Sequence record: PV660457
DNA from: Escherichia phage LF82-19
Reading direction: 5' to 3' (one strand)
Length of the DNA: 52,748 nucleotides
Shown here: positions 1-52,748 of the stretch, piece after piece
How positions within the stretch are numbered: position 1 is the stretch's first letter
Layout of the letters: the number at the start of each line of letters is the position of its first letter
Program-made: the position numbers and the translations under genes
The notes under the pieces: model-generated
Seen by the model: the letters and a program-made list of their open reading frames with translations, nothing else
What the model was told of the DNA's origin: nothing
Databases searched by the model: none

Positions 1-555
1 ATGTCACATGAAGAAGATAACGAATGGAAAAGCACGAGCGGCGCAGCCAATGAAGCGATCAAGAAAGGGAACTTTAAAGCACTGTATAACAAGAAGTATG
101 GCGACTTGTTTACGGTTTCAAAAAACCATGCTTTCACGCCTGAGCAGCTTTTTGATATGGCTGTTAAATACTTCACCTGGGCGGAAGAGAACGCGCTTAA
201 AGCAGCGGAAACGGCAAGCTTTCAGGGCATTGTGACTGAGAACCTCGTGCATAAGGTGCGCGTATTCACCCTTAACGGACTGTGCCTATTTTGCGGAATC
301 ACAGCCAACGCGATCCACAACTGGCGCAAGCAACCCGGATTTGGTGACGTGGTGGAGTTTATCGACAACGTGATCTATGAGCAGAAATTCCAGCTTGCGG
401 CTAACGGCATCATCAACGCCAGCTTTATTGGCAAGGAGATCGGCATTGATAAAGCGCCGGAAATTAACGTTGCAGCGACGGCGGCGGCTTCTGTTTCAGC
501 GCCAACCACTGAGGAAGTTAAAGACGCGGTGCGTGATATCCTGGGGGAATTATGA
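1..555 (+). CDS. terminase small subunit (putative)
   Basis: 184 aa ORF directly upstream of and overlapping (ATGA) the large terminase; size and position typical of TerS; no diagnostic motif. Confidence 0.5.
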   Translation: MSHEEDNEWKSTSGAANEAIKKGNFKALYNKKYGDLFTVSKNHAFTPEQLFDMAVKYFTWAEENALKAAETASFQGIVTENLVHKVRVFTLNGLCLFCGITANAIHNWRKQPGFGDVVEFIDNVIYEQKFQLAANGIINASFIGKEIGIDKAPEINVAATAAASVSAPTTEEVKDAVRDILGEL

Positions 556-2141
556 TCCAGTGGGAAGACTTGACGGCGGCGCATAAAGCCGCCATTAAAG
601 CGATGAGTGAAACATCGTTCGAGAAGATGCTGCGGATCTGGTTCCAGTTATGCCAGGCGCAGAAGTTCCAAAGCAACTGGCACTTTACCTATCTGTGCTG
701 GAAGGTTGAGCAGATCATCAAGGGTGAGGCTCAAAACGTGATATTCAACATCACGCCAGGATCGGGCAAAACTGAAATCTTCTCTATCCACATGCCTGTT
801 TACGGAATGCTGAAGAGTCCGAAGGTTAGAAACCTAAACCTTTCGTTTTCCGATAGCCTCGTGAAAGATAACGGCATTCGCACGCGTGAGATCATCGGCT
901 CTGACGAATTCCAGGAGCTATGGCCTTGCAAGATGGCGAAAGCCAGCGGTGGAGATATCACGGCGCTAAACGACAACCAGAAAGCGTGGCTTACGCTAAC
1001 CTCCCGCGCCATTGGTGGGCAGGTAACGGGTAAGCGTGGCGGTTACATGGATGATCCTAACAAGCCGTGGGAGTTTACCGGGATGTTGACGCTTGACGAC
1101 CCGGATAAGCCAAAGGATATGTTTTCCGCGATCAAGCGCAAGGCCGCGCACACCTTGCTGAAGAACACCGTGCGATCGCGGCGAATGACAGACCGCACGC
1201 CATGTGTTGTGGTTCAGCAGCGCCTACACGTCAACGATTCAACATGGTTCTTGATGAATGGCGGTATGGGCGGTATGAAGTTTGAGCAGGTTATTATTCC
1301 GGCTCTCGTAACTGAGGAATATAGAGACACGCTTCCTGACTGGTTGAAAGAAGAGTTTGACAATGACGTTTTATCGTCCGATCCGGTCTATATTGACGGC
1401 GTGGCGCATTACTCGTTTTGGCCTGCAAAGGAAAGCGCTGAAAGCCTGTTAGCTTTGCGCGAAGCTGATCTCTACACGTTTGAATCTCAGTACCAGCAGA
1501 AGCCGATCGCGCTTGGTGGTAACGCGTTTAAAGCGGAATGGTTCAAGTATTACGGAGAAAGCGAGAAAGCTGATTTTCCAGTGCCTGACCGCTTCGAATA
1601 CCTGTTTACAACGGCTGATACCGCTCAGAAGGCCGAAGAGATTCACGACTTTTCAGTTTTCGTGTTGTGGGGTAAATATCGCGATCGAATCTATTTCGTC
1701 GATGGGATTCGCGGGAAGTGGGAGGCACCTGATCTGGAAAAGGCCGCGCTGGGCTTCTACAACGAGTCATTCCTGAAGGCTAAGAAGATGAAGGTTGCGA
1801 TCAGAAAGGTTTACATCGAAGACAAGGCGAGCGGAACGGGATTGATTCAGTCGATTAACAAGAAATTGCCGATCGACATTACGCCAGTTCAGCGAAACAC
1901 GGATAAGGTAACGCGAGCTATGGATGCAGCGCCGATACTCAAGTCCGGGCGAGTTGTATTCCCTGATGATCACCCAATGCTTACAGAAATGGAGGCGGAG
2001 TTGGTGGGGTTCACCTTCGACGATAGTCACCCTCACGACGATATAGTTGATAACGTGGTTGACGCGGCAAACTTCGAAATGAACTTGCTTGATGATCCGG
2101 TAGAGCGCATGAAACGCTTAGCAGGAATGAAGAAACAGTGA
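552..2141 (+). CDS. terL: terminase large subunit
   Basis: 529 aa; ATPase N-terminal half and C-terminal RNaseH-like nuclease region with acidic residues; followed by portal. Confidence 0.85.
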   Translation: MIQWEDLTAAHKAAIKAMSETSFEKMLRIWFQLCQAQKFQSNWHFTYLCWKVEQIIKGEAQNVIFNITPGSGKTEIFSIHMPVYGMLKSPKVRNLNLSFSDSLVKDNGIRTREIIGSDEFQELWPCKMAKASGGDITALNDNQKAWLTLTSRAIGGQVTGKRGGYMDDPNKPWEFTGMLTLDDPDKPKDMFSAIKRKAAHTLLKNTVRSRRMTDRTPCVVVQQRLHVNDSTWFLMNGGMGGMKFEQVIIPALVTEEYRDTLPDWLKEEFDNDVLSSDPVYIDGVAHYSFWPAKESAESLLALREADLYTFESQYQQKPIALGGNAFKAEWFKYYGESEKADFPVPDRFEYLFTTADTAQKAEEIHDFSVFVLWGKYRDRIYFVDGIRGKWEAPDLEKAALGFYNESFLKAKKMKVAIRKVYIEDKASGTGLIQSINKKLPIDITPVQRNTDKVTRAMDAAPILKSGRVVFPDDHPMLTEMEAELVGFTFDDSHPHDDIVDNVVDAANFEMNLLDDPVERMKRLAGMKKQ

Positions 2142-2148
2142 TATAATC

Positions 2149-2177
2149 AGCCGGGCTAATAACCCGGCTTTTTTATT
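2149..2177 (+). terminator. hairpin plus T-run between terL and portal
   Basis: AGCCGGG-ctaataa-CCCGGCT followed by TTTTTTATT. Confidence 0.45.
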
Positions 2178-2189
2178 GAGGAAATCGCT

Positions 2190-3506
2190 ATGACTAAGCA
2201 GAAAAAGCCCGTCAAAATGGACTCGTACAACGAGACATTCAAGGGCGCAGGTACAGACCGCGCGCACAGCGGCCTAAACTATTATTACAACGTCACGCAG
2301 TTCTACATTGACAACCCGCTAGCCCGTAAGATTATCGACGTTATACCGGAGGAAATGGTTTTTCCTGGGTTCGGTATCGACGGCGAAACGGATGAGAAGG
2401 AATTTAAATCCCGATGGGATGCGCTGAAGATGAACGAGCAGATTGTTGAAGCGTTTGCGTGGGAACGCCTTTACGGTGGCTCAGCAATCGTGGCTGTGAT
2501 CAATGACCGCCGCGCGCTCACTTCGCCAGCCAAAGAGGGTGCCCCGCTTGAGTCTATCCGAGTGTACGAAAAGGAGCAGGTCAAGATCCAGACGCGAGAA
2601 ACCAACCCGCGTAATGTTCGCTACGGTATGCCGAAGACGTACACCATCAACCCTGGTGGCTCTATGCCTGAGTACGAGATCCACTATTCGCGAATCTACA
2701 TCAACGATGGTGATCGCGTGCCCGGTTCGGTTCGCCGTCAAAATGAGGGGTGGGGTGCTTCCGTTCTTTCTCGCGGAATGATTGATGCCATCACGGACTA
2801 TGACTACTGCGAAGAGCTTGCAACTCAGCTTTTACGCCGTAAGCAGCAAGCGGTGTGGAAGGCTCGCGGCCTGGCTGATTTATGCGATGATGATGAAGGG
2901 CGCTACGCGGCACGAATCAGGCTTGCTCAGGTTGACGATAACAGCGGCGTTGGGCGTGCGGTTGGTATTGATGCCACGGATGAAGAGTACGAAATCTTGA
3001 ACTCCGATATCAACGGCGTTGACGCTTTTCTTGATAAGAAAATGGATCGCATCGTGAACTATTCCGGCATCCATGAAATCATCCTGAAGAATAAGAACGT
3101 GGGCGGCGTTTCAGCGAGCCAAAACACGGCGCTTGAGACATTCTACAAGATGATTGACCGCCGCCGTAACGAGCGATACAGGCCGCTTCTGGAGTGGTTG
3201 TTGCCGTTCATGATTCAAGAGCAAGAATGGTCTATCCGGTTCGACCCTCTCTCTATGCCGTCAGAGAAAGAACAGGCTGAGACATTCGAGCGTTACACCA
3301 ATGCGGTTGACAAGCTGATCACGAATCAGGCTATTGACACCGAAGAGGCGCGCGATACACTTGAATCTGTTTCTGATGTGCTCAAGCTGAAATCCGGCTT
3401 GCCGAAGTTGCCGCCGCGCGATAAGACTGGCAAAGATCAGCAGGGTAAAGAGAAAGTAACCACACTGCCAAAAGGGGCTACAGATGAAGGTTCAGGGGAT
3501 AGCTAA
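2190..3506 (+). CDS. portal protein
   Basis: 438 aa immediately after terL, RBS GAGGAA; size and position. Confidence 0.8.
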   Translation: MTKQKKPVKMDSYNETFKGAGTDRAHSGLNYYYNVTQFYIDNPLARKIIDVIPEEMVFPGFGIDGETDEKEFKSRWDALKMNEQIVEAFAWERLYGGSAIVAVINDRRALTSPAKEGAPLESIRVYEKEQVKIQTRETNPRNVRYGMPKTYTINPGGSMPEYEIHYSRIYINDGDRVPGSVRRQNEGWGASVLSRGMIDAITDYDYCEELATQLLRRKQQAVWKARGLADLCDDDEGRYAARIRLAQVDDNSGVGRAVGIDATDEEYEILNSDINGVDAFLDKKMDRIVNYSGIHEIILKNKNVGGVSASQNTALETFYKMIDRRRNERYRPLLEWLLPFMIQEQEWSIRFDPLSMPSEKEQAETFERYTNAVDKLITNQAIDTEEARDTLESVSDVLKLKSGLPKLPPRDKTGKDQQGKEKVTTLPKGATDEGSGDS

Positions 3507-4248
3507 ACAGTGGCGCTATCCAGAAGCAAGCGAGCGGGAATTATCCCGCTCTCTGGCAACGTTCGCGGGTGAGCTTATCGTGTTTGCTCGCGATCAACTG
3601 GATAAGATGAAGTTTGACGCTAGCGCCGATGAGATAGATCAGGCAGAAAGCGAGCTTGAAGATTACGCCGCGTATCTGATCGCAGGTCTGATGGCCTTGC
3701 TTCCATCGCTGGCGCTGAAGATTTACCGCTTCAACTCGCAGCAGTTTATTGATGTTGCCAAATCTGCTGGCGGGAAAAAGAATCCGGTTGTGGTTCTGCT
3801 TATCGCTCTGGGATATAACGCTAACGAGCCGTGGTATCGTGAGAAAGAAGATAACTGGCTATCTCTCACAGAGGCAAGTTATCGTAAGCTGGCGAATGAT
3901 ATCATTGCTGACTGGTCTAACACCGTAAGGATGGAAAACGCCAAAGGCAAGAGCCGTGAGTATATCGACGATGTGATTGAGCAGCGTTACAAGGTGTATA
4001 CTGGCTGGACGGTAAACAGATCTCGTGGAATCGTTGCGACTTGGAATAGTTTACTGATGCGCGCGCGCCTGGAAGATTCAGGAGTGACGCATTATTTTTG
4101 GCATGGTAAACTTGACGAACGCGAGCGCCTTAAGCACTTGTTATGGGAGAACAAACGAATCGCCATAAACAGCGATCACGTATTCCCAGGTGAAGAATAC
4201 GGTTGCCGATGCTGGGCAACTCCTGACTTTTACAATATCGAGGAATGA
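3484..4248 (+). CDS. minor head / head morphogenesis protein
   Basis: 254 aa overlapping portal stop; position between portal and scaffold. Confidence 0.5.
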   Translation: MKVQGIAKQWRYPEASERELSRSLATFAGELIVFARDQLDKMKFDASADEIDQAESELEDYAAYLIAGLMALLPSLALKIYRFNSQQFIDVAKSAGGKKNPVVVLLIALGYNANEPWYREKEDNWLSLTEASYRKLANDIIADWSNTVRMENAKGKSREYIDDVIEQRYKVYTGWTVNRSRGIVATWNSLLMRARLEDSGVTHYFWHGKLDERERLKHLLWENKRIAINSDHVFPGEEYGCRCWATPDFYNIEE

Positions 4249-5375
4249 AAATGACCACTAAACAACGCTATGATAGCGCACCAATCAAGGCACGATTCGA
4301 TTCAAACGGATATCTTCATGATGAGCCAATCATCGCGCGAATCGGCATTCAATCGTACATGAAACCAGATGGAACCATGCAGCGTGAATTTCGCCCGGCT
4401 AGCGAGGTATTCAGCGAGAAGTCAATGAAGTCTTTTCAAGGGATGCCGATTGTTGAAGGTCACAAGGAGATCACCGTTAAGAACGCGCGAGGTGAGGTTG
4501 TTGGCGCGGTGAGCGGAGCGGCGCGCCGTGACGGAATCGGCTTGCTGTGCCCGATCGTAATTCACGATGGTGAATCAATCGAAAGCGCCAAACGAGGCGA
4601 TGCTGCTGAATTATCCGTAGGCTACAAAACAAACGATATTCATCGCGCCGGGTGGGGCAACGTGGTTACTGGTGAGTACGTATTCAAAGACGATGCGGAA
4701 ATGATGGAGAAGATTTTCCCCAGCGGAACCACGATGAGTGACGAATGGGAAGAGTTCGACGTGCTTCAAACAAACATCGTGCCCAACCACATCGCGAAGG
4801 TTCACAAAGGCCGCGCCGGAATCGCTCGTTTAAACCTTGACGGCTCCGAGGAAATCAAGTACGATTCAAGCGTTGACAATCAACCATCAAAGGAAAATGT
4901 TATGACCGTTAAAATTAAGATCGACTCCGCAGAAGTGGAAGTAACACAGGATGTGGCAAACCACATCGAAGCGCTGAAGGCAACCGCAACGGCAGCCAAA
5001 ACAAAGGCTGATACTCTGGAAGCAGAGCGCGACTCACTGAAAGTTAAGGTTGACGGCCTCCCGGCACTGATTGAAGCCGCGATCGCCGAAGCGAAAACAA
5101 AAGCCGATGCAGAAAACGAAATCAAAACTTTCGCCACTGAAATTGGCGTTAAGTGTGACGGCCTGGATAACAAAGCGATTAAAGTTGCAGTTATCAAAGA
5201 GGTGTTAGGTATCGACGCAGCAGAGAAAAGCGATGCTTATATTGATCAGTCATTTGAAATCGCGCGCGATTCTGATAAGATGGCGGCTAATCGCGTTAAA
5301 ATCTCCGGCTCTAACGGCAAGGAAGACGGCGCTGATACTGGCATCCCTGATGCTCAGGCTCGTTTCCGCAAGTAA
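4245..5375 (+). CDS. prohead protease / scaffold-like protein
   Basis: 376 aa; globular N-terminal half, C-terminal Ala/Lys/Glu-rich coiled-coil-like region typical of scaffolds; upstream of capsid genes. Confidence 0.45.
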   Translation: MKMTTKQRYDSAPIKARFDSNGYLHDEPIIARIGIQSYMKPDGTMQREFRPASEVFSEKSMKSFQGMPIVEGHKEITVKNARGEVVGAVSGAARRDGIGLLCPIVIHDGESIESAKRGDAAELSVGYKTNDIHRAGWGNVVTGEYVFKDDAEMMEKIFPSGTTMSDEWEEFDVLQTNIVPNHIAKVHKGRAGIARLNLDGSEEIKYDSSVDNQPSKENVMTVKIKIDSAEVEVTQDVANHIEALKATATAAKTKADTLEAERDSLKVKVDGLPALIEAAIAEAKTKADAENEIKTFATEIGVKCDGLDNKAIKVAVIKEVLGIDAAEKSDAYIDQSFEIARDSDKMAANRVKISGSNGKEDGADTGIPDAQARFRK

Positions 5376-5433
5376 TAAAACAAGCGGCTGAAATATGCCG
5401 CTTCACTCTCTCTGAAGAAAAGGAAAAATAATC

Positions 5434-5967
5434 ATGGCACTTATTCAAGCAAGCTACACCGTTCACCGTTCAAAGGCATACGCTGGTATGCACGCCGACA
5501 CCTCAGCTTACAACATCGACGGCACTTGCTGCGCTGGTGTTGACAAACTCCCGGTTGGCGTATTCGTCGCACTCGATCCGGCTGGCGGCGTTGTTGACGG
5601 TCACAAGGTAGTAACCAACGTTATCGACACTGCGGCAAGCAACCCTAATCTGGTTGGCGCAACTCTGATGAGCCACGCTTATTCACCTGAAGGTGTTTAC
5701 GATGAAGGTTCAGCAGTGAACGTAATGACCGCCGGGCGCATTTGGGTGCTGTGTGCTAAGTCTTTGGCTGATGCAAACAAGGCATTCAACGTTCAGGTTA
5801 ACATTAACGCAAAAGGTGAAGTTGTTAACCCTGGCTCCGGCGCAATCGGCACTGTTTACACCACCACTGGCGAATGGCTGAAGACTGACGATCCGAATTA
5901 CGACCTGATCAAGGTTCAGCTTACACAGGCTCAGTTCCAGCTTCCGGCATCCGGTGGCGGCGCGTAA
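5434..5967 (+). CDS. capsid-associated protein (decoration-like)
   Basis: 177 aa Gly/Ala/Val-rich protein immediately before the major capsid gene. Confidence 0.4.
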   Translation: MALIQASYTVHRSKAYAGMHADTSAYNIDGTCCAGVDKLPVGVFVALDPAGGVVDGHKVVTNVIDTAASNPNLVGATLMSHAYSPEGVYDEGSAVNVMTAGRIWVLCAKSLADANKAFNVQVNINAKGEVVNPGSGAIGTVYTTTGEWLKTDDPNYDLIKVQLTQAQFQLPASGGGA

Positions 5968-5974
5968 TTAAACA

Positions 5975-5997
5975 GGGAGCTTCGGCTCCCTTTTTAT
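5975..5997 (+). terminator. rho-independent terminator
   Basis: GGGAGC-ttcg-GCTCCC then TTTTTATTT. Confidence 0.55.
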
Positions 5998-6028
5998 TTA
6001 TGTCTACCACAAAAAGATATTGACCGTT

Positions 6029-6043
6029 TAGCAAAAAGTGCTA
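6029..6043. promoter_or_regulatory. palindrome TAGCAAAAAGTGCTA within major-capsid promoter region
   Basis: lies in the spacer between TTGACC (6020-6025) and TATTAT (6042-6047); followed by hairpin GCGTGA ... TCACGC. Confidence 0.45.
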
Positions 6044-6090
6044 TTATTGACGCGTGACCTAATCACGCATTCAATCAAAAGGAAAATGTT

Positions 6091-7044
6091 ATGACCATGA
6101 AACTTGATTCATTCGAGCAGAACGAAATTACGGTAGGCCTTCGCAAGATGGGTGTTGCGGCAAGCAAAGCGGATCGCCTGGGTATCTGGACTGTAGAGCA
6201 GATGAAGCAGACGCTTAAGCGTCAGTATGAAGCGGCTTATCCCGAAACATCAGCGCTGGCGCTCTTCCCGGTTACAACCGAAATTGCACCAACAACCCGC
6301 ATCTTCGAATACATGAAGATTGACGGCGTGACCATGGCGAAAATCATCGCGGATTATACTGACGATCTGCCTCTGGTTGATGCGACCCATAGCCTGGAAA
6401 CAGGCCGCGTACACCGCCTGGGTAACGCGTGGATGATTTCCATTGACGAAATCAAAACTGGTGCGGCGCTGGGTTCTTCCCTGTCTGACCGCAAGGCAAC
6501 ACTGGCGCGCGAAGCGCACGAAACGCTGGTGAATACTCTGGTGTTCCAGGGTTCCAAGCCTCACAAAATTCTGTCTGTGTTCGACAACCCGAACATCACC
6601 CGCGTAACTTCAGCGGCTGGCGCGTGGGCTGACCCTGAAAAGGCAAGCGACGAACTGACGGATCTGATTGAGAAAATGGAAACCCTGACCAAAGGCAAGC
6701 ACAAGATCACCGATATTGTGATCCCGCCTTCTCAGCGTAAGATCCTGGCTAAGCGCATGCCGGAAACCACGATGAGTTACTTGCAGTGGTTTGAGTCTCA
6801 GAACGGCGGTATCACAATTAGCTCAATCTCTGAGCTTGAAGATATCGACGGCATCGGTACCAAAGGCATTCTTGCCTACGAGAAAGACCCGATGAACATG
6901 AGCATCGAGATCCCGGAAGCATTCAACATGCTCCCAATGCAGCCTAAAGACCTGCATTTCAAAGTGCCTTGTACGTCCAAGACTACTGGCCTGATCGTTT
7001 ATCGTCCTCTGACGATTATCTTGCTGGTTGGCGTAGGTAAGTAA
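6091..7044 (+). CDS. major capsid protein
   Basis: 317 aa, strong RBS, flanked by terminators, position in head module. Confidence 0.6.
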   Translation: MTMKLDSFEQNEITVGLRKMGVAASKADRLGIWTVEQMKQTLKRQYEAAYPETSALALFPVTTEIAPTTRIFEYMKIDGVTMAKIIADYTDDLPLVDATHSLETGRVHRLGNAWMISIDEIKTGAALGSSLSDRKATLAREAHETLVNTLVFQGSKPHKILSVFDNPNITRVTSAAGAWADPEKASDELTDLIEKMETLTKGKHKITDIVIPPSQRKILAKRMPETTMSYLQWFESQNGGITISSISELEDIDGIGTKGILAYEKDPMNMSIEIPEAFNMLPMQPKDLHFKVPCTSKTTGLIVYRPLTIILLVGVGK

Positions 7045-7050
7045 GACGAA

Positions 7051-7079
7051 GCCCCTGATTAATTTCAGGGGCTTTTTTG
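7051..7079 (+). terminator. rho-independent terminator
   Basis: GCCCCTGA-ttaatt-TCAGGGGC then TTTTTTG. Confidence 0.6.
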
Positions 7080-7147
7080 TTGACACGCTGCCGGAAAGTT
7101 TTGTATATTGACGGCTCACAAACAAGTAAACCAAAAGGTGAATTATC

Positions 7148-7414
7148 ATGGCTGCAAAGAAAAACGTAATGAAGAACATTGGCGCTTGCCTGGTGCGTAT
7201 CGGCATGGTGGATGTTAAGCCGAACGAAACGATTGAGCTGACAGACGAACAGCTAAATTCACAGGGTGTTAAATCCCTGCTACACCGTGAGGTTTTGGAG
7301 TTCGAAGATGATCCGAAGCGCACGCGTGAACTTCTCGAAGTGATTCGCAAGAAGGCGAAACCAAAAGAAGAGAAGACCATTGAACAGCGTGAGAAAGCGC
7401 CGGATATCGAATAA
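7148..7414 (+). CDS. hypothetical head-region protein
   Basis: 88 aa, charged C-terminus, between two terminators. Confidence 0.45.
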   Translation: MAAKKNVMKNIGACLVRIGMVDVKPNETIELTDEQLNSQGVKSLLHREVLEFEDDPKRTRELLEVIRKKAKPKEEKTIEQREKAPDIE

Positions 7415-7419
7415 CCGAA

Positions 7420-7446
7420 AGGGGGCGTAATGCTCCCTTTTTTTAT
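7420..7446 (+). terminator. rho-independent terminator
   Basis: GGGGGCG-taat-GCTCCC then TTTTTTTAT. Confidence 0.5.
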
Positions 7447-7460
7447 ACCTGGAGGAAACC

Positions 7461-7868
7461 ATGAACGAAGATGAAATGAAGATCGCAGAGATTATGCGAA
7501 AGCTTGCGCCAGCGCTAAAGAACGTGCCAGATCAGACGATTGTTGTTTGGATTAACCTTGCGGAAATGTTCGTGTGTGCCAATAAGTTTGGCGACAAGTA
7601 TCACCAGGCCGTCGCACTCTATACGATGCACCTGATGTTCCTTGATGGCGCGATGAAGGGCGAGAAAGAAACTCTTGAGAGTTATTCACGTCGTGTAACG
7701 TCATTCACTCTGAGCGGTGAATTTTCCACGAGCTACGGGGCAGTGACCGCCAATAATACCGGGCGATCAATCCATGATACGCCATGGGGCAAAATGTACG
7801 ATATTCTCAACAAGAAAAAAGGCGGCGGGTTCGGCCTGATTTCAGGAATCAGAGGTTGTGGGCGATGA
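7461..7868 (+). CDS. head-tail connector / adaptor (putative)
   Basis: 135 aa, position between capsid and tail genes. Confidence 0.4.
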   Translation: MNEDEMKIAEIMRKLAPALKNVPDQTIVVWINLAEMFVCANKFGDKYHQAVALYTMHLMFLDGAMKGEKETLESYSRRVTSFTLSGEFSTSYGAVTANNTGRSIHDTPWGKMYDILNKKKGGGFGLISGIRGCGR

Positions 7869-8245
7869 TAAATTATGCAGAGATTCAGAATCTGACCGAT
7901 CAGGGGATCAACGCTTTTGCTGGTGATGGCGGAGAGTTCGACGTGATCTTAACTGGTGGCGGCGTGCGGGTTGGCGACGATGGAAAGGAAATTGTCGTGC
8001 CGCCTCGGATGGGCAAAGTGCATGGCGCGGTTCGTGCGATCTCCTATCGCTACATCGACGGCGAAAACATACGGTTCGGTGACAAGCGCGCATTCTTCTC
8101 GAACGTCACGCCGCTTGAGAATGGAATGATCGTAATCATCGACGGCGAGCACTGGCGCATAGTTGACACGCGCCCGGTTAACCCTACACAAACGCACGTT
8201 ATCGCATATCGTCCTATACTGCGAAAGGTTGCGGCTCATGTCTAA
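7865..8245 (+). CDS. head-tail joining protein (putative)
   Basis: ATG at 7865 overlaps previous stop (ATGA); track ORF 7784 is an upstream extension. Confidence 0.4.
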   Translation: MINYAEIQNLTDQGINAFAGDGGEFDVILTGGGVRVGDDGKEIVVPPRMGKVHGAVRAISYRYIDGENIRFGDKRAFFSNVTPLENGMIVIIDGEHWRIVDTRPVNPTQTHVIAYRPILRKVAAHV

Positions 8246-8681
8246 TTACCAGGTGCGCAAGTTTCACGGTGATATTTCTCGTTGGATTCTGCGCACTCAG
8301 AAGGGGCTAGAGGACGTGGTTAGAGAGTTCGTTAAATCGGTTCACGCGGAGCTTGTAAAGACCTCACCAGTAGATACAGGGCGATTCCGAGCTAACTGGC
8401 AGATAACCTATAACCACGTACCGCTATACGCTCTCAATGAGTACGACAAAACCGGAGAGAAAACGATCGCGTCAGGGGTTCGAATTGCAAACGCGTTGCC
8501 GTTGGGCAGAGGTGGCGCGGTTACTTCAATCTACTTTTCGAACATGTTAATCTATGCCAACGCGCTCGAATACGGGCATTCACGGCAAGCGCCAGCGGGT
8601 GTGCTGGGGTTGGTGGCGATACGCTTACGATCTCACATGGCGGCGGCGATTAAACAATCAAGGATTAAAAATGGTTTATGA
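8238..8681 (+). CDS. neck / tail component (putative)
   Basis: internal ATG at 8238 overlapping previous stop; track ORF 8163 extension rejected. Confidence 0.4.
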   Translation: MSNYQVRKFHGDISRWILRTQKGLEDVVREFVKSVHAELVKTSPVDTGRFRANWQITYNHVPLYALNEYDKTGEKTIASGVRIANALPLGRGGAVTSIYFSNMLIYANALEYGHSRQAPAGVLGLVAIRLRSHMAAAIKQSRIKNGL

Positions 8682-9081
8682 TGATCTGGATATGTCAGAG
8701 GCGGCGCGCTCCGCTCTCTTCGCTGAGTTCAGGCCGCGATTCGCCATCATGGCTGAAAACGTGGATTTCACAGAGCCTAGCCAGGGTCAGACCTGGCTAA
8801 AGTTCGACTACATCCCGGCTGATAAGATCTACCGCACTATTGACCGCAAGTGCATTTCTTTGCTTGCCATGGTTCAGATCGGCATAGTGTTTGCGCCGGG
8901 CAAGGGCATGACTGAGGCGCGCACCATTGCGAAAGAGATTGCAAACTTTTTCAGTGATGGTAAAATTCTCAACGTGGGTTATGTTTATGAGGGCGCAAGT
9001 TCTAAACCCGTACAGAAATCAGAGCGCGGCTGGATGTTACCAGTACGCTTCACAATGCGATACGATGAAAAGGAGCAGTAA
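8671..9081 (+). CDS. tail completion / terminator protein (putative)
   Basis: ATG 8671 overlapping previous gene end; immediately precedes major tail protein. Confidence 0.4.
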   Translation: MVYDDLDMSEAARSALFAEFRPRFAIMAENVDFTEPSQGQTWLKFDYIPADKIYRTIDRKCISLLAMVQIGIVFAPGKGMTEARTIAKEIANFFSDGKILNVGYVYEGASSKPVQKSERGWMLPVRFTMRYDEKEQ

Positions 9082-9083
9082 TT

Positions 9084-9764
9084 ATGGCACTTCCTAACGG
9101 TTCACAGGTCTTCATTGAGCAGACACGATCCATAACCGAAGTTGAAGCAACGAGCATCACCAACTCGAAAGAGCCAGTTGCGACGGTTGCCGATATTGGC
9201 GATCTGGTAAATGGTGATTACGTGCTGGTTCTCGAATCAGTATGGGCAGGTCTGAAAAACCGCGTCCTTCGCGTCAAGTCTATTGATGCGCTGAAGGTAA
9301 CTCTTGAGGGTGACGGCAGCACGGACACGAGCAACATCAACAAGTTCCCGGCTGGCGGCGCATCAACGCTGGTGAAGATCACAAGCTGGATTGAAATCCC
9401 ATGTATCAGCGACATCGCCAAAACTGGTGGCGAACAGCAGTTTTACACCAAGCAGTGTTTAGCTGATGAGCGAGAGAAGCAAACGCCAACCTTCAAGTCT
9501 GCAACGTCGATCGGCTACACGTTCGATTTCGACTACGCAAACCCGATTACTCAACTCCTGATCGGTTACGACGAAGACGGCAAAACCCGCGCGATGCGTA
9601 TGTTCGTTCCAAAGGCGAGCTACCCGATCCGCACCTTCTCTGGCGTGCCATCGTTCGACGATGTGCCAAACACGGTGATGAACGAAGACGAAACAACCGT
9701 CCTCAACATTTCCCTTGATGGCAAGTATACGCACATGAAGGAATATGTTGCACCGACACCATAA
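9084..9764 (+). CDS. major tail protein
   Basis: 226 aa, followed by terminator then chaperone pair and tape measure (lambda V-G-T-H order). Confidence 0.6.
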   Translation: MALPNGSQVFIEQTRSITEVEATSITNSKEPVATVADIGDLVNGDYVLVLESVWAGLKNRVLRVKSIDALKVTLEGDGSTDTSNINKFPAGGASTLVKITSWIEIPCISDIAKTGGEQQFYTKQCLADEREKQTPTFKSATSIGYTFDFDYANPITQLLIGYDEDGKTRAMRMFVPKASYPIRTFSGVPSFDDVPNTVMNEDETTVLNISLDGKYTHMKEYVAPTP

Positions 9765-9768
9765 TCCG

Positions 9769-9798
9769 AAGGGGGGCTATTGCTCCCCTTTTTCTTTT
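9769..9798 (+). terminator. rho-independent terminator
   Basis: GGGGGGC-tatt-GCTCCCC then TTTTTCTTTT. Confidence 0.5.
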
Positions 9799-9840
9799 GT
9801 GATTTAATACGCGAAACACAACCAATCAGAGGATTTAATT

Positions 9841-10158
9841 ATGTCATTCAAAGTTAAACTGTCCGAGCGCCTCCCTGACTTCCCGCTTGATGTGAAATTC
9901 AACCTTCCGAACGGCACCGAGGCCGAAATTAAATTCACCGTCAAATCACTGAAGGCAAGCGAAGTTCAGGAGCTTTACACCAAGGCTGGCGAGGGCACTG
10001 GCGCTGAGTTCATTACCGCGCTGGCTACCGGGTGGAACCTGGAGGATGAATTTAACGAAGCCAACCAGAACGAGCTGGTAGACAGCTACCCGGCTGTAGT
10101 TCTTGCGCTGGTTTCCGCATACATGGAAGCGCTAGCGGGGTATCGAGCAAAAAACTAA
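9841..10158 (+). CDS. tail assembly chaperone (G-like)
   Basis: 105 aa acidic protein before tape measure; ends just after slippery heptamer. Confidence 0.6.
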   Translation: MSFKVKLSERLPDFPLDVKFNLPNGTEAEIKFTVKSLKASEVQELYTKAGEGTGAEFITALATGWNLEDEFNEANQNELVDSYPAVVLALVSAYMEALAGYRAKN

Positions 10159-10469
10159 AAAGGGCAGTCGAGCTAATGTATCGACGAGTGCCCACAGAAG
10201 CAGAGCTTGCCGATTACGGCCTGACAATGGAAGATTACCTAAATGAAGACCCTGAGATCTTAGAGTTTGATTCAGAGCTTTATGCGTCATGGGAAATGTT
10301 TTGCGCGATGCAAACACAGTGGCGATCTTCCGGCGTTGGCGCAATTGGCCTTGATTATAACGTGTTGCCTATGTTGTTCCGAATCTATAAAATAGAAGAC
10401 GAAGAACTAGCCTTAAACGACGTGCGAATCATGGAAGCGGAAGCGCTGAAACGTATGCACAAAAAATAA
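9841..10469 (+). CDS. tail assembly chaperone fusion (GT-like) via -1 frameshift at 10149-10155
   Basis: heptamer A_AAA_AAC in frame at 10149-10155; -1 frame continues into ORF 10176-10469 without a stop. Confidence 0.5.
10149..10155 (+). other. programmed -1 ribosomal frameshift slippery site
   Basis: X_XXY_YYZ = A_AAA_AAC in correct phase, 3 nt before the G-like stop codon. Confidence 0.55.
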
Positions 10470-10490
10470 GCGCCTTCGGGCGCTTTTCTT
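10470..10490 (+). terminator. rho-independent terminator
   Basis: GCGCC-ttcg-GGCGC then TTTTCTT. Confidence 0.5.
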
Positions 10491-10503
10491 ATATGGGGGT
10501 TTT

Positions 10504-13203
10504 ATGACCGAACAGTATGCAGGTTTGAGCCTTGAAGTTGACGTGTCGCAGGTTGACAAAGCTGCGGTTTCGCTTGAGAACTTCGCGAAGGCGAATGACA
10601 CGGCTGCGAAGGGTGTTGATAAGTTTATCAACCAGGAGCAGGTTGCACGCCAGAAACAAAAGGAATACGTAGAGGAGATCAAGAAGGGTAACGCCGAGTT
10701 TGCCAGGATCGAGAAGGTCATTGACCCGGCAGTGTCAAAGATCAAGCAATTGCAAACCGCTGGCGCAGATCTCGAAAAGCTATGGCAGAAAGGGCTTGTG
10801 CCTGATGAGCGCTTTTTCCAGTTGGGTGACGTTATCGACACTCAGATCGGGGCGCTGAAGAAGTCACAGCAAGCACTGACTGAGGAAGGCCGCGCAGCAC
10901 TGGAAAACGCGAAGGCGAAAGCACAGGCGCAACGTGACGGCGATCGCTTCATCAAGCAGTTGCAGGAGCAAGCCAACGCCGCAACCATGACCAAGACCGA
11001 GATCTTAGAAATGAAGGCCGCGCAGTTGGGCGTTACGGCACAGGCCGCGCCACTGATCGCAGCCATGAACAAGCAGACTAGCGCCATCAATCTTGCTGGC
11101 ATTTCGGCTGGGCAGTACAACCAGGCAATGCGAATGCTTCCGGCGCAGATCACGGACGTTGTGACTTCATTAGCATCAGGGATGCCTGTTTGGCTTGTTG
11201 CCATCCAGCAGGGCGGCCAGATCAAGGACAGCTTCGGCGGAATCGGTAACACGTTCAAAGTGTTGTTGTCTTACCTCAATCCGCTTAATGTTGGCATTGG
11301 CCTGACGGTTGGCGCGCTGGGCGCTCTCATCTTCCAGGTTGTGAAGGCTCGCGGAGAGATTACGGCAGCGCAGAAAGCCGTTGCAGAGTCATTGGGCATG
11401 ACTGGTGATTACGCCGATAAGCTGGCGTTAAACCTTCGCAACATTGCTGACGCTTCAAAGCAGACAGCAGAGGAGGCGGCTAAGGCTTTCATTTCCACGA
11501 AAGATAAAGCGGCAGAGGCACAGGCCAAACTGATTGATGTTGGTTTCAGCTACGACGAAGCGCGCCAGATGGTTGAGAAGTACAAAGGATCGTCTGATTT
11601 CACTTTCCTTAACACGGAGATTGAGCGCCATCGCCTTGAGGTGCTGGGCATTAAAGATGCGTGGAGTGATGCGGCTGAGGAAGTCAAGAACTACTACACC
11701 GGGGCGAAGGAAGGCAAGCAAAGCGTAGCGCTGGGCGGCGCGATTGACCCTATCATCAAGATCATCGAGCGTGCCAAAAATCTCCAGGTTGAGACTAACA
11801 AGGCGCGAATCGAAGGTAACAAGATCGTAAATGATACCGTCAACCTCGTTGAAAAAGAGTACCTTGCAAGCAACCGCGTTGCTGCGGCTAAGAAGGCTCT
11901 TACTGAGGCCGAGAAGTACGCGAAAACAATCGCGGCATCCGGCAACGCTGAGGCGATCAAGCAGTCGAAAGAGCTGATTGAGATTCGCAAGAAGGAGATC
12001 AAGCAAGCTGAGGAGGCTGAAGCGAAGAAGAACAAGCCTAAGAAAGTTTCACAGGGCGCAATTGTTCGATCGCCTGAAGAGCAGCTTGACAAAGAGCTTT
12101 ACACGCTCAAAGCTCAGTTGAAGGTGTTGCAGGAGCATCAAAACATCGGTGAGCGCATTTCAAGCCAGCGTAAATCATTGTGGAGCGTTGAGGCTCAGAT
12201 CTCAATCCTTCAGGAAGCGCAGAGTAAGCGCCGATTGTCGAATGAGGAAAAGGCGTTGCTGACGAGCCAGCAAAAGGTGCTGGCGATGGCTCAGGAGAAA
12301 GCGGAGTTAGGCGATCAGATTTTGGCTCAAGAGAAGTTAAACGCTCTTAATGACAAATCGCTTGCCTTTGTGATCCAAATGAACCAGTCAGCACAAGCCC
12401 TCAACGAAACACGCGCCATGGGCAACCGTGAGGCAGAGCGTGCGGCGGCGAAGGCTAAGATCACCTCTGATTACATGGCGCAGGGTGGCGGCAAGGATGA
12501 TGCAGCGTTGCAGAAGATGATCAAAGCACAGGACGACTACTACGCGGCTGAAGATGCGAAGCGTGCAGACTGGTTAGCCGGGGCGAAAAACGCCTTTGCC
12601 AACTACGGTGACGCGGCAACGGATATGTACTCCAACGTTGGGCAGATTGCCAGCAGCGCGCTTAACGGAATGTCAGATATGATGGCGGAGTTTCTCATGA
12701 CGGGCAAAGCCAACTTTGAGGACTTCGCGAAGAGCATCATCAGCCAGATCATTAAGATGATCACACAGATGGTAATCTTTAACAGCATTTCCGGCATGAT
12801 GGGCGGCGGCGGTTGGTCATTCGCTGGTGCTGGTTTCTCTGGTGGTGGCTACACTGGCGACGGCGGGAAGTATCAGCCAGCCGGAACGGTTCACCGTGGC
12901 GAGTTTGTCATGACCAAGGAAGCAACAAAGAGGATTGGCGTTGACAACCTGTATCGACTGATGCGAGGCTATGCTAACGGCGGTTATGTTGGCGGCTCAT
13001 CTTCCGGCACTGGTGCTGGCGGTAGCTTCGGCGGCGGATTCTCTCTGACGATTGGCAGCATCCCGGTTGACGTGAACAACGGAGGCGATCCGAAAGGCAT
13101 GGAGCAGGGAATTAAGGCAATCTTCCAGCAGATGATTCAGGAGTCATGCGCGCAGGGAGGAGAGGTTTACAACTTCATTCAACAGAAAACAGGAGCGGGT
13201 TAA
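10504..13203 (+). CDS. tail tape measure protein
   Basis: 899 aa, long coiled-coil Ala/Lys/Glu/Gln-rich region, C-terminal Gly-rich segment, position after chaperones. Confidence 0.85.
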   Translation: MTEQYAGLSLEVDVSQVDKAAVSLENFAKANDTAAKGVDKFINQEQVARQKQKEYVEEIKKGNAEFARIEKVIDPAVSKIKQLQTAGADLEKLWQKGLVPDERFFQLGDVIDTQIGALKKSQQALTEEGRAALENAKAKAQAQRDGDRFIKQLQEQANAATMTKTEILEMKAAQLGVTAQAAPLIAAMNKQTSAINLAGISAGQYNQAMRMLPAQITDVVTSLASGMPVWLVAIQQGGQIKDSFGGIGNTFKVLLSYLNPLNVGIGLTVGALGALIFQVVKARGEITAAQKAVAESLGMTGDYADKLALNLRNIADASKQTAEEAAKAFISTKDKAAEAQAKLIDVGFSYDEARQMVEKYKGSSDFTFLNTEIERHRLEVLGIKDAWSDAAEEVKNYYTGAKEGKQSVALGGAIDPIIKIIERAKNLQVETNKARIEGNKIVNDTVNLVEKEYLASNRVAAAKKALTEAEKYAKTIAASGNAEAIKQSKELIEIRKKEIKQAEEAEAKKNKPKKVSQGAIVRSPEEQLDKELYTLKAQLKVLQEHQNIGERISSQRKSLWSVEAQISILQEAQSKRRLSNEEKALLTSQQKVLAMAQEKAELGDQILAQEKLNALNDKSLAFVIQMNQSAQALNETRAMGNREAERAAAKAKITSDYMAQGGGKDDAALQKMIKAQDDYYAAEDAKRADWLAGAKNAFANYGDAATDMYSNVGQIASSALNGMSDMMAEFLMTGKANFEDFAKSIISQIIKMITQMVIFNSISGMMGGGGWSFAGAGFSGGGYTGDGGKYQPAGTVHRGEFVMTKEATKRIGVDNLYRLMRGYANGGYVGGSSSGTGAGGSFGGGFSLTIGSIPVDVNNGGDPKGMEQGIKAIFQQMIQESCAQGGEVYNFIQQKTGAG

Positions 13204-13550
13204 TGGCACTTGATATTTTTAAATGGTGCGTGCAGTTGCAGAATGGCGGTGGCGTGATGAGCGTCACCAACAATGACAGGCAAGTGCAGTTTGGCAACGG
13301 TTTCCGGCAGGTAGGATCTGCTGGGTTCAACACGGAGCGGCGAGAGTATGCGATCGTCTATTTCGGTGAGGACTGGCGCGAGGTTCGGCAATTCCTGCGA
13401 GATCACCGATTGAAACCTTTCGCATTCACGCCACCAGAGGACACGATCGGAATATTCTTGCTGAAGCCTGACACTCTGGCAACCGCACCAAAGGGTAAAG
13501 GTTTGCTTGAGGTAACTTGCACACTTGTAGAACAATTCACAGCAGCGTAA
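13203..13550 (+). CDS. minor tail protein (lambda M-like)
   Basis: ATG 13203 overlapping TMP stop (TAATG); first of M-L-K-I-J order. Confidence 0.65.
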   Translation: MALDIFKWCVQLQNGGGVMSVTNNDRQVQFGNGFRQVGSAGFNTERREYAIVYFGEDWREVRQFLRDHRLKPFAFTPPEDTIGIFLLKPDTLATAPKGKGLLEVTCTLVEQFTAA

Positions 13551-13555
13551 AATAA

Positions 13556-13581
13556 AGCCTCCTAACGGGGGCTTTTTTATT
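13556..13581 (+). terminator. hairpin plus T-run
   Basis: AGCCTCC-taac-GGGGGCT then TTTTTATT. Confidence 0.45.
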
Positions 13582-13590
13582 GGGGGTAAT

Positions 13591-14337
13591 ATGTCACCAG
13601 CATTTGAGAACGCACTAGCCAGTTTATACCCTGGCGAAATCATCACATTGATAGAGGTTGACGGCACCAAGTTTGGCGCGCAGGTCTACCGCTTCCACGG
13701 CGAAAACATCGCCTTTACTCCTGAAGAGATTCTTGCGGCTACTCAGCCGGGCGGAAGTCTTCAGCCGAAAACAATCACGTTCCAGGGTAACGAATACGGC
13801 GCGCGCCCGTTCGGGATTTCTGGCGTTAACTTCAACGGCAACGGCAAGGCAGGAAAGGTCACGCTCACGCTGTCAAACATTGATAGCCAGGTATCGGCGC
13901 TTATCCGCTCGTATAACGGGATGATGCAAGCGAAGGTCACTATCTGGATAACTCAGAAAGATTTGCTTGCCGACGATGGCACCGTTTCGCCAGGTGACTT
14001 CAGAAAGCTTGTGTACTTCATCGAGCGACCAAATTTTGTGGATCAGAACGTGGCGCGGTTCGAGCTTACCAGCCCATACGATATGGATGGCATCATGATC
14101 CCGGCGCGAATCACTCAGAGCGTTTGCTATTGGGCGCAGCGCGGTTGGTATCGCTCAGGTAAGGGTTGCAGCTACAACGGCAACCGATATTTCGATAAAG
14201 ACAACAATCCGACAGACGACCCAAGCCAGGACGTTTGCGCAGGAACAGCAACGGCGTGCAAGCTTCGCTTCGGCTCAGATCAGGAACTTGATTTCGGCGG
14301 TTGCGCAGTGGCTTCACTTGACAGAAGGAATCAATGA
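13591..14337 (+). CDS. minor tail protein (lambda L-like)
   Basis: 248 aa with C-terminal Cys cluster; gene order. Confidence 0.7.
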   Translation: MSPAFENALASLYPGEIITLIEVDGTKFGAQVYRFHGENIAFTPEEILAATQPGGSLQPKTITFQGNEYGARPFGISGVNFNGNGKAGKVTLTLSNIDSQVSALIRSYNGMMQAKVTIWITQKDLLADDGTVSPGDFRKLVYFIERPNFVDQNVARFELTSPYDMDGIMIPARITQSVCYWAQRGWYRSGKGCSYNGNRYFDKDNNPTDDPSQDVCAGTATACKLRFGSDQELDFGGCAVASLDRRNQ

Positions 14338-15062
14338 TGTTACAGCCAAAAATTAAGATGGCAATCTTCGAACATGCGAAAGAGGTTTACCCGCACGAGT
14401 GTTGCGGCGTGGTGACTCAAAAGGGGCGAGTGCAGAAATATTGGCGAGTGGATAACGTACACTCTGATCCTGAAAATCATTTCCAGATGCATCCTGTGCA
14501 ATACGCCGAAATCGAAGACGACGCGGAGCTAACCACGATCGCCATCGTTCACAGTCACACAGGAGACGGTGCAACAACGCTACCGAGCGCGCACGACAAG
14601 TGCATAATGAATGAAATGCAAGTGCCATGGGTTATCGTTAGCTTGCCGGAGGGTGATTTGAGGGTTGTTAATCCAGAGTCAATCCCTCTGATTGGTAGAC
14701 CCTGGGCGCTTGGATCGTATGATTGCTGGGGGCTGGTGATGGCGTGGCACCGTGAGCAGGGCGTGATCTTGAATGACTTCAGAAAGCCCTACGAGTGGTG
14801 GAAGCCGGAGCATGGAGAAAACCTCTATCAAGAAAACTATCTTGCGGAGGGGTTCGTTGAAACAGGTAAAGATCCAGAGCCAGGGGATATGGTAATATTC
14901 CAGCTACAGGCTAACGTATGGAACCATGCGGGAATCTACGTGGGCAACAACCAAATCCTTCATCACGCATTCGGAAAGCTGTCAAGGCACGATATTTATT
15001 CTGGATGGTATCAGGATCACGCGGTAATGATTTGCAGACATAAGGACTTAAAACCATGCTGA
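14334..15062 (+). CDS. tail assembly protein (lambda K-like; MPN/JAMM + NlpC/P60)
   Basis: E..ECCG and HSHTGDGATTLPSAHD JAMM-like motif; C-terminal YDCWGL ... H ... H NlpC/P60-like Cys-His. Confidence 0.8.
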   Translation: MMLQPKIKMAIFEHAKEVYPHECCGVVTQKGRVQKYWRVDNVHSDPENHFQMHPVQYAEIEDDAELTTIAIVHSHTGDGATTLPSAHDKCIMNEMQVPWVIVSLPEGDLRVVNPESIPLIGRPWALGSYDCWGLVMAWHREQGVILNDFRKPYEWWKPEHGENLYQENYLAEGFVETGKDPEPGDMVIFQLQANVWNHAGIYVGNNQILHHAFGKLSRHDIYSGWYQDHAVMICRHKDLKPC

Positions 15063-15649
15063 AGACGATTAAACTTTCAGGCTCGTTGGGCAAACGCTTT
15101 GGCGTATTCCACAAATTTTGCGTAGACAGCTACCCGGAGGCAATTCGGGCGCTTTCATCCCAGGTTGAAGGATTTAAGGAATACATGCAAAGCGAGGTTG
15201 GATCGCGAATGAGCTACGCAATTTTTGTGGACGGCAAGAACATTGGCGCTACGGATGAGCACGCCTTCGCCATCGCGAAAGAGATTCGCATCATCCCGGT
15301 TCCGACTGGCTCAAAATCTGGCGGACTGTTTCAGATTGTGGTTGGCGCTGTGATCATGGTTGCGGCATTCTATACTGGCGGAGCGTCGCTGGCGCTAATG
15401 GGAACGTTCGCAACGTCAGCTTTCATGATGGGCGGTGCAATGGTGCTGGGCGGCGTGATGCAGATGATCTCACCGCAGCAGGGCGGAATGAAGATGGAAA
15501 TGCAGAGCAGCAAGAACAAGCCATCATACGCATTCGGCGGAGCAGTAAATACCACGGCGGCTGGCTATCCTTTGCCGCTACCATACGGACGACGAACGAA
15601 CGGCGGCGCGGTGTATTCAGCCGCGAGTGTTGCCGAAGATATGAGCTAA
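15056..15649 (+). CDS. tail assembly protein (lambda I-like)
   Basis: 197 aa with hydrophobic Gly/Ala/Met-rich C-terminal half; between K-like and J-like. Confidence 0.65.
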   Translation: MLKTIKLSGSLGKRFGVFHKFCVDSYPEAIRALSSQVEGFKEYMQSEVGSRMSYAIFVDGKNIGATDEHAFAIAKEIRIIPVPTGSKSGGLFQIVVGAVIMVAAFYTGGASLALMGTFATSAFMMGGAMVLGGVMQMISPQQGGMKMEMQSSKNKPSYAFGGAVNTTAAGYPLPLPYGRRTNGGAVYSAASVAEDMS

Positions 15650-15654
15650 CAGAA

Positions 15655-15678
15655 GCCCGCCTTGCGCGGGTTTTTTTT
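15655..15678 (+). terminator. rho-independent terminator
   Basis: GCCCGC-cttg-CGCGGG then TTTTTTTT; TATAAT at 15685-15690 follows. Confidence 0.5.
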
Positions 15679-15726
15679 CGCCTGTATAATGGGTTCTTCT
15701 ATAAACCGCACGAAAAGGTAAACACA

Positions 15727-18700
15727 ATGAATAAAAAAGTGTTAGTGCATGGCTCAAAGGGTGGTTCACCAAAGCCGCACACGCCACAGGAAATGGAAGA
15801 CAACTTAATTTCAATCAACAAAATTAAGGTGCTTCTGGCTATTTCTGACGGTGAGATTGATCCTGATTTCAGCCTTAAAGATCTGTATCTCAATGACGTT
15901 CCTGTGCAGTCGAAAGAAGGAACGATGAACTACGATGGCGTGATTGCCGAGTTTAGACCGGGAACGCAAACGCAATCTTACATTCAGGGTTTTACTGACA
16001 CGGCAAGCGAGGTGACTGTAAACCGAGCGCTGAAGCAAGATAACCCTTTCATCTTCCCGGTAACGAACAAAAGCATTTCAGCGGTACGCGTTAAGATCTT
16101 CATGCCTCGCGGCGTAAAGACAGAATCAAATGGAGATATGGTTGGCGTTAGGGTTGAATACGCGATTGATTTCGCGGTTGATGGTGGATCATACCAGGAG
16201 GTTCTTAAGGACGTAATCGACGGTAAGACGATGAGCGGCTACGACAGAACCAAACGGATTAACCTTCCTGAATTCAACGATCAGGTATTGGTGCGCGTGC
16301 GTCGTGTAACGATGGATTCAACAGACGCAAGATTGATTGATGAGATCAGCGTGCAATCATATGCTCAAGTTGTCGATGCTAAATTCCGTTACCCCCTGAC
16401 CGGGCTGTTATACGTTGAGCTGAACAGCGCAATGTTCCCACAAATGCCAAATATCAGCGTCAAGAAAAAATGGAAGCTGGTGAAGGTTCCGAGCAACTAC
16501 GATCCAGTAGCGCGCGAGTATCACGGCACATGGGATGGCAGTTTTAAACAGGCATGGAGCAATAACCCTGCATGGGTGCTTTACGACTTGATCACCAATC
16601 AGAGATACGGACTCGACCAGCGCGAATTAGGGATTGATGTTGATAAGTGGAGCTTGTACGAAGCCGGGCAGTATTGCGATCAGCTCGTGCCGGACGGCAA
16701 AGGCGGAACAGAACCGCGCTACCTGTGCGACGTTGTGATTCAGTCTCAGATTGAAGCGTACACGCTAGTGCGTGATATTTGCTCTATCTTCCGTGGGATG
16801 AGCTTTTGGAACGGTGAAAGCCTATCTATCGTGATTGACAGGCCGCGTGATGCGTCTTACATCTTCACGAATGATAACGTGGTGGGCGGTTCATTCTCCT
16901 ACACGTTCGCCAGTGAAAAGAGCATGTACACAACATGCAACGTGACGTTTGACGATGAGCTGAACATGTACCAGCAGGACGTTGAAGCTGTGTTTGATCT
17001 GGATGCGTCTATTCGATTCGGGCACAACCCGACAAGCATAACGGCGATCGGATGCACGCGACGGAGTGAGGCAAACCGCCGAGGGCGCTGGATTCTGAAA
17101 ACGAACTTGCGCAGCACGACAGTTAGCTTTGCTACCGGGCTTGAAGGTATGATCCCAATGGTGGGCGATGTGATTGCGGTTGCGGATAACTTCTGGCAAA
17201 GCAATCTGACGCTTTCCCTTTCCGGGCGATTGATGGAGGTTTCAGGCATTCAGTGCTTCACTCACTTCCGAGTTGATGCGCGGCCAGGTGATTTCATTAT
17301 CGTTAACAAGCCTGATGGTAAGCCAGTGCGCCGCACGATTGCTAACGTATCAGCAGACGGAAAGACCATTGAACTAAATATCGGCTTCGGCTTTGCGGTT
17401 CAGCCAAACGCGGTATTCGCGATTGACCGTCAAGATCTGGCGCTTCAGCAGTATGTTGTTACCGGAATCAGCAAGGGTGATGGAGACGAGGAGTTTACTT
17501 ACTCGATCACGGCGGTTGAGTACGACCCGAACAAGTATGACGAGATTGATTACGGCGTTAACATCGACGACAGGCCGACGAGCATCATCGACCCTGACAA
17601 CATGCAGCCGCCAGAAAATATCAGCGTTTCGTCATATTCCAGGATCGTGCAGGGCATGAGCGTTGAGACGATGGTTATCGGGTGGGATAAGGCGCAGTAC
17701 GCGAGCACATACGATGTTCAATGGCGCAAGGATAATGGTAACTGGATTAACACTCCACGCACCGCAAACACAGAGGTTGAGGTTGAAGGCATCTATGCTG
17801 GCGTTTACCACGTCCGAGTAAGATCGACTTCAGCGGCTGGTAACTCTTCGCCATGGTCAAGCGTAGTGACGGTGAGCTTAACTGGCAAGGTTGGAAAGCC
17901 AGGAGCGCCGACGAGCATCACGGCGAGCACGGATGAGGTGTTTGGTATTCGCGTTAAGTGGGGTATGCCAGCAGGATCAGAGGACACGGCCTACATCGAG
18001 CTTCACCAGTCGAAAGACGGAACGCCGGACAATGCAAGCCTGTTAACGATGATTCCTTATCCTCAGTTTGAATACTGGCACGCGGTGCTCCCGGCTGGTT
18101 ATGTGAACTGGTATCGGGCGCGAGCAGTTGACCGAATCGGCAACGTCTCTGATTGGTCTGACTTCGCACGCGGCATGGCTTCGGATGATGTGGATCAGAT
18201 TTTGGACGTTATCAAGATTGACATTGAGGACAGCGAGATTTTCAAAGAGCTTGCCGAAAATGCAGTTGATACCGCCAACAAGATCAAAGACCAGGCGCAG
18301 ACGGATATTCAGAACGCATTAGCGAATGACTACAACCTGCAATGGACTCGCAAGCAGAACGGCGCACGTAAGGCCGAATACGGTCAAGCGGTGATTCTCA
18401 TTGCCAATGAGACAGAAGCTCGTGTAGCGGCGATTGAGGAGCTTAGAGCGTCAATCAATGACGATATCATTGCTCAAATCAAAACGATTCGAGAAGCGGT
18501 AGCAAATGAGGAGGAGGCACGAGTTAAGGCGGTTCAGGAGCTTGACGCTAAGTTTGCCGGGCAGATTGGAGACTTGCAGACAGCAACAGAGGCGAGCGTA
18601 TCGCGTCTGGATGAGGCGATCGCAAATGAGTCAGAGGCAAGAACTCAGGCAATTTCACAACTCGATGCGAAGTTCCAGGGCGTCATTGATGGAGTTAAGG

Positions 18701-19278
18701 CCGACACTGAAGCCAGCATTACGCGAGTTGATAAAGCCATTGCTAGCGAGACTCAAGCCAGGGTTGAGGCAGATACAGCGCTTGGTGTTCGGGTTGGTAA
18801 CACTGAATCCGCCATCACGCAAAAGCTTGATTCATGGATTCAGAACGGGCAGCCGGGAGCGTCGTATAACGTCAAGTTGGGTATCAAGTACAACGGGCAG
18901 GAGTATAGCGCAGGGATGGGGATGCAGTTGGTTAGCGATCAGTATGGCGTTAGATCGCAAATCCTGTTTGACGCTGACCGATTCGCAGTTGGCAAGATTG
19001 AGAATGGCTCTATTCGTCAGTTGCCGTTTGTGATTGAGGGTAATCAGGTATTCATTCGTGATGCGCTGATTAAAAACGGCTCCATCACTAACGCAATGAT
19101 CGGAAACGTCATTCAGTCAAACAACTATGTTGCTGGTTGGGCTGGTTGGAGAATGGACAAGAACGGAAACCTTGAGATTAACGGCAGCGCCGGAAACGGA
19201 AGGCTGACCATTAACAACAACATCATTGCCGTATATGATGGTAACGGTGTGTTAAGAGTTCGAATGGGATTGTTCTAA
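15727..19278 (+). CDS. tail tip / host specificity protein (lambda J-like)
   Basis: 1183 aa after I-like gene; fibronectin-like middle region and C-terminal coiled repeats. Confidence 0.85.
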   Translation: MNKKVLVHGSKGGSPKPHTPQEMEDNLISINKIKVLLAISDGEIDPDFSLKDLYLNDVPVQSKEGTMNYDGVIAEFRPGTQTQSYIQGFTDTASEVTVNRALKQDNPFIFPVTNKSISAVRVKIFMPRGVKTESNGDMVGVRVEYAIDFAVDGGSYQEVLKDVIDGKTMSGYDRTKRINLPEFNDQVLVRVRRVTMDSTDARLIDEISVQSYAQVVDAKFRYPLTGLLYVELNSAMFPQMPNISVKKKWKLVKVPSNYDPVAREYHGTWDGSFKQAWSNNPAWVLYDLITNQRYGLDQRELGIDVDKWSLYEAGQYCDQLVPDGKGGTEPRYLCDVVIQSQIEAYTLVRDICSIFRGMSFWNGESLSIVIDRPRDASYIFTNDNVVGGSFSYTFASEKSMYTTCNVTFDDELNMYQQDVEAVFDLDASIRFGHNPTSITAIGCTRRSEANRRGRWILKTNLRSTTVSFATGLEGMIPMVGDVIAVADNFWQSNLTLSLSGRLMEVSGIQCFTHFRVDARPGDFIIVNKPDGKPVRRTIANVSADGKTIELNIGFGFAVQPNAVFAIDRQDLALQQYVVTGISKGDGDEEFTYSITAVEYDPNKYDEIDYGVNIDDRPTSIIDPDNMQPPENISVSSYSRIVQGMSVETMVIGWDKAQYASTYDVQWRKDNGNWINTPRTANTEVEVEGIYAGVYHVRVRSTSAAGNSSPWSSVVTVSLTGKVGKPGAPTSITASTDEVFGIRVKWGMPAGSEDTAYIELHQSKDGTPDNASLLTMIPYPQFEYWHAVLPAGYVNWYRARAVDRIGNVSDWSDFARGMASDDVDQILDVIKIDIEDSEIFKELAENAVDTANKIKDQAQTDIQNALANDYNLQWTRKQNGARKAEYGQAVILIANETEARVAAIEELRASINDDIIAQIKTIREAVANEEEARVKAVQELDAKFAGQIGDLQTATEASVSRLDEAIANESEARTQAISQLDAKFQGVIDGVKADTEASITRVDKAIASETQARVEADTALGVRVGNTESAITQKLDSWIQNGQPGASYNVKLGIKYNGQEYSAGMGMQLVSDQYGVRSQILFDADRFAVGKIENGSIRQLPFVIEGNQVFIRDALIKNGSITNAMIGNVIQSNNYVAGWAGWRMDKNGNLEINGSAGNGRLTINNNIIAVYDGNGVLRVRMGLF

Positions 19279-19283
19279 TAGAA

Positions 19284-19312
19284 AAGGGAGCCTTGCGGCT
19301 CCCTCTTTTTTT
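19284..19312. terminator. bidirectional terminator between convergent J and minus-strand genes
   Basis: GGGAGCC-ttgc-GGCTCCC flanked by T-run on + and A-run (T on minus). Confidence 0.55.
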
Positions 19313-19643
19313 ACATCACTTTATTGTAGATAACCGGGCTTCGGCTGGTTTGCTGGGTAATCATGTCAAGCTTGTATTCAGCGCCGCGATTCCACTCGAA
19401 GCGTAGCGTATAAGTGTTTACGTCGCCGTAGCACATTACGTGTTTGAACTTGCGCAGGTGCTTATCAAATATCACGTTTGTGCTTTCTTCAATATTCACC
19501 GTCCGATCCTGGCAGTTTACAACCGCCACGGTTGAGCCAGTAAGAGACATTCTGGAAGCGTCAACCGGATATCCGATATTAACGTTCAAAGCCATAGCGT
19601 TTAAAGGAGCTAAGAGAGCCATAGCGAGCATGATTTTTTCCAT
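19311..19643 (-). CDS. secreted small protein (signal peptide)
   Basis: start at MEKIM (RBS GAGGAA 7 nt upstream); N-terminus MLAMALLAPLNAMA looks like a signal peptidase I substrate; track ORF to 19688 is an extension. Confidence 0.45.
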   Translation of the reverse strand: MEKIMLAMALLAPLNAMALNVNIGYPVDASRMSLTGSTVAVVNCQDRTVNIEESTNVIFDKHLRKFKHVMCYGDVNTYTLRFEWNRGAEYKLDMITQQTSRSPVIYNKVM

Positions 19644-19674
19644 TGGTGTTTCCTCGATTCGTTTATTTAAATTG

Positions 19675-19717
19675 ATTATATCCACCAATCAGGGCGCGTG
19701 CTTAGCAATTCGTGCTA
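19675..19717 (-). promoter_or_regulatory. palindrome TAGCA-N5-TGCTA plus -10 TATAAT (22-nt gap)
   Basis: on minus: TAA-TAGCACGAATTGCTA, 22 nt, TATAAT; precedes secreted protein gene. Confidence 0.5.
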
Positions 19718-20368
19718 TTAGTTCCACCCAAGGAATCGAGCCATTGGAATCTTTAGGTTTCCGCGACCGTTGAAAATATCATTAAACCCTCGCTGATTTC
19801 GTCTGATCCATGTAGTCTGCAACTCCGAGCCAGTCCAGCGCATGAGGTTGCCAGAGTAACCAGAGGCAACGCCATCCGTTGACATTTCACCCATGCAGGA
19901 CTCCCACAGAAAGAATGGGTTGTAACCAGGTGATACGCTGGCAACGTTACCCTCAAGAGGCCAATTCCCGGCAACCTCAAGGAAGCCAGTTACACGAGGC
20001 ATTGAGGCAGCGCCCAAAGCAGACCAGATCAGTTGCCCGGAACCGTCGAACACGTCAAGCACGCCAGATGGAAAGTTTGCGTTTCTGGTTGTCCTGATCA
20101 CGCGGATTGAGTTTGGTAGGAACATATCAGATCCCGGAAACCCCCACGCGCCGTTAGAAAGAAATTGCACCCAATGCAAATATCCGTCTTGCTTCCTCGT
20201 GTTTTGGTTTAGGTAAGCCAGTGAGCTTATGTTGCCAAAAGGTGTGTTTAGGTTGTAGTCACCAGTATTTAAATATGACGGGTTGAAAGATGAGTGGTAG
20301 ATCGTGTGTTTCTGATCTGAGTTAATCATCATCGCCCCGGCGTTATTGTATACCTCAAAACCAGGCAT
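19718..20368 (-). CDS. hypothetical protein (MPG-paralog, long)
   Basis: 216 aa; shares MPG(F/L) N-terminus and (F/W)DGSG(Q/N)LI motif with the upstream 99-aa ORF. Confidence 0.45.
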   Translation of the reverse strand: MPGFEVYNNAGAMMINSDQKHTIYHSSFNPSYLNTGDYNLNTPFGNISSLAYLNQNTRKQDGYLHWVQFLSNGAWGFPGSDMFLPNSIRVIRTTRNANFPSGVLDVFDGSGQLIWSALGAASMPRVTGFLEVAGNWPLEGNVASVSPGYNPFFLWESCMGEMSTDGVASGYSGNLMRWTGSELQTTWIRRNQRGFNDIFNGRGNLKIPMARFLGWN

Positions 20369-20377
20369 ATTGCCCCC

Positions 20378-20677
20378 TCAGTTAAATTTGTAAATTTCGA
20401 TATCCATCGTCACATCGTTAAACGGGTTGCTTGTTGGTAGGTAGATAACATCAACAGCATTCTCACGCGTTACGCAAGCGTAAGCACTCCCTATGTAGAT
20501 GTTTGCGTATTTGATGCAAGCAAACGAGTTGTAACCGTTTATTCCGACAACAGCAAAAGACACGATCGAAGTCGAGCGCGGGAACACGATTTGCTGACGA
20601 TGCACAAAGCGAGTGCTGAAATCTCCGAGATCCACAATCAGATTTCCCGACCCATCCCATGCTTGTAAACCAGGCAT
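20378..20677 (-). CDS. hypothetical protein (MPG-paralog, short)
   Basis: 99 aa; RBS GAGGTGG; paralog of 19718-20368. Confidence 0.45.
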   Translation of the reverse strand: MPGLQAWDGSGNLIVDLGDFSTRFVHRQQIVFPRSTSIVSFAVVGINGYNSFACIKYANIYIGSAYACVTRENAVDVIYLPTSNPFNDVTMDIEIYKFN

Positions 20678-20712
20678 AATGCCACCTCGTGAGTTTGTTT
20701 GATTGAGTGCAA

Positions 20713-20741
20713 ATAATACACCAGCGAGCAGACAAAATCAA
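20713..20741 (-). promoter_or_regulatory. sigma70-like promoter for the minus-strand MPG operon
   Basis: on minus: TTGATT - 17 nt - TATTAT. Confidence 0.35.
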
Positions 20742-21115
20742 AGTCAACATGTCGTTCCTGTAGTTAGCTGTTAAGAAAATCACTTTCCGGCGATTTCGAT
20801 ACACGCAACTACAGAAAACTACAGCGTTATACATTGCGTAAGTATATATATAATAAGGGTTTATCTAATATTATTATTATTACTATATTCATGTTGTAGT
20901 TAGTGTAACGGTATCGTTTGGTGATTCCCGGATATCTTTTCGAATAGTTGAGTTAATTGTGTGGTTATTAGGATGCCGATACCTGGCTACCCCTCCGCAA
21001 TCCGCGTTAAAATCGATACACGCAACTACAGTCAGCATTCATGCGGGTTTGAAGGGTGTTTTTTGTAACGAATGCCATTATCGACAAAAAATAACACTAA
21101 CGACACGTTATATAT

Positions 21116-21143
21116 TTGACAAAGCGAATGAACCGCGTATACT
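21116..21143 (+). promoter_or_regulatory. strong sigma70-like early promoter
   Basis: TTGACA - 16 nt - TATACT, about 35 nt upstream of the exonuclease gene. Confidence 0.55.
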
Positions 21144-21176
21144 CAGCCACATCAACCACAACTGAGGAATAAAGTG

Positions 21177-22232
21177 ATGAATCCAACAAGACCTGAATCA
21201 GATTTTTTCTGGTTCACCAGCGATAAAATGCCGAACGATTTTTACCACGACAAAGAGGCATGGACTTTTGATTTCGTATCAGGCTCCAGCCTTTGCGACA
21301 TTCACCAATCGTCACCCGCTTCATGGTTCTTCGCCAAAAACGAGATCACAAAGGCGCTTGAGTTTGGTACTCAGTCACACACCAACTTTGAATCGAAGTC
21401 GCTGTTTGATGCAACGTATCGACGCGCACCAGCCCCGGAAGACTTCGAAAACTTGATTACGTCTCAGGCAGCGCTGGCTACGAAGTTGAAATCATTCGGC
21501 CTGACTGGTACAAGCGGGAAGCAATATCCAGAGCTGATCAAAATGATGGTTGATTGCGGTGAAGATCTTAACGTGTTGTGGCTTATTGATATGATCGCAC
21601 AGTGCCAGGCTTGGGCTGATGGCGTTGAGTTGGTCAAGGCTGAGGATTACGACAAGTGCAAGATGATGCGCGCCGTTCTGGAATCAGTGCCGGAATACGC
21701 AATGATGATGGAAAGCCCAACGGCAATGCACGAGCTTTCATTGTTCGGAAAGATCAGCGGCGTTGACGTAAAAGTCAGACTTGACTACGTTGACACGGTT
21801 ACTGATCCAAACCTCATTCGTCATTTTGGGTACGATCCAGAGCTACACCCTGAAATCATTGTGATTATGGACTACAAAACGACGAGCAGCGCCAACCCGG
21901 CAGATTTTGACCGAAAGGCATTCGATCTTGGGTATTATCTGAAGATGGCATTGCAGCGTGATTTATTCGTCAAAGTGTACGATGAGAAGCGCCCCGTTTG
22001 CTTGGTTCTGCTTACACAGGAAAAGAAAGAGCCATTCTTGCCACTTGGAAGGCCAATGACGCGCGAGCAGCTTCTTTTAGGCCGCAAGCAGTATATGGGT
22101 GTCATTCACACTTACTCGATCTGCAAGGAATCAAACGTTTGGCCTGGCTATGCAAACGGCGCTCCTTTCGTTAGCCTTGAAACGCCTGACTACATCAAGC
22201 GCCAGCATAAGGATATTTTCGGCGGAGAGTAA
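21177..22232 (+). CDS. PD-(D/E)xK-type exonuclease (putative recombination exonuclease)
   Basis: ATG 21177 with RBS GAGGAA; D ... IMDYKTT motif resembles D-(D/E)xK; adjacent to annealase and SSB. Confidence 0.45.
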   Translation: MNPTRPESDFFWFTSDKMPNDFYHDKEAWTFDFVSGSSLCDIHQSSPASWFFAKNEITKALEFGTQSHTNFESKSLFDATYRRAPAPEDFENLITSQAALATKLKSFGLTGTSGKQYPELIKMMVDCGEDLNVLWLIDMIAQCQAWADGVELVKAEDYDKCKMMRAVLESVPEYAMMMESPTAMHELSLFGKISGVDVKVRLDYVDTVTDPNLIRHFGYDPELHPEIIVIMDYKTTSSANPADFDRKAFDLGYYLKMALQRDLFVKVYDEKRPVCLVLLTQEKKEPFLPLGRPMTREQLLLGRKQYMGVIHTYSICKESNVWPGYANGAPFVSLETPDYIKRQHKDIFGGE

Positions 22233-22274
22233 TAGCACTAAAAGCTAAACAAAAGCGGTGATGTTTGGTATAAT
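22233..22274 (+). promoter_or_regulatory. palindrome variant TAGCA-N5-AGCTA plus hairpin with TATAAT
   Basis: TAA-TAGCACTAAAAGCTA, 21 nt, TATAAT inside hairpin AGCGGTGA ... TCACCGCT. Confidence 0.45.
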
Positions 22275-22311
22275 CACCGCTCAATCAAACGAACGAAAAG
22301 AGGCATAAGCA

Positions 22312-22971
22312 ATGCGAACTTCAGAAAGTATTATCAATGTTTCAAAGGCTCTCATCGAGGCGAAAAAGAAATTTGCCATCGCCAAAAAATCCGGTTTTAA
22401 CAAACACCTCAACTCCCATTATTCAAACCTGACGGATGTATTGGAGGCGATCGAGCCAGCGCTGAAAGAGCTTGATTTGATGGTTATTCAGTCAAACCTT
22501 GAAAGCACGACAGATAAGGTTATGCACATCGAAACGCTGATCCTTCATACATCCGGCGAATGGCTTGCATTCCAGTACAACATGCCTATAGAGAAAATCC
22601 AGGCTCAGGCATACGGCTCAACAACATCATACGGGCGACGTTATGCACTTTGTGCCGCGCTCAGCATCACTCAGAGCGACGACGACGCAGAGATCGCGAA
22701 ACGCACCGCGTCGGATTACAAAAAGCTGGTAGCAGATTGCAACGATATCGAGGCGCTTGGAACCATTTACCAAAGTGCCAAGCAATCACTCGGAGCGGCA
22801 GAGTGGAAAATTGCAGAGGAGCATTTGCGCAAACGCAAAGCAGAATTGCAAGCCGGAACGGCGCGAGGATTTAACCCACCTCAAAAGCAGGAAGCGCCAA
22901 AGAAACAAAATCAGGTTGAAGAGAAGCCACAACATCCGGTAGACTCTCAAAACATCGAAGACTTTAACTAA
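22312..22971 (+). CDS. single-strand annealing protein (ERF-like, putative)
   Basis: 219 aa between exonuclease and SSB; YGRRYAL segment; Lys/Gln-rich C-terminus. Confidence 0.45.
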   Translation: MRTSESIINVSKALIEAKKKFAIAKKSGFNKHLNSHYSNLTDVLEAIEPALKELDLMVIQSNLESTTDKVMHIETLILHTSGEWLAFQYNMPIEKIQAQAYGSTTSYGRRYALCAALSITQSDDDAEIAKRTASDYKKLVADCNDIEALGTIYQSAKQSLGAAEWKIAEEHLRKRKAELQAGTARGFNPPQKQEAPKKQNQVEEKPQHPVDSQNIEDFN

Positions 22972-23012
22972 ACCAAAGGGGGCGAAAGCCCCCTCACTAA
23001 CAGGAAATCAAA

Positions 23013-23498
23013 ATGCCGCACATCATCACAGGTGAGATCAAAAAAGCCCCGTACACCAAAGACGGAAGCAACAATAACGGGCGATGGAAAATGTACATTG
23101 TCGATCTGAGTGAGCGCATGAAAGTGCGCAACCCTGACACACAGGCCGATGAAGTTGTTTACACAAACTACAAGGCAACCTTCTTTGCAAAAGAAAACGT
23201 CATGCAGTGGTACGATGAAGCGTTCCAGGTTGGCAAGGTAATCAGCGTAACGTGTGACACGCTGCAAATCACCAGCCGAGATCACAACGGCAATACGTAT
23301 CTTACGGCTGAAATGATCCGGCCTCAACTGACCTTCAGCCAGCGAGAGGCTCAGCAGCAGGGATGGGGGCAACCACAGCAGCCGCAAGGCAATCAGCAAC
23401 AAAGCCAGCACAGACCACCACAGCAGCGACCACAGCAGCGACCACAGCAGCAACAGCCACAGCAGGGAAATCAGTTTGACGATGACATTCCATTCTGA
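23013..23498 (+). CDS. ssb: single-stranded DNA-binding protein
   Basis: C-terminal DDDIPF acidic tip, the E. coli SSB-type tip, preceded by Gln/Pro-rich linker; OB-fold-sized N-terminal domain. Confidence 0.7.
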   Translation: MPHIITGEIKKAPYTKDGSNNNGRWKMYIVDLSERMKVRNPDTQADEVVYTNYKATFFAKENVMQWYDEAFQVGKVISVTCDTLQITSRDHNGNTYLTAEMIRPQLTFSQREAQQQGWGQPQQPQGNQQQSQHRPPQQRPQQRPQQQQPQQGNQFDDDIPF

Positions 23499-23509
23499 CG
23501 GGTAAAAAT

Positions 23510-23535
23510 AAAGGAGCCTTTCGGCTCCTTTTTTA
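23510..23535. terminator. bidirectional terminator between ssb and tail fiber
   Basis: AGGAGCC-tttc-GGCTCCT then TTTTTTATTT. Confidence 0.55.
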
Positions 23536-25752
23536 TTTCAGCAATAACGACTCAAGTTTAGCAAGGCGCTCTTCCATTTCCTCCATTCTGTTACCCATGT
23601 AAACCATAGCACAGGCCATATCAGTAAGCATGACGTTTGAATCAAGAGCTAGCGTATCGTCCTTAAATCCAGTCTCGATCTGCCTGGCAACGTACTCCTC
23701 ACCATTCTCGTTGACTCCGATAACATCTTCAAAGATCGGAGCGCCAGGGACTACTTTCACATACTGACTATCAACTTTATTCAAGTCCTGAGCAATCAGA
23801 CCGAATCTCTGTGTGTCAGATCCCTTATACTTGAACATGGTTGGGAGCCACTGCATTACGCGATCATAGCTCTCCTTTCCTTCGGTGTATTTGATATCCC
23901 ACTTAAGATCCCGGTCAGACGTTGGCGCTTTCTGGAATGTATACCCCCCATCCCATCCTCCACCCTGACCCCATGAGATAATATCTGATGATGGTGCATG
24001 GAATTCAAATCCGCGATGGTACGCACCATCACCAAGCATCTTAATTACTGCGCGAGGCCATCCGTTGTTCCCGCTAGAAATCATACCAAGAGAGGTATTC
24101 ATTCGATACCCGCCAGTTGATGTGGTTGCCCCTGAGATCAATGAAGCATATCCGGCATCATTACCCGTTACATCACCAGCAAAGAACGTACTCCCCATGT
24201 AATCATTTGGCTGCGCCCAACCTCCTTGAGTTAACTTACCAAGAAACCCCCTTGGAGAAGATATGTGACCGCCGTATGAGTTTATGAATTTAAACTCCTT
24301 CCAGTCACTTCCTTGGTTGTTCACTCCGATCTTGAAGTGATCAATATCAGTGCCACTACCGCGAACCCCCCCAATCTGCCAGTAACCAGAGTACCAGTTA
24401 CCTTGAACCAGGTTAACCCAACTATTAACAGAGCCATCACCAGCAGCGTTTTGAATCAGGATGTTTTTGTTTCCGCCACTCTGAGTTGAAACAACGATCG
24501 ATTTACCCTGCTTTGCCTCTACGTTTCCGTTTGTTGCAACCAGAGCGCCGCCGCTAATCGTTCCGACGGCTGTCAGCGATGCAACTCCGGTAATGTTCCC
24601 CGCCTCATCAAACTGATAGTAGTTCCCCTTTCCTCCAGCCGTGTTTGCCGTGTGAATCGTTGTCTTTACAACGCCGCCTTGTAGTTCATTGTAAAATCTT
24701 GAGTTTGATTGCAGCGTTGCGCCGTCAGCAGAAAGCCTTTTACTCTCAATCAGCCCCCCACTAGTTGCTGAGCCAAGTGTTGTAGCCTCCACGCCTCCAA
24801 ATCTCACCGCTTGACCCGAGCCGATACCAAGATTGTTTCTTGCTCCGTCAGCAGTTGTTGATCCAGTGCCACCAGATCCGATAGGGATCGGGATTACATT
24901 TCCGTTACTATCCTGCCACTGGAAAATCCCATCATCGCCAATCGTCAGCCTTTTTGTTCTATCTGGCGTGCTAATGTAGTTACGCGTTCCAATGTGGCGC
25001 AGCCAGTCAAGATCAAGGTTCGTCCTCGCGGCTTGTACGTCAGTAAGATCAGATAGGTTATTTGCCTTCTTTAGCTGTTCGTCAGGGTTAGCCGTTGCTG
25101 CGCGGTCTGCTTCAGCCTTGGCTCGTGCTGCATCGTCACGAGCGGCGGCGGCAGATTGCCCGGCGCTGGTTTCGCTGTTTGCTGCATTCGTCTCGCTTAC
25201 CCTGGCGGCATCCTTGCTGGCTCCGGCTTGGGTTGCGGCAACTTCGGCGGCAACGCGTTGCTGATAAGCTTGCTGGTTCTGGCTTCCGGCCTCGCTTGCA
25301 CTTTGTGCGGCGGCGTTCTTGCTTGCCTCAGCTTCGTTTGCGTTAACTTCAGTACGATCAGCATCAACGCGAACGGCAGACTGAAGATCTTTCAGCTCTT
25401 GCAGGTTAAAGTTCTTGAAGAAATCCATAGCCTCCTCGATCACAGTTTCCTTGCTTTGGTAGTAGCGCAGAGTTTCAGCCACATCTTGAGCAAGGCCATC
25501 AACAGTGATTGAGTCATGCAGCAGGATTACATAGTTCGTACCATCCGGCACAACTGCATCATCCGTTTGGATCGCTCGCATTTCCGTGTCACTCACGATC
25601 GCGGAAATAGTAACCAGCGTTAGTGGTTGAGTTAAAAACACCATCGTTGCCCCAACGCGAATCAGAGACAGCTTGTCTTGCCATTTCGTATCAACGCCAG
25701 TTACAACGCCGTTAGCGGCCAATCCCGCCGTTCCTCTACGATAAATCGCCAT
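23533..25752 (-). CDS. tail fiber with C-terminal peptidase S74 intramolecular chaperone domain
   Basis: C-terminus DRDLKWDIKY ... GLIAQDL ... LAKLESLL typical of the autocleaving chaperone domain of fibers/endosialidases; Gly/Ser/Thr-rich beta-like middle; start at ATG 25752. Confidence 0.75.
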   Translation of the reverse strand: MAIYRRGTAGLAANGVVTGVDTKWQDKLSLIRVGATMVFLTQPLTLVTISAIVSDTEMRAIQTDDAVVPDGTNYVILLHDSITVDGLAQDVAETLRYYQSKETVIEEAMDFFKNFNLQELKDLQSAVRVDADRTEVNANEAEASKNAAAQSASEAGSQNQQAYQQRVAAEVAATQAGASKDAARVSETNAANSETSAGQSAAAARDDAARAKAEADRAATANPDEQLKKANNLSDLTDVQAARTNLDLDWLRHIGTRNYISTPDRTKRLTIGDDGIFQWQDSNGNVIPIPIGSGGTGSTTADGARNNLGIGSGQAVRFGGVEATTLGSATSGGLIESKRLSADGATLQSNSRFYNELQGGVVKTTIHTANTAGGKGNYYQFDEAGNITGVASLTAVGTISGGALVATNGNVEAKQGKSIVVSTQSGGNKNILIQNAAGDGSVNSWVNLVQGNWYSGYWQIGGVRGSGTDIDHFKIGVNNQGSDWKEFKFINSYGGHISSPRGFLGKLTQGGWAQPNDYMGSTFFAGDVTGNDAGYASLISGATTSTGGYRMNTSLGMISSGNNGWPRAVIKMLGDGAYHRGFEFHAPSSDIISWGQGGGWDGGYTFQKAPTSDRDLKWDIKYTEGKESYDRVMQWLPTMFKYKGSDTQRFGLIAQDLNKVDSQYVKVVPGAPIFEDVIGVNENGEEYVARQIETGFKDDTLALDSNVMLTDMACAMVYMGNRMEEMEERLAKLESLLLK

Positions 25753-25775
25753 TGTCAACACCTCTTGTTAGTAAA

Positions 25776-25790
25776 TAGCACGAATTGCTA
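25776..25790. promoter_or_regulatory. palindrome TAGCACGAATTGCTA downstream of tail-fiber -10
   Basis: lies between the extended -10 and the RBS of the tail fiber gene, opposite in orientation to early-promoter copies. Confidence 0.45.
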
Positions 25791-25796
25791 AAACGC

Positions 25797-25805
25797 ATTA
25801 TATCA
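25797..25805 (-). promoter_or_regulatory. extended -10 element (TGATATAAT) for tail fiber gene
   Basis: TGnTATAAT on minus strand about 45 nt upstream of ATG. Confidence 0.4.
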
Positions 25806-25817
25806 GGCATTCAGGCA

Positions 25818-25841
25818 ATAAAAAACCCTCCGAAGAGGGTT
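25818..25841 (-). terminator. rho-independent terminator after primase
   Basis: on minus: AACCCTC-ttcg-GAGGGTT then TTTTTTATT. Confidence 0.5.
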
Positions 25842-25851
25842 GTTGTTCGAT

Positions 25852-26787
25852 TTACTCCAGTCTGTCAATAAGAGATTGCGGATCGTATAGCCTACGCTGC
25901 ATCCCCTGGCGGAAATTGTCATTGTTCGGCAAGATTACCCTCAGATCCCGATCGTCAGCCATGCACAGGGTTTGGTAATCGGTAGACAGGCAAGCAACGC
26001 GAAGCTCACGATCTCCTTTGTATCGCCAAGCCACAATTTCAAGGTTCTCGGGCGTGAAAGTGACCCATACTTCCTGATTGGTTGCCGTCGCTACGCGATG
26101 CCCTTCGATTATGTCGCACACCAGATAAATAGAGCCAGTGCCAGCACCAAGCTTAACAACTGAACCGCGAGAATGATCGCGAGCCATAAAAGAATATTCC
26201 CCACTTTCATTAACAAACAGGATATTACACATTTCATCATCCAATCCTTCCGGTTGAGCGAGATAGCACGGATATGCATGAATAAGCGATTCTCCGCCAT
26301 TCTCGCGAGGTTTTACGCCTACAATGAATGATTCATCCAATAGGCACTCATAAACGCTTAGAGGCGTGCTGGCTCGCAATTCAGTGCGCTCCATAACAGC
26401 CATACAGGCATCGTGATCAACTTGCTTGCCAATATTGGCATCGGTTGTTCTCGCTATGCGCTTGTAAGCCTTCACGCGGTACTCTTGCGGAACCTTGCCC
26501 AAGAAGCGCCCCAGGATGTTAACCGCCTCGCTGTATGGCTCACCAGTCAGCTTCATGACCCAGCCAATGCCTTTATCGTTACCGCATGCGTTACAGATCG
26601 CCCCGCCGTCACCCTTCGACTCAAGGTTATCAGTCCAGCGGAAGCGGTCATTGCCGCCACAGTTTGGGCATGGCTGGTGTTTGCCATTGAATACGGTTGA
26701 GGGAAGAGCGCATATTGACTGCAACGCCTCGCGCCATAATCCTTTCATGTATGGCAAAACTTCCTCTTTCTGGTACATCATCGACAT
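25852..26787 (-). CDS. DNA primase (zinc ribbon + TOPRIM-like)
   Basis: N-terminal CPNCGG ... CNACG four-Cys zinc ribbon; followed by acidic-motif catalytic region. Confidence 0.6.
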   Translation of the reverse strand: MSMMYQKEEVLPYMKGLWREALQSICALPSTVFNGKHQPCPNCGGNDRFRWTDNLESKGDGGAICNACGNDKGIGWVMKLTGEPYSEAVNILGRFLGKVPQEYRVKAYKRIARTTDANIGKQVDHDACMAVMERTELRASTPLSVYECLLDESFIVGVKPRENGGESLIHAYPCYLAQPEGLDDEMCNILFVNESGEYSFMARDHSRGSVVKLGAGTGSIYLVCDIIEGHRVATATNQEVWVTFTPENLEIVAWRYKGDRELRVACLSTDYQTLCMADDRDLRVILPNNDNFRQGMQRRLYDPQSLIDRLE

Positions 26788-26842
26788 CGCAAAAACTCCA
26801 GTATAAAAAAGGGTTGCACCGATTATGGCACAACCCGCGAGA

Positions 26843-27301
26843 TCATTGATTAGCTTTTCGTGCTTTCAGTGTTTTCCAGGATGGTTGCTCCGGCTTGGTT
26901 TCTAACTCTTCCTTTCTCACCACGCGCAGCATGTGACGCTTTTTGCATCGGACTGTTAGCGGCTTGCCGTTGCCGTCGAATGACAGATCAGGGCGGCACC
27001 ACGACGCGCGGAAACCTCCGCCATTTCGTTTATATGCGTTGTGCGCCAGTTGCGCGCCTCGCGCTGAAATCATGCCGCGTTGCCGCCACTCATAAACAAC
27101 CTGAAGCGAAACGCGCAATTCTTTCGCCAGCTTTGCAGGTGAGCCGTAGAATTCAAGGATGGTATCTAATCTAGCCTTAAGCCCGGCCTTTACTTCGTCT
27201 CGTAAAACATAGTAACCTACTGGACGTTTTCGGCGCTTAGCGTCACTTCCGCGCTTCGTTCCATTGTTCCCATTAAGCGTGCGTTTATCTACGGTTTCCA
27301 T
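26843..27301 (-). CDS. HTH DNA-binding protein (Cro/YdaS-like, putative regulator)
   Basis: AKLAKELRVSLQVVYEWRQRG HTH-like segment; basic N- and C-termini; divergent from helicase promoter. Confidence 0.5.
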   Translation of the reverse strand: METVDKRTLNGNNGTKRGSDAKRRKRPVGYYVLRDEVKAGLKARLDTILEFYGSPAKLAKELRVSLQVVYEWRQRGMISARGAQLAHNAYKRNGGGFRASWCRPDLSFDGNGKPLTVRCKKRHMLRVVRKEELETKPEQPSWKTLKARKANQ

Positions 27302-27314
27302 AATTATTCCTCAA

Positions 27315-27356
27315 TAGCATTTTTTGTTAAAACTGGATTGTTGAGGCGTGTATTAT
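27315..27356 (+). promoter_or_regulatory. palindrome TAGCA-N5-TGTTA plus -10 TATTAT
   Basis: TAGCATTTTTTGTTA, 21 nt, TATTAT; upstream of helicase operon. Confidence 0.5.
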
Positions 27357-27393
27357 ATCAATCAAACGAACGAACATCAAAGGCATTAACACG

Positions 27394-29463
27394 ATGAAAA
27401 TCAAGAGCATCAAGAAGCAGATTGAGGAGTTAGGCGAGGATAAGATCGCAGAGCTTCAAAAGAAATTCACTTTTGGTGACATTGTTCCTTATGCGTATCA
27501 GTGCGTCATGTACGACGAGATCGCAAAGCGCATTTCCGCATACAAACACCCATTCTTTGTTAAGGCTTCCGTGTCGGCTGGCAAAACAGTTGGGTTTGCC
27601 ATGGTGGCGGCGCGGTGCAGGGAAATGACTAGCGCAAAGTTTCCAAAGGGTTTATCAATGGCAATCCTCGCTCGCCAGGGTGAGATCGTATCTCAGGATA
27701 GCCAGGAGCTAACAAACTTCGGCGTGCCGAATAGCGTTTACTGCGCCGGGCTTGGTACTAAATCTGCATACTTCCCGATCGTCGTTGGCTCTGAGGGTTC
27801 AGTTGCAAACGGGCTTTTCAAGGCTCTCGGAGACTTCGCGCCAATGGTTGTCGGCATCGACGAATGTCACCAGGTGGATTGGGAAGACCTTGCAGACTCG
27901 ATCGAGAAGAACGAAAGCTATGAGGAAATGAGCAGACCAAAGGATGAGGCTTACATGATCAATGGCGAAGTAGTCGATCGCGGGTTGAAGATATCAAGCC
28001 TCATGGAAACCCTGGGAACAGTTGCACCAGGTGCCGGGCGCTCTCAGTACACGATAATCATTCGTGAGTTGCAGCGTCGATGCCTGGAAGTTCACGGAAA
28101 GGAACTACGCATATTCGGCATGACTGGTTCAGAGTTTCGCGGCACAACTCCGATCCTTGTTGAGAATATGAAACTCAAAGGCTTCTGGCGCGAGCAGGTA
28201 ACGAACATTGATACGAACTACCTCATTGAGTTTGGCTCGGTTGTTCCAACCGTCTTCGGCTCAACTGGCGGGTTAGGCTACGATCTGGAAGAGTTCAAAG
28301 CGTCAAGCGAAGATGGAACAAAAGACTTTGACGCGAAAGTAATGAAGAAGATGGAGGAGAAGATCCACAAGGATGCTTCCATGACGGCAAGAATTATGGC
28401 GGCGGTTGTGGAGGAAGCGAAGAAGCGAAACGGCGTTCTAATTACTTGCTCAGGGCAACGACACTGTAAAGAGGCGGCTAGTTACCTGCCTGAAGGCTCA
28501 ACGTATGCGATCATTACTGAGAAGACCGGAACGAAACAGCGCCAGCAAATCCTTGATGATGCAAACCAGGGAAAGATAAAGTACATCTTCCAGGTTGTGG
28601 CATTGACGACTGGCGTTAACGTGCCGTTTTGGGATTTCTCCGTGATACTCCGTAAGATTGGCTCTCTCACATTGCTGATACAGTTGCTTGGGCGCGGAAT
28701 GCGACTTTTAAAGGCGTGGCAAATCGCAATGGGGATGGTGAAGACAGATCACCTTGTTTGGGATTTTGCCGGAACTATGGACGAATTAGGCCAACTTTAC
28801 TTTGACCCGATTCTTGAGGAAGCTCAGTATCAACGCCGTTTCGACTCGAAGAAGGAGCCTAAAAAATGCCCTATTTGCGGTCATGAAAACAGTTTCTTTG
28901 CTCGTCGCTGTATCAGTCGGGATTTGAACGGAAACAGATGTGAGTATTTCTGGAAGTCGAGAACGTGCGAGGATCAGGTTGACGATCGAACCGGGAAAGT
29001 TATTGTGAAGGGTTGCGGTGTTCAAAATGATGTTGTAGCTCGAATCTGTAGGGGTTGTGATGCTAGCCTAACAGATCCCAACGCCAACTTAACCGGGAAG
29101 GCGTACACAAAAAACGACTGGTGCCAGGTTCTCAGCTTTGAGGTTGGGCTTACCAAAAACCAGACCGGGATCATTTATAAATATCGCTTGCGTGATATGC
29201 TCGGAGAGGAGTTTAACGCATACGAGAAGTTTTTCCCTGAGTCTCAGGCTCAGGTATGCCACACGATATGGAAAACAAAAGGCGTGCTTCCACACGTTCA
29301 CGATTCGAAAGTGGCAAAGCTTATGGCAGCATACAGGAGCGCGCGCCTGATCTTACAAAACGCGCACCACATCGCGCACCCGGTACGGGTTACGCATCGC
29401 AAAAACGCAAAGGGCGAAGATATCATTTCGCGCAAGGACTTCGGTCTTAATGAGGGCTTATGA
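27394..29463 (+). CDS. DExH-box SF2 helicase with C-terminal Cys-rich zinc-ribbon cluster
   Basis: Walker A SVSAGKT, DECH box, helicase C-terminal region, then CPICGH ... C ... C ... GCG ... CRGC cluster. Confidence 0.75.
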   Translation: MKIKSIKKQIEELGEDKIAELQKKFTFGDIVPYAYQCVMYDEIAKRISAYKHPFFVKASVSAGKTVGFAMVAARCREMTSAKFPKGLSMAILARQGEIVSQDSQELTNFGVPNSVYCAGLGTKSAYFPIVVGSEGSVANGLFKALGDFAPMVVGIDECHQVDWEDLADSIEKNESYEEMSRPKDEAYMINGEVVDRGLKISSLMETLGTVAPGAGRSQYTIIIRELQRRCLEVHGKELRIFGMTGSEFRGTTPILVENMKLKGFWREQVTNIDTNYLIEFGSVVPTVFGSTGGLGYDLEEFKASSEDGTKDFDAKVMKKMEEKIHKDASMTARIMAAVVEEAKKRNGVLITCSGQRHCKEAASYLPEGSTYAIITEKTGTKQRQQILDDANQGKIKYIFQVVALTTGVNVPFWDFSVILRKIGSLTLLIQLLGRGMRLLKAWQIAMGMVKTDHLVWDFAGTMDELGQLYFDPILEEAQYQRRFDSKKEPKKCPICGHENSFFARRCISRDLNGNRCEYFWKSRTCEDQVDDRTGKVIVKGCGVQNDVVARICRGCDASLTDPNANLTGKAYTKNDWCQVLSFEVGLTKNQTGIIYKYRLRDMLGEEFNAYEKFFPESQAQVCHTIWKTKGVLPHVHDSKVAKLMAAYRSARLILQNAHHIAHPVRVTHRKNAKGEDIISRKDFGLNEGL

Positions 29464-29879
29464 TTACTGACAAGGGCGATTATCTTGAATATTACACCCC
29501 TGATAAGGGGTGTACCCTGAAGGAAGAGACTCACCAGGTTAACGGCGTTTCGTGGCTAAAGTACCACTACCCAAACCTGATGTTTTGGCACACGGTCAAC
29601 GAGGGGCAGAAGCACATAAACACAGCCCTAAAAGATGAGCAAGCCGGGCTTAAGAAAGGTGTCAGCGACTTCGTATTTCTGATTGGTCATTTCGATCGGA
29701 AATATTGCTTTGGGGCTATTGAGCTGAAGCGCACCAACAAGAGCGGAAAGTACAAGGCATCACCAGTCAGTAAGGAGCAGAAAGCTTTCCTTCTCGGTGT
29801 GCGTGAACGTGGGGGGTTCGCGGCTGTGGCTTACGGATTCGAGGAGTTGAAGAAAGCCGTTGAGGACATGATGAAATAG
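29460..29879 (+). CDS. VRR-NUC-like nuclease
   Basis: 139 aa with D ... SDFVFL ... IELK PD-(D/E)xK-like motif; overlaps helicase stop. Confidence 0.55.
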   Translation: MITDKGDYLEYYTPDKGCTLKEETHQVNGVSWLKYHYPNLMFWHTVNEGQKHINTALKDEQAGLKKGVSDFVFLIGHFDRKYCFGAIELKRTNKSGKYKASPVSKEQKAFLLGVRERGGFAAVAYGFEELKKAVEDMMK

Positions 29880-29919
29880 CACTATTTGCTAAACCTGTGC
29901 CGGAACAATCCGGCATAAT
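29877..29919 (+). promoter_or_regulatory. palindrome TAGCA-N5-TGCTA plus hairpin with CATAAT
   Basis: stop codon TAG is the first half-site; 22-nt gap; upstream of dam. Confidence 0.5.
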
Positions 29920-29949
29920 GCAACTACACAAACAAACAGGAATGAGATC

Positions 29950-30663
29950 ATGATTGACGAGAACGATAAAGACACAATGACGTTTGAAGAAATGGAGCAC
30001 GGCTTGTATTCAACTCGCGCACTGGTTGCCGGGTGCCACTACCAGCCAGTGAAGCCGGAAACGTACTATCGCGTTTCAGGGCATCGTTACGTTGGCAGCA
30101 AAACGCCTGACGTTGTGCGTGACTTGTGGGCAACCGATCGCGAATTGATTTCGTGGATGGAAGAGCGTTACGGAAAGTATGATATCGACGCAGCGGCAAG
30201 CGCGAATAATGCCGTGTGCGAAAAGTTCTACGACGAGCAACGTAACTGCCTGAAAATCTGGTGGGGAAAGAATAAGCACATCTGGCTTAACCCTCCGTAC
30301 TCACATCCTGATCCATTCGTGAAGAAGGCCATTGAGCAGATGGAGCATGACAACCAGATTGATATGCTTCTTCCTGGCGACAACTCAACGGCATGGTTTG
30401 CAGAGGCGCGCAAAAACGCTGCTGAGATCATCTGGATTGAGGCTGAGATCACAGAGATTGACCAGCAGGAATATTGCCGAACCGGGCGACTCGCTTTTAT
30501 TTCCGGCCTAACCGGAAAGCCAGTTGACGGCAACAACAAAGGGAGTGTGATTTTCATCATGCGCAAACTGAAAGAGGGTGAGACGCAACAAACACACTAT
30601 GTGAGCGTTTCTGAGATCTGCCCAGGCGTAAGCCGCAAGAAACCACGTAAACGGAGCGTTTAA
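29950..30663 (+). CDS. dam: DNA N6-adenine methyltransferase (phage Dam-type)
   Basis: NPPYS catalytic motif; 237 aa. Confidence 0.75.
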   Translation: MIDENDKDTMTFEEMEHGLYSTRALVAGCHYQPVKPETYYRVSGHRYVGSKTPDVVRDLWATDRELISWMEERYGKYDIDAAASANNAVCEKFYDEQRNCLKIWWGKNKHIWLNPPYSHPDPFVKKAIEQMEHDNQIDMLLPGDNSTAWFAEARKNAAEIIWIEAEITEIDQQEYCRTGRLAFISGLTGKPVDGNNKGSVIFIMRKLKEGETQQTHYVSVSEICPGVSRKKPRKRSV

Positions 30664-30665
30664 AA

Positions 30666-30878
30666 ATGGCTACTGCATTCGGACTGTATAAGGCAAAAGT
30701 TATTCGCGCTCTGATGGCGGCTGGATTCAAGCACAACGCGGAGGAATTCGCTGATTGCCTTGATATGAGCTTTGACGAGATCAAGCATCTTCACCACACG
30801 CAATGGGGAGAATCAATCAAGCGCGATCTCGAAGAGTACCGGAAAGAGAATCCGCACGAATTCGCAACACAGCACTAA
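30666..30878 (+). CDS. hypothetical protein
   Basis: 70 aa ORF, 2 nt after dam stop. Confidence 0.4.
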   Translation: MATAFGLYKAKVIRALMAAGFKHNAEEFADCLDMSFDEIKHLHHTQWGESIKRDLEEYRKENPHEFATQH

Positions 30879-30912
30879 TTGCTAAACGTACCCGGCGAAA
30901 GTCGGGTATTAT
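30870..30912 (+). promoter_or_regulatory. palindrome cAGCA-N5-TGCTA plus -10 TATTAT
   Basis: stop TAA inside spacer; 22-nt gap. Confidence 0.45.
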
Positions 30913-30940
30913 TATTTTACACCAACAAGAGGAATCACCC

Positions 30941-31189
30941 ATGAAAACCAAACTCACCATCAAAGACACCATGAGCACTTACAACTTTACTGAGTCTCGC
31001 GGTAAAGTGCTGATGCCTCACATGCTGAAGCTTGCACAGCAGACCGCGCGCGAGTCCATTGAGCTTGGATCTGATGGCGGCCTTCATGAGGTGATTTCAG
31101 TTGTATACCTCCGCGCAGCGTATGGTCACTTGGAGGTTTCCACCCTTGAGCAAATGGCGGAGGCGTTCGATCTGTATGGTAATAGTTGA
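30941..31189 (+). CDS. hypothetical protein
   Basis: start MKTKL with RBS AAGAGGAA; track ORF 30803 runs through the promoter and is rejected. Confidence 0.4.
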   Translation: MKTKLTIKDTMSTYNFTESRGKVLMPHMLKLAQQTARESIELGSDGGLHEVISVVYLRAAYGHLEVSTLEQMAEAFDLYGNS

Positions 31190-31409
31190 AGAGGGTAAAC
31201 GCGCCGTTTGGGAGCACTGCAAAGAGGCTGGCATTGACGGCGACATAGCGCTAATCGCAAAGTATTTCGATATCAAGGATATTTGCCTGATCTACAATGG
31301 CAAAATGACCTACATCGAAGATAGGCCGCGAAAGATGGTTAGGATCGCGGTAGCCACCAAGCCGGATAAAGACGTAGCGGCGTACATCAAGGAAACAAAG
31401 AAAAAATGA
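31176..31409 (+). CDS. hypothetical protein
   Basis: internal ATG overlapping previous gene end. Confidence 0.35.
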   Translation: MVIVEEGKRAVWEHCKEAGIDGDIALIAKYFDIKDICLIYNGKMTYIEDRPRKMVRIAVATKPDKDVAAYIKETKKK

Positions 31410-31663
31410 ACCTCCCGCACCTGGATTTCAACCCGCATGATTACGATGAATACTCAGGGCAGGTAACAGACGGCGATTACCGAATGATTCCGTTCGCTGA
31501 CTGGTTGCCTCCTGACTTTGAAGACGTTCTATGCAGTCGAGGCGGCGCGTTCAAACTGATGTACTTTAGCCCGGCTACTGGTATGATGGTTCCCAGCGAA
31601 ACAGAATGCGCAAGCGAAGCGCTTGAACCTTCACAGCTCACTATATGGTTGAAAAAGATTTGA
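31406..31663 (+). CDS. hypothetical protein
   Basis: 85 aa, ATGA overlap with previous gene. Confidence 0.4.
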   Translation: MNLPHLDFNPHDYDEYSGQVTDGDYRMIPFADWLPPDFEDVLCSRGGAFKLMYFSPATGMMVPSETECASEALEPSQLTIWLKKI

Positions 31664-31746
31664 TGCGCTGTTTAATTCCTGTATTATTACCGCCGATTAT
31701 CGGTTTTATTATTATCTATCAACTAATTATGAGTTAAGGATTTGTT

Positions 31747-32883
31747 ATGTCACTGAAGAAAATCACCGACGAGCAGTTAAACGCCGAGCGAGAGTCGGGT
31801 AAAACTTACCGCCAGATCGCGGAAGAGTACGGAATGAACATACGCACCGTCGAGGCTCGCGGCGCACGCCTGGCTAAGAAAGGTTTCGGTCACGGTAACG
31901 GCGATGCATCGCGATTTGTTCCAGAAGGCTTCATGGTTAAGGGCACATCAACCATGCACCGCGCGAACGGAGAGGTTATCGTTAGCTGGACGAAAACCAA
32001 TCAGGATCATGAGAAGTTAGCCGCCATGCTTGAGCACGCGATCGAGGCGTTTTGCGTTGAGCTTCCACGCGCAGCCGCTACACCTTCCAACGTTGGTGAG
32101 GTGATGGAGAACCAGCTCGCGCTTTATCCTGTATTCGATCTGCATATCGGTGCAATGGCTCATAAGCATGAGTGCGGCGAGAACTACTCAACCGATATTG
32201 CCGAGAAGGTTTTGGGCGATTTCTTCAAGTACGCTGTGAACGTTGCGCCGAAGGCGAAGAAGGCGGTTGTGCTGGTTGGCGGTGACTACCTCCACTCTGA
32301 CGGCCTGGACGCTGTAACACCCGCAAGCGGTCACGTTCTGGATCAGGACTCACGTTACGCTAAGCTGGTTCACGTTGCCATTCGCTCACTCCGTCGCGGC
32401 GTTGCGCTTCTGCTTGATAAGCATGAAGAGATTGAGATCCAGATTATCGAAGGCAACCACGATCAGGCGGGTATGATTTGGCTACGCGCTGCAATGGCGG
32501 CATACTTCGAAGATGAGCCGCGCGTCACGGTTGACACATCGCCTATGATCCTTCACCGTACCAAGTGGGGCAAAACGCTGTTAGGCTACACTCACGGTCA
32601 CACGATGAAGAAAGCAGAAACCCGCCTCCAGGCGCTGGCTACTGACTTCCGTTCTGAGTTCGGCACGAGTGAATTCGTTTATACTCACTCAGGGCATTGG
32701 CATCACCAGACGCTTACAGAGCACACCTTAGGCATTGACGAGGTTCACGGTCAGTTAGGTGCCAAAGATGCGTATGCGGCTCGCGGTGGATGGCGCTCAT
32801 ATCGCCAGGCGGCGGTAATTGTCTATGATAAAGAATTTGGCGAGGTAGGCCGATTCGTTTATCGTCCTCAGATGAGCAAATAG
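31747..32883 (+). CDS. HTH domain fused to calcineurin-like metallophosphoesterase
   Basis: N-terminal TYRQIAEEYGMNIRTVEARGARL HTH; then DLHIG, GGDYLHSDG, EGNHD, GHTH, GHWHH metallophosphatase motifs. Confidence 0.6.
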   Translation: MSLKKITDEQLNAERESGKTYRQIAEEYGMNIRTVEARGARLAKKGFGHGNGDASRFVPEGFMVKGTSTMHRANGEVIVSWTKTNQDHEKLAAMLEHAIEAFCVELPRAAATPSNVGEVMENQLALYPVFDLHIGAMAHKHECGENYSTDIAEKVLGDFFKYAVNVAPKAKKAVVLVGGDYLHSDGLDAVTPASGHVLDQDSRYAKLVHVAIRSLRRGVALLLDKHEEIEIQIIEGNHDQAGMIWLRAAMAAYFEDEPRVTVDTSPMILHRTKWGKTLLGYTHGHTMKKAETRLQALATDFRSEFGTSEFVYTHSGHWHHQTLTEHTLGIDEVHGQLGAKDAYAARGGWRSYRQAAVIVYDKEFGEVGRFVYRPQMSK

Positions 32884-32923
32884 CACTTTTTGTTAAAAGC
32901 CGATCGCGTTGGTCGGCTATACT
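32881..32923 (+). promoter_or_regulatory. palindrome TAGCA-N5-TGTTA plus hairpin with TATACT
   Basis: TAG stop is the first half-site; 22-nt gap. Confidence 0.5.
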
Positions 32924-32952
32924 CATTTCATCAACTCAGAGGAGTAACGGAA

Positions 32953-33057
32953 ATGAAATCTATCTTAATCAACGTGGTCTGTTTTGCATTGGGCGCTGGC
33001 GTAGTTGCTTCCAGCCTTTGGGTTATCAATCTCGCTTCAGTATTCAAGGGCTTCTAA
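32953..33057 (+). CDS. small membrane peptide (34 aa)
   Basis: MKSILINVVCFALGAGVVASSLWVINLASVFKGF, one TM helix; RBS GAGGAG; not in ORF track. Confidence 0.3.
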   Translation: MKSILINVVCFALGAGVVASSLWVINLASVFKGF

Positions 33058-33231
33058 ATGAAAGTTAAATGTATTCGCAATGACTCTAAATCGCTCCCGT
33101 TCCATGTGAACCAGTTTTACTCTATCGGGTTCGATCACGGCGGCGGGAACTTCGAAATTTATGACGGTTGCGGCTCCTGTATTATTGCCCCGCTAAATGG
33201 GCATTATCTGGAATTCGTTATCGTCAAATAA
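33058..33231 (+). CDS. small protein, member of MKVKC family
   Basis: 57 aa starting MKVKCI ... FYSIG; not in ORF track. Confidence 0.4.
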   Translation: MKVKCIRNDSKSLPFHVNQFYSIGFDHGGGNFEIYDGCGSCIIAPLNGHYLEFVIVK

Positions 33232-33256
33232 AGCAACACATTCATCACCTTACCTA

Positions 33257-33286
33257 TCGGGAGCCTTTTACGGCTCCCTTTTTTGC
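33257..33286 (+). terminator. rho-independent terminator
   Basis: GGGAGCC-tttta-CGGCTCCC then TTTTTTG. Confidence 0.5.
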
Positions 33287-33363
33287 TTCTTTTTTATTCC
33301 GAGCCGGGTTACAATCCTTTTACTAACTAAATATTGACATTCAAAGAGTTTAAGGATCTGATC

Positions 33364-33582
33364 ATGAGGGAAGTAATCAATGCAGTAACCAGCGCCACAG
33401 GCGGCGCGTCACTAACCGGAGCGGCTACAGGTCAGTTAGTTATTGCTGGCGCAACGTTCGTGCTATTCGTTGGCTTCGGTGTTTGGGGTGCTTACTGGAA
33501 ATACCAGGACAGCAAAGCAATTCGTGAAGCCCTCAAATCCGGCAATCTGGAAGAGGCGATCAAACTAAACGGGAAAAAGTAA
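33364..33582 (+). CDS. holin (putative)
   Basis: 72 aa with Gly/Ala-rich TM segments and charged C-terminus; immediately upstream of endolysin. Confidence 0.5.
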
Positions 33583-33583
33583 C

Positions 33584-34069
33584 ATGAAGAGATTAGTAGC
33601 CGGGGCTGCATTCGGTGCAGCTCTCGCCTTAACGCCTCCCCTGGTGGAGCAGGTTGAAGGCATTCATTACGATCCATACAAAGACATTGCCGGGATCTGG
33701 ACGGTGTGCGCTGGCATTACCGGGAGCGATGTAGTGCTAGGGAAGCGATATACTCAGCGCGAGTGCGATGCGTTGCTTTTCAAGCATATCGAGATCGCAA
33801 GGAAGGAAGTTGACAAGCGCGTAAACTATCCGATCCCGGACACGATGCGCGCAGCAATGTACAGCTTCACGTTTAACGCTGGCACTGGCGCTTTTCGTGG
33901 CTCTACAATGCTGAAGCTTATCAATCAGGGCAAGTTGCCTGAGGCATGTAATCAGCTTTGGAGCTGGACTTACTACACCAACCCGAAGACCGGGAAAAAA
34001 GAGAAGTCGAAGGGGTTGAAGAACCGCCGCGCCTTTGAATACAACTACTGCATGAAGGAATTAAAATGA
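33584..34069 (+). CDS. endolysin, lysozyme-like with SAR-type N-terminus
   Basis: E-x8-D-x5-T catalytic triad spacing ([16 protein letters not shown]); N-terminal Gly/Ala-rich weakly hydrophobic segment. Confidence 0.75.
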
Positions 34070-34497
34070 AACGCGTAAGCAACTCAATGCTGATCTTCGT
34101 AACCATCCTCGTGTTCGTTGCAGTGACTTCGCTATCTGGTTGCTCAACGGCTGGCGCTCTGACTGGTTTGATCGGCAGCAAGCCGGAAATCTCAGCACAG
34201 GCCGGAGCGGAAAACACGAAACAGACGGTTGGCCTAAACAACAAAGTGGATCAGTCAAGCGAGGTGGAAACCACGATTCGTGATTCAAAGGTTGGAAAGG
34301 TTGACAGCTCTAACGGAAAGAAGACCAGCGCATCAAGCATCACGGCTGAAACCATCAAGGCCGACAAGATCGAGATTCGCAATAGTGATGGAGAGGCGTT
34401 TGGTATTGCGGCTGGTTTCTTCGTCGCTGGTCTGATTGCAGGTTCAAGCGCCGTTGCATACTTAGCAACGAGACGCAGAAACAACAAAGGAGCCTAA
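34066..34497 (+). CDS. unimolecular spanin (lipoprotein with C-terminal TM domain)
   Basis: lipobox LSGC after signal sequence plus C-terminal hydrophobic helix; same architecture as T1 gp11. Confidence 0.65.
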
Positions 34498-34514
34498 CGG
34501 CTCCTTTTTTATTT
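34487..34514. terminator. bidirectional terminator after lysis cassette
   Basis: AGGAGCC-taac-GGCTCCT then TTTTTTATTT. Confidence 0.55.
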
Positions 34515-34721
34515 GTAACGCTTTGCCAGTATCAGAAGTTCACCAGCATCATTGCACAACGTGTGCTCATCCTTCTTCCCGGCTCGCATCGAACTATTCA
34601 GCAGTGACAGCAGGGCGTAATTTAACTCGTCCTCCGTCACCCCTTGAGAGGCGCAAGCCTCAATAATCGCGTTGATTAGGTTTTGAGCAACCAAAAAGTT
34701 CATCGTCGCTGAGCTTGTCAA
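34509..34721 (-). CDS. hypothetical protein (uncertain)
   Basis: 70 aa ORF overlapping terminator and next ORF in another frame. Confidence 0.3.
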   Translation of the reverse strand: MTSSATMNFLVAQNLINAIIEACASQGVTEDELNYALLSLLNSSMRAGKKDEHTLCNDAGELLILAKRYK

Positions 34722-35022
34722 TATTCATCATCTCCCATGTGTAACGATCCTCTTCACCGCCGTAACAGTTGAAATCAAATTCAAAGGGGCGCTTCTGCGC
34801 CCCCTTGCTCCAGTACCAGAGGTTTACGCCGTCAAGGTAGCCCAACCCCATCATCCTTGCAACAAACTCCTTAGAAGCGCTTGAGGCGAAGTAACGAGGG
34901 GTTACGTTAGCGGCCTTTGCAAGCCGCTCGCACTCGTGATGCTTGAAAATGAATTGCGCCAAGTGTTGGCGGTTGAATTTCGTGTAACTCTCACAGAACT
35001 TATACAGATCCAGAAGGAACAT
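34660..35022 (-). CDS. hypothetical protein
   Basis: 120 aa, Trp/Tyr-rich; overlaps downstream ORF by about 60 nt. Confidence 0.4.
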   Translation of the reverse strand: MFLLDLYKFCESYTKFNRQHLAQFIFKHHECERLAKAANVTPRYFASSASKEFVARMMGLGYLDGVNLWYWSKGAQKRPFEFDFNCYGGEEDRYTWEMMNIDKLSDDELFGCSKPNQRDY

Positions 35023-35024
35023 GA

Positions 35025-36611
35025 TTACCCCAGCAAGCGTGGATTAACGTAAATCTTATCACCGATCAGGCAAGTGTAATTCTTCTCGTCAAGCATCGGC
35101 AGCAAGTGATCTTTGATTCGTGTCATTGTTCCGGCCTGGCCTTCGAATGGTCGAACCTTGCGCGCGGCCTCGTAAAGCGCCCGAAGACCAACAACGCCCT
35201 TCCCCTGCTTTCCGCTCTTGATCAGCAAGTCAATAAGCTTGTTCATTTCTGCTGAATCGCCAGCGTGCCCGGCAGACGACGCGGAAGAAAGATAGGTCTT
35301 GCTCAGCTCGTTAAACATGATCACGGCCTCCTGCATTGTGTCAAGCTCAATCTCTCGACTCTTCGGCGCATTGCTTCCGTTTGGTGAGAACCAGTTACGG
35401 ATCACATGCAGAACCGACGCGATACGAATCGCCTGTTTATCGAACTTGCCCAGCGCACCGCGTAACATGGTGTGCGAGTATTTCCCGCCGTCTGCCAAGT
35501 GTGGCTCCATCGCCTGGCGTGCGTTGTTAAGGTACTTCATCGCGCTCTTGCTCACCGTGAGCTTAACGTCAACCTCACTCATGATGGCGTGTATCAGCTT
35601 GAAGTAATCAGCTTTCAGGCCGCCGTCAATAGGCTCGTAAGTTGACTCGCCATTGTCATTCACGAAAACACGCTCACCAAGGAATGACTTCTCACGAACC
35701 AGCAAGAAACGCTCAGAAACACCGATACCGCGCGCACCTGCATTCATGATCGCGTTGATTGTCTCGTCCTGCGCGATAACCGAAATACAACCCATAGCCA
35801 CGAATGACATGTTGTTATCAGCGTTCGCACGAGCGATAGACACGTTCCCTGCATCCCATGCTTTCAGCACAAGCTCGCTGTTTGTCTTCTTCGAACCGTC
35901 ACCATACGTCATGCCCAACAGGCTGTTAACGGATGTCGCTTCGTCCGAGATCACAGCGAAGTTGCCTTGACGGTTGTTAATGCGTGCCAAGCCTTCAGGC
36001 GTGGTATCTGAAACAGGGAAAACGATATCGCAAAGGCGCTCAAGCTTCTCTTCAAGATCCTCTTTCTCCTCAAACAGCGAGGCCATTTCAGATGGCGCTT
36101 TCTCCTGTTTCATTTCCTTCGCCAGCGCAGACAGTTTGGCGAGAATCTTTTTACGCTCACGCTTACGAGCCTCGTTGAGTCGCTCAGTCTCCGCGATCAT
36201 TGGCGCGATGGATAGCGAGTTGATTGCGGATTTCCCCGTTGATGGTGGCTGACTGGTTACAACGTAGAGCGCAGTTGGTTGTTGCGTTCCGTGATAGTCA
36301 ACCGTGAACCTACCCAGCATGGCGGCAGACACGCAACCTACAAAGTGCATATAGGCTGAAGACTCAGGGAATTGAACCGATCTCGCGGCGTTGCGTGAGA
36401 GCTTGCCGACCACATCACTATCGTTGCCCAGGGAAATAACAGGATATTTATCATTACCTGAATCAATCTCTACCGGAGCCTTCCAGAAGGATTGGGATTG
36501 ACGATATCCATTCGCATTTATGGCAACGCGGAGCGGCGGCAACCCTTCGGCCTTTGCAACCTCGATCACTTGTTCCGGCGAAAGTTTATCATCATTGAAA
36601 ATATCGAACAT
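35025..36611 (-). CDS. P-loop NTPase, putative replication helicase/initiator
   Basis: Walker A-like PPSTGKS; 528 aa; in replication gene neighbourhood. Confidence 0.45.
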   Translation of the reverse strand: MFDIFNDDKLSPEQVIEVAKAEGLPPLRVAINANGYRQSQSFWKAPVEIDSGNDKYPVISLGNDSDVVGKLSRNAARSVQFPESSAYMHFVGCVSAAMLGRFTVDYHGTQQPTALYVVTSQPPSTGKSAINSLSIAPMIAETERLNEARKRERKKILAKLSALAKEMKQEKAPSEMASLFEEKEDLEEKLERLCDIVFPVSDTTPEGLARINNRQGNFAVISDEATSVNSLLGMTYGDGSKKTNSELVLKAWDAGNVSIARANADNNMSFVAMGCISVIAQDETINAIMNAGARGIGVSERFLLVREKSFLGERVFVNDNGESTYEPIDGGLKADYFKLIHAIMSEVDVKLTVSKSAMKYLNNARQAMEPHLADGGKYSHTMLRGALGKFDKQAIRIASVLHVIRNWFSPNGSNAPKSREIELDTMQEAVIMFNELSKTYLSSASSAGHAGDSAEMNKLIDLLIKSGKQGKGVVGLRALYEAARKVRPFEGQAGTMTRIKDHLLPMLDEKNYTCLIGDKIYVNPRLLG

Positions 36612-36638
36612 GTTAAAAACTCCTTGTTTGGTTGCTCA

Positions 36639-36682
36639 ATGATAGAGCAACCAATGATAGTGCGTTTTGGCAAAAAGTGCTA
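36639..36682 (-). promoter_or_regulatory. palindrome TAGCA-N5-TGCCA plus long hairpin with TATCAT
   Basis: 23-nt gap; 10-bp stem TTGGTTGCTC/GAGCAACCAA with TATCAT in loop. Confidence 0.45.
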
Positions 36683-36686
36683 TTGG

Positions 36687-37103
36687 TTATAAATATTTTG
36701 CTTCAAATGTTGTGCCGTCTGCGATCGAAAATCCAACCTCCTCGCGGTAAAGGTTCCACGGTGAGCCGTCCTCGTCAAAGATAAGCCCGGCAACCCCACC
36801 AAGCGCCCTGCCTGAATCCACCTGGTAGCGCTTGCCAACCTTAAAGGATTTCTTCATTGGGTTCTTGTGATCCAGCGTCATGCACTTCAGGGTTTTAGTT
36901 TTCATCTCAACGAATGTTGCAGCAACGACGCCATCCGATGAAACGAAAATATCACCGCTTACGCCAACCGAAAGCACGATCTTAGCCTTGCCCTTGCCGA
37001 TTGAAATGTTGCCTTCATCGTCAACTTTCGCCTTATACATGTGGTTAGCGTTGAAGGTTTTAGTTAATGACATGGTGCATTTGATCTTGATTGACTTTGA
37101 CAT
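36687..37103 (-). CDS. hypothetical protein (possible MKVKC-family relative)
   Basis: start MSKSIKIKCT with RBS GAGGAA; track ORF to 37166 runs through promoter. Confidence 0.4.
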   Translation of the reverse strand: MSKSIKIKCTMSLTKTFNANHMYKAKVDDEGNISIGKGKAKIVLSVGVSGDIFVSSDGVVAATFVEMKTKTLKCMTLDHKNPMKKSFKVGKRYQVDSGRALGGVAGLIFDEDGSPWNLYREEVGFSIADGTTFEAKYL

Positions 37104-37132
37104 TTTTAGTTCCTCGTTGTTGGTGTGAATGA

Positions 37133-37175
37133 ATAATAACAAAACCCGCCGAAGCGGGTTTAACAAAAAGTGCTA
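37133..37175 (-). promoter_or_regulatory. palindrome plus terminator-like hairpin plus -10 TATTAT
   Basis: on minus: TAGCACTTTTTGTTA-AACCCGCTTCGGCGGGTTTTG-TTATTAT; same 40-nt element as 48965-49007. Confidence 0.5.
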
Positions 37176-37865
37176 TTTGTAACGGTTGTACTGGAAGACG
37201 GCGCGAGCGAATCCGCGCGGAGTTAGGGAGCGGAGTTGCTTAGTCTTCGCAGACTTTCCGCCGAGGAACTTCCAGCCCCAAAAGAAATGCAAGCCTTCCT
37301 CTTTTGGTAATGGTGCCTTCTCTGGCTCGCGGAAACCGTTGCCATGCCAGATGCAAGTTTTTTTCGTGTAGCCGTCTCGCAGTGGCATTTTGGGGTGCCA
37401 GGAGCCTTCACGCGCATCGACGTATTGCCCGAAGTCACGAGGATGGAAATAGAATTTAGGCTTGCCCAGGTTTTCCGGCTTTGACATTGCCCCTACCGGG
37501 TTTTCAATCATCCACGGGATCTGGTAGCGTTCGCCAATCTCAATGACAACCTTTGCACACTCAAGCGCATATTTCATTTCGGCGTCGTCTCTCTCGTGCT
37601 GCGCGCCAGATTGGGCAAACAGAGTGCAATCCGGGAAGCCAAAAACGATATCAGGCTTGGGCAACCCCAGGATCTCAGCCTTTGTGATGAAATCCTTATC
37701 AATCCACGTATTCACATATCGGATATTTGGGTGATTCATCTTCACGGCGTACTCGCCATGATTGCCGGAGTCAGCGTTGAAGCATATCACCTGACAACCA
37801 ACCTCAGCCCAAGGCAATCCCATAATGCCGGAGCCGTCAAACAGCGACCATACAACACGCTTCAT
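37173..37865 (-). CDS. C5-cytosine methyltransferase-like protein (short)
   Basis: motif I LFDGSG, motif IV FPDCTLF (PC), motif VI ENP (ENV-like); only 230 aa, no obvious target-recognition domain. Confidence 0.55.
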   Translation of the reverse strand: MKRVVWSLFDGSGIMGLPWAEVGCQVICFNADSGNHGEYAVKMNHPNIRYVNTWIDKDFITKAEILGLPKPDIVFGFPDCTLFAQSGAQHERDDAEMKYALECAKVVIEIGERYQIPWMIENPVGAMSKPENLGKPKFYFHPRDFGQYVDAREGSWHPKMPLRDGYTKKTCIWHGNGFREPEKAPLPKEEGLHFFWGWKFLGGKSAKTKQLRSLTPRGFARAVFQYNRYK

Positions 37866-38083
37866 TCTGCCACCTCTTCAAATTTAGCCACGCCCAGGAT
37901 TACCCATCCTTTATGGTGCATAGTAACCGCTTGCCACTCGAATGAGCCGTTGCGGCGCTTCTCATCGCCAGTGATCACAGCATCACCGCCAACCTTCACG
38001 GCATCGTAGATTTTACCTTTCGTGAAGTGTGGCTTTTGCTTCTTATCGGTTGGCGAAACAGCGCCAGTACATTTCAGTTTCAT
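37862..38083 (-). CDS. small protein, MKLKC family member
   Basis: MKLKCTG ... FTKGKIY N-terminal motif. Confidence 0.45.
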   Translation of the reverse strand: MKLKCTGAVSPTDKKQKPHFTKGKIYDAVKVGGDAVITGDEKRRNGSFEWQAVTMHHKGWVILGVAKFEEVAE

Positions 38084-38092
38084 TGCAGATCC

Positions 38093-38332
38093 TTAAAATG
38101 GAATTTCATCTTTGCAAGCTTGACATACTTTCTCAGGCGTGCATGAGCAGTTATAAGCGCAAACAGAAACCGGATTATTGCCGATAACCTTGCTTTCTGA
38201 TTGGTGATCCATTCCACCAAGAGCATCATCAAGCTCTATGCACCCATAGGCAACCATCATTGCCCACTCGTCGTTAAGCCCGGCATCCTTAGCCGCGCGG
38301 TGGCGGCTCCAGAAGTTATTGACGTTCTTCAT
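38093..38332 (-). CDS. hypothetical Cys-containing small protein
   Basis: start MKNVNN with RBS GGGAG; N-terminal part of track ORF 38093-38623 is low-complexity overlap and rejected. Confidence 0.35.
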   Translation of the reverse strand: MKNVNNFWSRHRAAKDAGLNDEWAMMVAYGCIELDDALGGMDHQSESKVIGNNPVSVCAYNCSCTPEKVCQACKDEIPF

Positions 38333-38558
38333 TCTCGCGCTCCCGATCCTGATAGCCGATTTCAACGAGCGCGGAGCCAGCAGCCTCGACGAATTCCATG
38401 TTGCAGCACATAAAGAAAAGTTCCTTGTATTGCTGAGGAACATCAAGCGCATCGATAATCTCTCTTGCGCGATCTTCATCGATATCGTTGCGATATAGCC
38501 CGATCTGGCGCGAATGCATACGGAACGTCGCGCCAGCTTCAATCTTGTTGATAGCCAT
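38316..38558 (-). CDS. hypothetical acidic protein
   Basis: 80 aa. Confidence 0.4.
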   Translation of the reverse strand: MAINKIEAGATFRMHSRQIGLYRNDIDEDRAREIIDALDVPQQYKELFFMCCNMEFVEAAGSALVEIGYQDRERENEERQ

Positions 38559-38561
38559 TTA

Positions 38562-38786
38562 TTAGCTCCAGGAGTTGATAAACATTGCGTTACCTTCAAG
38601 AACCTGAATAACTTCAAACTCACTGTATTTCGTCAGGCCGGAACCTGGGGTTTTGCCAACCACAAAGGAGCCATCACGGCGAGCGGTAATGCAAATCTGA
38701 GTCAGGCCGGATGCGCGATCCAATTTCACGCGAACGGAGCCAGTTTTATCCAGGTGTGCCATGATATTTGCGGTTTTAACTTTCAT
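38562..38786 (-). CDS. hypothetical protein
   Basis: start MKVKT with RBS AAGGAA; track extension to 38831 overlaps promoter. Confidence 0.4.
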   Translation of the reverse strand: MKVKTANIMAHLDKTGSVRVKLDRASGLTQICITARRDGSFVVGKTPGSGLTKYSEFEVIQVLEGNAMFINSWS

Positions 38787-38816
38787 CTTCATTTCCTTGT
38801 TTGTTGGTGTAACTGC

Positions 38817-38859
38817 ATTATTGCAGATCACGCCGATTTAGTTTTAACAAAAAGTGCTA
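38817..38859 (-). promoter_or_regulatory. palindrome TAGCA-N5-TGTTA plus hairpin with AATAAT
   Basis: TAG stop of upstream gene is the first half-site; 22-nt gap. Confidence 0.5.
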
Positions 38860-39204
38860 TTTGATGCCGTCAAAGGTTGTGTATTTCAGGTTCACACTGA
38901 CCTTGCCATCATCGAAATGGAAAGCGGGAGCCTCAAAGCGGATGATGTTATTCATCGTTCCGGCCTCTACGTAGCGTCGTGCGCCATTTCTCATGGGGAT
39001 AACGCTGACTCTCTTTGCCGCATCGAATGGATTTGAAACGCCAAAGTATCGACATACAGCGCCGCGCAACGCCTCATCTTCATGCTTATGCATATCACGG
39101 ATGAGGCGATTTTTAGCGTCCATCATCACATCATAGCTTGCACAGCTAGAGCCGATGTTGCTATATTCGCGCATTCCGCCAACCTTGAATTGATTGTTGT
39201 TCAT
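38857..39204 (-). CDS. hypothetical protein
   Basis: 115 aa. Confidence 0.45.
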   Translation of the reverse strand: MNNNQFKVGGMREYSNIGSSCASYDVMMDAKNRLIRDMHKHEDEALRGAVCRYFGVSNPFDAAKRVSVIPMRNGARRYVEAGTMNNIIRFEAPAFHFDDGKVSVNLKYTTFDGIK

Positions 39205-39449
39205 GGTAACTTTACCTCGTTGTATTCACAGAATTCGATTACATATTCACAGCTATCGGTTGACTCAGTGCCGCGCAGAACATCACAGCCGCCATCACTA
39301 CCCAAGAAGGCCGGGCATGAAGCGCACAGCGCGCCGCCGCAATTCGATTCGACGATTGACATTCCGTTACACCTTCCGCCGCCGAATCGGTGCGGAAAGT
39401 CATAGGCGCGGCAGTCGCACGTAACCTGGTGTCGCTTACGCTTTTGCAT
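39201..39449 (-). CDS. cysteine-rich small protein (putative metal-binding)
   Basis: 12 Cys in 82 aa, including CDC and CxxC-like spacings. Confidence 0.45.
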   Translation of the reverse strand: MQKRKRHQVTCDCRAYDFPHRFGGGRCNGMSIVESNCGGALCASCPAFLGSDGGCDVLRGTESTDSCEYVIEFCEYNEVKLP

Positions 39450-39660
39450 CTGCCAGCCACTTAGCGTATTTTGCGCGCTGATTCATTGAGCAGGTGATCC
39501 CCTCTTCCTTCATGTTGCTCGCGCGGTAGATCTCAACCTGTGATTCCGTGTTTAACTTGCCATCACGAACGTAAACGGAGCCACGGAAGGTGTGGAAAAC
39601 TACATCTTTCATGGTTGCAGCCAGCGCCAGGAATTCAGACTTTTTCATCATATGTGCCAT
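39436..39660 (-). CDS. hypothetical protein
   Basis: 74 aa. Confidence 0.4.
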   Translation of the reverse strand: MAHMMKKSEFLALAATMKDVVFHTFRGSVYVRDGKLNTESQVEIYRASNMKEEGITCSMNQRAKYAKWLADAKA

Positions 39661-39691
39661 TTGCTTATCTCCGTTTCGTTTTAGTGGTTAC

Positions 39692-39734
39692 ATTATGCCG
39701 GGTTTCCGCCCGGCACGTTTAGCAATTAGTGCTA
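39692..39734 (-). promoter_or_regulatory. palindrome TAGCA-N5-TGCTA plus hairpin with CATAAT
   Basis: on minus: TAGCACTAATTGCTA, 22 nt (GTGCCGGG ... CCCGGC hairpin), CATAAT. Confidence 0.5.
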
Positions 39735-39941
39735 TCAGATTGATTCGATTACCGCGTGGAAATCTTTGCGGGTTTTGCAGTCTGCCAGGCGTGCATAACA
39801 TGCTTTAGCGTAGTCAGTATCGGCCTGAGTTTCGAAGATGCCACACTCTTTGGCGATAGCTTTTAATGTACGCTTTCCGCTTTCGATATCAGCCTTGATG
39901 CCGTTGATGGTGTTGATGTCGATGATGTTAAGAGTTGTCAT
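39735..39941 (-). CDS. hypothetical protein
   Basis: 68 aa. Confidence 0.4.
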   Translation of the reverse strand: MTTLNIIDINTINGIKADIESGKRTLKAIAKECGIFETQADTDYAKACYARLADCKTRKDFHAVIESI

Positions 39942-39978
39942 TTTGCTATCCTTTTGTGTGCTTCGTTTCGATGGAGTA

Positions 39979-40021
39979 ATAATAGCAAAAGCCAGATCGG
40001 GAGTTTTAGCAAAAAGTGCTA
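39979..40021 (-). promoter_or_regulatory. palindrome TAGCA-N5-TGCTA plus -10 TATTAT
   Basis: 22-nt gap; palindrome itself flanked by inverted repeat CCGGATCGGGA / TCCCGATCTGG. Confidence 0.5.
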
Positions 40022-40083
40022 TTTTCCCGATCCGGCGCGCGGAACATCTGCCCCATGGTTTGGGGTGTTAACCAGTCAGAGCG

Positions 40084-40512
40084 TCATGCGTAATAAAGCC
40101 CTGATGTTAGTTTCTCAACGTCAACCTTCGCCTTGTACGGCTTATCACACCCAAGGCACCAGGCTATATAATCAGCGCCATGATCACAAGACGAAATCCA
40201 GACGCGCCATTGCTTTGACCCGGCGTGCCAGCGATACAGAACCTTGTAATCCTCACTATGGAAGTAAACGCCATCATCATCATCGCGGATGATATGCCCA
40301 CGCTCAAACAGCTTGAAGCGCTTCACGGTTTCGATGATGTAGCGCGCCTGAGGGTTAGCGCTCCCGGTTTTGTACACGCGCCCGGCTGACATTTTGCCTT
40401 CACTATCACTGATGCGAACCATCGTCATTCCACCATCGACGTGCTGACGGGTAACAGTGGCACCACGGCTTTTGGCGAACTCCAGCGCCTTGATCAGATG
40501 TTTGTTTTTCAC
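40084..40512 (-). CDS. hypothetical protein
   Basis: 142 aa. Confidence 0.45.
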   Translation of the reverse strand: MKNKHLIKALEFAKSRGATVTRQHVDGGMTMVRISDSEGKMSAGRVYKTGSANPQARYIIETVKRFKLFERGHIIRDDDDGVYFHSEDYKVLYRWHAGSKQWRVWISSCDHGADYIAWCLGCDKPYKAKVDVEKLTSGLYYA

Positions 40513-40724
40513 GCTTTATTCCTCGTTAATTTGAAAGTCAATTCAACCTCGCCCACAACCTCCGCCATCCCATGATTTACCATGTAACGAAACTCTTCAT
40601 AGGTAAATGCGGTTTGCGCTGGCAGGCCATCCATGATGCGCATACAAGGCAACTCACTGTAGCGCGTCATTGGGATCGCGTACTCGCGCCCGGTTGTCTT
40701 AATGCGGATAAGTTTCATTTTCAT
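40509..40724 (-). CDS. hypothetical protein
   Basis: 71 aa, overlapping neighbours by 4 nt. Confidence 0.4.
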   Translation of the reverse strand: MKMKLIRIKTTGREYAIPMTRYSELPCMRIMDGLPAQTAFTYEEFRYMVNHGMAEVVGEVELTFKLTRNKA

Positions 40725-40906
40725 TGCGCCTCCATCTCCTCAACTGAACCACAGTACCCTTTCTCATTGTTGATCTCATCCTCACGAGCAACCGCATCAC
40801 TCTCTTTAAGCCATACGCTATCAACCTCTGAGTCTCCGCCACTAAAGAACTCGTGACGCATCACAACGTATACGATCATAACCACTCCATTGCTTTGATG
40901 ATGCAC
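40721..40906 (-). CDS. hypothetical acidic protein
   Basis: 61 aa. Confidence 0.35.
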   Translation of the reverse strand: MHHQSNGVVMIVYVVMRHEFFSGGDSEVDSVWLKESDAVAREDEINNEKGYCGSVEEMEAQ

Positions 40907-41124
40907 TCTGCCTGTGAGCCGATAAACGAGTTGTCTTTGGTATCAGCTCTCCACTGACGCGATCCTTTTGCCACCTGGGTGCACGTAATCATAACGCCAC
41001 CACGATAACCAACCTTGAACGCGTTTGATGTCTTGCCATTACTGCGCTTACGGAAATGGTCAGTAACGATTACTCCGTTGTCAGTTGCAGCGTCGATTGC
41101 TTGCTGAATGGTTAACTTGCTCAT
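40876..41124 (-). CDS. hypothetical protein
   Basis: 82 aa. Confidence 0.4.
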   Translation of the reverse strand: MSKLTIQQAIDAATDNGVIVTDHFRKRSNGKTSNAFKVGYRGGVMITCTQVAKGSRQWRADTKDNSFIGSQAECIIKAMEWL

Positions 41125-41127
41125 AAA

Positions 41128-41367
41128 TTACCCCTTGATAGTCAGGCCGAAAGCCTCAACCAGAATGTCACTTGCAGCGTGCATTTCGCAACGAGCAACC
41201 TCACGGTCATCAAAATTCTCTACAGCGTACATCACAACACCACGAGCCTGATCAGCTTCTACAAACTGGTTGCAACGGTCATTCAGTTCTTTCGCTAACT
41301 CAGCGTCAAAATCAGCCGTTACGCCTTCGATAAACTCCGCCTCGGTGATGATGTTCATGTAGCGCAT
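41128..41367 (-). CDS. hypothetical protein (first gene of minus-strand early operon)
   Basis: 79 aa, RBS GAGGAA. Confidence 0.45.
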   Translation of the reverse strand: MRYMNIITEAEFIEGVTADFDAELAKELNDRCNQFVEADQARGVVMYAVENFDDREVARCEMHAASDILVEAFGLTIKG

Positions 41368-41398
41368 TGCTGTTTCCTCAGTTCGTTTCGTTGAGATA

Positions 41399-41441
41399 AC
41401 TATAGCCGAAACATCCTGAGTGGTTTTAGCAAAAAGTGCTA
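41399..41441 (-). promoter_or_regulatory. palindrome TAGCA-N5-TGCTA plus -10 TATAGT
   Basis: 22-nt gap; leftmost promoter of the minus-strand early operon. Confidence 0.5.
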
Positions 41442-41562
41442 TTGATTCGATTTATCCAATTATTCCATTATTCCAACTATTCTGGAATATTCCTGAATAA
41501 CCGAATATCTGGAATAGTCAAAATGACTATGGCTCTCCGTTCGTTTTAGCGAACAAACGTTC

Positions 41563-41582
41563 GATGTGATGTGATGTGATGT
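41563..41582. repeat. (GATGT)x4 tandem repeat
   Basis: GATGTGATGTGATGTGATGT in divergent control region. Confidence 0.6.
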
Positions 41583-42015
41583 GAATGAGGGTGAGGAGGC
41601 GATCAGATCTGATCCCGAAACTTTTTCCCTCACCGCACGATTTGCTAATGAATTGTCGTGCCTGTAGTTGTATGTTGTGTTTTACGTTTTCCGTGGAAAT
41701 CGGTACGCGCTACTACGCGGAATAACAATGTTATGCTTTATATATAGATATATAAGTATATATAAAATAAAGGTTTTTTATTATATATATTATCTAATTT
41801 CATAACACTTTATAACGTGTTGTGTTTGTTCCGCCGGACGCGGAGTGATTGATATGTTTCGCGGCCTATTTATGCCTATATTGTGAAATATGGGTAGGGG
41901 GATATATACCCCTCCGAAATCCGCAACAAACGCTTAATACGCACTACAACCCAGCAGGAATGCACCATGTAGAGGAGATTTTGTTGATAATGGCAATAAT
42001 CGACACAAATTAATC

Positions 42016-42044
42016 TTGACTACAATTAAGCTTTTCCGCATTAT
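42016..42044 (+). promoter_or_regulatory. strong sigma70-like early promoter
   Basis: TTGACT - 17 nt - CATTAT, about 30 nt upstream of first plus-strand early gene. Confidence 0.55.
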
Positions 42045-42076
42045 GGCGGCTCAACCAATCAGATGAGGTATCACCC

Positions 42077-42574
42077 ATGACACTTGCAGAAGTATTGCGC
42101 TATATGGCAACCGAAGCCATGAAATCCCCTGAGAAGGAGATCACCGTGCCAGTGTGGCAAATCCTGGTTCAGGCACACAATCTGGACGCTGACGAGCGCC
42201 GCGCATTACAGGCAGACTTTGACAAGCGCGTTGAGCTGGTAGCAAGTGAGAAGCGCCTGACCAACTCGTACATCACCAACACCTGCAACCGCATGAAGGA
42301 AATGATCGCGGCTGACCTATCCATCACCACAAAGCGTGGCGAGGACGACGGCGGGAATCGGACGCTCACCCTGGGCGTTAAGCCCGGCGCAATGAAGCTG
42401 GGCAGTCGGAGCAAGTCGGAGAACATCGCGGCGAAGAATGCAGTGCAGGATTTTGCCCGGCGCATCATGGAGATTGCCCCAGCACTAGATAGCCTGAGCG
42501 ATGATCGCGTTGCTGGTGCCGTCGATGGCGTGCGCATGATGAAAGAGCTGATTGCCAGGGAGGCCGGACTATGA
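42077..42574 (+). CDS. hypothetical protein (first plus-strand early gene)
   Basis: 165 aa. Confidence 0.5.
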   Translation: MTLAEVLRYMATEAMKSPEKEITVPVWQILVQAHNLDADERRALQADFDKRVELVASEKRLTNSYITNTCNRMKEMIAADLSITTKRGEDDGGNRTLTLGVKPGAMKLGSRSKSENIAAKNAVQDFARRIMEIAPALDSLSDDRVAGAVDGVRMMKELIAREAGL

Positions 42575-42783
42575 AGCTTCGAATAGCTATCGTTTCCGTT
42601 GTGCTGCCATTCAGCGGCGAGCGCAAAAACACATACGCCGTTCAAAAGCGGATCGGCTTCTTCTGGTGGCAGACGCTTACCCTGTGTGACAGCTTGCCCC
42701 AGGCGCGCCACTATGTACGCCACACCCTGGAAGATCGCAGTGGTGAAAAGCTGGTCAAGGTTCTGAATCGTTATTCCTCTTGA
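42571..42783 (+). CDS. hypothetical protein
   Basis: 70 aa, ATGA overlap. Confidence 0.35.
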   Translation: MKLRIAIVSVVLPFSGERKNTYAVQKRIGFFWWQTLTLCDSLPQARHYVRHTLEDRSGEKLVKVLNRYSS

Positions 42784-42798
42784 ATGGAATAATTGGAA

Positions 42799-42841
42799 TA
42801 GCACGAACTGCTAAAACACCAGATCGGGGCTATGCCATAAT
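42799..42841 (+). promoter_or_regulatory. palindrome TAGCA-N5-TGCTA plus hairpin with CATAAT
   Basis: 22-nt gap; hairpin GGGGCTA ... TAGCCCC. Confidence 0.5.
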
Positions 42842-42872
42842 AGCCCTACACCAACAAAACGAGGTTAGCACA

Positions 42873-43088
42873 ATGGAAACTGTAACAATCGGCGCTAAGC
42901 CGCCATCATTTGACAACTTCCCGTCGCAATTCGTTGAGGATGAATACGGTGACGAAACAGAGGTGTCTTTAATTCACTCGTCAGGCAACAAGTCTGTACT
43001 CATGGAAAGCGGCAACATGATTTTCACGCCAGATCAGGCGCGCGAACTGGCTGCGGCTCTCATCAAGGCGGCTGAGGTGTGCGAATGA
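42873..43088 (+). CDS. hypothetical protein
   Basis: start METVT; track extension from 42780 covers the promoter. Confidence 0.4.
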   Translation: METVTIGAKPPSFDNFPSQFVEDEYGDETEVSLIHSSGNKSVLMESGNMIFTPDQARELAAALIKAAEVCE

Positions 43089-43294
43089 AGTTCAAAACTA
43101 CATACGTATCACCGCGCGCTCGCGTTGCATTCAACCTGCGCAAGGGTATGACATACGACGCTGAGAAGATTGGCAATCAGATTTCGGTGCGCGTGCCTAT
43201 CGGTAGGCTCATCATCAAGCTCCAGGGAGAGAGGTTCATGAGTCGCTCAATGACGGGCGAATTACTCGCGGCATGGGAGGAAGTGAAAAAATGA
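43085..43294 (+). CDS. hypothetical protein
   Basis: ATG overlapping previous stop (ATGA). Confidence 0.4.
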   Translation: MKFKTTYVSPRARVAFNLRKGMTYDAEKIGNQISVRVPIGRLIIKLQGERFMSRSMTGELLAAWEEVKK

Positions 43295-43599
43295 TGATTT
43301 TGAATGACCGAGAGGAGCTACAGGAAGCCGTGAGACTGGCGCTAAAATCAGACGTGCCATTTATCGAAGTTGTGCTTTGCGTGGCTGCCAGCCTCGATGT
43401 ACGGCCCCGTGTGGCTGCTTTCATGGTTCACTCTAACACCTTCGATATGGCTGGCACATTCCAGGGTGATAAATTCCTTGAATTCTTGATGCAGCTAACC
43501 GATAAGTTCGAAGCCATGCATCCTGACCGGATAAGCGCCAGTGGGCAGATCCTGATCGAGGAGTTCACCAACTTTGTGATTCGCGGTACATGGCGATAG
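43291..43599 (+). CDS. hypothetical protein
   Basis: ATGATG start overlapping previous stop. Confidence 0.45.
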   Translation: MMILNDREELQEAVRLALKSDVPFIEVVLCVAASLDVRPRVAAFMVHSNTFDMAGTFQGDKFLEFLMQLTDKFEAMHPDRISASGQILIEEFTNFVIRGTWR

Positions 43600-43639
43600 C
43601 ACTTTTTGTTAAACGTGTGCCGGGCTAATCCGGCATACT
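43597..43639 (+). promoter_or_regulatory. palindrome TAGCA-N5-TGTTA plus hairpin with CATACT
   Basis: TAG stop is the first half-site; hairpin TGCCGG ... CCGGCA; 22-nt gap. Confidence 0.5.
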
Positions 43640-43669
43640 GTCACCACACCAACCAATCAAGAAGTCAAC

Positions 43670-43948
43670 ATGAAGACGTTAAAAGAGATTTTGGCAGAAA
43701 TTGACGAGGCTGCGCTCAAGGATAATGACGACGAGGCCACAACAAGCAAGAAGATCCTGACTTGCGGAGCCACTCACATTGCGCAAGATGCAGACGGCGC
43801 AGTATTCGCATTCAGGGGTAAGCCAACCGCCACGAAAATTGAGGATATGACGGAGTGGTTTAGCGGCGAAAAAGGTGAAGTGCTGTTATTCTGCGCAGAC
43901 CTGGAAAAGCCAGAAGATTGGACGCAGTGCATTTGGGAGCTGCCATAA
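43670..43948 (+). CDS. hypothetical acidic protein
   Basis: 92 aa. Confidence 0.45.
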   Translation: MKTLKEILAEIDEAALKDNDDEATTSKKILTCGATHIAQDADGAVFAFRGKPTATKIEDMTEWFSGEKGEVLLFCADLEKPEDWTQCIWELP

Positions 43949-44268
43949 TGAAAAAGTTTGTCGGATCGTGTTTGCTGGTTTCTGTCCTGGCGCTGGCGTT
44001 CATCGCTCTCGCAGGGTGTGACGACTCAACCCGCGTGCCTCGTGAGCAGCGTAGCAAGGTGCGGGTCACAACGGCTGAATCCGGGCGCGTGCAGGTGCGC
44101 AAGATCAGCGAATTCCGTGACGACCTGGCTTATGACAGCTATCGAGGCGTGTACATCATCACGGACACTGAAACCGGGCAGGAGTTCATAGGCGTTAGCG
44201 GTGTTGGTATCAGTGCTATCGGGCAACACAATTGCGGCAAAAACTGCTGGAAGAAAGATGAGAGATAG
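43948..44268 (+). CDS. lipoprotein (early-expressed)
   Basis: MKKFVGSCLLVSVLALAFIALAGC: signal peptide with lipobox LAGC. Confidence 0.55.
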   Translation: MKKFVGSCLLVSVLALAFIALAGCDDSTRVPREQRSKVRVTTAESGRVQVRKISEFRDDLAYDSYRGVYIITDTETGQEFIGVSGVGISAIGQHNCGKNCWKKDER

Positions 44269-44308
44269 CACTTTTTGTTAAAACTGCCCGGAGCGATTCG
44301 GGCATAAT
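44266..44308 (+). promoter_or_regulatory. palindrome TAGCA-N5-TGTTA plus hairpin with CATAAT
   Basis: hairpin GCCCG ... CGGGC; 22-nt gap. Confidence 0.5.
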
Positions 44309-44337
44309 GATTTCACACCAAACGAGAGGAAGTGAAA

Positions 44338-44952
44338 ATGTTTAAATTAGTTCGCGGCGTAACAACTCCAAATGACATTCTTATCCATGTTGCATCCGGC
44401 GCACGCTATGACGTTCCTGACAACACCAAACAGGTTGCAGTAGATCAGGATGGAGAAATATACGCCTATGAATCCGGCATGGCTAAAGTAGAGCACGGGC
44501 ACACCGGATGGAGTGATAACGGATATGATGGTTTTGTCAAGTGCATCGGTAAGATTCCGAGCGATCAGGAAAACATGCCGAAAGGTGTATTCCCTGGATG
44601 GCTGGACTCATTGACAAGCATCGACGCGCTTAAGCTTTCGCCGGAATACGCCCCGCTAGGCAGTAAGAAAAAGATTGAGATCGCAACACCCGTTCGCATT
44701 GGCGGCTCACAACTCCGCGCTCGTGTCACGGAATATCTTGACCGCAAGATGAAGGATAACGTTGTCGGATCTGTTCGGGCGCGCCACTTCCTTTCTGACA
44801 TTCGAAGCGAGGGCTTCACGTTCGAGAACTACCGCACAGCCGATCTCGTCCTGGCTCTGGTTACTATCGGGTGCGATCTCAAGCTGGCTCGTGACTATGC
44901 AGCATTCCGCGCCATTGATGATGCGGTTCACTTTGTGCGAGGTGAGGCATGA
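44338..44952 (+). CDS. hypothetical protein
   Basis: 204 aa; ATG 44338 preferred over GTG 44332. Confidence 0.5.
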   Translation: MFKLVRGVTTPNDILIHVASGARYDVPDNTKQVAVDQDGEIYAYESGMAKVEHGHTGWSDNGYDGFVKCIGKIPSDQENMPKGVFPGWLDSLTSIDALKLSPEYAPLGSKKKIEIATPVRIGGSQLRARVTEYLDRKMKDNVVGSVRARHFLSDIRSEGFTFENYRTADLVLALVTIGCDLKLARDYAAFRAIDDAVHFVRGEA

Positions 44953-45080
44953 ACCTAACAACTCTTGAGGCGATCATTGTCGCTACCGCTGGCTTACTCG
45001 TTGCTGGCATCATCATTGAGCAAATTGCCTATACCTGGTTGCAGATTGTTAAGCGCCGGAAGGAGAAAGGTGATGATTAA
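44949..45080 (+). CDS. small membrane peptide (43 aa)
   Basis: MNLTTLEAIIVATAGLLVAGIII ... single TM helix; overlapped by a second 34-aa TM ORF at 45073-45177. Confidence 0.3.
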   Translation: MNLTTLEAIIVATAGLLVAGIIIEQIAYTWLQIVKRRKEKGDD

Positions 45081-45174
45081 TGCAATCGGCGCGGCATGTC
45101 TTCTTGCTTCCGTCACTGTGGTTGCGGTTGGCGCTGTTTGGCTAATGGCAAAAATATTGCGTGAGATTGACGAA

Positions 45175-45217
45175 TAGCACGAATTGCTAAAACGGCATGG
45201 CTCCTGAGTGGTATCAT
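45175..45217 (+). promoter_or_regulatory. palindrome TAGCA-N5-TGCTA plus hairpin with TATCAT
   Basis: hairpin ACGGCATG ... CATGCCGT; 22-nt gap. Confidence 0.5.
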
Positions 45218-45249
45218 GCCGTTACACCAAACAAACAGGAGTCACCCAA

Positions 45250-45615
45250 ATGAAAGTTAAATGCATTAGTTCAGACGTTTTGCTTGATGGTTACTACACC
45301 CCAGGTAGAGTCTACCGATTAAGGCGAGAAAGGGGCAAAAGCTATAGAACCGTTAAATCAAACAGAGGCGTTGATCTTGGTGTTATCCACGACCCATTAA
45401 AAAGAGGTCGGTTTTTCGTTGCTGGATTTGAACGTTGTGTGTTTGATTCGGCTCCGCACCGATTCGTGAAGCGCAACCAAAGCGCCGCGCTGGGGCAGAT
45501 TGAGATCGACTATACGCGATGCAAGCGCAGCATTCGCAATCAGGCTCGCAACATCGCAAAAGAGCACTTCTCGTGCGGCAAGCTTGAGAAGATTGCGCGA
45601 GGCTATAAGCGATAG
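45250..45615 (+). CDS. small basic protein, MKVKC family member
   Basis: MKVKCI ... YYTPGRVY; Arg/Lys-rich. Confidence 0.5.
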   Translation: MKVKCISSDVLLDGYYTPGRVYRLRRERGKSYRTVKSNRGVDLGVIHDPLKRGRFFVAGFERCVFDSAPHRFVKRNQSAALGQIEIDYTRCKRSIRNQARNIAKEHFSCGKLEKIARGYKR

Positions 45616-45655
45616 CACTTTTTGCTAAAACTTCCGCAAGGGCATTTGATATAGT
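45613..45655 (+). promoter_or_regulatory. palindrome TAGCA-N5-TGCTA plus hairpin with TATAGT
   Basis: hairpin AAGGGCA ... TGCCCTT; 22-nt gap. Confidence 0.5.
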
Positions 45656-45695
45656 GCCCTTATTGAAGCAGAGCAAACCAATCAGAGGATTCAAC

Positions 45696-45905
45696 ATGGC
45701 AATACCAACATTTACCCGTAAGCAGTTTACCGAGTTCTTCCGCCTGGTTAACATGAGCGGCAGCCCGCACCAGATGGATCGCATCACTAGCCGCCTTGAA
45801 ATGCCCAAGTTCGTTGAGGCAGTCGGGCGCAAGAATTGCAATAGCATGTGGGCGCTGATTAATGGCGGCGTTACACCATCAACCTTAGACCCGGAGATCA
45901 AATAA
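45696..45905 (+). CDS. hypothetical protein
   Basis: start MAIPTF; track ORF 45654 overlaps promoter. Confidence 0.45.
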   Translation: MAIPTFTRKQFTEFFRLVNMSGSPHQMDRITSRLEMPKFVEAVGRKNCNSMWALINGGVTPSTLDPEIK

Positions 45906-46270
45906 TGCGCATTCGTTTATTAAACCCGTCAATCTATACCGGAATGGAGCTGAGCAAATACAACTCAGATCCTATGCACGACGAAAGCAACTACCCGGTT
46001 ATTGTTGAAGCGTCAGAGAAGGATCACAACGGCTTTGAATTCACAGGCCGGGCGCATGTAAGCTACAAGGAGCTTGATCGCGTATTCCCATACGGATTCG
46101 AGCGCGACAAGTGCGAACCTGGGAAGGGCATTGGCTGGTGGAATAACCCGGTAAAACGAGACGCTAAAACGCCTCAAATCTCATGGGAGCCAGTATCACC
46201 GTTTGACTACTGGAACAAGCTGAAATCATCCCGCCCGGTTGGTGACGTGGTTCCGGCGGGGTACTTATGA
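45905..46270 (+). CDS. hypothetical protein
   Basis: 121 aa, Trp-rich. Confidence 0.45.
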   Translation: MRIRLLNPSIYTGMELSKYNSDPMHDESNYPVIVEASEKDHNGFEFTGRAHVSYKELDRVFPYGFERDKCEPGKGIGWWNNPVKRDAKTPQISWEPVSPFDYWNKLKSSRPVGDVVPAGYL

Positions 46271-46518
46271 GAAAATTAACCCGCGATGAGGAGCGTTTTA
46301 AATCGTGCCTCAAGAAGTCAAAGCAGAAGGCTATCATCATGGATCGCAACTCATCCGGTCAAGCCTTCTGGCATTTCCCGGACGTTGAGCAAACGGGATG
46401 GCACCCGGACACTATACGAGATCTCATGCGTGATGATCTTGTTGAGTTCGGGTTAATGGATAGTGGGCACCCTAACGGACAGCCGCGATACAGTAACGCA
46501 AAGTGGATAGGGGGTTGA
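46267..46518 (+). CDS. hypothetical protein
   Basis: 83 aa. Confidence 0.4.
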   Translation: MRKLTRDEERFKSCLKKSKQKAIIMDRNSSGQAFWHFPDVEQTGWHPDTIRDLMRDDLVEFGLMDSGHPNGQPRYSNAKWIGG

Positions 46519-46519
46519 T

Positions 46520-46708
46520 ATGCAGATCTACAAATCGCCAGGCGGAGCAAGATATGTCGTTGTTGATGGCGTTGTTTACTGCAAGCCAGCAGATGGAAGC
46601 ATGGTTTACAGGCCGCGCATGACGGTTGAGCGATATCTTGAGCTTATCGCTGGCGGTCTTCTGACATTCCATTGCGTTATTCGCCCGGTAATGTTCAAAA
46701 AGCACTAA
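46520..46708 (+). CDS. hypothetical protein
   Basis: 62 aa. Confidence 0.4.
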   Translation: MQIYKSPGGARYVVVDGVVYCKPADGSMVYRPRMTVERYLELIAGGLLTFHCVIRPVMFKKH

Positions 46709-46742
46709 TTGCTAAAACTTGCTAAGAGGCATTTGTTATAGT
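46700..46742 (+). promoter_or_regulatory. palindrome aAGCA-N5-TGCTA plus hairpin with TATAGT
   Basis: stop TAA inside spacer; hairpin AAGAGGCA ... TGCCTCTT; 22-nt gap. Confidence 0.5.
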
Positions 46743-46780
46743 GCCTCTTGTCGAGTTAACACAAATACAGAGGATTTGAA

Positions 46781-47485
46781 ATGAGCATTCAACGCTACTA
46801 CCCTGAAGTGAAGTACACAGTGCGGGAAACTCGCGTTAATATGGCTCCACACGAGCGCGGAAGCTATGTGACCTATGAATCACACATCGAAGAATTGCGC
46901 CGCGTACAGGCCGAATTAGACGCCTTAAAAGCGATGCAAAAAAGCGATTTTTTCTATCACCTAAAGCCAGTCTTCGAAAAGGCGCTTGAAGAGGCGATTG
47001 CTATCGTCGTGAAGCAAGCCAGCCAATCAGTTTTCAAGGTTGACGCTGAGGCGCTAATTGCTGCTGACGTTGGCCGTTGGATGGAGAAGCACATGAACGA
47101 GCGCGCCGGATTTGCAACTGGCAGCCTGTTTGTGGGTGATGTAGAGGTTGATTTCGACAACAACAAAGTCAAGATCACCGATGCGCTAATCAAGAGCGGC
47201 GTTGTGACTGAAAGCGAATTATTCTCTTTCCCTAAGGCACGAAAGAACATTGTCGTTTGCACAAGCGCCGATGAAGGTAGCGGTTTCACTATTGGAAAGA
47301 AATACGCATTCGATCGCAATGAAGGGAACATTATCCGAATCTGCCAGGATGATTTTGTTTCAGATCTCGCAGAGGATGATTGCTGGATTGCAAGCCGCCG
47401 CCGAAACCTGGTAAGCGGTGAATTCAGATACTTCTTACAGGGGCATACAGAAGGCAAGCGCGCATCTTTCGAGATCGTTGAATAG
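46781..47485 (+). CDS. hypothetical protein with C-terminal MKVKC-family-like segment
   Basis: 234 aa; internal VVCTSADEGSGFTIGKKY matches the family motif. Confidence 0.5.
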   Translation: MSIQRYYPEVKYTVRETRVNMAPHERGSYVTYESHIEELRRVQAELDALKAMQKSDFFYHLKPVFEKALEEAIAIVVKQASQSVFKVDAEALIAADVGRWMEKHMNERAGFATGSLFVGDVEVDFDNNKVKITDALIKSGVVTESELFSFPKARKNIVVCTSADEGSGFTIGKKYAFDRNEGNIIRICQDDFVSDLAEDDCWIASRRRNLVSGEFRYFLQGHTEGKRASFEIVE

Positions 47486-47525
47486 CACGAATTGTTAAAC
47501 GGGCATGTGTTCCGACTGGTATCAT
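47483..47525 (+). promoter_or_regulatory. palindrome TAGCA-N5-TGTTA plus -10 TATCAT
   Basis: 22-nt gap; CCGACTGGTATCAT resembles 45175 and 49742 copies. Confidence 0.5.
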
Positions 47526-47555
47526 GTGCCAACACAAACAAGCAAGGGGCTTTAA

Positions 47556-47723
47556 ATGTTCGAAGAAAAGAAACACAGGCCGGAACAAGCTTACTCAAGG
47601 GTATCACGCACCGTTAAAGAGCGTAGGCGCTGGGTTAAGTATTTCATGAATCAAGGCCACACCAGATCGGTTGCGATTGGCCTGGCTAAGTGGGCAACAA
47701 ACAACTACAACGGGAAAAACTGA
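47556..47723 (+). CDS. small basic protein (55 aa)
   Basis: MFEEKKHR ... ; stop overlaps next ATG (TGATG); not listed separately in track. Confidence 0.35.
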   Translation: MFEEKKHRPEQAYSRVSRTVKERRRWVKYFMNQGHTRSVAIGLAKWATNNYNGKN

Positions 47724-48355
47724 TGAACTTTCAAATGTACACTATGATCAAGCATCACTTACTTACTCATCCAGATCAGCCAGTCTACATCTTCGACTAT
47801 GACGGCACGCTTTCGGATGGCTCTCACCGACTGGACAAGTTGCCAACAAAAGATTTGCACCTCACCGAAAGCTGGGAAGAGTTCAATCGCCTTGCTTCAT
47901 TCGATGAGCCGATCGAAACAACCATTCAGGTGATGAATTCACTTTATAAGGCTGGCGCTTTCGTTATCGTGTTAACCGGGCGCGCCGATAGCGTTGTTGA
48001 AGAGTCAACACAATGGCTGCATGATGCTGGGGCGAAATATACAGTGATGGTGATGCGTGGGCGTGACGACAATCGCAAGGACACGATCATCAAGGAGGAA
48101 TTCTTGCGCTACATCGGACTTGAGCGAATTACAGCGGCGTGGGATGATAGCCCAAAAGTGATCGAGCATTTCCGATCGCTGGGCATCACAACCTACCAGG
48201 TTTGTGATTATGGCGATAAGACTCACGCGCATCTACAGTCACACGGCGTGAAAGATGCTGGCGGAGAGTGTGAGCATATTTGGGAGCGTCACAGTATTGG
48301 TGACGATTATTATGAATGCTGTGTTTCATGCGGCAGATCAAGAGGCATTAAGTAA
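47723..48355 (+). CDS. HAD-family phosphatase (polynucleotide 3'-phosphatase-like)
   Basis: FDYDGTL (DxDGT) motif I near N-terminus; start at 47723 not 47690. Confidence 0.6.
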   Translation: MNFQMYTMIKHHLLTHPDQPVYIFDYDGTLSDGSHRLDKLPTKDLHLTESWEEFNRLASFDEPIETTIQVMNSLYKAGAFVIVLTGRADSVVEESTQWLHDAGAKYTVMVMRGRDDNRKDTIIKEEFLRYIGLERITAAWDDSPKVIEHFRSLGITTYQVCDYGDKTHAHLQSHGVKDAGGECEHIWERHSIGDDYYECCVSCGRSRGIK

Positions 48356-48963
48356 TGGCAACTATCATCATTCTGAATGCGCCGCCGCGCGCCGGGAAAG
48401 ACACGATCGCGAAAATCATCGACGAGCAATACGGCTTGCCAGTTGTGAGCTTCAAAACTCCGATGTTCAACATTGCTCGCGGCATCTTGGGCGAAGCGGA
48501 TTTTAAAGAGTTCATGGCGGTTTACGAAACAGACCGCAAGGACACACAGCCGTTAAGTATTCTGCATGGCAGCACTTGCCGCGAGTTTATGATCTGGATT
48601 AGCGAATCCGTGATTAAGCCTCATTTCGGCAAGAAGCATTTCGGCTGGCTTATGGCTGATTTGCTCAGCGAAATGGAGGATGATGTTGATCTCACAATTT
48701 GCAGCGATGGCGGGTTCCCGGATGAGGTAGAGGCGTTGATTGACTTCGGGCACCGTGTCAAGCTGGTTCGTATGCACCGTGAAGGCTTCGACTTCTCGAA
48801 AGATAGCCGTGACTACATCTACCTTTCCGAAGAGTACAAGAGCAAGCCTGGTGTTGTTGAGTTCGATCTGACATTGCAGGACGGTTGCCCTAATCTGGCT
48901 GCTGAGACTATCGCGTCATTGTTCATTGCCCATCATAAACCAGATAACGAGATCCCTTGGTAA
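48355..48963 (+). CDS. P-loop kinase (polynucleotide or nucleotide kinase-like)
   Basis: Walker A-like NAPPRAGKDT; ATGA-coupled to the phosphatase. Confidence 0.55.
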   Translation: MATIIILNAPPRAGKDTIAKIIDEQYGLPVVSFKTPMFNIARGILGEADFKEFMAVYETDRKDTQPLSILHGSTCREFMIWISESVIKPHFGKKHFGWLMADLLSEMEDDVDLTICSDGGFPDEVEALIDFGHRVKLVRMHREGFDFSKDSRDYIYLSEEYKSKPGVVEFDLTLQDGCPNLAAETIASLFIAHHKPDNEIPW

Positions 48964-48964
48964 A

Positions 48965-49007
48965 TAGCACTTTTTGTTAAACCCGCTTCGGCGGGTTTTG
49001 TTATTCT
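48965..49007 (+). promoter_or_regulatory. palindrome plus terminator-like hairpin plus -10 TATTCT
   Basis: TAGCACTTTTTGTTA-AACCCGCTTCGGCGGGTTTTG-TTATTCT; inverted duplicate of 37133-37175. Confidence 0.5.
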
Positions 49008-49036
49008 TGCTTTAACGAAACGAAATGGAGTGAAGA

Positions 49037-49267
49037 ATGAAAACTTTATCAGAGCTGAAGTCGATCGCGGCTGACTTGCAGGAGCGAATGAAGCCACTAA
49101 ACCACAAGCTGGAAAACTCGCGCATTACTATAGCCTCAAGAATGTCTATCGAGTGCTCACTGCGCGAACTTAAAATCATGTGGCATGATGCCATGTGCGA
49201 CGTTCACGCTCACCCTGAGTACGAAGGTGAGTTTAAATTCCAGAAAGAAAACAACCCATACCGATAA
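49037..49267 (+). CDS. hypothetical protein
   Basis: 76 aa. Confidence 0.4.
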   Translation: MKTLSELKSIAADLQERMKPLNHKLENSRITIASRMSIECSLRELKIMWHDAMCDVHAHPEYEGEFKFQKENNPYR

Positions 49268-49277
49268 GGATTCAATA

Positions 49278-49574
49278 ATGAACACTATCAAAAAGTTGAC
49301 TCCAAACATGGCAACCAAAATCAAGTACGAGATCCCGGAGGATGGCACATTCTTAGCCGTCTGGACTTATCGCGAGATCCCGTACTCCGGTACTTATCAA
49401 TGGCGAAACGGCGAGCTTGCCGTGTGGGTTGATGGCGTTGGCTGGGAAATTGCCGGGCATGGAGCGGCGGAGGACTATTACGATTTCAACTGCCTCGTGT
49501 CTATGGCTAGTGGTGAGAATTACGGCGGTGCTTGTCACTTTGTTGCGGTTGTAGTGGTTGAGGAAACAGCGTGA
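49278..49574 (+). CDS. hypothetical protein
   Basis: start MNTIKK with RBS TAAGGA; track ORF 49185 is an extension. Confidence 0.4.
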   Translation: MNTIKKLTPNMATKIKYEIPEDGTFLAVWTYREIPYSGTYQWRNGELAVWVDGVGWEIAGHGAAEDYYDFNCLVSMASGENYGGACHFVAVVVVEETA

Positions 49575-49744
49575 AGACTTTTATTATTTTCCTAGTTGGC
49601 GCTTGCATGGTTAGCGTTTCTGATAACTTCACAGTTTTCGTTGGCGCTGCGATGGTGTCGTGGGCTTACTACCGATGCGGAAAGGCTGACGGAATAGCGG
49701 AAGGTAAACGCCAGGCGCTGGCATCCGGCACTAAGTTAAAGTAG
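49571..49744 (+). CDS. small membrane peptide (GTG start, 57 aa; uncertain)
   Basis: GTGA overlap with previous stop; two hydrophobic segments; ends at TAG that forms the next palindrome half-site. Confidence 0.25.
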   Translation: MKTFIIFLVGACMVSVSDNFTVFVGAAMVSWAYYRCGKADGIAEGKRQALASGTKLK

Positions 49745-49784
49745 CACGATTTGTTAAAAGGGGATTCGTCCTGACTGGTATAAT
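49742..49784 (+). promoter_or_regulatory. palindrome TAGCA-N5-TGTTA plus hairpin with TATAAT
   Basis: hairpin GGGGATT ... AATCCCC; 22-nt gap. Confidence 0.5.
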
Positions 49785-49814
49785 CCCCACATCAACCAAG
49801 CAGAGGAAACGATC

Positions 49815-50267
49815 ATGAAATTAGTTTGCACATCATCACGCGTCAAAAGCTTCACCGTTGGAAAGAAATATGAAAGCCGCACAGTCGAGCATTACGGAAT
49901 TGTTACGCACGAGGTGGACGGAGACACCGCTTGCGGCTGGGTGATTAACGATGGCCTGAGCATTTGCGGAGCTGATCACTCAAACCCAATGGCAACTTTC
50001 CGCAAGGATAAGAGCATGATGAAGATGCTTGTTCGCGCATTCGTATTGGTTGCAAAGGCTCGCGGTTGGGGTGATAGCAAGAGCGGGGCTTACAAATCCT
50101 GGAGCGGCACACCTTACAAAAACTCCAGAGATTGGGCGCGAGCTATTGCCTTCAGCTACGATGTTGGGAGTGTTGCGCGCGAGATAATTGATGAAGATCC
50201 TAACGTGAAACTCATCGACCAGGAAGCGGTAAACCTGTTTGCCGAAAACGAGATCGACAACTGGTAA
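49815..50267 (+). CDS. MKLVC family protein
   Basis: MKLVCTSSRVKSFTVGKKY N-terminal motif; 150 aa. Confidence 0.5.
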   Translation: MKLVCTSSRVKSFTVGKKYESRTVEHYGIVTHEVDGDTACGWVINDGLSICGADHSNPMATFRKDKSMMKMLVRAFVLVAKARGWGDSKSGAYKSWSGTPYKNSRDWARAIAFSYDVGSVAREIIDEDPNVKLIDQEAVNLFAENEIDNW

Positions 50268-50329
50268 TTTGCGCAAGGCCGTTTATAATAGCGGCCTTAC
50301 TCAGACAAACCAATCAGAAGGAAATCACC

Positions 50330-50758
50330 ATGAAATTACGTTGCACATTCCTTGAGCCAGCTTTCGCAAAAGCTCTGGCTGAGTTCTACACCATCGGCAA
50401 AACTTACGCCGCATCCATCAAGCCGGGATCAAAGGTTGGCGCTGTGCTGGTGGAGTCAAACGAAGGCAATGAAGGCGATCAGCTTGCAGCAGTTCCGAGC
50501 CGCTCAGGGTTCGAGGTTCAAATTAAGAACCAAATTCCGATCGCAAAGTTCGAGGTTGTTGGCAAGCGTGCGGTGAAGCTTGTTAAGACTGAGAAGCGCG
50601 TAACGCTGAAACTTGATGGCGTGGGGAAATCAGATAAGCGCCGATTCCGCCGTGTTTGCCGCCAGTATCGAAAGTTGAAATTCATCAACCCTGGATTCTA
50701 TTATGATCTGGAATCCGATCGCCACATGGCTAAACTTGCGCGACATCACCGCCGATAG
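50330..50758 (+). CDS. MKLRC family protein
   Basis: MKLRCT ... FYTIGKTY; basic C-terminus; preceded by hairpin AAGGCCG-tttataatag-CGGCCTT. Confidence 0.5.
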   Translation: MKLRCTFLEPAFAKALAEFYTIGKTYAASIKPGSKVGAVLVESNEGNEGDQLAAVPSRSGFEVQIKNQIPIAKFEVVGKRAVKLVKTEKRVTLKLDGVGKSDKRRFRRVCRQYRKLKFINPGFYYDLESDRHMAKLARHHRR

Positions 50759-50798
50759 CACTTTTTGCTAAAACTCGAAATCGGGGTTGCGATATAGT
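50756..50798 (+). promoter_or_regulatory. palindrome TAGCA-N5-TGCTA plus hairpin with TATAGT
   Basis: hairpin GGGGTT ... AACCCC; 22-nt gap. Confidence 0.5.
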
Positions 50799-50831
50799 AA
50801 CCCCATCGAAACGCAACGGAGCAAACGAAAA

Positions 50832-51062
50832 ATGAAAAAGTACCCAACTGCGATGATTATCCGCACCACTAACCGCGTAGAAGCCGATGCACTCACCCTG
50901 GCCGAATGTGGTTTCAAGGTTGGTGATATCATCGAGCTTGACGGATGCTACTGCGACGGCACAGCAAGTGCAAAAGCGATTCGCGAAGGGCTTGGGATTC
51001 GCGTAGGCGATAACGTCAGCCTTGAGGCTTGCGAATATGTTGTTGTGGAGGGTTCTATATGA
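50832..51062 (+). CDS. hypothetical protein
   Basis: start MKKYP; track ORF 50787 starts inside the promoter -10. Confidence 0.4.
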   Translation: MKKYPTAMIIRTTNRVEADALTLAECGFKVGDIIELDGCYCDGTASAKAIREGLGIRVGDNVSLEACEYVVVEGSI

Positions 51063-51364
51063 TTTGGGTTCACACTTACGGCGTGGGCAAGTTCGGCAAG
51101 CGCATTATAAAAACCATCCACGAGAGCGCCGAAAGCGCTGAGGACTCACAAAAAGTCCTTGGTGGAACGGTTGAGCAGTTCATGAGCACAGAAGAGGTTG
51201 CGATCGAGAAATACCATATCGCCAACGCTGCGCGCCAGGAAGTTAGCGATATCATTGACGACTTCAGCAAGCACGATCCGGCATCCTACGGTTCGCCGGG
51301 ATGGGATGCGAAAAAGCTGAAGGCGTGCAACATGATCAACCAGATTATCGAAGGGGATTTTTGA
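51059..51364 (+). CDS. hypothetical protein
   Basis: ATGA overlap start; 101 aa. Confidence 0.4.
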   Translation: MIWVHTYGVGKFGKRIIKTIHESAESAEDSQKVLGGTVEQFMSTEEVAIEKYHIANAARQEVSDIIDDFSKHDPASYGSPGWDAKKLKACNMINQIIEGDF

Positions 51365-51598
51365 ATGTTCGGACTGAGTGAGCCGCACTGGAACATAGTT
51401 AAGAGCCAGGCGCGAAAGCTGAATGAAGCGGTTAAAGCAATGCCGGAGAAAGATCGCAAAAATGACCGCCTGATGATTCAGGTTATCGACAAGCATCACC
51501 AGCCGATCGCCACCATCATTGAGCGCTTGAAATTCACTTGGACGGCTGGATATTTAGCCGGGCGCGTGGGAAATAAAACTAACGGAGATTATGAGTAA
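51365..51598 (+). CDS. hypothetical protein
   Basis: 77 aa. Confidence 0.4.
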   Translation: MFGLSEPHWNIVKSQARKLNEAVKAMPEKDRKNDRLMIQVIDKHHQPIATIIERLKFTWTAGYLAGRVGNKTNGDYE

Positions 51599-51780
51599 TG
51601 GCAGGATTTGACAGCACGAAAAAAGACGCTACGCAAGAAGAGTGGAAGGAACAGCTTGATTGCATCGTCGAACTAAACGGCTACAACCCTGATTTCATCC
51701 CTGATTCATGGCTTGATGCATATGATGGCGGCGCTGAAGTGGCTGATTTCTTTTACGATAACTATGACTCGGAGGAATAA
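51598..51780 (+). CDS. hypothetical acidic protein
   Basis: 60 aa. Confidence 0.35.
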   Translation: MAGFDSTKKDATQEEWKEQLDCIVELNGYNPDFIPDSWLDAYDGGAEVADFFYDNYDSEE

Positions 51781-51986
51781 TGTTTAAGCATCTGCCAAAG
51801 AAAGGCGAAATCATTCGCTGTGATTCAGTAGTTGGAGCCGCGCCGTTTATGGTTGGCGTTGAGTACACCGTTGAACATGTTGATCGCAAAGTTGGTCACA
51901 TCTACGTTTACGGTGACGAAGGCAACCTCGAGGCGATCGACTACCCGCAAGACGCTGTACACGGAAAGTTTTCAAAAGTTGATTGA
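51780..51986 (+). CDS. small protein, possible MKVKC-family relative
   Basis: IIRCDSVVGAAPFMVGVEY segment. Confidence 0.4.
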   Translation: MFKHLPKKGEIIRCDSVVGAAPFMVGVEYTVEHVDRKVGHIYVYGDEGNLEAIDYPQDAVHGKFSKVD

Positions 51987-52150
51987 CGACACCTTCGCTG
52001 AGTGGTAAATTAAAAAGCGTAGACAGAAGAGGCGCTTAGAGCGCAACGGGCATCACGTTTGATGCAACTTAGTTTACAGCGTCATTGATGGCGCTTTCAT
52101 TCGGTGCATAGTGGTAAGCACGCCGTAGACCCGTAAGCGGCACAAATTCA

Positions 52151-52238
52151 GGAAGGTTGGCAGAGTGGACGATCGCGCACGGTTGCTAACCGTCAAGCCG
52201 GAAACGGCTCAAGGGTTCGAATCCCTTACCTTCCACCA
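52151..52238 (+). tRNA. tRNA-Ser (anticodon GCU), class II with long variable arm
   Basis: acceptor GGAAGGT/ACCTTCC, anticodon loop TTGCTAA, variable stem GCCG-gaaa-CGGC, T-arm AAGGG-TTCGAAT-CCCTT, encoded ACCA end; D-stem and anticodon stem slightly imperfect. Confidence 0.6.
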
Positions 52239-52252
52239 ATCAAAGAGGTTTG

Positions 52253-52432
52253 CATGTTTGATGTTAAACTCACTATCTTGTTAATGGGGCGCTCATGCGC
52301 ATCATGCAAGCAACACTTCGAGTGCACCGTTGAGGCGGAAACATCCGAAGATGCCGTGTCAAAGGCAAAGGCAATGGCGGGAGCCGATCCCACTACTCAC
52401 AAGTTTTTAGTTAACTACGTAAGGAAAAAGTA
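52253..52432 (+). CDS. small Cys-containing protein (59 aa)
   Basis: RBS AAGAGG; CASCKQHFEC segment; not in ORF track. Confidence 0.35.
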
Positions 52433-52434
52433 AA

Positions 52435-52668
52435 ATGCTGAATTCAATTTTGTTTATCGTCCTGGGTGTGATTATTGGCGTTATCGTCGTTGTTGCGTGG
52501 GCTGGCCTGTGGTCGCGAAAGCTACTGGCAAAGAACCAATTCGCCTCAGCGCGCTTCGATACGAAATCAAAAGAATGGCGCATTTGCGGCAAGTACGCAA
52601 AGATCGCACAGGAGTTGGTAGACATTCGCGAAGGACGAAAGCCTGGCGCGATTAAGTACATCGACTGA
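52435..52668 (+). CDS. small membrane protein
   Basis: N-terminal TM helix LFIVLGVIIGVIVVVAWAGLW; 77 aa. Confidence 0.4.
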   Translation: MLNSILFIVLGVIIGVIVVVAWAGLWSRKLLAKNQFASARFDTKSKEWRICGKYAKIAQELVDIREGRKPGAIKYID

Positions 52669-52674
52669 TAAACA

Positions 52675-52697
52675 ACCCGCTTCGGCGGGTTTTTTTG
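52675..52697 (+). terminator. rho-independent terminator
   Basis: ACCCGC-ttcg-GCGGGT then TTTTTTTG; third copy of this hairpin. Confidence 0.5.
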
Positions 52698-52708
52698 CGT
52701 CTGCAATC

Positions 52709-52717
52709 TGGTATAAT
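52709..52717 (+). promoter_or_regulatory. extended -10 promoter (TGgTATAAT) reading toward window end and terS
   Basis: followed by RBS AGGAGG at 52734-52739, 9 nt before the window end, which abuts the ATG at position 1. Confidence 0.45.
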
Positions 52718-52748
52718 CGAACCTCATCAACAAAGGAGGGAAGGAACA

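Follow-up and report, generated by a model that had tools for sequence, protein, structure and literature searches.

A variable arm of small genes in a T1-like phage with repeat-headed operon-like units

Introduction

Mu Com is a small zinc-finger activator of the DNA-modification gene mom, and T7 gp4, a replisome protein that is not an SSB, has an acidic, aromatic-ended tail like that of the phage SSB gp2.5. The SSB of E. coli binds more than 14 partners via its hub motif DDDIPF (PMC5872125), and the SSBs of some other proteobacteria naturally end in DEIPF (PMC13490951). In phage TLS, a 21-nt intergenic repeat, aaATAGCACnnnTTGnTAAAA, has been described, the function of which was left open by the authors (PMC11447400).

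Here, we analysed an island of small genes in Escherichia phage LF82-19 (PV660457; the whole stretch of 52,748 nt is called the window). The phage is a T1-like siphovirus of the Drexlerviridae, near Vilniusvirus, and the region is 100% identical to that of Escherichia phage LF82-10. The island is the variable, fast-evolving small-gene arm of T1-like phages, which runs from an AT-rich divergent control region to a methyltransferase-helicase module.

Results

Positions 37862-41367 hold 13 co-directional minus-strand genes encoding 52-142 aa, flanked on one side by a C5-methyltransferase-like gene (37173-37865) and on the other by an AT-rich non-coding hub of 700 bp (41368-42076). The summed gene lengths cover 3252 of the 3506 bp (~91%), in agreement with a sequence-only reading that had described a dense minus-strand island of small ORFs between these two features. 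The tight packing that it reported stands, but its count of about 12 genes and its size range of 60-176 aa do not. The 176-aa ORF (38093-38623) is an over-extended form of the 79-aa g2: every homologue starts at the Met that gives 79 aa, and what precedes this Met runs across g3 and g4 in a different frame. The GenBank record of LF82-10 (PV660453) annotates 12 of the 13 genes; g6 is missing.

A repeat module recurs genome-wide, with 17 matches at up to 3 mismatches (0.01 expected) and 20 at up to 4 mismatches. In 18 of the 20 copies a -10-like hexamer lies 21-23 bp after TTGnTA, and all 18 share the orientation of the genes and belong to the non-structural half of the genome; no sense-orientation module was found in the structural block. 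The same modules precede the helicase and other replication-region genes. Four copies lie inside or at the head of the island, upstream of g13, g8, g7 and g4. Each of the nine remaining genes adjoins or overlaps its neighbour (-17 to +9 nt). Hence the palindrome/-10 module of the sequence-only reading exists, but most genes do not have their own, and instead of being individually promoted the island consists of four operon-like units, each headed by one conserved 19-21-nt repeat with a -10-like hexamer at a fixed distance of 22 bp. The units, with the modules that head them, are as follows.

Module 1: 41399..41441, minus strand; TAGCACTTTTTGCTAAAAC, an exact 19-mer with TATAGT 22 bp after TTGCTA; heads g13-g12-g11-g10-g9
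g13: 41128..41367, minus strand; ORF of 79 aa, acidic (pI 4.2), first gene past the hub
g12: 40876..41124, minus strand; ORF of 82 aa, basic
g11: 40721..40879, minus strand; orphan of 52 aa, very acidic (pI 4.1), annotated in PV660453
g10: 40509..40724, minus strand; 71 aa, basic, TLS gp84 family
g9: 40084..40512, minus strand; ORF of 142 aa, basic, GTG start
Module 2: 39979..40021, minus strand; exact 19-mer, then TATTAT; heads g8
g8: 39735..39941, minus strand; ORF of 68 aa, monocistronic unit
Module 3: 39692..39734, minus strand; TAGCACTAATTGCTAAACG, 4 mismatches, then CATAAT; heads g7-g6-g5
g7: 39436..39660, minus strand; 74 aa, basic, phrog_14613 (E 5e-21)
g6: 39201..39449, minus strand; 82 aa with 9 Cys, phrog_5016, unannotated in the LF82-10 GenBank record
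g5: 38857..39204, minus strand; 115 aa, basic, near-orphan
Module 4: 38817..38859, minus strand; 1 mismatch, then AATAAT; heads g4-g3-g2-g1 and the methyltransferase
g4: 38562..38786, minus strand; 74 aa, basic, phrog_4344 (E 7e-31)
g3: 38316..38558, minus strand; ORF of 80 aa, acidic (pI 4.6)
g2: 38093..38332, minus strand; 79 aa, phrog_9323
g1: 37862..38083, minus strand; 73 aa, basic, phrog_4448 (E 3e-21)
Methyltransferase: 37173..37865, minus strand; C5-cytosine-methyltransferase-like gene of 230 aa, last gene of unit 4, flanking the island

The genes without a module are translationally coupled within the four operon-like units; the stop of g1 and the start of the methyltransferase overlap by 4 nt. 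The repeat of module 1 corresponds to the TLS 21-nt repeat. Because the 22-bp gap between TTGnTA and the -10 exceeds the standard sigma-70 -35 spacing, the modules are candidate promoters only. Their position and the shared modules point to early timing, and host RNA polymerase would transcribe the units early or middle from the repeat modules.

No island product is in a described protein family: Pfam, NCBIfam and PDB sequence searches gave zero matches, and seven products (g1, g2, g4, g5, g6, g7 and g9) match PHROG families. An acidic 80-aa protein and several basic ones had been listed in the sequence-only reading and are present, namely g3 and seven proteins with pI above 9. The methyltransferase-like product matches phrog_757 (E 4e-77) and reaches 18.3 bits against PF00145, below the cut-off of 22 and over the N-terminal motifs only.

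The gene content is a mosaic, as accessory genes would show. Homologues of g6, g4, g2 and g1 are found in related T1-like phages; by tblastn, hundreds of phage genomes carry g6, g2 and g4, and far fewer carry g1 (79% identity in HazelMika and NBD2). Gene g4 is a family-wide T1-like gene that adjoins g2 in hundreds of Drexlerviridae records, and its profile has no match in the PDB. An N-terminal motif, MK[LV]KC[TI], is common to g1 and five further proteins of the same phage.

Six genes (g12, g10, g8, g7, g13 and g3) are sporadic. For g13, just two phages have homologues (54% identity), namely Klebsiella phage KLB26 and Escherichia phage BananaBelafonte; the one homologue of g3 outside the LF82 phages is in Klebsiella phage KLB19 (83%). 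For g12, relatives with 42-52% identity are found in HazelMika, NBD2, FSL SP-126 and Stevie; g10 is 53% identical to TLS gp84, with relatives also in DanielBernoulli, F20 and others. None of g13, g12 and g10 has a Pfam or PHROG match. Over residues 16-68, g8 shares 58-69% identity with proteins from Klebsiella and Pantoea phages that belong to other families, and g7 has homologues of ~50% identity in ~175-kb Klebsiella myoviruses (Miro-like), Webervirus and Pantoea LIET2.

Three genes (g11, g9 and g5) are orphans. No homologue of g11, which overlaps both neighbours by 4 nt, was found beyond the LF82 phages, and it is the least secure gene of the island. The phage collection held no homologue of g9 beyond the LF82 phages; its residues 1-67 alone match phrog_13365 weakly (E 9e-7), and its C-terminal part carries a C-x-H-x7-C-x2-C motif. 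Likewise, g5 has no clear homologue beyond the LF82 phages, a weak phrog_11577 match (E 1e-7) and merely sub-threshold NucS-shadow/SCO5389 matches.

The g2 family is found in 633 phage records. The protein has an N-terminal three-helix domain (helices 7-16, 21-28 and 34-44 in the AlphaFold model), a disordered linker (46-64), a CxC-x5-CxxC (Cys4) knuckle and a C-terminal K-D-E-I-P-F; the invariant columns are F7, C62, C64, C70, C73, I77, P78 and F79. The terminal I-P-F is invariant among homologues of 42-100% identity. Among short g2-family representatives drawn from a library of 1.8 billion proteins, 35 of 39 have a net-acidic tail that closes with [ILVMFE]-P-[FW], and all 25 distinct IMG/VR homologues likewise have a net-acidic tail with a hydrophobic-Pro-aromatic ending. 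The tip is independent of the Cys knuckle, as in the Tunavirus form ...GDNDDDDYIPW. The SSB of the phage itself lies outside the island and served as comparator.

[quoted passage not shown]

The window has 399 ORFs with 40 aa or more, and just three of them have an IPF end: SSB, g2 and a spurious antisense ORF. The N-terminal domain of g2 recurs in Cba120, in a protein encoded three genes away from the DNA polymerase. Genes g4 and g2 remain linked to the helicase/replication module also at loci that have no adjacent methyltransferase.

The Cys-rich protein g6, said earlier to have 12 cysteines, has nine by count. The gene is genuine and has homologues in 530 phage records; C11, C13, H20, C27, C42, C45, C55 and C67 are invariant across 121 homologues. 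The predicted structure is a confident model, the fold of which has no structural neighbour; g6 is predicted to be a two-site zinc (or Fe-S) protein. In Erwinia/Pantoea prophages the gene after g6 encodes a Dam-type (PF05869) or N6/N4-type (PF01555) methyltransferase, in some of them followed by a C5 (PF00145) enzyme. In 60 of 80 IMG/VR loci a methyltransferase lies within 3 kb of g6, nearly always on the same strand and downstream. Such proximity would fit a modification-related role; since these loci span only two or three lineages, synteny alone could explain the association. Conversely, 11 of 30 g4-anchored loci have a C5-like methyltransferase but no g6, and the inspected Yuavirus and Serratia-phage g6 loci have no methyltransferase among annotated or scanned neighbours.

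Discussion

Taken together, these results are best explained by a variable arm of repeat-headed units with the roles proposed here for g2, g6 and the cargo genes (probability about 0.6). The sporadic genes would be exchangeable cargo, of a kind often serving host takeover or counter-defence, with none assignable individually. The sequence-only reading had seen a place where phages typically keep host-takeover and anti-restriction functions; the non-structural arm, the replication-type modules and the mosaic content support this in general terms, but the products show no anti-restriction link. We consider it unlikely that the island is mainly an arsenal of small early proteins for host takeover and anti-restriction, working alongside the adjacent methyltransferase. 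Such an arsenal would suit an island placed at the head of the non-structural arm and beside a DNA-modification enzyme, the high gene turnover among close relatives that is typical of counter-defence cargo, the sharing of g7 with Klebsiella jumbo myoviruses and of g8 with Pantoea phages, which crosses unrelated phage families as counter-defence genes do, the three small acidic products (g3, g11 and g13) and the recurrent adjacency of g6 to methyltransferases. However, no product resembles a known anti-restriction protein in profile searches or matches a Pfam or NCBIfam anti-restriction or anti-defence family or, by sequence, a solved structure, and the models of g2 and g6, the two proteins modelled, have no structural neighbour. 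In addition, g2, g4 and g6 are far more widespread than is usual for strain-specific counter-defence genes, g2 and g4 track the helicase module rather than the methyltransferase, and the net charges of the acidic proteins are just -7 to -10. It is very unlikely that function is confined to the conserved genes and part of the island is non-coding, with g11, g9 and g5 as decaying remnants or random ORFs. They have no homologue beyond four near-identical LF82 phages, g11 is merely 52 aa long and the PHROG matches of g5 and g9 are weak and partial; because homologues are lacking, their coding status is judged by ORF packing. Yet all three fit the phase of the operon structure, with 4-nt ATGA/GTGA junctions and no untranslated gaps, their GC3 (0.51-0.58) is like that of their neighbours, GenBank annotates them, and the 429-bp open frame of g9 is improbable by chance at 50% GC.

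Since the tip of g2 copies the C-terminal tip of SSB, we propose that it docks in SSB-tail binding pockets, a tentative reading that we put somewhat below even odds. As a small adaptor or decoy made of a three-helix domain, a flexible linker and an acidic-I-P-F tip, g2 would enter the SSB-binding pockets of host ExoI, PriA, RecQ, Pol III chi and DnaG or, alternatively, those of phage replication or recombination proteins, and would compete with SSB or carry its own partner to SSB-binding proteins. It is doubtful, though worth weighing, that the SSB likeness is coincidental and that the C-terminus docks elsewhere, on a phage partner (g4, its constant neighbour, or the helicase) or in FtsZ C-terminal-peptide binding sites. 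The tail of g2 in this phage is weakly acidic, with IPF three residues past a probable zinc ligand, and several members have no acidic residues right before the tip (CxxC-IPF). Variants also deviate from the SSB consensus: many homologues end in Trp (IPW) or FPF, and four IMG/VR homologues have an extra residue after Phe (IPFW, VPFL), so that the Phe would no longer offer the free carboxylate bound by SSB pockets. In Tunavirus SH2 the tips of SSB (DDDIPF) and the g2-like protein (DDYIPW) differ. On the other hand, the last five residues of g2, DEIPF, equal natural SSB tips and match the DDIPF of phage and host at 4 of 5 positions, and the Tunavirus form has the complete SSB design of an acidic run followed by a terminal I-P-aromatic. 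The FtsZ peptide, D-I-P-A-F-L, is not C-terminal and has an extra residue between Pro and Phe. The tail that the conserved g2 shares with SSB, by which bacterial SSB brings in enzymes of DNA repair and replication, is a testable clue to how T1-like phages engage host DNA machinery.

For g6, we suggest, as a speculation more probably wrong than right by a wide measure, a structural two-metal-site protein that would act with phage DNA methyltransferases or on their expression. Like Mu Com and the controllers of restriction-modification systems, g6 is small, probably zinc-binding and basic at its N-terminus, and in several lineages its gene immediately precedes DNA-modification genes on the same strand. 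Unlike them, it has eight conserved ligands instead of four, shows no sequence or fold similarity to them, and in the window is separated from the methyltransferase downstream by 1.3 kb and five genes; other T1-like phages have the methyltransferase but not g6. Ocr, ArdA, ArdB/KlcA and Ral share with island products the small size, the presumed early position and the net negative charge of g3, g11 and g13, but there is no profile match to them and the charge density of the island proteins is far below that of DNA mimics.

With its KDEIPF end, g2 resembles the SSB C-terminal tip (DDDIPF), and its relatives have an acidic run, an I/L/V-P-F/W end and a disordered linker before it. Nevertheless, g2 lacks an OB fold and is no SSB, the Cys4 knuckle comes right before the tip in many members, and some members end in Trp, in FPF or one residue longer. 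The TLS gp75-gp86 region and the T1 genes match the island in position, strand logic and the repeat aaATAGCACnnnTTGnTAAAA; because the TLS genes are all 'hypothetical' in the 2024 re-annotation, no function transfers from them. The TLS homologues of g6, g4, g2 and g10 are gp78, gp76 (T1 CPTT1_075), gp75 (T1 CPTT1_074) and gp84, and in TLS, as here, a methyltransferase (dcm, gp74) and a helicase come next. Nine of the 13 island genes have no TLS counterpart, and TLS instead carries an HNH endonuclease and other small genes; the order small genes - (methyltransferase) - phrog_2684 gene - helicase is common to HazelMika, W011D, Sushi, TLS and SH2.

The island in the T1-like genome map

By its genome map, the phage is a T1-like siphovirus. 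The plus strand runs from terminase to tail and then through recombination genes with the SSB gene, primase, a Dam-like methyltransferase and the lysis genes; the next block, on the minus strand, carries helicase, a gene of PHROG family phrog_2684, a C5-like methyltransferase gene and the small genes of the island (37862-41367), past which an AT-rich, non-coding hub of 700 bp is followed by a long plus-strand series of small genes. Positions 37000-42000 are 100% identical over the full query to Escherichia phages LF82-10, -11, -12 and -40 (megablast, 50,697 phage records), which have E. coli LF82 as isolation host, and the next relatives, which match a quarter of the query at ~75% identity, are two Klebsiella phages, HazelMika (a Vilniusvirus of the Drexlerviridae) and KLB19. 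By homology and synteny, the island falls into the non-structural small-gene arm of Drexlerviridae, with the gene order shared by T1-like phages (small genes, then methyltransferase, then phrog_2684 gene, then helicase) and a strand opposite to that of the lysis genes.

The record of LF82-10 (PV660453.1) is 147 bp longer than the window; the coordinates match up to the SSB gene and are offset by 147 past the tail-fibre gene, and island coordinates in the window equal those in PV660453.1 minus 147. The tail fibre (23533-25761, minus strand) has 742 aa in the window vs 788 aa annotated in PV660453.1, which places most of the 147-bp difference in the tail fibre.

Island genes (coordinates include the stop codon; 13 genes by this count)
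g1, 37862-38083, minus strand, 73 aa, adjoins the methyltransferase gene
g2, 38093-38332, minus strand, 79 aa, ends in IPF
g3, 38316-38558, minus strand, 80 aa
g4, 38562-38786, minus strand, 74 aa
g5, 38857-39204, minus strand, 115 aa
g6, 39201-39449, minus strand, 82 aa, Cys-rich protein
g7, 39436-39660, minus strand, 74 aa
g8, 39735-39941, minus strand, 68 aa
g9, 40084-40512, minus strand, 142 aa
g10, 40509-40724, minus strand, 71 aa
g11, 40721-40879, minus strand, 52 aa
g12, 40876-41124, minus strand, 82 aa
g13, 41128-41367, minus strand, 79 aa, adjoins the hub

The ORF list and the GenBank annotation concur on a tight minus-strand small-gene array, as the sequence-only reading had described it; the 13 genes take up ~91% of the interval. 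The 176-aa ORF of that description (38093-38623) is the g2 frame over-read upstream through g3 and the end of g4; every g2 homologue, including a 100% identical database protein, begins at the Met that gives 79 aa, and in phage KLB19 there is a homologue of g3 with 83% identity. The Cys-rich protein at 39201-39449, credited with 12 cysteines, has 9, and the acidic island proteins are only mildly acidic. Such an island is nothing unusual in this known phage family; its first description contained some errors.

Conserved genes and exchangeable cargo

No Pfam family was matched at E up to 0.1 by any of the 13 island proteins, NCBIfam gave no match for g1-g10, no relative was found among PDB sequences with the 13 proteins searched as one concatenate, and profiles of g6, g2 and g4 had no match in the PDB. 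PHROG matches were strong for g1, g2, g4, g6 and g7 and weak for g5 and g9, all to families of 'unknown function', and no functional name came out of the Pfam, NCBIfam and PHROG scans, which covered all or most of the products.

Based on tblastn against the phage collection, the genes were divided into three distribution classes. The class conserved in related T1-like phages consists of g6 (530 phage records), g2 (633), g4 and g1; a concatenated query matched 769 records, mostly through the g2-g4 pair, and g1 is present in NBD2, HazelMika, some Klebsiella phages and Rogunavirinae. The sporadic class consists of g12, g10, g13, g3, g8 and g7, and the orphan class (g11, g9 and g5) had no match in the phage collection beyond the four LF82 phages. 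Only g1, g2, g4, g6 and g12 are recognisable in HazelMika. Since few genes recur across relatives and the others are sporadic or orphan, the island is a typical mosaic of a few conserved genes amid exchangeable cargo.

Homologues of g7 (39436-39660) with ~50% identity occur in Klebsiella myoviruses of ~175 kb (Miro-like), and the C-terminal two-thirds of g8 (39735-39941) has 58-69% identical homologues in the Pantoea phages Vid5, LIET2 and Nafs113 (other families). The g7 and g8 homologues indicate probable small-gene exchange across phage families; such turnover and cross-family sharing are as expected for host-interaction cargo. A relationship of g9 to g12, or of either to the DUF5417/Frd.1-like protein that occupies this position in Klebsiella phage Sushi, was rejected because the BLASTP similarity was not significant.

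Six proteins of this phage have in common the N-terminal motif MK[LV][KRV]C[TI]...F/Y-x-x-GK-x-Y; the 138-aa phrog_2684 protein has two copies of it. Pairwise BLAST among the six is marginal (E 0.07-0.6), and the motif suggests a putative small paralogous domain scattered across both small-gene arms.

Proteins with the N-terminal motif
33058-33231, plus strand
36687-37103, minus strand
37862-38083, minus strand, g1
45208-45615, plus strand
49815-50267, plus strand
50330-50758, plus strand

The sequence-only reading had seen in the island a likely place for host-takeover and anti-restriction functions. Its placement of these genes, as early-arm accessory genes beside a modification enzyme, is reasonable, yet none of them could be tied to anti-restriction. 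No member of the anti-restriction or anti-defence families (e.g. Ocr, ArdA, ArdB/KlcA) was found among the proteins scanned (Pfam, g1-g13; NCBIfam, g1-g10), and the conserved members suggest roles in replication (g2, g4) and perhaps in methylation (g6) rather than counter-defence of a strain-specific kind. The interpretation is therefore supported in part.

Repeat modules and transcription units

The island genes share a module, a 19-nt repeat with a -10-like hexamer behind it, with much of the non-structural genome. The repeat TAGCACTTTTTGCTAAAAC has 17 copies at ≤3 mismatches (0.01 expected) and 20 at ≤4 mismatches in the whole window, and, as in the Drexlerviridae arm, the intergenic repeat ATAGCACnnnTTGnTAAAA is co-directional with the genes, with 4 of its 20 copies in the island. 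A TATAAT-like hexamer lies 21-23 bp past TTGnTA in 18 of the 20 copies, mostly at exactly 22 bp and often preceded by TGn. All 18 hexamer-bearing copies are in the non-structural half of the genome, in the orientation of the genes.

Module sites in the window
6025-6043, minus strand, antisense in the head-gene region, no -10
25776, plus strand, without -10
27315, 29877, 32881, plus strand
36664, 37157, 38841, 39716, 40003, 41423, minus strand
42799, 43597, 44266, 45175, 45613, 46700, 48965, 49742, 50756, plus strand

The four island copies delimit the units g13-g9, g8, g7-g6-g5 and g4-g3-g2-g1-methyltransferase, and two further copies lie upstream of the phrog_2684 gene and the helicase. The earlier statement that most genes stand behind their own palindrome/-10 module is thus correct as to the module; most of the genes, however, have no individual promoter module. 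At nine island junctions the neighbours overlap by up to 17 nt or lie at most 9 nt apart, and there are just four intergenic spacers, of 70-142 bp. By eye, many copies have a short GC-rich inverted repeat that ends at the -10 (e.g. GCCGGGCGGAAACCCGGC-ATAAT) or encloses it (e.g. GGGGATTCGTCCTGACTGGTATAATCCCC). The hub (41368-42076) has 42% GC and an (ATCAC)n run in the 41563-41580 region; it also contains a box, GGAATAATTGGA, that recurs directly upstream of the first minus-side module (near 41455) and of the plus-side module at 42799 (box at 42787-42798).

The module is already described in the literature through the TLS repeat (PMC11447400): the 2024 re-annotation of TLS reported 18 intergenic 21-nt repeats, aaATAGCACnnnTTGnTAAAA, ~76 nt upstream of start codons (PMC11447400). 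The same paper notes comparable repeats in T1, Rtp and Rogue1, with a stoperator, an enhancer site and an UP-like element as candidate functions (PMC11447400). At 22 bp from the hexamer, TTGnTA lies too far away to be a normal -35, and the modules are therefore promoter-like elements with a putative mode of action. A consensus sigma-70 scan found 5 sites vs 8.4 in shuffled sequence, i.e. fewer than by chance. From its position and the module shared with the replication genes, we infer that the island is probably expressed early; the literature searched offered nothing usable on the transcriptomics of Drexlerviridae early genes.

The g2 protein carries an SSB-like tip

The g2 family (T1 CPTT1_074, TLS gp75) occurs in >600 phage genomes. 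Its alignment has a conserved N-terminal segment (NNFWSRHRAAxDAGLNxEWALKVAYGCIELDDALGxMD), a linker that varies in length and composition, and the invariant cysteines C62-x-C64-x5-C70-x2-C73 followed by an invariant C-terminal I-P-F. In this phage g2 ends in ...CKDEIPF and the phage SSB (23013-23498) in ...QFDDDIPF; apart from these two, only one spurious antisense ORF ends in IPF among the 399 window ORFs of ≥40 aa. The AlphaFold model of g2 has helices at 7-16, 21-28 and 34-44 (pLDDT 74-80) that form a three-helix bundle, and a disordered stretch at residues 46-64 (pLDDT <50); it is moderately confident because the alignment holds 11 sequences.

Among 1.84 billion representative proteins, a profile search found 34 g2-family members. 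A net-acidic tail followed by [ILVMFE]-P-[FW], optionally with an extra W, closes 35 of 39 short members, and three of the four exceptions are fragments. All 25 distinct IMG/VR homologues have a hydrophobic-Pro-aromatic end; four IMG/VR homologues have an extra residue past Phe. Members lacking the cysteines end in ...KFDDGIPF, ...DYDDFIPW or ...GEDYIPW. These endings show that the constant feature of the family is the tip, not the cysteine knuckle. The g2 N-domain (AGLNxEWAxKVAxGxxTLxxALGDMDMDxES) also forms part of longer proteins from Ackermannviridae and metagenomic phages (P0154, P0156, P0160, P0161, P0165 and Cba120 orf234, the last at L011, 1261-1818), which are without the IPF tip and some of which share the end ...GGQAAWE/DxQNEKNAWLDSR; Cba120 orf234 is three genes away from that of the gp43 DNA polymerase.

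In E. coli, the SSB tip DDDIPF is a hub for >14 partners, including DnaG, Pol III chi, PriA and ExoI, whose basic-rimmed pockets grip the terminal Phe together with its carboxylate (PMC5872125). DEIPF is the native SSB tip in Rhodobacter and Halomonas, and phage RecT-type recombinases need a match to the SSB tip (PMC13490951). Like the SSB C-terminal tip, g2 has a hydrophobic-Pro-Phe end after acidic residues with a free carboxylate, apart from the homologues with an extra terminal residue, and a disordered linker is predicted between its folded domain and this tip. The best mechanistic reading, quite possible at somewhat short of an even chance, is that g2 docks into the pockets by which DNA-metabolism proteins of the host or the phage bind the SSB tail, either competing with SSB or linking these proteins to whatever partner the N-domain binds. 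The tip on its flexible linker would plug into the host SSB hub (ExoI, RecQ, PriA, Pol III chi and others), and docked g2 would disarm host DNA repair or nuclease functions or steer them to phage DNA. Several features count against docking: the tail is weakly acidic here, the tip comes directly past a probable zinc ligand, four homologues carry a residue past Phe, and many finish in Trp or FPF. In addition, the g2-like tip and the SSB tip differ in Tunavirus SH2 (DDYIPW vs DDDIPF), so that a look for co-variation between the two lends docking no support; the g2-like protein of SH2 ends in ...GDDTGDNDDDDYIPW. The gene order in SH2 is g4-like, g2-like, phrog_2684 gene and helicase, with the methyltransferase not between them, and therefore g4 and g2 belong with the replication module.

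The g6 protein is a candidate metal-binding fold

g6 is unannotated in PV660453.1, which leaves a gap between the g5 and g7 CDSs; homologues are annotated elsewhere (W011D gp42, Sushi gp51), and g6 matches phrog_5016 end to end (E 3e-35). A profile search placed 319 database proteins in the family, all stand-alone and of 71-109 aa. C11, C13, Y16, H20, R21, G25, C27, C42, C45, C55 and C67 are invariant in 121 aligned homologues, with the hallmark C-x-C-x-A-Y-x-F-P-H-R-F-G-G-G-x-C. This includes a conserved Cys/His ligand set as in metal-binding folds (7 Cys and 1 His), which is consistent with two tetrahedral metal sites; an Fe-S cluster instead of zinc is possible. The predicted fold is confident and unmatched, with no fold or profile similarity to described zinc-finger, zinc-ribbon, treble-clef or WhiB-like folds. 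A WhiB-like Fe-S protein (C-x14-C-x2-C-x(6-9)-C spacing) was rejected on the lack of such a match.

The neighbourhood of g6 is often one of DNA methylation. A methyltransferase-like gene lies ≤3 kb from g6 in 60 of 80 IMG/VR loci, nearly always downstream on the same strand, and in Erwinia/Pantoea-type prophages a DNA methyltransferase is immediately downstream of the g6 homologue (PF01555 in one locus, PF05869 (Dam) in four), followed in three of these loci by a PF00145 C5 enzyme. On these Erwinia/Pantoea contigs (L015-L019), the g6 homologue at ~4001-4225 is constant and the family of the Dam-type or N6/N4-type methyltransferase behind it is swapped; one downstream methyltransferase is fused to a PAPS-reductase domain, the C5 methyltransferase of three loci has 618-657 aa, and L015 has excisionase-like and integrase-like ORFs further on, as judged by eye. 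Viral loci anchored on g4 have both a C5-like methyltransferase and g6 in 18 cases, the methyltransferase without g6 in 11, and g6 alone in 1; the 11 loci rule out an obligate pairing. No methyltransferase was seen among the annotated or scanned g6 neighbours in the Yuavirus and Serratia-phage loci inspected, and the neighbours in Yuavirus, Serratia phage, Webervirus and W011D include no common partner. The context offers one lead, a functional tie of g6 to methyltransferases, with g6 as their regulator or cofactor on the model of Mu Com; such a tie seems rather unlikely.

The C5-like methyltransferase gene of this phage (37173-37865, minus strand) encodes only 230 aa. Its match to PF00145 is below threshold and confined to the N-terminal motifs (FDGSG, GFPDC, ENP), and thus the usual target-recognition part is absent. 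In other T1-like phages, the same gene is 2-4 kb upstream of g4, not downstream (g4-anchored loci).

Implications and comparison with known systems

As a whole, the island is common to every T1-like phage and hence alone changes nothing. It holds two conserved, uncharacterised small proteins, g2 and g6, that are predicted to bind metal. We give a probability of about 0.3 to the reading that the g2 family is a previously unrecognised class of SSB-tail mimics and, separately, g6 the founder of a new metal-binding fold tied to methyltransferases. No report of a phage SSB-tail decoy or mimic was found in the incomplete literature searched, which does not prove novelty. The TLS re-annotation lists the shut-off of host synthesis by T1-like phages, host-DNA degradation and the role of the intergenic repeats as open questions (PMC11447400). 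The SSB-like tip of g2 is a concrete candidate for contact with the hub of host DNA metabolism, is cheap to test and, if true, would be the first molecular handle on the takeover of host DNA metabolism by T1-like phages. g6 is a reasonable target for structure determination and methylation assays: its family counts several hundred proteins, its predicted fold is confident yet has no match, and DNA methyltransferase genes recur beside it.

In TLS, the counterparts are gp78 (g6), gp76 (g4), gp75 (g2), gp84 (g10) and dcm gp74 (methyltransferase); gp75 and gp76, with the T1 homologues CPTT1_074 and CPTT1_075, are still hypothetical in the TLS supplementary table. Compared with Com-like or controller-like systems, the modification gene is directly downstream of g6 and co-directional in the Erwinia/Pantoea prophages, whereas it is five genes away in the window. 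Compared with SSB, g2 is not a member of the OB-fold family, having a three-helix bundle model and no SSB family match. In its layout g2 follows SSB: behind the folded domain come a disordered linker, often acidic, and a tip of the form D/E-x-I-P-F.

Follow-up and report, generated by a model that had tools for sequence, protein, structure and literature searches.

Background

T1-like phages often turn up as laboratory contaminants and as candidates for therapy, and they are generalised transducers; for several of them a genome end has been placed at one particular gap between divergent operons. The T1 record (NC_005833) opens within this gap, where position 1 begins an annotated terminal repeat_region (1..2800), both coordinates being depositor annotations of unstated precision. 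The TLS record opens at the restriction-mapped pac, directly after a GATC cluster and GATG repeats, the final pac assignment having been made partly from a weak AGATTT resemblance to P22. For MSK, PhageTerm gives a forward start at 36,862 (P=1.6e-9; the coordinate is assumed to refer to record MW057918), which lies about 500 bp upstream of the rtp1 homologue and immediately after GTGA/GATG repeats. The ends at T1 position 1, at TLS position 1 and at the MSK terminus are all in or at the edge of a zone of GATG repeats, and the SU57 paper placed the PhageTerm end of that phage and a T1-type pac in the homologous untranslated region.

Other functions of this gap are less well described. The origin of T1-like phages has been reported as not found (TLS paper, PMC11447400; SU57 paper), and recent papers list the origin, the exact pac signal and the role of a 21-nt repeat as unknown (PMC11447400; SU57 paper). 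That repeat, the 21-nt direct repeat (DR) of the Drexlerviridae, has the consensus aaATAGCACnnnTTGnTAAAA and lies about 76 nt upstream of start codons; the literature holds no experimental demonstration of DR-class elements as promoters (TLS paper, PMC11447400).

Organization of the divergent intergenic region

LF82-19 (record PV660457) is a T1-like phage of the Drexlerviridae; the window is the whole stretch of its DNA that was analysed, 52,748 nucleotides long. A 709-bp region, here called hub B, is bounded by a minus-strand gene (41128-41367) and a plus-strand gene (42077-42574), both small and with no assigned function. A preliminary description had named hub B the largest non-coding region of the genome, and the annotated genome of LF82-10, which is near-identical, indeed has it as the top gap, followed by a gap of 499 bp, here called hub A. 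Nearly all the features named in that description are present in hub B and are non-random. It made no mention of the pac or left-end role of the homologous gap (T1, TLS, MSK, SU57), nor of the DR copy at 41423-41442.

A gap of 600-1000 bp occurs at the homologous divergent junction in 11 relatives belonging to at least seven genera, and across genera the hub sequences align in islands only. Scans of IMG/VR with a protein and a DNA pattern yielded no useful relatives. Mini-ORFs of 30-57 aa within hub B were dismissed as unsupported; relatives annotate different, non-homologous mini-ORFs or none. Hub B is a cis-acting hub between diverging operons and is under strong constraint; the kind of element is ordinary, and its value lies in the detail. 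Comparison with relatives makes it on balance probable that this is a T1-family left-end control region, with several cis-acting elements side by side and not one. Our best reading of their order is a leftward element P_L (DR class), a GGAATA array, a pac core, an AT-tract module (an origin-like candidate) and a rightward site P_R (sigma-70 type). The features are listed below, with functional names that are predictions for LF82-19.

41368-41398, minus strand: leader and Shine-Dalgarno (GAGGAAACAGCAATG) of the first leftward gene, containing the AACGAAACGA leader motif common to DR-class units
41399-41404, minus strand: -10-like hexamer TATAGT of P_L, 18 nt downstream of the DR
41423-41442, minus strand: copy of the Drexlerviridae 21-nt direct repeat, ATAGCACTTTTTGCTAAAAC, matching the consensus and oriented with leftward transcription
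41455-41519: GGAATA/TATTCC half-site array, with two direct TTATTCC copies spaced 8-9 bp apart, followed by the palindrome GGAATATTCC and, inverted, TGAATAA, CGAATAT and GGAATAG
41535-41553, minus strand: degenerate remnant resembling leader plus DR (CTCCGTTCGTTTTAGCGAA), poorly conserved (70-87%)
41563-41599, plus strand: (GATGT)x4.4 and then the G-rich box AATGAGGGTGAGGAGG, together a candidate pac core, 98% conserved in two of three related lineages
41601-41614: perfect 14-bp palindrome GATCAGATCTGATC, three Dam sites at 5-bp spacing, invariant in relatives
41631-41638: CACCGCAC box and following TTTGC, shared with Vilniusvirus hubs
41654-41669, plus strand: TGTCGTGCCTGTAGTT, containing the 8-mer CTGTAGTT, collinear with hub A 20750-20765
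41687-41727: near-palindrome TTCCGTGGAA, then GGTACGCGCTACTACGCGGAATAAC (TACGCG twice), iteron-like boxes flanking the AT tract on its left
41739-41800: AT tract, peak about 92% A+T, least stable duplex of the genome
41801-41895: right flank of the AT tract, 93-97% conserved, with a pair of short inverted repeats able to form hairpins (41801-41824, 41839-41863)
41896-41951, plus strand: palindrome AGGGGGATATATACCCCT, then TACCCCTCCGAAATCCGC, then AATACGCACTACAAC, the shared block of the preliminary description, 96-100% conserved
41979-41995: 17-mer TTTTGTTGATAATGGCA, found inverted with one mismatch at hub A 21073-21089
42016-42044, plus strand: P_R, sigma-70-type site TTGACT-17-CATTAT, predicted to serve the rightward operon (DUF7174 gene and 70-aa gene)
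42045-42076, plus strand: leader with AACCAATCAGA motif and Shine-Dalgarno of the first rightward gene; the motif is also at 9820 and 45676

Promoter-like elements and the GGAATA array

Hub B holds one promoter-like element in each direction. On the left, the DR copy at 41423-41442(-) matches the consensus, is oriented with transcription and shows no difference from the published Drexlerviridae DR; its 5' end is 76 nt from the leftward ATG (41367), in line with the spacing of about 76 nt. It is the sole part of hub B that BLAST matched in other genera. The layout from DR to hexamer is fixed across the 24 DR units of the genome, and one relative has TATCAT at the -10 position of P_L, so that TAnnnT is kept. 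The distance between the TTG and the -10-like hexamer of a DR-class unit is 22 nt, not 17 nt. P_L thus composed is best regarded as a putative DR-class promoter-like element (DR at 41423-41442, -10 at 41399-41404), which would start the leftward early operon heading towards the methylase and DUF3987 helicase genes. The hubs of T1 and Rtp carry a full second DR.

The rightward site TTGACT-17-CATTAT had been described as a strong promoter. The site is present, but "strong" is not justified by its sequence, which agrees with the consensus at 9 of 12 positions; a single hit of this grade in hub B is no more than is found in shuffled sequence, and stronger sigma-70 matches occur elsewhere in the genome. 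Its hexamers are nevertheless spaced within 16-18 bp, lie upstream of a gene and are conserved, which is what would be expected of a sigma-70 site. One relative keeps the hexamers and the 17-bp spacing with a diverged spacer, and comparable TTGACx-17-xAxxAT sites can be read by eye at the equivalent position in KLB19, morffagbaw, damhaus, KLPPOU149, Rtp and MSK. P_R (42016-42044) may be a host sigma-70-type promoter for the first rightward operon.

The clustered TTCCA/TGGAATA repeats of the preliminary description are real, six copies with at most one mismatch to TTATTCC lying in 41460-41517. Exact GGAATA/TATTCC hexamers number five within 57 bp, against 0.04 expected from genome density (P ~8e-10; ~8e-7 corrected for windows). 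Conservation of the array is 93-96% in close relatives, and an array follows the DR at the equivalent place in T1, HazelMika, KLB19, Phc, damhaus, morffagbaw, KLPPOU149 and YP10S2. The TTATTCC array is found just once in each relative's genome and shows no linkage to other DR units. Rtp/MSK and TLS have other repeats in its place. The array does not track TerS similarity, as it is missing from Rtp and TLS, whose TerS is just as similar. A tie between repeat type (TTATTCC versus ATTGCA) and TerS divergence was likewise discarded, TerS being equally similar to T1 and Rtp. Situated between P_L and the putative pac, the array (41455-41519) is a candidate unique multi-copy protein-binding site, which might be an accessory part of pac or a P_L operator.

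Candidate packaging site

The (GATGT)x4 tandem was recovered by Tandem Repeats Finder as 4.4 perfect copies (41563-41584). Homologous GATG/GTGA repeats with a G-rich box are present in T1, TLS, Rtp, MSK, Vilniusvirus, YP10S2 and Phc. The palindrome GATCAGATCTGATC is the only (GATCN)3 in the genome and is flanked by a 7-bp inverted repeat (GGTGAGG, 41590-41596; CCTCACC, 41628-41634). The (GATCN)3 motif recurs at the equivalent position in HazelMika, KLB19 and YP10S2, and in T1 the densest GATC pair lies 20-33 nt left of position 1. A GATC cluster is found in GATC-rich phages (LF82-19 and T1 each encode a Dam-type methylase) and is absent from the GATC-poor Rtp/MSK; a homologue of the LF82-19 Dam-type methylase was sought in Rtp and not found. 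A cruciform or hairpin at the GATC palindrome was rejected, the DNA fold being not significant (z=-1.7).

Positional homology to the mapped ends of relatives is clear. The layout of the flanking operons, the DR and the motif order are as in T1, TLS and MSK, and the end motifs of the T1 family, (GATGT)x4.4, GAGGGTGAGGAGG and (GATCN)3, are all present. The mapped ends of relatives, when transferred to LF82-19, scatter over about 60-90 bp. TerS is about 55% identical among LF82-19, T1 and Rtp, and the shared GATG repeats parallel this conservation. The packaging start of relatives at the GATG zone is the best available explanation of (GATGT)x4 and its neighbours, and homology to those ends would place pac of LF82-19 at about 41530-41620. 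In this interval, which holds (GATGT)x4, the G-rich box and GATCAGATCTGATC, terminase may recognise concatemeric DNA and make the first cut, followed by headful packaging rightwards. The triple Dam site probably ties cutting, or access to the site, to the methylation state.

The AT-tract module and its second copy

The right half of hub B (41654-41951) forms an AT-tract module, of which hub A has a second, diverged copy. The AT tract, proposed in the preliminary description as a candidate unwinding element, coincides with the least stable 60-mer of the genome (41739-41798; nearest-neighbour dG, z=6.5), and by the same whole-genome measure hub A has the second-lowest duplex stability (z=5.5). 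The tract matches hub A 20839-20862 at 22 of 24 positions. The inverted core CTGTAGTT (41662-41669) is also real; this 8-mer has six copies in the genome (four in hub A, one in hub B, one elsewhere), and ACTACAG likewise occurs six times, with four in hub A and one in hub B. The 43-bp block said to be shared with hub A fared less well: no second copy exists at up to three mismatches, but the two hubs do share an 18-mer with one mismatch, TACCCCTCCGnAATCCGC (41907-41924; hub A 20988-21005), followed by a gapped ATAC(AC)GCA(A)CTACA. The hubs are further connected by one inverted block and at least three collinear ones, which the preliminary description had missed. In each hub the -35 of the rightward promoter follows the shared 17-mer TTTTGTTGATAATGGCA at a distance of 20-27 bp; within this 17-mer is a DnaA-box-like 9-mer with one mismatch, not conserved in other genera.

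A two-copy AT-tract module is also present in T1, Rtp and HazelMika. The two hubs of Rtp have 78 bp in common at 90% identity, and all three copies of TTCCGCGGAA in that genome are in its hubs, those of the Rtp hub B standing on both sides of the AT tract. Both HazelMika hubs contain ATACCCCTCCGCA, and Phc has about ten CGGAGGATT/AATCCTCCG copies around its AT tract. In three genomes particular k-mers are nearly exclusive to hubs A and B together, namely ACTACAG (5/6), TGTAACA of T1 (5/6) and CCGCGGA of Rtp (6/6).

Conservation of the right half (41654-41951) is 96-99% in three related lineages, compared with 69-76% at third codon positions of the next gene, and the AT tract itself is 100% identical in all three. 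Over the 213 nt of 41739-41951 the three lineages have 3, 6 and 9 mismatches, versus 24-31% divergence at third codon positions (P<1e-17). Less conserved segments are interleaved with the AT module, which argues for selection over recent transfer. A BLAST search of the right half of hub B against phages, plasmids and E. coli genomes matched only LF82 phages, and thus no satellite or plasmid with the pac or origin of hub B was found.

With motifs flanking the least stable DNA, two copies and extreme conservation, the AT-tract module could be an origin. We consider 41654-41951 the best candidate for an origin or unwinding element that depends on a phage protein; the likely binder would be the DUF3987 helicase or a gp23-like HTH protein. 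In the genome, the helicase is encoded at 35025-36611, the primase at 25852-26787 and a Cro-like HTH protein at 26843-27301. The DUF3987 helicase is 88% identical between LF82-19 and Rtp, and a search of it against solved structures gave no match. GC skew was set aside as an origin indicator, as it follows gene orientation and is confounded by transcription; the skew-based origin of the Sfin-1 paper is equally weak on account of gene orientation.

Alternative interpretations

The preliminary description took hub B for the most likely primary origin or early switch region. The constrained divergent hub stands, and the early switch goes no further than sequence motifs. An origin role could be taken as primary, the GGAATA and other boxes being initiator iterons and the AT tract an unwinding element aided by divergent transcription, with no packaging role. 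Multi-copy repeats do adjoin the least stable DNA of the genome, boxes flank the AT tract as in the SaPI, SPP1 and P4 origins, and the phage encodes a primase and the DUF3987 helicase with no recognised initiator. GATC clusters are also present in oriC and P1 oriR. By published account the origin of T1-like phages has yet to be found (PMC11447400; SU57 paper), which leaves room for such a role. Yet the left half of the hub is exactly where, on four lines of evidence, packaging starts in relatives, and Rtp/MSK and TLS swap the GGAATA array for unrelated repeats although their replication proteins are conserved. The array is 220 bp from the AT tract, each of the other boxes has only 1-3 copies in hub B, and the family that most resembles iterons (CTGTAGTT) has most of its copies in hub A rather than hub B. 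Nor does any replication gene adjoin hub B, which is neither within nor beside an initiator gene as an iteron origin would be. It also lacks the marks of a DnaA-dependent oriC-like origin, clustered DnaA boxes and IHF/Fis sites next to the DNA that unwinds; a DnaA/IHF consensus scan of 12 hub B and 4 hub A sequences found isolated one-mismatch DnaA boxes, none of them conserved. A hub that is primarily an origin is therefore unlikely in our assessment.

We give a similarly low standing to a purely transcriptional switch, in which the array, the palindromic sequences and the boxes that recur in hub A would be operators or enhancers for a Cro-like HTH protein or host nucleoid proteins, timing P_L, P_R and the hub A promoters, with the AT tract as curved upstream DNA. 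In its favour, promoters diverge from both hubs, the family conserves an HTH regulator, and palindromic boxes fit dimeric HTH proteins. The inverted 17-mer common to both hubs, 20-27 bp upstream of the -35, points the same way, as does the 15-mer TCCAATTATTCCATT, of which an inverted copy immediately precedes the next DR unit, at 42798. But most shared boxes are 80-350 bp from the promoters with no overlap of a -35 or -10, the TTATTCC array of relatives is single per genome and unlinked to other DR units, and the base-by-base invariance of the 62-nt AT tract exceeds what curvature or AT-richness needs. The genome ends of relatives at the hub would also be left unexplained. Conservation far above that of neighbouring coding DNA, together with two copies (hub B and hub A), could instead suggest that the 300 bp of 41654-41951 are a small non-coding RNA gene with a diverged second gene in hub A. 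This we hold to be very improbable: an Rfam covariance-model search gave no match even at a permissive threshold (best GcvB, 15.5 bits versus a gathering score of 42, E=0.76), folding z-scores on both strands reach just -1.4 to -1.7, the segment is not framed by a promoter or terminator, and a 62-nt AT tract occupies its centre. Variation is too low for a covariation test.

A left-end control region of several elements, as preferred above, can be extended into a combined model. The AT modules of hubs A and B would be paired, two-copy T1-like origins, comparable to SPP1 oriL/oriR or P4 ori/crr, read via lineage-specific boxes by the DUF3987 helicase or a gp23-like HTH protein; the hub B origin would stand beside pac, and the triple GATC would be a Dam switch that bars terminase from freshly replicated, hemimethylated DNA, coupling the change from replication to packaging. 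We regard this extension as speculative and, taken whole, doubtful.

In practical terms, the analysis narrows the putative packaging signal to a zone of about 90 bp with defined motifs, and offers an almost invariant, two-copy AT-tract module of about 300 bp as a concrete origin candidate. Both predictions are open to public reads (BioProject PRJNA1263023) and to simple plasmid assays. For phage engineering and rebooting, hub B is marked as a region to leave undisturbed.

Comparison with known systems

The pac left end of T1 and its relatives is the closest counterpart. Like hub B, it is a syntenic gap between leftward and rightward operons of small genes, with a common order of DR, repeat array, GATC cluster and GATG repeats, G-rich box, AT tract and rightward promoter, and both TerS and TerL are homologous between this family and LF82-19. 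The sequences, however, align in motif islands only, pac of hub B being placed by homology, and both the perfect (GATCN)3 palindrome and the (GATGT)x4 array are confined to the LF82-19 lineage and a few genera. Published suggestions for pac (ATATA repeats in T1, AGATTT in TLS) differ from our reading of the GATG zone.

The pac of P1 consists of clustered TGATCA/G hexamers, and its cleavage depends on Dam methylation. Hub B resembles it in having a GATC cluster at the candidate packaging start of a phage that encodes a Dam-type methylase. In P1, however, 4+3 hexamers flank the cut, whereas hub B has three sites in one 14-bp palindrome, a single GATC cluster with no second set. The terminases of P1 and LF82-19 are unrelated, the T1 annotation giving a P22 gp3-like TerS.

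As to replication, P4 has a two-copy origin (ori/crr), and SaPI origins have iterons on both sides of an AT-rich region. In SPP1, oriL and oriR form a two-copy origin bound by G38P (PMC3485210). In hub B, boxes similarly flank an easily melted AT tract that has a related copy about 21 kb away, and LF82-19, in a further likeness to P4, has a P4-alpha-like primase and a separate helicase. The boxes of hub B differ from those of SPP1, P4 and SaPI in being few and degenerate, and the module lies neither in nor beside a replication gene.

Setting and anatomy of the hubs

The complete genome of LF82-19 (PV660457; 52,748 bp) is nearly identical to those of Escherichia phages LF82-10, -11, -12 and -40. 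It has been published as a genome announcement only, which describes a virulent Drexlerviridae phage assigned to a new genus cluster and in which ends and non-coding DNA were not analysed. Genes are arranged as in T1: terminase and structural genes, recombination module, primase, HTH protein, SF2 helicase, lysis genes, DUF3987 helicase and two long series of small genes diverging from hub B, the gap at 41368-42076. Described preliminarily as the largest non-coding region, hub B is indeed the biggest annotated gap, hub A (20678-21176) being next. The features of hub B and its flanks are as follows.

41128-41367 (-), first leftward gene
41423-41442 (-), copy of the Drexlerviridae direct repeat (DR)
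41455-41517, GGAATA/TATTCC array
41563-41584, (GATGT)x4.4
41662-41670, CTGTAGTT
41740-41800, AT tract
42016-42044 (+), promoter-like TTGACT-17-CATTAT (P_R)
42077-42574 (+), DUF7174 gene, homologue of Rtp gene rtp1

The array, the GATGT repeats, the AT tract and CTGTAGTT all lie where the preliminary description had placed them. Five exact GGAATA/TATTCC hexamers fall within 57 bp of hub B (0.04 expected), and the AT tract is as extreme as claimed, being the least stable 60-mer genome-wide (z=6.5), with hub A as runner-up.

The product of 41128-41367 (79 aa) is strongly acidic, has no Pfam or PHROG family match and may act early in infection, as a DNA mimic or against host defences. Two relatives (L023 and L025) carry a non-homologous gene at this position, so the left edge of hub B is a mosaic junction. 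Elsewhere, coordinates of LF82-19 and LF82-10 are equal at 20 kb and 147 lower in LF82-19 at 41 kb. The tail-fibre gene encodes 742 aa in LF82-19 (23533-25761) vs 788 aa in LF82-10 (23533-25899); most of the length difference seems to lie within it, which suggests host-range variation among LF82 isolates. Close to the right end of the rightward small-gene series is a single tRNA gene (52151-52235, Rfam 44.9 bits), which the LF82-10 annotation gives as tRNA-Ser.

We compared the homologous gap in 12 phages (LF82-19, HazelMika, KLB19, Phc, morffagbaw, damhaus, KLPPOU149, YP10S2, T1, TLS, Rtp and MSK). All 12 have the same element order: DR(-), a lineage-specific repeat array, a GATC cluster with GATG/GTGA repeats, a G-rich box, short boxes, the AT tract, more boxes and a rightward promoter-like site. 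Between the left edge of the gap and the AT tract are 350-450 bp, and more in the longer gaps of Phc and Rtp. The array, which occurs once per genome in relatives where it is of the TTATTCC type, consists of TTATTCC direct and then GGAATAA inverted repeats with an 8-9 bp period in 9/12 phages; it is ATTGCA-type in Rtp and MSK and a GACCGATTGGTC palindrome in TLS. In LF82-19, (GATCN)3 occurs nowhere else in the genome; HazelMika, KLB19 and YP10S2 have it in the corresponding location, and in T1 the GATC pair next to position 1 is the densest of the whole genome. Rtp and MSK, with 1.5 GATC per kb, lack the cluster; no homologue of the LF82-19 Dam-type methylase was found in Rtp. In the hub of Phc (Eclunavirus; 2489-3379 of L004), the AT tract is surrounded by some ten CGGAGGATT/AATCCTCCG repeats of either orientation, which resemble an amplified form of the one CCCCTCCG box in LF82-19, and the rightward unit has a DR-class element in place of the sigma-70-type site.

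The DR family and the two promoter-like elements

The DR of hub B, overlooked in the preliminary description, belongs to a family of 24 elements recovered by genome-wide repeat search (e.g., 45612+, 44265+, 40022-, 37176- and 48964+). All share one rigid layout, in which a 20-nt ATAGCACnnnTTGnTAAAAC is followed, after a spacer of 18 nt that is often a GC hairpin, by a -10-like hexamer; a ~25-nt leader then precedes the Shine-Dalgarno sequence and ATG. The repeat is the one described as the '21-base intergenic repeat' of TLS, T1 and Rtp, located ~76 nt 5' of start codons, whose role was explicitly posed as an open question in the TLS paper (PMC11447400). The DR of hub B lies exactly 76 nt from its ATG and is the sole part of hub B recovered in other genera by BLAST. 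Because the TTG of DR units is separated from the -10 by 22 nt instead of 17 nt, these units lack a canonical -35. Judged by motif, the leftward unit begins with a DR-class element and the rightward unit with a predicted host-type -35/-10 site. The latter, P_R, had been called strong; it is present, but matches 9/12 positions, which alone is no more than chance, and is not strong by sequence. In one relative (L026) its spacer is altered, with both hexamers and the 17-bp spacing retained.

The DR-unit spacers at 37176(-) and 48964(+) contain CCCGCTTCGGCGGG then TTTTGTTATT, a terminator-like structure within a promoter-like element. A second small GGAATA cluster (TTATTCC, GGAATAA, GGAATAG; 42771-42818), for which relatives show no counterpart at this location, adjoins the first rightward DR at 42798. 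Here the hub B 15-mer TCCAATTATTCCATT (41455-41469) reappears inverted (42783-42797).

Packaging starts of relatives map to the homologous gap

A point missed in the preliminary description is that packaging starts in relatives within this gap. The T1 reference record opens inside it (last leftward gene ending at 48674, first rightward gene starting at 539), position 1 being the start of the annotated terminal repeat_region 1..2800. The T1 junction (...GGAATATCTGGAATAATCACGATCATGATTGATCTCTAATGATGAGATGTGATT|GTTGCATGG...) falls within GATG repeats, just right of the GGAATA array and GATC pair. The TLS record was opened at the restriction-mapped packaging-start site, pac (TLS paper), and its junction (...GATCCTGTTACGTGATCGTTATATGATCAGATGATGATTGATGTGTG|AGATTT...) is inside the homologous gap after the GATC cluster and GATG repeats. 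The packaging start that PhageTerm called for MSK is at 36,862, in the forward direction (P=1.6e-9); as this lies before the rtp1 homologue, which starts at 37364, the terminus is directly after GTGAGTGAGTGAATGAAAGATGGATGG. The PhageTerm end of SU57 is likewise in the untranslated region homologous to hub B, and the T1-type pac was located in the corresponding region (SU57 paper).

Carried over by distance from DR and by motif, these ends land at ~41530-41620 of LF82-19, a zone containing (GATGT)x4, the G-rich box and a GATCAGATCTGATC palindrome. The terminase small subunit has ~55% identity between LF82-19, T1 and Rtp, whatever the array type. Since its conservation parallels the GATG zone and not the variable array, we assign the putative pac core to the GATG/G-rich/GATC zone, the candidate site in LF82-19; the GGAATA array would then be an accessory site or operator. 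Separately, GATTTATC at 41449-41456 agrees with the core of P22 pac, for which the TLS paper gives the sequence AAGATTTATCTG. In Rtp and MSK the corresponding position just after DR holds GGATTTATGG and AGATTTATG, no such core is present there in T1 and Vilniusvirus, and the likeness may be chance.

Probable selection on hub B

Conservation was assessed in four full-length hub B sequences from three lineages (public assemblies; DUF7174 protein 88-95% identical). Hub B aligns end to end with a mean identity of 94%, against a background of 69-76% at third codon positions of the adjacent gene.

Identity of hub B segments among relatives
AT tract: 100% (3/3 lineages)
41801-41895: 93-97%
CCCCTCCG block: 96-100%
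GGAATA array: 93-96%
GATGT/G-rich/GATC zone: 98% in two lineages
41523-41562 and 41616-41653: 70-89%, drifting

The 213 nt of 41739-41951 have 3, 6 and 9 mismatches; at the rate of third positions, each of these counts has P <1e-17. Within distances of <100 bp, constrained stretches give way to drifting ones, at the same places in three lineages, which argues for selection rather than recent transfer. Three Logan contigs of relatives (L021, L024 and L027) break off within the hub, before reaching the DUF7174 gene by 312, 622 and 196 nt on its upstream side; this could reflect AT-rich low coverage, repeats or physical ends.

That the AT-module segment encodes a non-coding RNA is unlikely, as it has no Rfam match, gives fold z-scores of only about -1.5 and is not framed by transcription signals. 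A purely transcriptional switch is possible for some hub B boxes, given the 17-mer upstream of both hubs' rightward promoters and the inverted copy of TCCAATTATTCCATT ahead of a rightward DR, but it leaves unexplained both the mapped ends in relatives and the base-by-base invariance of the AT tract.

The two-copy AT-tract module and the origin question

A 43-bp block had been described as shared by the two hubs. The homology is real and multi-block, but the block itself was overstated, because it has no copy with 3 or fewer mismatches. Hubs A and B have at least five blocks in common, four of them collinear.

Blocks common to hubs A and B
Collinear 1: TGTCGTnCCTGTAGTT
Collinear 2: TTTCCG..TCGnTAC(A)CGC..ACTAC
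Collinear 3: TAAGTATATATAnAATAAnGGTTT
Collinear 4: TACCCCTCCGnAATCCGC plus ATAC(AC)GCA(A)CTACA
Fifth: inverted 17-mer, immediately upstream of each rightward promoter

The k-mers enriched in the hubs are almost exclusive to them in LF82-19 (ACTACAG: of 6 copies, hub A has 4 and hub B has 1), T1 (TGTAACA: 6 copies, hubs 4+1) and Rtp (CCGCGGA: 6 copies, hubs 2+4). The hubs of Rtp have 78 bp in common at 90% identity across the AT tract, and those of HazelMika share ATACCCCTCCGCA and CACTTTTTGCGC. The palindrome TTCCG(C/T)GGAA occurs once in LF82-19 (41689) and three times in Rtp, always in hubs, the hub B copies flanking the AT tract on both sides. The DUF3987 helicase and HTH protein of LF82-19 are 88% and 70% identical to those of Rtp, and 57% and 55% to those of T1, which lacks this box.

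Hub A has four copies of CTGTAGTT/AACTACAG and a fifth, degenerate one, distributed to either side of its AT tract (20839-20898), as well as two copies of the 18-mer TCGATACACGCAACTACAG that lie 216 bp from each other. The exoVIII-Erf-SSB operon is preceded by a promoter-like site close to consensus, TTGACA-16-TATACT (21116-21143). Of the two hubs, A looks the more iteron-like.

Recent papers on T1-like phages, the TLS paper (PMC11447400) and the SU57 paper, report that their origin has not been found. Several results speak against an origin here: conserved DnaA or IHF sites were absent from the hub sequences compared, no replication gene adjoins hub B, GC skew is uninformative for the origin in LF82-19, and no sequence related to hub B was found in plasmids or E. 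coli genomes. Hub B stands as the real control hub that the preliminary description proposed, but its role as primary origin is unproven and would be plausible only for the right half. That the AT-tract module there (41654-41951) might be the replication origin is a hypothesis we hold tentatively, as possible but somewhat less likely than not. By homology, the best-documented function of hub B would be packaging initiation together with divergent early transcription.

Comparison with known systems

The kind of element is already known, namely the T1 left end/pac region with its DR repeat. What is added here is the anatomy at motif level, a triple-GATC palindrome that is unique in the genome, the extreme conservation of the AT module with its two copies, and k-mers specific to the hubs, details that make two open questions on T1-like phages directly testable. 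With its two related copies, and boxes on either side of the most easily melted DNA of the genome, the module of LF82-19 resembles SaPI, P4 and SPP1 origins.

Follow-up and report, generated by a model that had tools for sequence, protein, structure and literature searches.

Organisation of the rightward arm

Why should a run of small phage genes be interrupted repeatedly by promoter-like palindromes, and do these give the genes independent control? The question arises at positions 42077-47485 of the window, by which we mean the whole 52,748-nt stretch of Escherichia phage LF82-19 (PV660457) that was analysed. In nucleotide comparison, the region matches PV660453 (Escherichia phage LF82-10) at 100% identity, and the phage is a T1-like siphovirus (Drexlerviridae) with Vilniusvirus as its nearest genus. 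We read the region as the rightward accessory-gene ('hyperplastic') arm of such a phage, its ORFans arranged in eight short predicted transcription units. The original prediction spoke of 14 unknown genes; a run of such genes is there, but it consists of 16 small ORFans on the plus strand, and each of the 16 starts listed is present and corresponds to a GenBank CDS of PV660453. Every gene was also said to be re-promoted, whereas seven modules divide the run into predicted units of 1-4 genes: g1-g2, g3-g5, g6-g7, g8-g10, g11, g12-g15, g16 and, beyond the last module, g17 with the polynucleotide kinase/phosphatase and dNMP kinase genes.

The first unit comprises g1 (42077-42574, 165 aa; DUF7174, phrog_4841), which is conserved across Drexlerviridae, and g2 (42571-42783, 70 aa; phrog_2010), which has a homolog in Vilniusvirus; like all genes and modules below, unless stated, they lie on the plus strand. 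The predicted sigma70-type promoter that serves them, TTGACT-17-CATTAT, is indeed found at 42016-42044, 32 nt 5' of the ATG at 42077, and is without the 21-nt repeat described below. It cannot be called the strongest, because it scores 9/12 and matches of 11/12 occur at ~7085 and ~21121; sigma70-like matches around it are at chance frequency (14 observed against 17.9 expected). The promoters of the first arm gene elsewhere are TTGACG-16-TATTAT (KLPN1) and TTGACA-17-AACACT (T1), and the predicted canonical -35/-10 promoter of g1, as for these positional counterparts, would fit expression by unmodified host polymerase. The suggestion that g1 is a host shut-off factor was not borne out: DUF7174 is restricted to T1-like phages, homology and fold comparison found no functional homolog, and its fold match is weak and winged-helix-like.

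Module 1 (42799-42872) has the repeat TAGCACGAACTGCTAAAAC and a TG-extended -10, CATAAT (42836-42841), which lies within the loop of a hairpin (42826-42847) and is followed by a CA-rich leader and an SD; it precedes g3 (42873-43088), g4 (43085-43294) and g5 (43291-43599), none of which has a counterpart in the four genomes compared (HazelMika, NBD2, T1 and KLPN1). The stop codon of g5 is the TAG of the repeat of module 2 (43597-43669; TAGCACTTTTTGTTAAAC; hairpin 43615-43638; -10 CATACT, 43634-43639), which is followed by g6 (43670-43948) and g7 (43948-44268), the latter a predicted lipoprotein of 106 aa (lipobox LAGC) and the best-conserved gene of the arm, with 81-92% amino acid identity to HazelMika/NBD2. 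Module 3 (44266-44337; TAGCACTTTTTGTTAAAAC; -10 CATAAT, 44303-44308) carries a GC-rich hairpin (44285-44304) within the spacer and stands before g8 (44338-44952, 204 aa) and the TM peptides g9 (44949-45080, 43 aa) and g10 (45073-45177, 34 aa). Module 4 (45175-45249; TAGCACGAATTGCTAAAAC; hairpin 45191-45223; extended -10 TGgTATCAT, hexamer 45212-45217) precedes g11 (45250-45615, 121 aa), which has a homolog in Vilniusvirus, and module 5 (45613-45695; TAGCACTTTTTGCTAAAAC; two-helix hairpin 45631-45668; extended -10 TGaTATAGT, hexamer 45650-45655) precedes g12 (45696-45905), g13 (45905-46270), g14 (46267-46518) and g15 (46520-46708). Gene g15 ends with the TAA at the centre of the repeat of module 6 (46700-46780; AAGCACTAATTGCTAAAAC; extended -10 TGtTATAGT, hexamer 46737-46742), whose long hairpin (46716-46757; -21 kcal/mol sense, -12.8 antisense) lies upstream of g16 (46781-47485, 234 aa). 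The stop codon of g16 is in turn the TAG of the repeat of module 7 (47483-47555; TAGCACGAATTGTTAAAC; extended -10 TGgTATCAT, hexamer 47520-47525; hairpin 47502-47530, with G·U pairs), the predicted driver of g17 (47556-47723), polynucleotide kinase/phosphatase (47723-48355) and dNMP kinase (48355-48963).

That palindrome/-10 modules separate gene groups holds, as does their reading as promoters: each has a -10 with A2/T6, often TG-extended, then an A/C-rich leader, an SD and an ATG, which makes internal re-initiation of transcription likely. Eight had been counted; seven lie within 42077-47560. An eighth, mirror-image module (41368-41441) sits on the minus strand outside this interval, with its repeat starting at 41441 and its -10, TATAGT, at 41404-41399, and is the predicted driver of the divergent leftward arm (first ATG 41367).

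A repeat phased with a -10 box

The supposed internal promoters of the arm are copies of a Drexlerviridae repeat with the consensus aaATAGCACnnnTTGyTAAAAc. A 21-nt direct repeat, aaATAGCACnnnTTGnTAAAA, has been published for TLS, T1, Rtp and Rogue1 (German et al. 2024, PMC11447400); in the available text of that paper the repeat is reported alone and its function is given as an open question. The modules are members of this family, sharing its consensus, its orientation with transcription, its distance of ~74-76 nt to start codons and its copy number of 18-24 per genome. Relative to the same available text, the 22-nt phasing, the covarying sense-RNA hairpin, the stop-codon overlap and the occurrence of inverted copies at late promoters are new. 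In the full window there are 24 copies, on both strands and co-directional with the genes (35 motif matches against 7.9 +/- 2.7 in shuffles, with 0 of 100 shuffles reaching 35), and the repeat is also found in T1 (~20 copies), KLPN1, NBD2 and HazelMika. The density of internal promoters, which had seemed unusual, is thus a Drexlerviridae-wide architecture, already published for TLS and T1 (PMC11447400).

Our family set holds 493 unique repeat copies from ~120 T1-like loci, and we defined a -10-like hexamer as one with at least 4/6 matches including A2 and T6. Such a hexamer, without a -35, lies exactly 22 nt downstream of the repeat in 420 copies (85%) and at +/-1 from this position in another 38, with all remaining offsets holding 0-52 copies (at most 20 each apart from +3); shared ancestry inflates these counts, and the result persists after clustering at 80%. 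Start codons follow the repeat at a median distance of 74 nt (IQR 73-76), and 227 of 445 copies contain the upstream gene's stop codon. Since the seven modules of the arm have one upstream element and one fixed spacing in common, we predict that they are co-regulated as a single class, contrary to the idea of independent timing, and that the differences among them are graded (-10 quality, hairpin strength) and not temporal. The phasing, together with a hairpin between repeat and -10, makes the role of the repeat directly testable.

Inverted copies at late promoters and a candidate regulator

The capsid promoter of the window, TTGACC-16-TATTAT, has the inverted repeat as its spacer, an arrangement also present in T1 and two other lineages. 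In the window, as in T1 and at seven other loci, the tail-fibre gene has an extended -10 with the inverted repeat after it, spanning roughly +1 to +20. The proteins downstream of the inverted copies are orthologous across lineages. A conserved gene on the minus strand (26843-27301) encodes a Cro/YdaS-like HTH protein; the gene has a promoter of its own, TGaTATAAT, which overlaps with the helicase-module -10, and its leader DNA contains the repeat; in T1 and KLPN1 the repeat likewise lies just 5' of the start of this gene. By position only, this protein is our best candidate for the regulator, with DUF7174 (g1) as the second candidate.

Our preferred reading, held with moderate confidence, is that the modules are composite promoter/attenuator cassettes, similar to the PeSL (promoter-early stem-loop) cassettes of other phages, and that the repeat is probably the site of a dimeric regulator that activates early units and represses late promoters. 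Each cassette of ~75 nt would run from the upstream stop codon (often the TAG of the repeat) through the 21-nt repeat and the 22-nt spacer to a sigma70 -10, often TG-extended and with no -35, and on to an A/C-rich leader, SD and ATG. The dimeric protein would recognise a core dyad, TAGCA-N5-TGCTA, whose half-sites are centred 10 bp from each other, and would substitute for the -35 contact from about -42 in the fashion of a class II-type activator; at the capsid and tail-fibre promoters, in which the inverted repeat fills the spacer or covers +1, this protein would act as a repressor, and the two activities would thus form one early/late switch. Activated promoters of this -35-less type include Pm and the late promoters of Mu, served by Mor and C, and PRM of lambda, served by cI; the activator is a small dimeric HTH phage protein, which can act as a repressor at sites that overlie a core promoter. 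The modules share with these a dyad near -42/-43 from the predicted start, a good -10 and no -35, but the candidate protein is Cro/YdaS-like and not of the Mor/C family. Against our reading, conservation of the repeat is asymmetric outside the dyad (aaA...AAAAC), a feature left unexplained by a plain symmetric dimer site. We found no transcript data on T1-like phages in the searchable literature, and starts, promoter activity and termination are predictions.

Host RNA polymerase could instead read the repeat directly, as an UP-element-like sequence or a -35 surrogate with no phage factor, which would make the modules constitutive strong early promoters and the inverted copies incidental. The A/T-rich flanks and the conserved TTG of the repeat agree with this, and the extended -10 found in 41 of the 74 modules of the five-genome set is able to dispense with a -35; about half of the predicted promoters might, with such a -10, fire activator-free. 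The idea of an UP element comes up in the TLS paper, whose authors, in the available text, state that TLS encodes no RNA polymerase or sigma factor (PMC11447400). However, the G/C positions that the repeat conserves (GCAC, G, C) set it apart from UP elements, and the whole asymmetric repeat is kept, inverted, inside the late promoters of diverged lineages. TTGyTA and the -10 are 22 nt apart, with AAAACn at the canonical -35 position, and such a gap exceeds the spacer range tolerated by sigma70. We consider direct reading by the host enzyme unlikely.

It is distinctly unlikely, in our view, that the repeat is a purely negative site, a stoperator or operator at which a phage protein silences or roadblocks the early units late, the module promoters functioning unaided. 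In the available text, the TLS authors liken the repeat to the stoperators of mycobacteriophage L5 (PMC11447400). Both occur as many oriented, short, asymmetric copies, which follow the direction of transcription and occupy small gaps between genes; moreover, copies overlap the capsid/tail-fibre core promoter or +1, and the leader of the regulator gene contains one as well. Stoperators serve a temperate phage as repressor roadblocks, whereas T1-like phages are regarded as virulent. To our knowledge stoperators are not phased with promoter elements, whereas 85% of the copies here lie exactly 22 nt from a -35-less -10, which indicates a role in initiation, and a site near -42 is poorly positioned for repression.

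A hairpin in the sense RNA

Between the repeat and the predicted start site, a stem-loop of variable sequence occupies or surrounds the spacer and -10; it is more stable than its shuffles (mean z -3.5). Among 169 cluster representatives, single mismatches within Watson-Crick helices are G·T in 51 cases and A·C in 4 (p = 2e-11), and the sense RNA is stabler than the antisense in 107 versus 58 (p = 2e-7). For the hairpin subtype of the modules at 45613 and 46700, 96.9% of cells are paired, with double changes at 6 pairs and a covariation of 0.435, compared with 0.169 in shuffles (0/500) and at most 0.11 in slid controls. The excess of G·U over A·C shows that the hairpin is selected in the sense RNA, so that it would form only in read-through transcripts; since its 5' arm precedes the predicted start site, it would fold only in RNA from the upstream unit. 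The palindromes are RNA-level hairpins on upstream transcripts, a feature that the original prediction overlooked. A U-tract is absent from six of the seven hairpins of the arm (type B), the 8-nt tail behind hairpins has a family-wide mean of 0.6 T, and a terminator scan found no intrinsic terminators in 42077-47485, so efficient intrinsic termination is unlikely in the arm; an attenuator or stabiliser role is our guess.

The selected hairpin would also suit a module that is an RNA-level signal (3'-UTR processing, stability or nut-like antitermination) with a secondary '-10', as would a repeat that in every case forms the transcribed 3' end of the upstream gene, often with the stop codon inside, and whose C/T variation in TTGyTA keeps a small UAGCA/UGyUA stem paired by G-C or G·U. 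Such a signal leaves unaccounted for the exact 22-nt phasing to the A2/T6 hexamer and the inverted copies that occupy the spacer of a promoter, outside its transcript, and no matching Rfam family was found; we hold it to be very improbable. The slimmest chance is that the phage exploits the abundant host regulator Lrp: the core TAGCAC-TTT-TTGCTA has 13 of the 15 positions of the Lrp consensus yAGhAwATTwTdCTr (PMC5554404), both flanking half-sites being exact, but the GAA and TAA centre variants deviate from the conserved central ATT, the conserved flanks beyond the 15-mer are unaccounted for, and the Keio screen with T1-like LL5, in its available text, gives LPS, TolC, PpiB and SecB as required and does not report lrp (PMC7229145).

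Portability of the cassettes

Under the composite promoter/attenuator reading that we prefer, each cassette would re-initiate transcription while attenuating, terminating or 3'-stabilising the incoming transcript, and would so reset the expression level of each unit, as PeSL cassettes do in the T4-like phages RB49 and phi1 (Arbiol et al. 2010, PMC2839356; Comeau et al. 2014, PMC4122927). PeSL stem-loops lie between -35 and -10 or over the -10, and their termination of transcription has been demonstrated (PMC2839356). Both kinds of cassette join a promoter and a stem-loop in ~70-100 nt from stop codon to SD/ATG, with the stem-loop between an upstream promoter element and the -10 or over the -10; both abound in hyperplastic early regions, among small ORFans, and both occur as near-identical copies beside unrelated genes, a pattern of modular shuffling. 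They belong to unrelated phage families and have no sequence similarity, and the consensus -35 and AT-rich UP region of PeSL are replaced in the modules by the 21-nt repeat at its 22-nt spacing. PeSL stem-loops terminate, whereas most module hairpins are without a U-tract and their effect is predicted from sequence.

Kinase genes excepted, the nucleotide similarity of the arm to T1 and KLPN1 is limited to the modules. About 60 nt of module 5 are at ~89-98% identity to modules of T1, KLPN1, HazelMika and ~75 weberviruses, where the look-alikes precede unrelated genes. Conserved cassettes could also provide homology for ORFan shuffling between phages. Among 562 near-identical module pairs, the downstream proteins are unrelated in 85 and the upstream proteins in 84.

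Organisation of the arm

The stretch 41400-47600 is 100% identical to Escherichia phages LF82-10, -11, -12 and -40 (PV660453 and others), in whose records all of its CDSs are annotated as hypothetical proteins. This match, together with a gene order that is that of T1, one of the classic T-phages, identifies the region as a rightward arm of small genes. The arm begins at a 709-bp non-coding divergent region (41368-42076) and runs to the polynucleotide kinase, dNMP kinase and (wrap-around) terminase genes. The structural genes of the Vilniusvirus phages NBD2 and HazelMika have ~75% nucleotide identity to those of the window.

All of the open reading frames listed in the original prediction exist and coincide with GenBank CDSs, but they number 16 (g1-g16) rather than 14. 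Each gene was thought to be re-promoted; instead, groups are, giving eight predicted transcription units: g1-2, g3-5, g6-7, g8-10, g11, g12-15, g16, and g17 (47556-47723) with the polynucleotide kinase/phosphatase (PNK) and dNMP kinase. The eight promoter modules (repeat, spacer, -10 hexamer and leader, with an embedded hairpin) are real, but only seven lie between arm genes on the plus strand, with motif starts at 42799, 43597, 44266, 45175, 45613, 46700 and 47483; the eighth, at 41441 on the minus strand, is predicted to drive the leftward arm. The putative g1 promoter, TTGACT-17-CATTAT (42016-42044), is present and well placed, 32 nt upstream of the ATG at 42077. That it should be the strongest is unsupported, because it matches the consensus at 9/12 positions, compared with 11/12 for sites that precede the gene at 7148 and the exonuclease VIII gene, and because sigma70-like matches in 38000-52748 are not above chance (14 observed, 17.9 expected from shuffles). 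In KLPN1 and T1, too, the first gene of the arm is preceded by a -35/-10 promoter and not by a repeat module.

Vilniusvirus homologs, with their order kept, were found for g1, g2, g7, g8, g9, g11 and g13-g17. No homolog of g3-g6, g10 or g12 was found in these nearest relatives, nor of any of the 16 arm genes in T1 and KLPN1, save a weak match of g8 in KLPN1. Conservation within the arm is by far the highest for g7 (43948-44268), with 81-92% amino acid identity to Vilniusvirus; it encodes a predicted lipoprotein (signal peptide and LAGC lipobox) that could be a Cor/Llp-like superinfection-exclusion protein. PHROGs and Pfam searches with the 16 arm proteins gave only "unknown" or DUF7174, which leaves the suggestion that g1 (42077-42574, DUF7174) is a host shut-off factor without support. 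PDB sequence searches with g1 and with the Cro-like regulator discussed below were empty, a word-index protein search gave only seven close homologs, and no paralogs were seen within the two arms at E < 0.01. Both g6 (43670-43948) and the N-terminal part of g8 (44338-44952) match phrog_1972 and have in common a D-x-DG-x3-(A/F)(Y/F) stretch, which may be a duplicated small domain; blastp of g6 against g8 is not significant.

The 21-nt repeat

The modules begin TAGCAC-N3-TTG(C/T)TAAA(AC). With at most one mismatch to TAGCACnnnTTGyTAAA, counting both strands, the motif is found in 7/7 region modules and in 24 copies in the window; at three mismatches or fewer there are 35 in the window, compared with 7.9 ± 2.7 in shuffles. 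The repeat has the orientation of the downstream gene in 22 of the 24 closer copies and lies 72-84 nt from the ATG in the region (family median 74, among the matches listed). In its consensus (aaATAGCACnnnTTGnTAAAA), its intergenic co-directional placement and its T1-like host genome, the module repeat agrees with the Drexlerviridae 21-nt intergenic repeat of the TLS/T1 type, and we identify it as such from its sequence. The latter was described in 2024 as a 21-nt direct repeat of phage TLS, which has 18 intergenic copies ~76 nt upstream of start codons; there are ~18-21 copies per genome, and T1, Rtp and Rogue1 carry it too (PMC11447400). Its authors, who detected no more than three sigma70-like promoters in TLS, speculated that the copies are stoperators, enhancer sites or UP elements, and left the function as an open question (PMC11447400).

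We find the motif ~20 times in T1 and also in KLPN1, NBD2 and HazelMika, and an exact-pattern scan of IMG/VR returned at least 120 loci, mostly on ~50-kb contigs. As the repeat is common across T1-like genomes, the module density, which had been called unusual, is a family trait and not peculiar to the arm operon. The observation is real, yet it is a standard Drexlerviridae feature, and the operon is not exceptional but a hyperplastic arm such as is typical for that family.

The repeat is closely joined to the coding sequence in front of it. In 227 of 445 modules (among the matches listed), the ORF in front terminates in frame at the TAG of the repeat. In the region, this TAG serves as the stop codon of g5, g7, g10, g11 and g16 (43597, 44266, 45175, 45613 and 47483), while g15 ends at a TAA in the centre of the repeat. 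TAA at +6 or +13 offers further stop codons, so that a gene joined at the repeat would readily be terminated.

Promoter signature

In every region module, the last base of TTGyTA is followed at exactly 22 nt by a TATAAT-like hexamer (CATAAT, CATACT, CATAAT, TATCAT, TATAGT, TATAGT and TATCAT in modules 1-7), five of these with TGn before them. When a hexamer is defined by at least 4/6 matches including A2 and T6, 420 of 493 unique copies (85%) have one at the exact 22-nt offset and a further 38 at ±1; other offsets between -18 and +30 account for 0-52 copies, at most 20 each save +3 (all among the matches listed). The canonical -35 position reads AAAACn, and no -35 was found 16-18 nt upstream of the module -10. 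Exact phasing and the AAAACn at the -35 position thus suggest that the repeat replaces the -35; assuming a start 7 nt after the -10, it would span ~-52 to -31. Downstream of the -10 there is an A/C-rich leader (A 47%, C 27%), then the SD and the start codon. The internal promoters of the original prediction are plausible, given a -10 phased 22 nt after the repeat, and their start sites are predicted. Their independent timing is unsupported, as the seven modules share one upstream element at one fixed spacing.

As far as we found, the promoter signature of the repeat is new here. Literature searches by the literal repeat sequence or by Drexlerviridae and promoter were uninformative, and the literature searched yielded neither a transcriptome nor a map of start sites for any T1-like phage (PMC13250531 concerns T5-like phages); for this reason, our statements on promoters, start sites and termination are predictions.

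The repeat could be read in other ways. UP-element, stoperator and pure-RNA readings each cover part of the data but miss the phasing and the inverted copies at late promoters together. A UP element is an A/T-rich tract at -40 to -60 without conserved G/C, whereas the GCAC, G and C positions of the repeat are invariant and the element reaches -31. Stoperators of the L5 type are repressor roadblocks that are independent of promoter elements, whereas 85% of the copies among the matches listed are exactly phased with a -10. The Lrp consensus yAGhAwATTwTdCTr agrees with the repeat at 11-13 of 15 positions, the flanking half-sites being exact and the central ATT being matched only in the TTT variant. 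Sigma54 promoters follow a -24/-12 consensus, TGGCAC-N5-TTGCW, in which GG at -24, GC at -12 and the spacing are fixed. We reject this look-alike because the dinucleotide is wrong (the repeat reads TAGCAC-N3-TTGC, with AG for GG), the spacing is 2 nt short in all copies and an enhancer-binding ATPase is missing, the sole large ATPase nearby (35028-36611, minus) being a DUF3987 protein with no Sigma54_activat domain. Neither rpoN nor lrp is among the host genes reported as required by the T1-like phage LL5 (PMC7229145). We also reject TTGyTA as an ordinary -35 with a -10 17 nt away, which fits only 3 of the 493 copies (among the matches listed).

RNA hairpins

The palindromes noted in the original prediction correspond to hairpins in the RNA. 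In nearly all modules, a stem-loop follows the repeat and precedes the predicted start site; its sequence varies among modules, and it is stable relative to shuffles (mean z -3.5). Hairpins of -6 kcal/mol or below lie between the repeat and the -10, or overlap the -10, in 371 of 420 modules among the matches listed. Type A hairpins (101 among the matches listed) sit wholly in the spacer and have a GC-rich stem and GNRA or UUCG loops; the U-rich -10 serves as their tail (at least four T in the 8-nt tail in 48%), and they are terminator-like. In type B (242 among the matches listed), which has no U-tract and includes most hairpins of the region, the -10 is in the loop and the 3' arm lies over the start site.

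The strand and the nucleic acid on which the stem-loop acts can be judged from its variation. Single mismatches in the Watson-Crick helices are G·T in 148 cases and A·C in 10 over all copies, and 51 and 4, respectively, after 80% clustering (p = 2e-11); the sense RNA is stabler than the antisense in 107 cluster representatives, against 58 for the reverse (all among the matches listed). For the subtype of modules 45613 and 46700 (25 distinct sequences), 96.9% of cells are paired, six pairs have compensatory double changes, and the covariation score is 0.435, compared with 0.169 for shuffles (0/500) and at most 0.11 with partner columns slid. The mismatch bias and the covariation exclude a cruciform in the DNA as well as an antisense role. 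A cruciform or a single-strand-type hairpin promoter does not agree with stem mismatches that are nearly all sense-strand G·T, nor with the variable position of the hairpin. A terminator of antisense transcription, for which the GTTTTA past the hairpin on the other strand could be taken, does not agree with the greater stability of the sense RNA and the rarity of A·C mismatches. Since its 5' arm always precedes the predicted start site, the hairpin would form only in RNA that is read through from the unit in front.

Canonical intrinsic terminators combine a GC-rich stem with a U-tract. The U-tract is absent from 6/7 region hairpins, whose tails read ACACCAA and similar, and a terminator scan of 42077-47485 gave no terminator-like site. 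From these two observations, we infer that the region hairpins attenuate transcription, pause it or protect 3' ends, in preference to efficient intrinsic termination. No Rfam family covers the modules. The modules at 37175 (minus) and 48965 (plus) have an identical hairpin, AAACCCGCTTCGGCGGGTTTTGTTATT, embedded in the spacer that separates the repeat from the -10. In form it is a bidirectional intrinsic terminator of the textbook kind, and these two modules are the clearest predicted case of a terminator within a promoter.

Portability of the modules

Besides the kinase genes, nucleotide similarity between the arm and T1 or KLPN1 is found only in the modules (60-90 nt, 75-90%). Module 5 (45613) is 96-98% identical over ~59 nt to ~75 weberviruses, and repeats form the ends of homology blocks in comparisons with HazelMika and NBD2. 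Near-identical module pairs at different loci (562 among the matches listed) precede unrelated proteins in 85 cases and follow them in 84.

These properties recall PeSLs, the promoter and stem-loop cassettes of T4-like phages, for which both transcription termination and a role in the modular shuffling of ORFans have been demonstrated (PMC2839356, PMC4122927). The stem-loop of a PeSL sits "between the -35 and -10 or overlapping the -10" (PMC2839356), and in the modules, too, a stable stem-loop separates the upstream element from the -10 or extends over the -10. As read from sequence comparison, the modules likewise flank ORFans and mark indel or replacement junctions. However, PeSLs have a consensus -35 and an upstream AT-rich region, whereas the modules have the repeat at -52 to -31, have no sequence similarity to PeSLs and belong to another phage family. 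By analogy, then, the modules appear to work like PeSLs without belonging to the PeSL family.

Late promoters and a candidate regulator

The 35 copies without a phased -10 (among the matches listed) are non-random and include conserved classes at late genes. In the major capsid promoter, TTGACC-16-TATTAT (6010-6060, plus), an inverted repeat is the exact spacer (core 6027-6043), with a hairpin next, ahead of the SD. T1 (15062-15090) and, among the matches listed, two IMG/VR lineages share this arrangement; in the window and these genomes, the inverted repeat forms the spacer of promoters that read TTGAC(C/G)- or TTGCAC-16-TATTAT/TATCAT. At the tail-fibre gene (25760-25830, minus), a terminator and TGaTATAAT are followed by an inverted repeat (25776-25792) at ~+1 to +20 that abuts the SD, as is also seen in T1 (34903) and at seven other loci among the matches listed. 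In Tunavirus, a copy in the forward orientation lies across the -10 of terS. The proteins downstream of the late copies are orthologous yet well diverged, and the repeat is retained. The structural block (1-19200) has no phased modules in the forward orientation.

A site used in both orientations, with activating positions at early and middle genes and occluding positions at late ones, is better explained by a DNA-binding protein as the reader of the repeat than by an RNA signal or a UP element. The core of the repeat is a dyad (TAGCA-N5-TGCTA) whose half-sites are centred 10 bp from each other; given the predicted start 7 nt after the -10, it spans -49 to -35. Class II activators (Mu Mor/C, lambda cI at PRM) act from a dyad site centred at ~-41 to -44 in promoters with no -35. 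The modules resemble these activator-dependent promoters in their dyad centre, -42 from the predicted start site, in having no -35 and in their good -10.

The best candidate for the reader is a Cro/YdaS-like HTH protein (26843-27301, minus), which is conserved, has 152 aa and only sub-threshold Pfam matches, and whose T1 homolog is annotated P22 C2-like; the DUF7174 protein (g1) is the other candidate. Both are predicted to be expressed from repeat-independent promoters. The repeat lies within the leader DNA of the Cro-like gene, and the intergenic region between this gene and the helicase (27302-27393) has face-to-face overlapping -10s, TATTAT (plus, helicase module) and TGaTATAAT (minus, regulator), a layout that resembles an autoregulatory switch.

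We tentatively suggest a joint reading, which we hold to be possible though doubtful, in which one phage-encoded bifunctional regulator, which would be DUF7174 or else the Cro-like protein, has the repeat as its operator, and the repeat marks a class of Drexlerviridae promoters that has so far gone unrecognised. The regulator, bound at -42, would switch on ~20 early and middle promoters that have no -35; on the inverted copies, it would keep the capsid and tail-fibre promoters off until titrated, for example by the ~24 sites per replicated genome, or inactivated. The RNA hairpins would insulate the units, and ORFans would be shuffled across Drexlerviridae by means of the same cassettes.

To the 21-nt repeat already known from TLS and T1, the analysis adds the exact 22-nt phasing to a -10, the lack of a -35, a hairpin in the sense RNA and inverted copies at late promoters, an anatomy that gives the unexplained repeat of Drexlerviridae a specific, testable mechanism. 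If this mechanism holds, it would account for the ordering of early and late expression in a phage that has neither a polymerase nor a sigma factor of its own, would make compact insulated promoter cassettes available to phage engineering and would explain the exchange of accessory genes, among them candidate anti-defence or exclusion functions, among therapy-used Drexlerviridae.

Other loci

Two long non-coding regions, 41368-42076 and 20678-21176, have similar (TA)n-rich cores and may be origin or pac regions. The former contains the short repeats GGAATA/TATTCC (~41455-41520) and two copies of GATGTGATGT (41563-41582); the latter has two copies of CGATACACGCAACTACAG and, upstream of exonuclease VIII, the best sigma70 match of the genome, TTGACA-16-TATACT. 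Compared with PV660453 (record 1-42300), the sole difference is a replaced segment in the tail-fibre gene, 55 nt in the window (25252-25306) and 202 nt in the record (25252-25453), which gives the 147-bp length difference and may represent a host-range variant among the LF82 isolates. A tRNA-Ser gene with anticodon GCU (52151-52238) lies near the end of the arm, with counterparts at this position in NBD2 and HazelMika.

Follow-up and report, generated by a model that had tools for sequence, protein, structure and literature searches.

The open reading frame (ORF) at positions 43948..44268 of the Escherichia phage LF82-19 record PV660457 (52,748 nt; this whole stretch is referred to here as the window) was found to carry a lipoprotein signal and to represent a widespread family of small phage proteins. 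Our overall reading, to which we give a probability of roughly 0.4, is that the mature protein is an inner-membrane-tethered periplasmic binder that most likely excludes further phage entry.

The 43948..44268 ORF encodes a predicted prolipoprotein

The LF82-19 window is essentially equal to Escherichia phage LF82-10, a T1-like phage in which the region is 100% identical and the gene is annotated as a CDS for a 'hypothetical protein' (Table 1). Among the BASEL phages, Bas09 carries the gene (bas09_0066), as do phages of LF82, a clinical-type strain. Read directly from the sequence, the ORF runs from an ATG at 43948 to a TAG stop (44266-44268) and has a product of 106 aa. Its start codon and the TAA stop of the ORF just upstream (43670..43948) have an A in common (TAATG), and because of this overlap the two genes are probably translationally coupled. 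A conserved coupled partner was sought; however, the upstream ORFs of the LF82-19 window and of Changchunvirus phages were found to be unrelated.

Lipoprotein signals were identified by a PROSITE-type rule that was applied to all six frames of the 52.7-kb window, at each possible start, and that called for (i) K/R in the n-region; (ii) a hydrophobic h-region; and (iii) a lipobox of [LVI][ASTVI][GAS]C whose Cys falls at position 15-35. The N-terminus of the product, MKKFVGSCLLVSVLALAFIALAGC, agrees with this rule throughout, with K/R in the n-region, an h-region of 13 residues, and the lipobox L-A-G-C ending at Cys24. Only two real genes in the window matched, this ORF and the spanin gene, while the other six matches were short ORFs (45-97 aa) that correspond to no annotated gene and are mostly antisense to real genes; since the scan finds just two real genes, the signal of the 43948..44268 ORF goes beyond chance. 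Cys24 does not vary in an alignment of 28 members and is kept in 97% of about 175 family sequences; a canonical lipobox occurs in 136 of 150 representatives (about 91%). Cys8 was considered as the lipidated residue and discarded, as it lies too near the N-terminus and is without conservation. The textbook lipoprotein signal reported in the initial annotation (lipobox LAGC) was thus borne out by both the rule and the conservation of Cys24, and the mature protein put there at about 82 aa is 83 aa when the Cys is counted. We consider it almost certain, from these sequence features, that the ORF is a real lipoprotein gene whose product would be lipidated.

Table 1. Features of the 43948..44268 gene and its product, and the spanin gene of the same window
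Feature	Position	Strand	Basis or remark
u-spanin	34066..34497		phrog_1804, LSGC|ST
Shine-Dalgarno GGGAG, 8 nt 5′ of ATG	43935..43939	+	sequence read directly
CDS, 106-aa prolipoprotein (predicted)	43948..44268	+	XUQ13401.1 in LF82-10; phrog_16585 and phrog_11767 member
Signal peptide, residues 1-23, n-region MKK, h-region LLVSVLALAFIAL	43948..44016	+	PROSITE-type rule; predicted signal peptidase II cleavage
Lipobox L21-A22-G23-C24	44008..44019	+	Cys24 is the predicted lipid-modified first mature residue
Sorting signal Asp25-Asp26 (+2/+3), predicted Lol-avoidance	44020..44025	+	rule from PMC9595528
Tether, residues 25-46, poorly conserved linker	44020..44085	+	AF2 pLDDT 56-66
Conserved periplasmic β domain (predicted), residues 47-106, five antiparallel strands	44086..44265	+	conservation tables; AF2 core pLDDT about 90

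The mature protein is predicted to be retained at the inner membrane

In E. coli, the Lol-avoidance signal is an Asp at +2 with a suitable +3 residue, and acidic or hydrophilic residues at +2/+3 bar entry to the negatively charged LolCDE cavity (PMC9595528). As the Asp-Asp that follows Cys24 is such a signal, inner-membrane retention is predicted, and by this rule the mature protein would probably reside in the inner membrane and face the periplasm. Asp was found at +2 in all 30 lysis-cassette members, in all T1-like members and in every enterobacterial family member despite their unrelated signal peptides, with the +3 residue, which modulates retention, being R, S, A or T in several prophage members. 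In the o-spanin and u-spanin lipoproteins of the LF82-19 window and related cassettes, the +2 residue is instead G, S, T, N, A or V, and T1 Cor has Ser-Ser at +2/+3. Non-enteric members carry mostly Gly at +2, in hosts for which no sorting rule is established. Some of the distant members have a plain N-terminal transmembrane (TM) helix in place of the lipid anchor; because these can sit only in the cytoplasmic membrane, they support the inner-membrane location of the family. The tether was also counted toward this location, as its length is tightly constrained across the family (median 23 residues, IQR 21-26) and its composition is rich in Pro, Ser, Ala and Glu.

The β domain, of roughly 60 aa, contains about 20 near-invariant polar or Gly core positions across the family; the near-invariant residues are R47, D58, A61, Y62, R66, Y69, D73, T76, G77, G82, S84, G85, G87, H94, G97 and K98. 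The C-terminal D104-E105-R106 (-DER) is kept in nearly all family members, while the C96/C100 pair marks only a subfamily (19 of 147 representatives). Searches of the PDB with the predicted fold returned no informative match and no solved structure that resembles the β domain, so the fold does not allow its binding partner to be inferred.

The family is large, conserved and sporadically distributed

The product matches phrog_16585 (E 1.3e-10, residues 15-100) and phrog_11767 (E 1.9e-5), which are catalogued forms of the same family and carry no annotation in PHROG; new relative to these entries are the sorting signal, the alternation of anchors, the tether, the invariant core and the genomic contexts. 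The family was found to comprise at least 474 clusters at 50% identity, with representatives at E<=1e-3 that are almost all 90-125 aa in length. Close relatives keep the mature domain while their signal peptides have diverged, and phages that differ widely in morphology and in host phylum share about 45-50% identity over this domain. The hosts span Proteobacteria, Planctomycetes, Verrucomicrobia, Bdellovibrionales and Ignavibacteria, and all identified hosts are diderm with the exception of one metagenome-assembled genome (MAG) labelled 'uncultured archaeon'. The gene is accessory, sporadically distributed and mobile: it occurs in 29-31 of 50,697 phage records and in a minority of Drexlerviridae, and T1 has no gene of the family. 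On plasmids the family is essentially absent, with relatives in a single record.

Public names of the members are all 'hypothetical' or an automatic 'Lipoprotein'. Longer homologs were examined for fused functional domains, and their extensions proved to be over-called starts or extra TM segments. NCBIfam gave sub-threshold matches to signal peptides only (LptM, TrbK and YgdI/YgdR). The UzuA profile of PADLOC gave a short local match of about 25 residues in four divergent members (E 8e-5 to 9e-3), which we treat as a weak lead; a literature search on UzuA yielded nothing usable.

Members occupy small-ORF blocks and, in one prophage clade, lysis cassettes

In the window, the gene is one of many small ORFs that share its orientation and form a block at 42.1-52.7 kb; a polynucleotide kinase and a dNMP kinase are encoded there too, and the block is equivalent to the left arm of T1. 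Its assignment to an early operon is plausible; a literature search found no transcription-timing data for T1-like phages. The initial annotation had placed the gene outside the lysis cassette and away from the canonical post-tail position of cor, and both hold true in this genome, where the holin, endolysin and spanin genes end at 34497 and the J-like tail gene (15727..19278) is about 24 kb away. The contrast with lysis cassettes fails, however, at the level of the family. Though the main context of the family is early/middle small-ORF blocks of unrelated phage types, including the T1-like left arm, the T4-like region after gp45/44/62/regA, sites beside Dam and other methylases, the lambdoid nin region and jumbo phages, with further members at the TerL-portal junction, a large enterobacterial prophage clade was found to carry the homolog between endolysin and Rz.

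An endolysin is the same-strand upstream neighbor in 30 of 78 family loci, all 30 of them from this prophage clade. These endolysins come from two unrelated families (22 GH24/Phage_lysozyme and 8 GH19), indicating that the same slot has been filled in two non-homologous cassette types. The downstream neighbor is an Rz-type i-spanin of several PHROGs (PF03245 in 17; phrog_13 in 23, phrog_214 in 14 and phrog_1026 in 6). Cassette copies usually have a 4-nt overlap (ATGA) with the downstream gene, and their starts overlap or abut the endolysin stop; a crude scan for an autonomous promoter detected no promoter-like site just upstream in either cassette type. Being translationally coupled between endolysin and Rz and having no promoter-like site of their own, the prophage-clade copies are likely made late, together with the lysis proteins. 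This late expression is an odd time and place for the exclusion gene of a temperate phage and speaks against exclusion. The lysis-cassette form is abundant: hundreds of contigs carry it in prophages of Klebsiella and Enterobacteriaceae.

The product is unrelated to Cor and Llp and is not spanin-like

Cor (T1, phi80 and N15) and Llp (T5 and BF23) resemble the 43948..44268 product in that they are small lipoproteins of E. coli siphophages, made in lytic growth from non-structural accessory genes. They differ in that their genes adjoin receptor-binding or tail genes and that both act at the outer membrane, whereas in the product examined here Asp-Asp occupies +2/+3, the tether is about 22 residues long, and both the predicted fold and the genomic position are different. 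BLASTP against T1 Cor gave an E-value of 0.12, essentially over the signal peptide only; PHROGs and Pfam gave no Cor or Llp family at E<=1; a profile search of all PDB chains (Llp, 8A60, included) gave no match; and the predicted structure of the product has no Llp-like fold. The suggestion that the protein may be distinct from Cor and Llp therefore stands. A cor gene elsewhere in the window was also considered, and the three ORFs that follow the J-like tail gene on the minus strand were found to belong to PHROGs of unknown function and to be unlike Cor; the cor-equivalent position is occupied by a secreted ORF that is not a lipoprotein.

Spanins such as the o-spanin Rz1 and the T1 gp11-type u-spanin are lipoproteins of phages too, and one clade has the family gene directly beside Rz/Rz1. 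Unlike the 43948..44268 product, however, spanins are outer-membrane lipoproteins needed to disrupt that membrane, and they are either short, Pro-rich and paired with an i-spanin or have a C-terminal TM domain; the product has no C-terminal TM domain, carries an inner-membrane sorting signal and has no match to a spanin PHROG. A role as substitute o-spanin was rejected, since o-spanins are retained in the cassettes and a u-spanin is encoded in the window. A role as a partner specific to signal-anchor-release (SAR) endolysins was also rejected as a general explanation: the GH24 neighbors, the window endolysin and the T1 endolysin are SAR-like, but one GH24 and all 8 GH19 endolysins beside the gene are soluble.

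DISCUSSION

We propose that the product is a Sec/Lgt/LspA-processed lipoprotein which, by virtue of its Asp-Asp signal, would not be handed over to LolCDE and would stay in the outer leaflet of the inner membrane, where the tether would hold the five-stranded β domain just above the membrane on the periplasmic side. The protein would be expressed within lytic-cycle operons and be neither a virion part nor core lysis machinery. Its β domain would most likely bind a conserved component of the diderm envelope where the inner membrane faces the periplasm, and the infected cell would in this way be guarded against further phage after adsorption, by exclusion at the periplasm/inner-membrane step of DNA entry. 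Exclusion is the single most likely biological role that we can assign, though we hold it as a tentative one with somewhat less than even odds.

This proposal is modeled on the superinfection exclusion (Sie) proteins of the cytoplasmic membrane, a class united by function and not by homology, in which a small outer-face domain is carried on a lipid anchor or an N-terminal TM helix (PMC3952083; PMC10883804). The predicted topology of the family matches that of Ltp (a lipoprotein of the S. thermophilus phage TP-J34), lactococcal Sie2009 (anchored by an N-terminal TM helix) and P22 SieA (an inner-membrane protein), which are also accessory and sporadic; a small domain tethered at the outer face of the cytoplasmic membrane, as in Ltp, gp15 and SieA, is predicted here from the lipobox, the Asp at +2 and the TM-anchored homologs. 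HK97 gp15, with its N-terminal TM helix, and T4 Imm and Sp are further cytoplasmic-membrane proteins that block DNA entry. Searches of Sie-annotated PHROGs, Pfam and PDB chains revealed no homology to proteins of the Ltp, gp15, SieA, Imm or Sp type. Members of the Ltp/gp15/SieA class are mostly expressed from prophages and have fast-evolving tape-measure or ejection proteins as targets, and Sie proteins aimed at such targets are themselves fast-evolving and narrow in range. The present family, in contrast, is far more conserved and occurs in virulent phages and late prophage operons, and its 45-50% identity across morphotypes and host phyla points to a conserved host target. TrbK of the IncP plasmid RP4 (NCBIfam TIGR04359) is a small entry-exclusion lipoprotein reported in the cytoplasmic membrane that blocks incoming DNA. 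It thus provides a functional analogue, an inner-membrane lipoprotein that excludes DNA entry, but differs in being a plasmid protein, and its only similarity to the family is a sub-threshold match over the signal peptide of one member (E 0.046).

The initial annotation offered receptor masking as a candidate function, on the precedent of Cor and Llp. In such a model the lipoprotein would sit in the outer membrane and block the receptor of its own phage from within the periplasm, in the way that FhuA is masked by Cor (T1, phi80 and N15) and Llp (T5). Though a small lipoprotein in a virulent T1-like phage with no recognizable cor at the canonical position would suit this precedent (PMC13164509), the mechanism is not supported and appears highly improbable, as (i) the Asp-Asp after Cys24 predicts inner-membrane retention and some members are TM-anchored; (ii) sequence, profile and fold are all unlike Cor and Llp; (iii) the conservation of the domain across morphotypes and phyla ill fits a single variable outer-membrane receptor; and (iv) the family also occupies the endolysin-Rz junction of lysis cassettes in the enterobacterial prophage clade. 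The main rival to inner-membrane exclusion is a lysis accessory factor. Such a factor would assist or tune lysis at the periplasmic face of the inner membrane, possibly through peptidoglycan or its synthesis, lipid-linked precursors, a membrane-tethered endolysin, or the spanin or holin, and in T1-like phages would be encoded off-cassette. Its placement downstream of the endolysin and upstream of an Rz-type i-spanin in two non-homologous cassette types, together with the abundance of the cassette form in Klebsiella and Enterobacteriaceae prophages, argues for this role, and a universal ligand, for instance peptidoglycan or lipid II, would suit a domain this conserved. Lysis of the T1 type employs a pinholin together with a SAR endolysin that is itself held at the inner membrane (PMC13164509), and the endolysin of the LF82-19 window has a SAR-like N-terminus. 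However, the cassette position is limited to one enterobacterial prophage clade, and the other independent contexts differ; the lambdoid endolysin-Rz junction also houses unrelated accessory genes. As the cassettes already contain full sets of holin, endolysin, i-spanin and o-spanin, and a u-spanin is encoded in the window, the family protein is not a missing core lysis component. It is also sporadic among T1-like phages, and a factor that promotes lysis would, if expressed early, risk premature lysis. Taken together, we regard a lysis accessory role as rather unlikely.

Host-envelope takeover or counter-defense must also be weighed against exclusion by an inner-membrane lipoprotein. Here the β domain would inhibit or hijack a conserved inner-membrane or periplasmic machine or sensor of diderms, to a benefit that is neither classical exclusion nor lysis; candidate targets are the Ton/Tol energizers, LolCDE, Lpt, peptidoglycan synthases, envelope-stress sensors and a membrane-associated abortive-infection effector. 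The extreme conservation of the polar and Gly positions across host phyla favors a host target over a phage-specific one, and the diderm nature of the identified hosts (the one archaeal MAG excepted), the early/middle small-ORF blocks in which host-takeover and anti-defense genes cluster, the fixed short tether that suits a membrane-surface target, and the consistent local similarity of four divergent members to UzuA are all in line with this view. Set against it are the absence of a fold match and the short, weak nature of the UzuA similarity. The category is moreover broad and overlaps the others, in that a host target could still give exclusion or aid lysis, and we consider it a possibility of perhaps one chance in a few.

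To our knowledge, phage lipoproteins of known function in Gram-negative hosts all act at the outer membrane, as receptor masks (Cor and Llp) or as spanins. The 43948..44268 gene represents a large, conserved and unstudied family that is predicted to be at the inner membrane instead. It is conceivable, if doubtful at present, that the family constitutes a kind of envelope effector not recognized in phages before: a lipoprotein retained at the inner membrane, with an invariant β domain that binds some component universal to diderms at the membrane surface (with lipid-linked cell-wall or LPS precursors, LolCDE, Lpt and the Ton/Tol machines as candidate ligands). In prophages of Klebsiella and Enterobacter it would have been recruited to the lysis cassette, next to holin, endolysin and spanin, as a fourth component associated with lysis. 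If true, T1-like, T4-like, jumbo and lambdoid phages would have an envelope effector in common. For annotation, the lesson is that a 'small phage lipoprotein' need not be Cor- or Llp-like. A domain so conserved implies that its envelope target is conserved as well, and such a target would be interesting as a point of vulnerability; it may lie in the phage DNA-entry step or in machinery like Lol, Lpt, Ton/Tol or that of cell-wall synthesis.

The lipoprotein gene and its genomic setting

The initial annotation had described an early-region lipoprotein gene, and the ORF was found in the window exactly as described, with coordinates, start and stop confirmed. At TAATG its start codon shares a base with the stop codon of the ORF before it, which makes translational coupling of the two genes probable. 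The N-terminus, MKKFVGSCLLVSVLALAFIALAGC, fits a PROSITE-type lipoprotein rule. When this rule was run on all possible starts in the six frames of the 52,748-bp window, only two real genes passed, the lipoprotein ORF and the spanin gene (LSGC followed by ST); the remaining six matches were short ORFs (45-97 aa) with no annotated counterpart, most of them antisense to real genes. The lipobox is thus not a chance occurrence, and the proposed lipoprotein signal holds, lipidation itself being a prediction.

Features of the window around the lipoprotein gene, the lysis genes and the T1 cor-equivalent position
Feature	Position	Strand	Remark
J-like tail gene	15727..19278		
110-aa ORF at the T1 cor-equivalent position	19311..19643	-	phrog_25729; ordinary Sec signal peptide (MEKIMLAMALLAPLNAMA followed by LN), no lipobox
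ORF	19718..20368	-	PHROGs 4524 and 7961, given for this and the next ORF together
ORF	20378..20677	-	see preceding row
Holin	33364..33582	+	
Endolysin	33584..34069	+	N-terminus Gly/Ala-rich, SAR-like as in T1
Spanin	34066..34497		unimolecular
Flanking ORF	43670..43948	+	phrog_1972
Shine-Dalgarno GGGAG	8 nt upstream of the lipoprotein ATG	+	sequence reading
Lipoprotein ORF	ATG 43948, TAG stop 44266-44268	+	106 codons
Stem-loop	44285..44304	+	8-bp stem, GCGA tetraloop (UGCCCGGA-GCGA-UUCGGGCA), 17 nt past the lipoprotein stop codon
Flanking ORF	44338..44952	+	phrog_1972

Between 43000 and 45500 the window shows 100% identity to Escherichia phages LF82-10/11/12/40, which were isolated from soil on E. 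coli LF82; their records list the ORF as CDS XUQ13401.1, a 'hypothetical protein'. Over its full length the window (52,748 bp) is not identical to LF82-10 (PV660453.1; 52,895 bp): the two first differ at 21225, and by ~34 kb their coordinates have shifted by 147 bp; LF82-11/12/40 are 52,979 bp. Gene order follows that of phage T1, running from terminase through the J-like tail protein to recE, erf and ssb, then to the lateral tail fibre, primase and helicases, to dam, and to holin, endolysin and unimolecular spanin. The SAR-like endolysin N-terminus suggests that these lysis genes fit the pinholin, SAR-endolysin and u-spanin scheme described for T1-like phages (PMC13164509). The lipoprotein ORF belongs to a rightward run of small ORFs that begins past a divergent AT-rich intergenic region (~41.4-42.1 kb) and reaches the terminase genes by way of polynucleotide kinase and dNMP kinase, which makes this block the counterpart of the T1 'left arm' (genes 77-55). 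Early expression of this block can reasonably be predicted; transcription data for T1-like phages were not found in the literature.

The stem-loop past the gene lacks a U-tract and was not among the called terminators; the fold of the 74 nt around it scored z = -2.2 against shuffles, and it could serve to stabilise or process the RNA between the cistrons. Both flanking ORFs match phrog_1972 (function unannotated) through a short 'D.DG..[YF]A[YF]' stretch and may be a paralogous small-domain pair bracketing the lipoprotein gene; at three other loci of the family the downstream neighbour is also phrog_1972.

Family anatomy and predicted location

The protein matched two unannotated PHROGs, phrog_16585 (1.3e-10) and phrog_11767 (1.9e-5), and by these profiles is a member of a family without annotated function, whose public names are all 'hypothetical protein' or an automatic 'Lipoprotein'. 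A word-indexed search returned 28 family clusters. An exhaustive profile search raised this to 474 representatives of clusters at 50% identity with E ≤ 1e-3, of which 334 also passed E ≤ 1e-10; almost all are 90-125 aa long. Of 150 representatives, 136 have a canonical lipobox as their membrane anchor and several others a plain N-terminal TM helix lacking the lipobox Cys, the rest having near-canonical boxes or truncated calls. There follows a Pro/Ser/Ala/Glu-rich tether, poorly conserved in sequence and constrained in length (median 23, IQR 21-26), and a core of ~60 residues with near-invariant R47, D58, A61, Y62, R66, Y69, D73, T76, G77, G82, S84, G85, G87, H94, G97 and K98; D-E-R forms the absolute C-terminus. 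The CxxxC pair of the window protein is a subfamily trait (19/147). Longer homologs reflect over-called starts or additional TM segments, and none carries a fused domain. Confidence in the AF2 model is moderate beyond the core. In a PADLOC scan, four divergent members matched one same part of the UzuA (Uzume defence) profiles (E 8e-5 to 9e-3); this short, local match covers a 'Y..RG.Y.I.D..TG.E' β-hairpin (approximately residues 51-83 of the window protein) and may reflect a common structural motif or chance.

The mature protein begins with Cys-Asp-Asp. In E. coli, Lol avoidance is signalled by Asp at +2 in combination with suitable residues at +3: acidic or hydrophilic residues at these two positions bar entry into the LolCDE cavity, whose charge is negative (PMC9595528). 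Asp +2 was found in all 30 enterobacterial lysis-cassette members and in all T1-like members (CDD, CDN, CDS, CDG, CDR, CDA, CDT), despite signal peptides unrelated in sequence, whereas the o-spanin lipoproteins of those very cassettes have G, S, T, N, A or V at +2, and the window u-spanin and T1 Cor have Ser. Homologs with a TM-helix anchor can reside only in the cytoplasmic membrane. Together with the kept tether length, these observations argue that the sorting signal is no coincidence of a single sequence, and the β domain is probably displayed on the periplasmic side, not far from the inner-membrane surface.

Distribution and genomic contexts

Loci were drawn from species-representative genomes (16) and IMG/VR (67) with narrow search patterns, so that counts are lower bounds, and same-strand neighbours were assigned to families. 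In this census, built on crude ORF calling, 30 of the 78 loci had an endolysin as the upstream gene, of the GH24/Phage_lysozyme family in 22 and of the unrelated GH19 family in 8. The downstream gene in those loci encoded an i-spanin of the Rz type, assigned to several PHROGs and mostly overlapping by 4 nt; two such loci are one from Enterobacter (L007) and one from E. coli MRSN346595 (L089; holin-holin-GH19-X-Rz-Rz1). These 30 loci form one enterobacterial prophage clade with at least eight signal-peptide variants and, being phylogenetically related, represent perhaps two independent events, not thirty. Hundreds of contigs show it to be common in Klebsiella and Enterobacteriaceae, but blastn with the 78%-identical Enterobacter gene detected it in only 10 of 5,426 complete E. 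coli genomes, a lower bound. No promoter-like site was found directly upstream of the cassette copies, which thus appear to be late genes. As one concrete lysis function, a general partner role for membrane-tethered SAR endolysins was tested and rejected, since the adjoining GH19 endolysins are soluble.

Other contexts were the T1-like left arm (the window, NBD2, PHB17, W011D, PaulSarasin/Bas09); the lambdoid nin region, between replication genes and NinG/Q (Hafnia Pocitis76, Enterobacter MII_001); the T4-like early region downstream of gp45/44/62/regA; sites adjoining Dam and other methylases, primase or HNH, or within small-ORF blocks; the jumbo phages BcepSauron/Saruman and Serratia 2050HW; and the TerL-portal junction of an Alysiella crassa prophage (loci L009 / L057, gene at ~5938..6231), which offers another site of insertion in a late operon, separate from the lysis cassette. 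Plasmids essentially lack the family, and it is rare in cultured phages (29-31 of 50,697 records), T1 itself being without it; it behaves as a mobile accessory gene carried in lytic-cycle operons of many phage types. In W011D, the short ORF (83 aa) that immediately precedes the family gene (L002:2253-2504), unrelated to the ORF upstream of the gene in the window, is annotated 'putative apolipoprotein N-acyltransferase', which is implausible at 83 aa and probably a mis-annotation.

Candidate functions

Anatomy and distribution are observed; the functions weighed here are inferred from them. The initial annotation had proposed a candidate superinfection-exclusion or receptor-masking factor, with Cor and Llp as precedents for blocking an outer-membrane receptor. 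The window protein shares with these its nature as a small phage lipoprotein and nothing beyond. T1 Cor (MKKLITIIAAAFILTGC followed by SS) aligned with it essentially through the signal peptide alone (E 0.12, single pairwise comparison); Pfam gave no match, the PHROGs matches included no Sie, Cor or Llp family even at E ≤ 1, and the family profile matched no PDB chain, Llp being present there as 8A60 (PMC13164509). No Cor gene occurs at the canonical position after the J-like tail gene, where three minus-strand ORFs of PHROGs without annotated function show no Cor similarity; this locus could be the receptor-binding or exclusion locus of the phage. Mainly because of the predicted inner-membrane retention through Cys-Asp-Asp, receptor masking is very improbable.

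Early or middle siting among small ORFs and sporadic distribution are typical of exclusion and takeover genes. In addition, an inner-membrane tether (lipid or TM helix) bearing a small periplasmic domain is the architecture of superinfection exclusion proteins that block DNA injection (PMC3952083), as cited also for P22 SieA (PMC10883804). On these grounds, exclusion after adsorption, acting at the periplasm or inner membrane, ranks first, at a probability of about 0.35-0.4. The late, translationally coupled siting within enteric prophage lysis cassettes speaks against it, as does a domain unusually conserved across phage types and host phyla, which implies that the target is a conserved component of the host rather than a phage protein that evolves fast. 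The same two observations favour a broader host-envelope takeover or counter-defence role, which we consider unlikely, and a lysis-accessory role, which appears somewhat less likely again. The window protein resembles Ltp, HK97 gp15 and SieA in predicted topology; membership of the Ltp, gp15, SieA, Cor or Llp families was rejected, as homology and fold tests all failed. Overall, the evidence points to a phage accessory lipoprotein, predicted to be retained at the inner membrane, with a fold lacking assignment. The gene alone is an ordinary 'hypothetical'; what is new is the family-level picture, and its wide distribution, invariant core, inner-membrane sorting signal and recruitment into lysis cassettes are directly testable.
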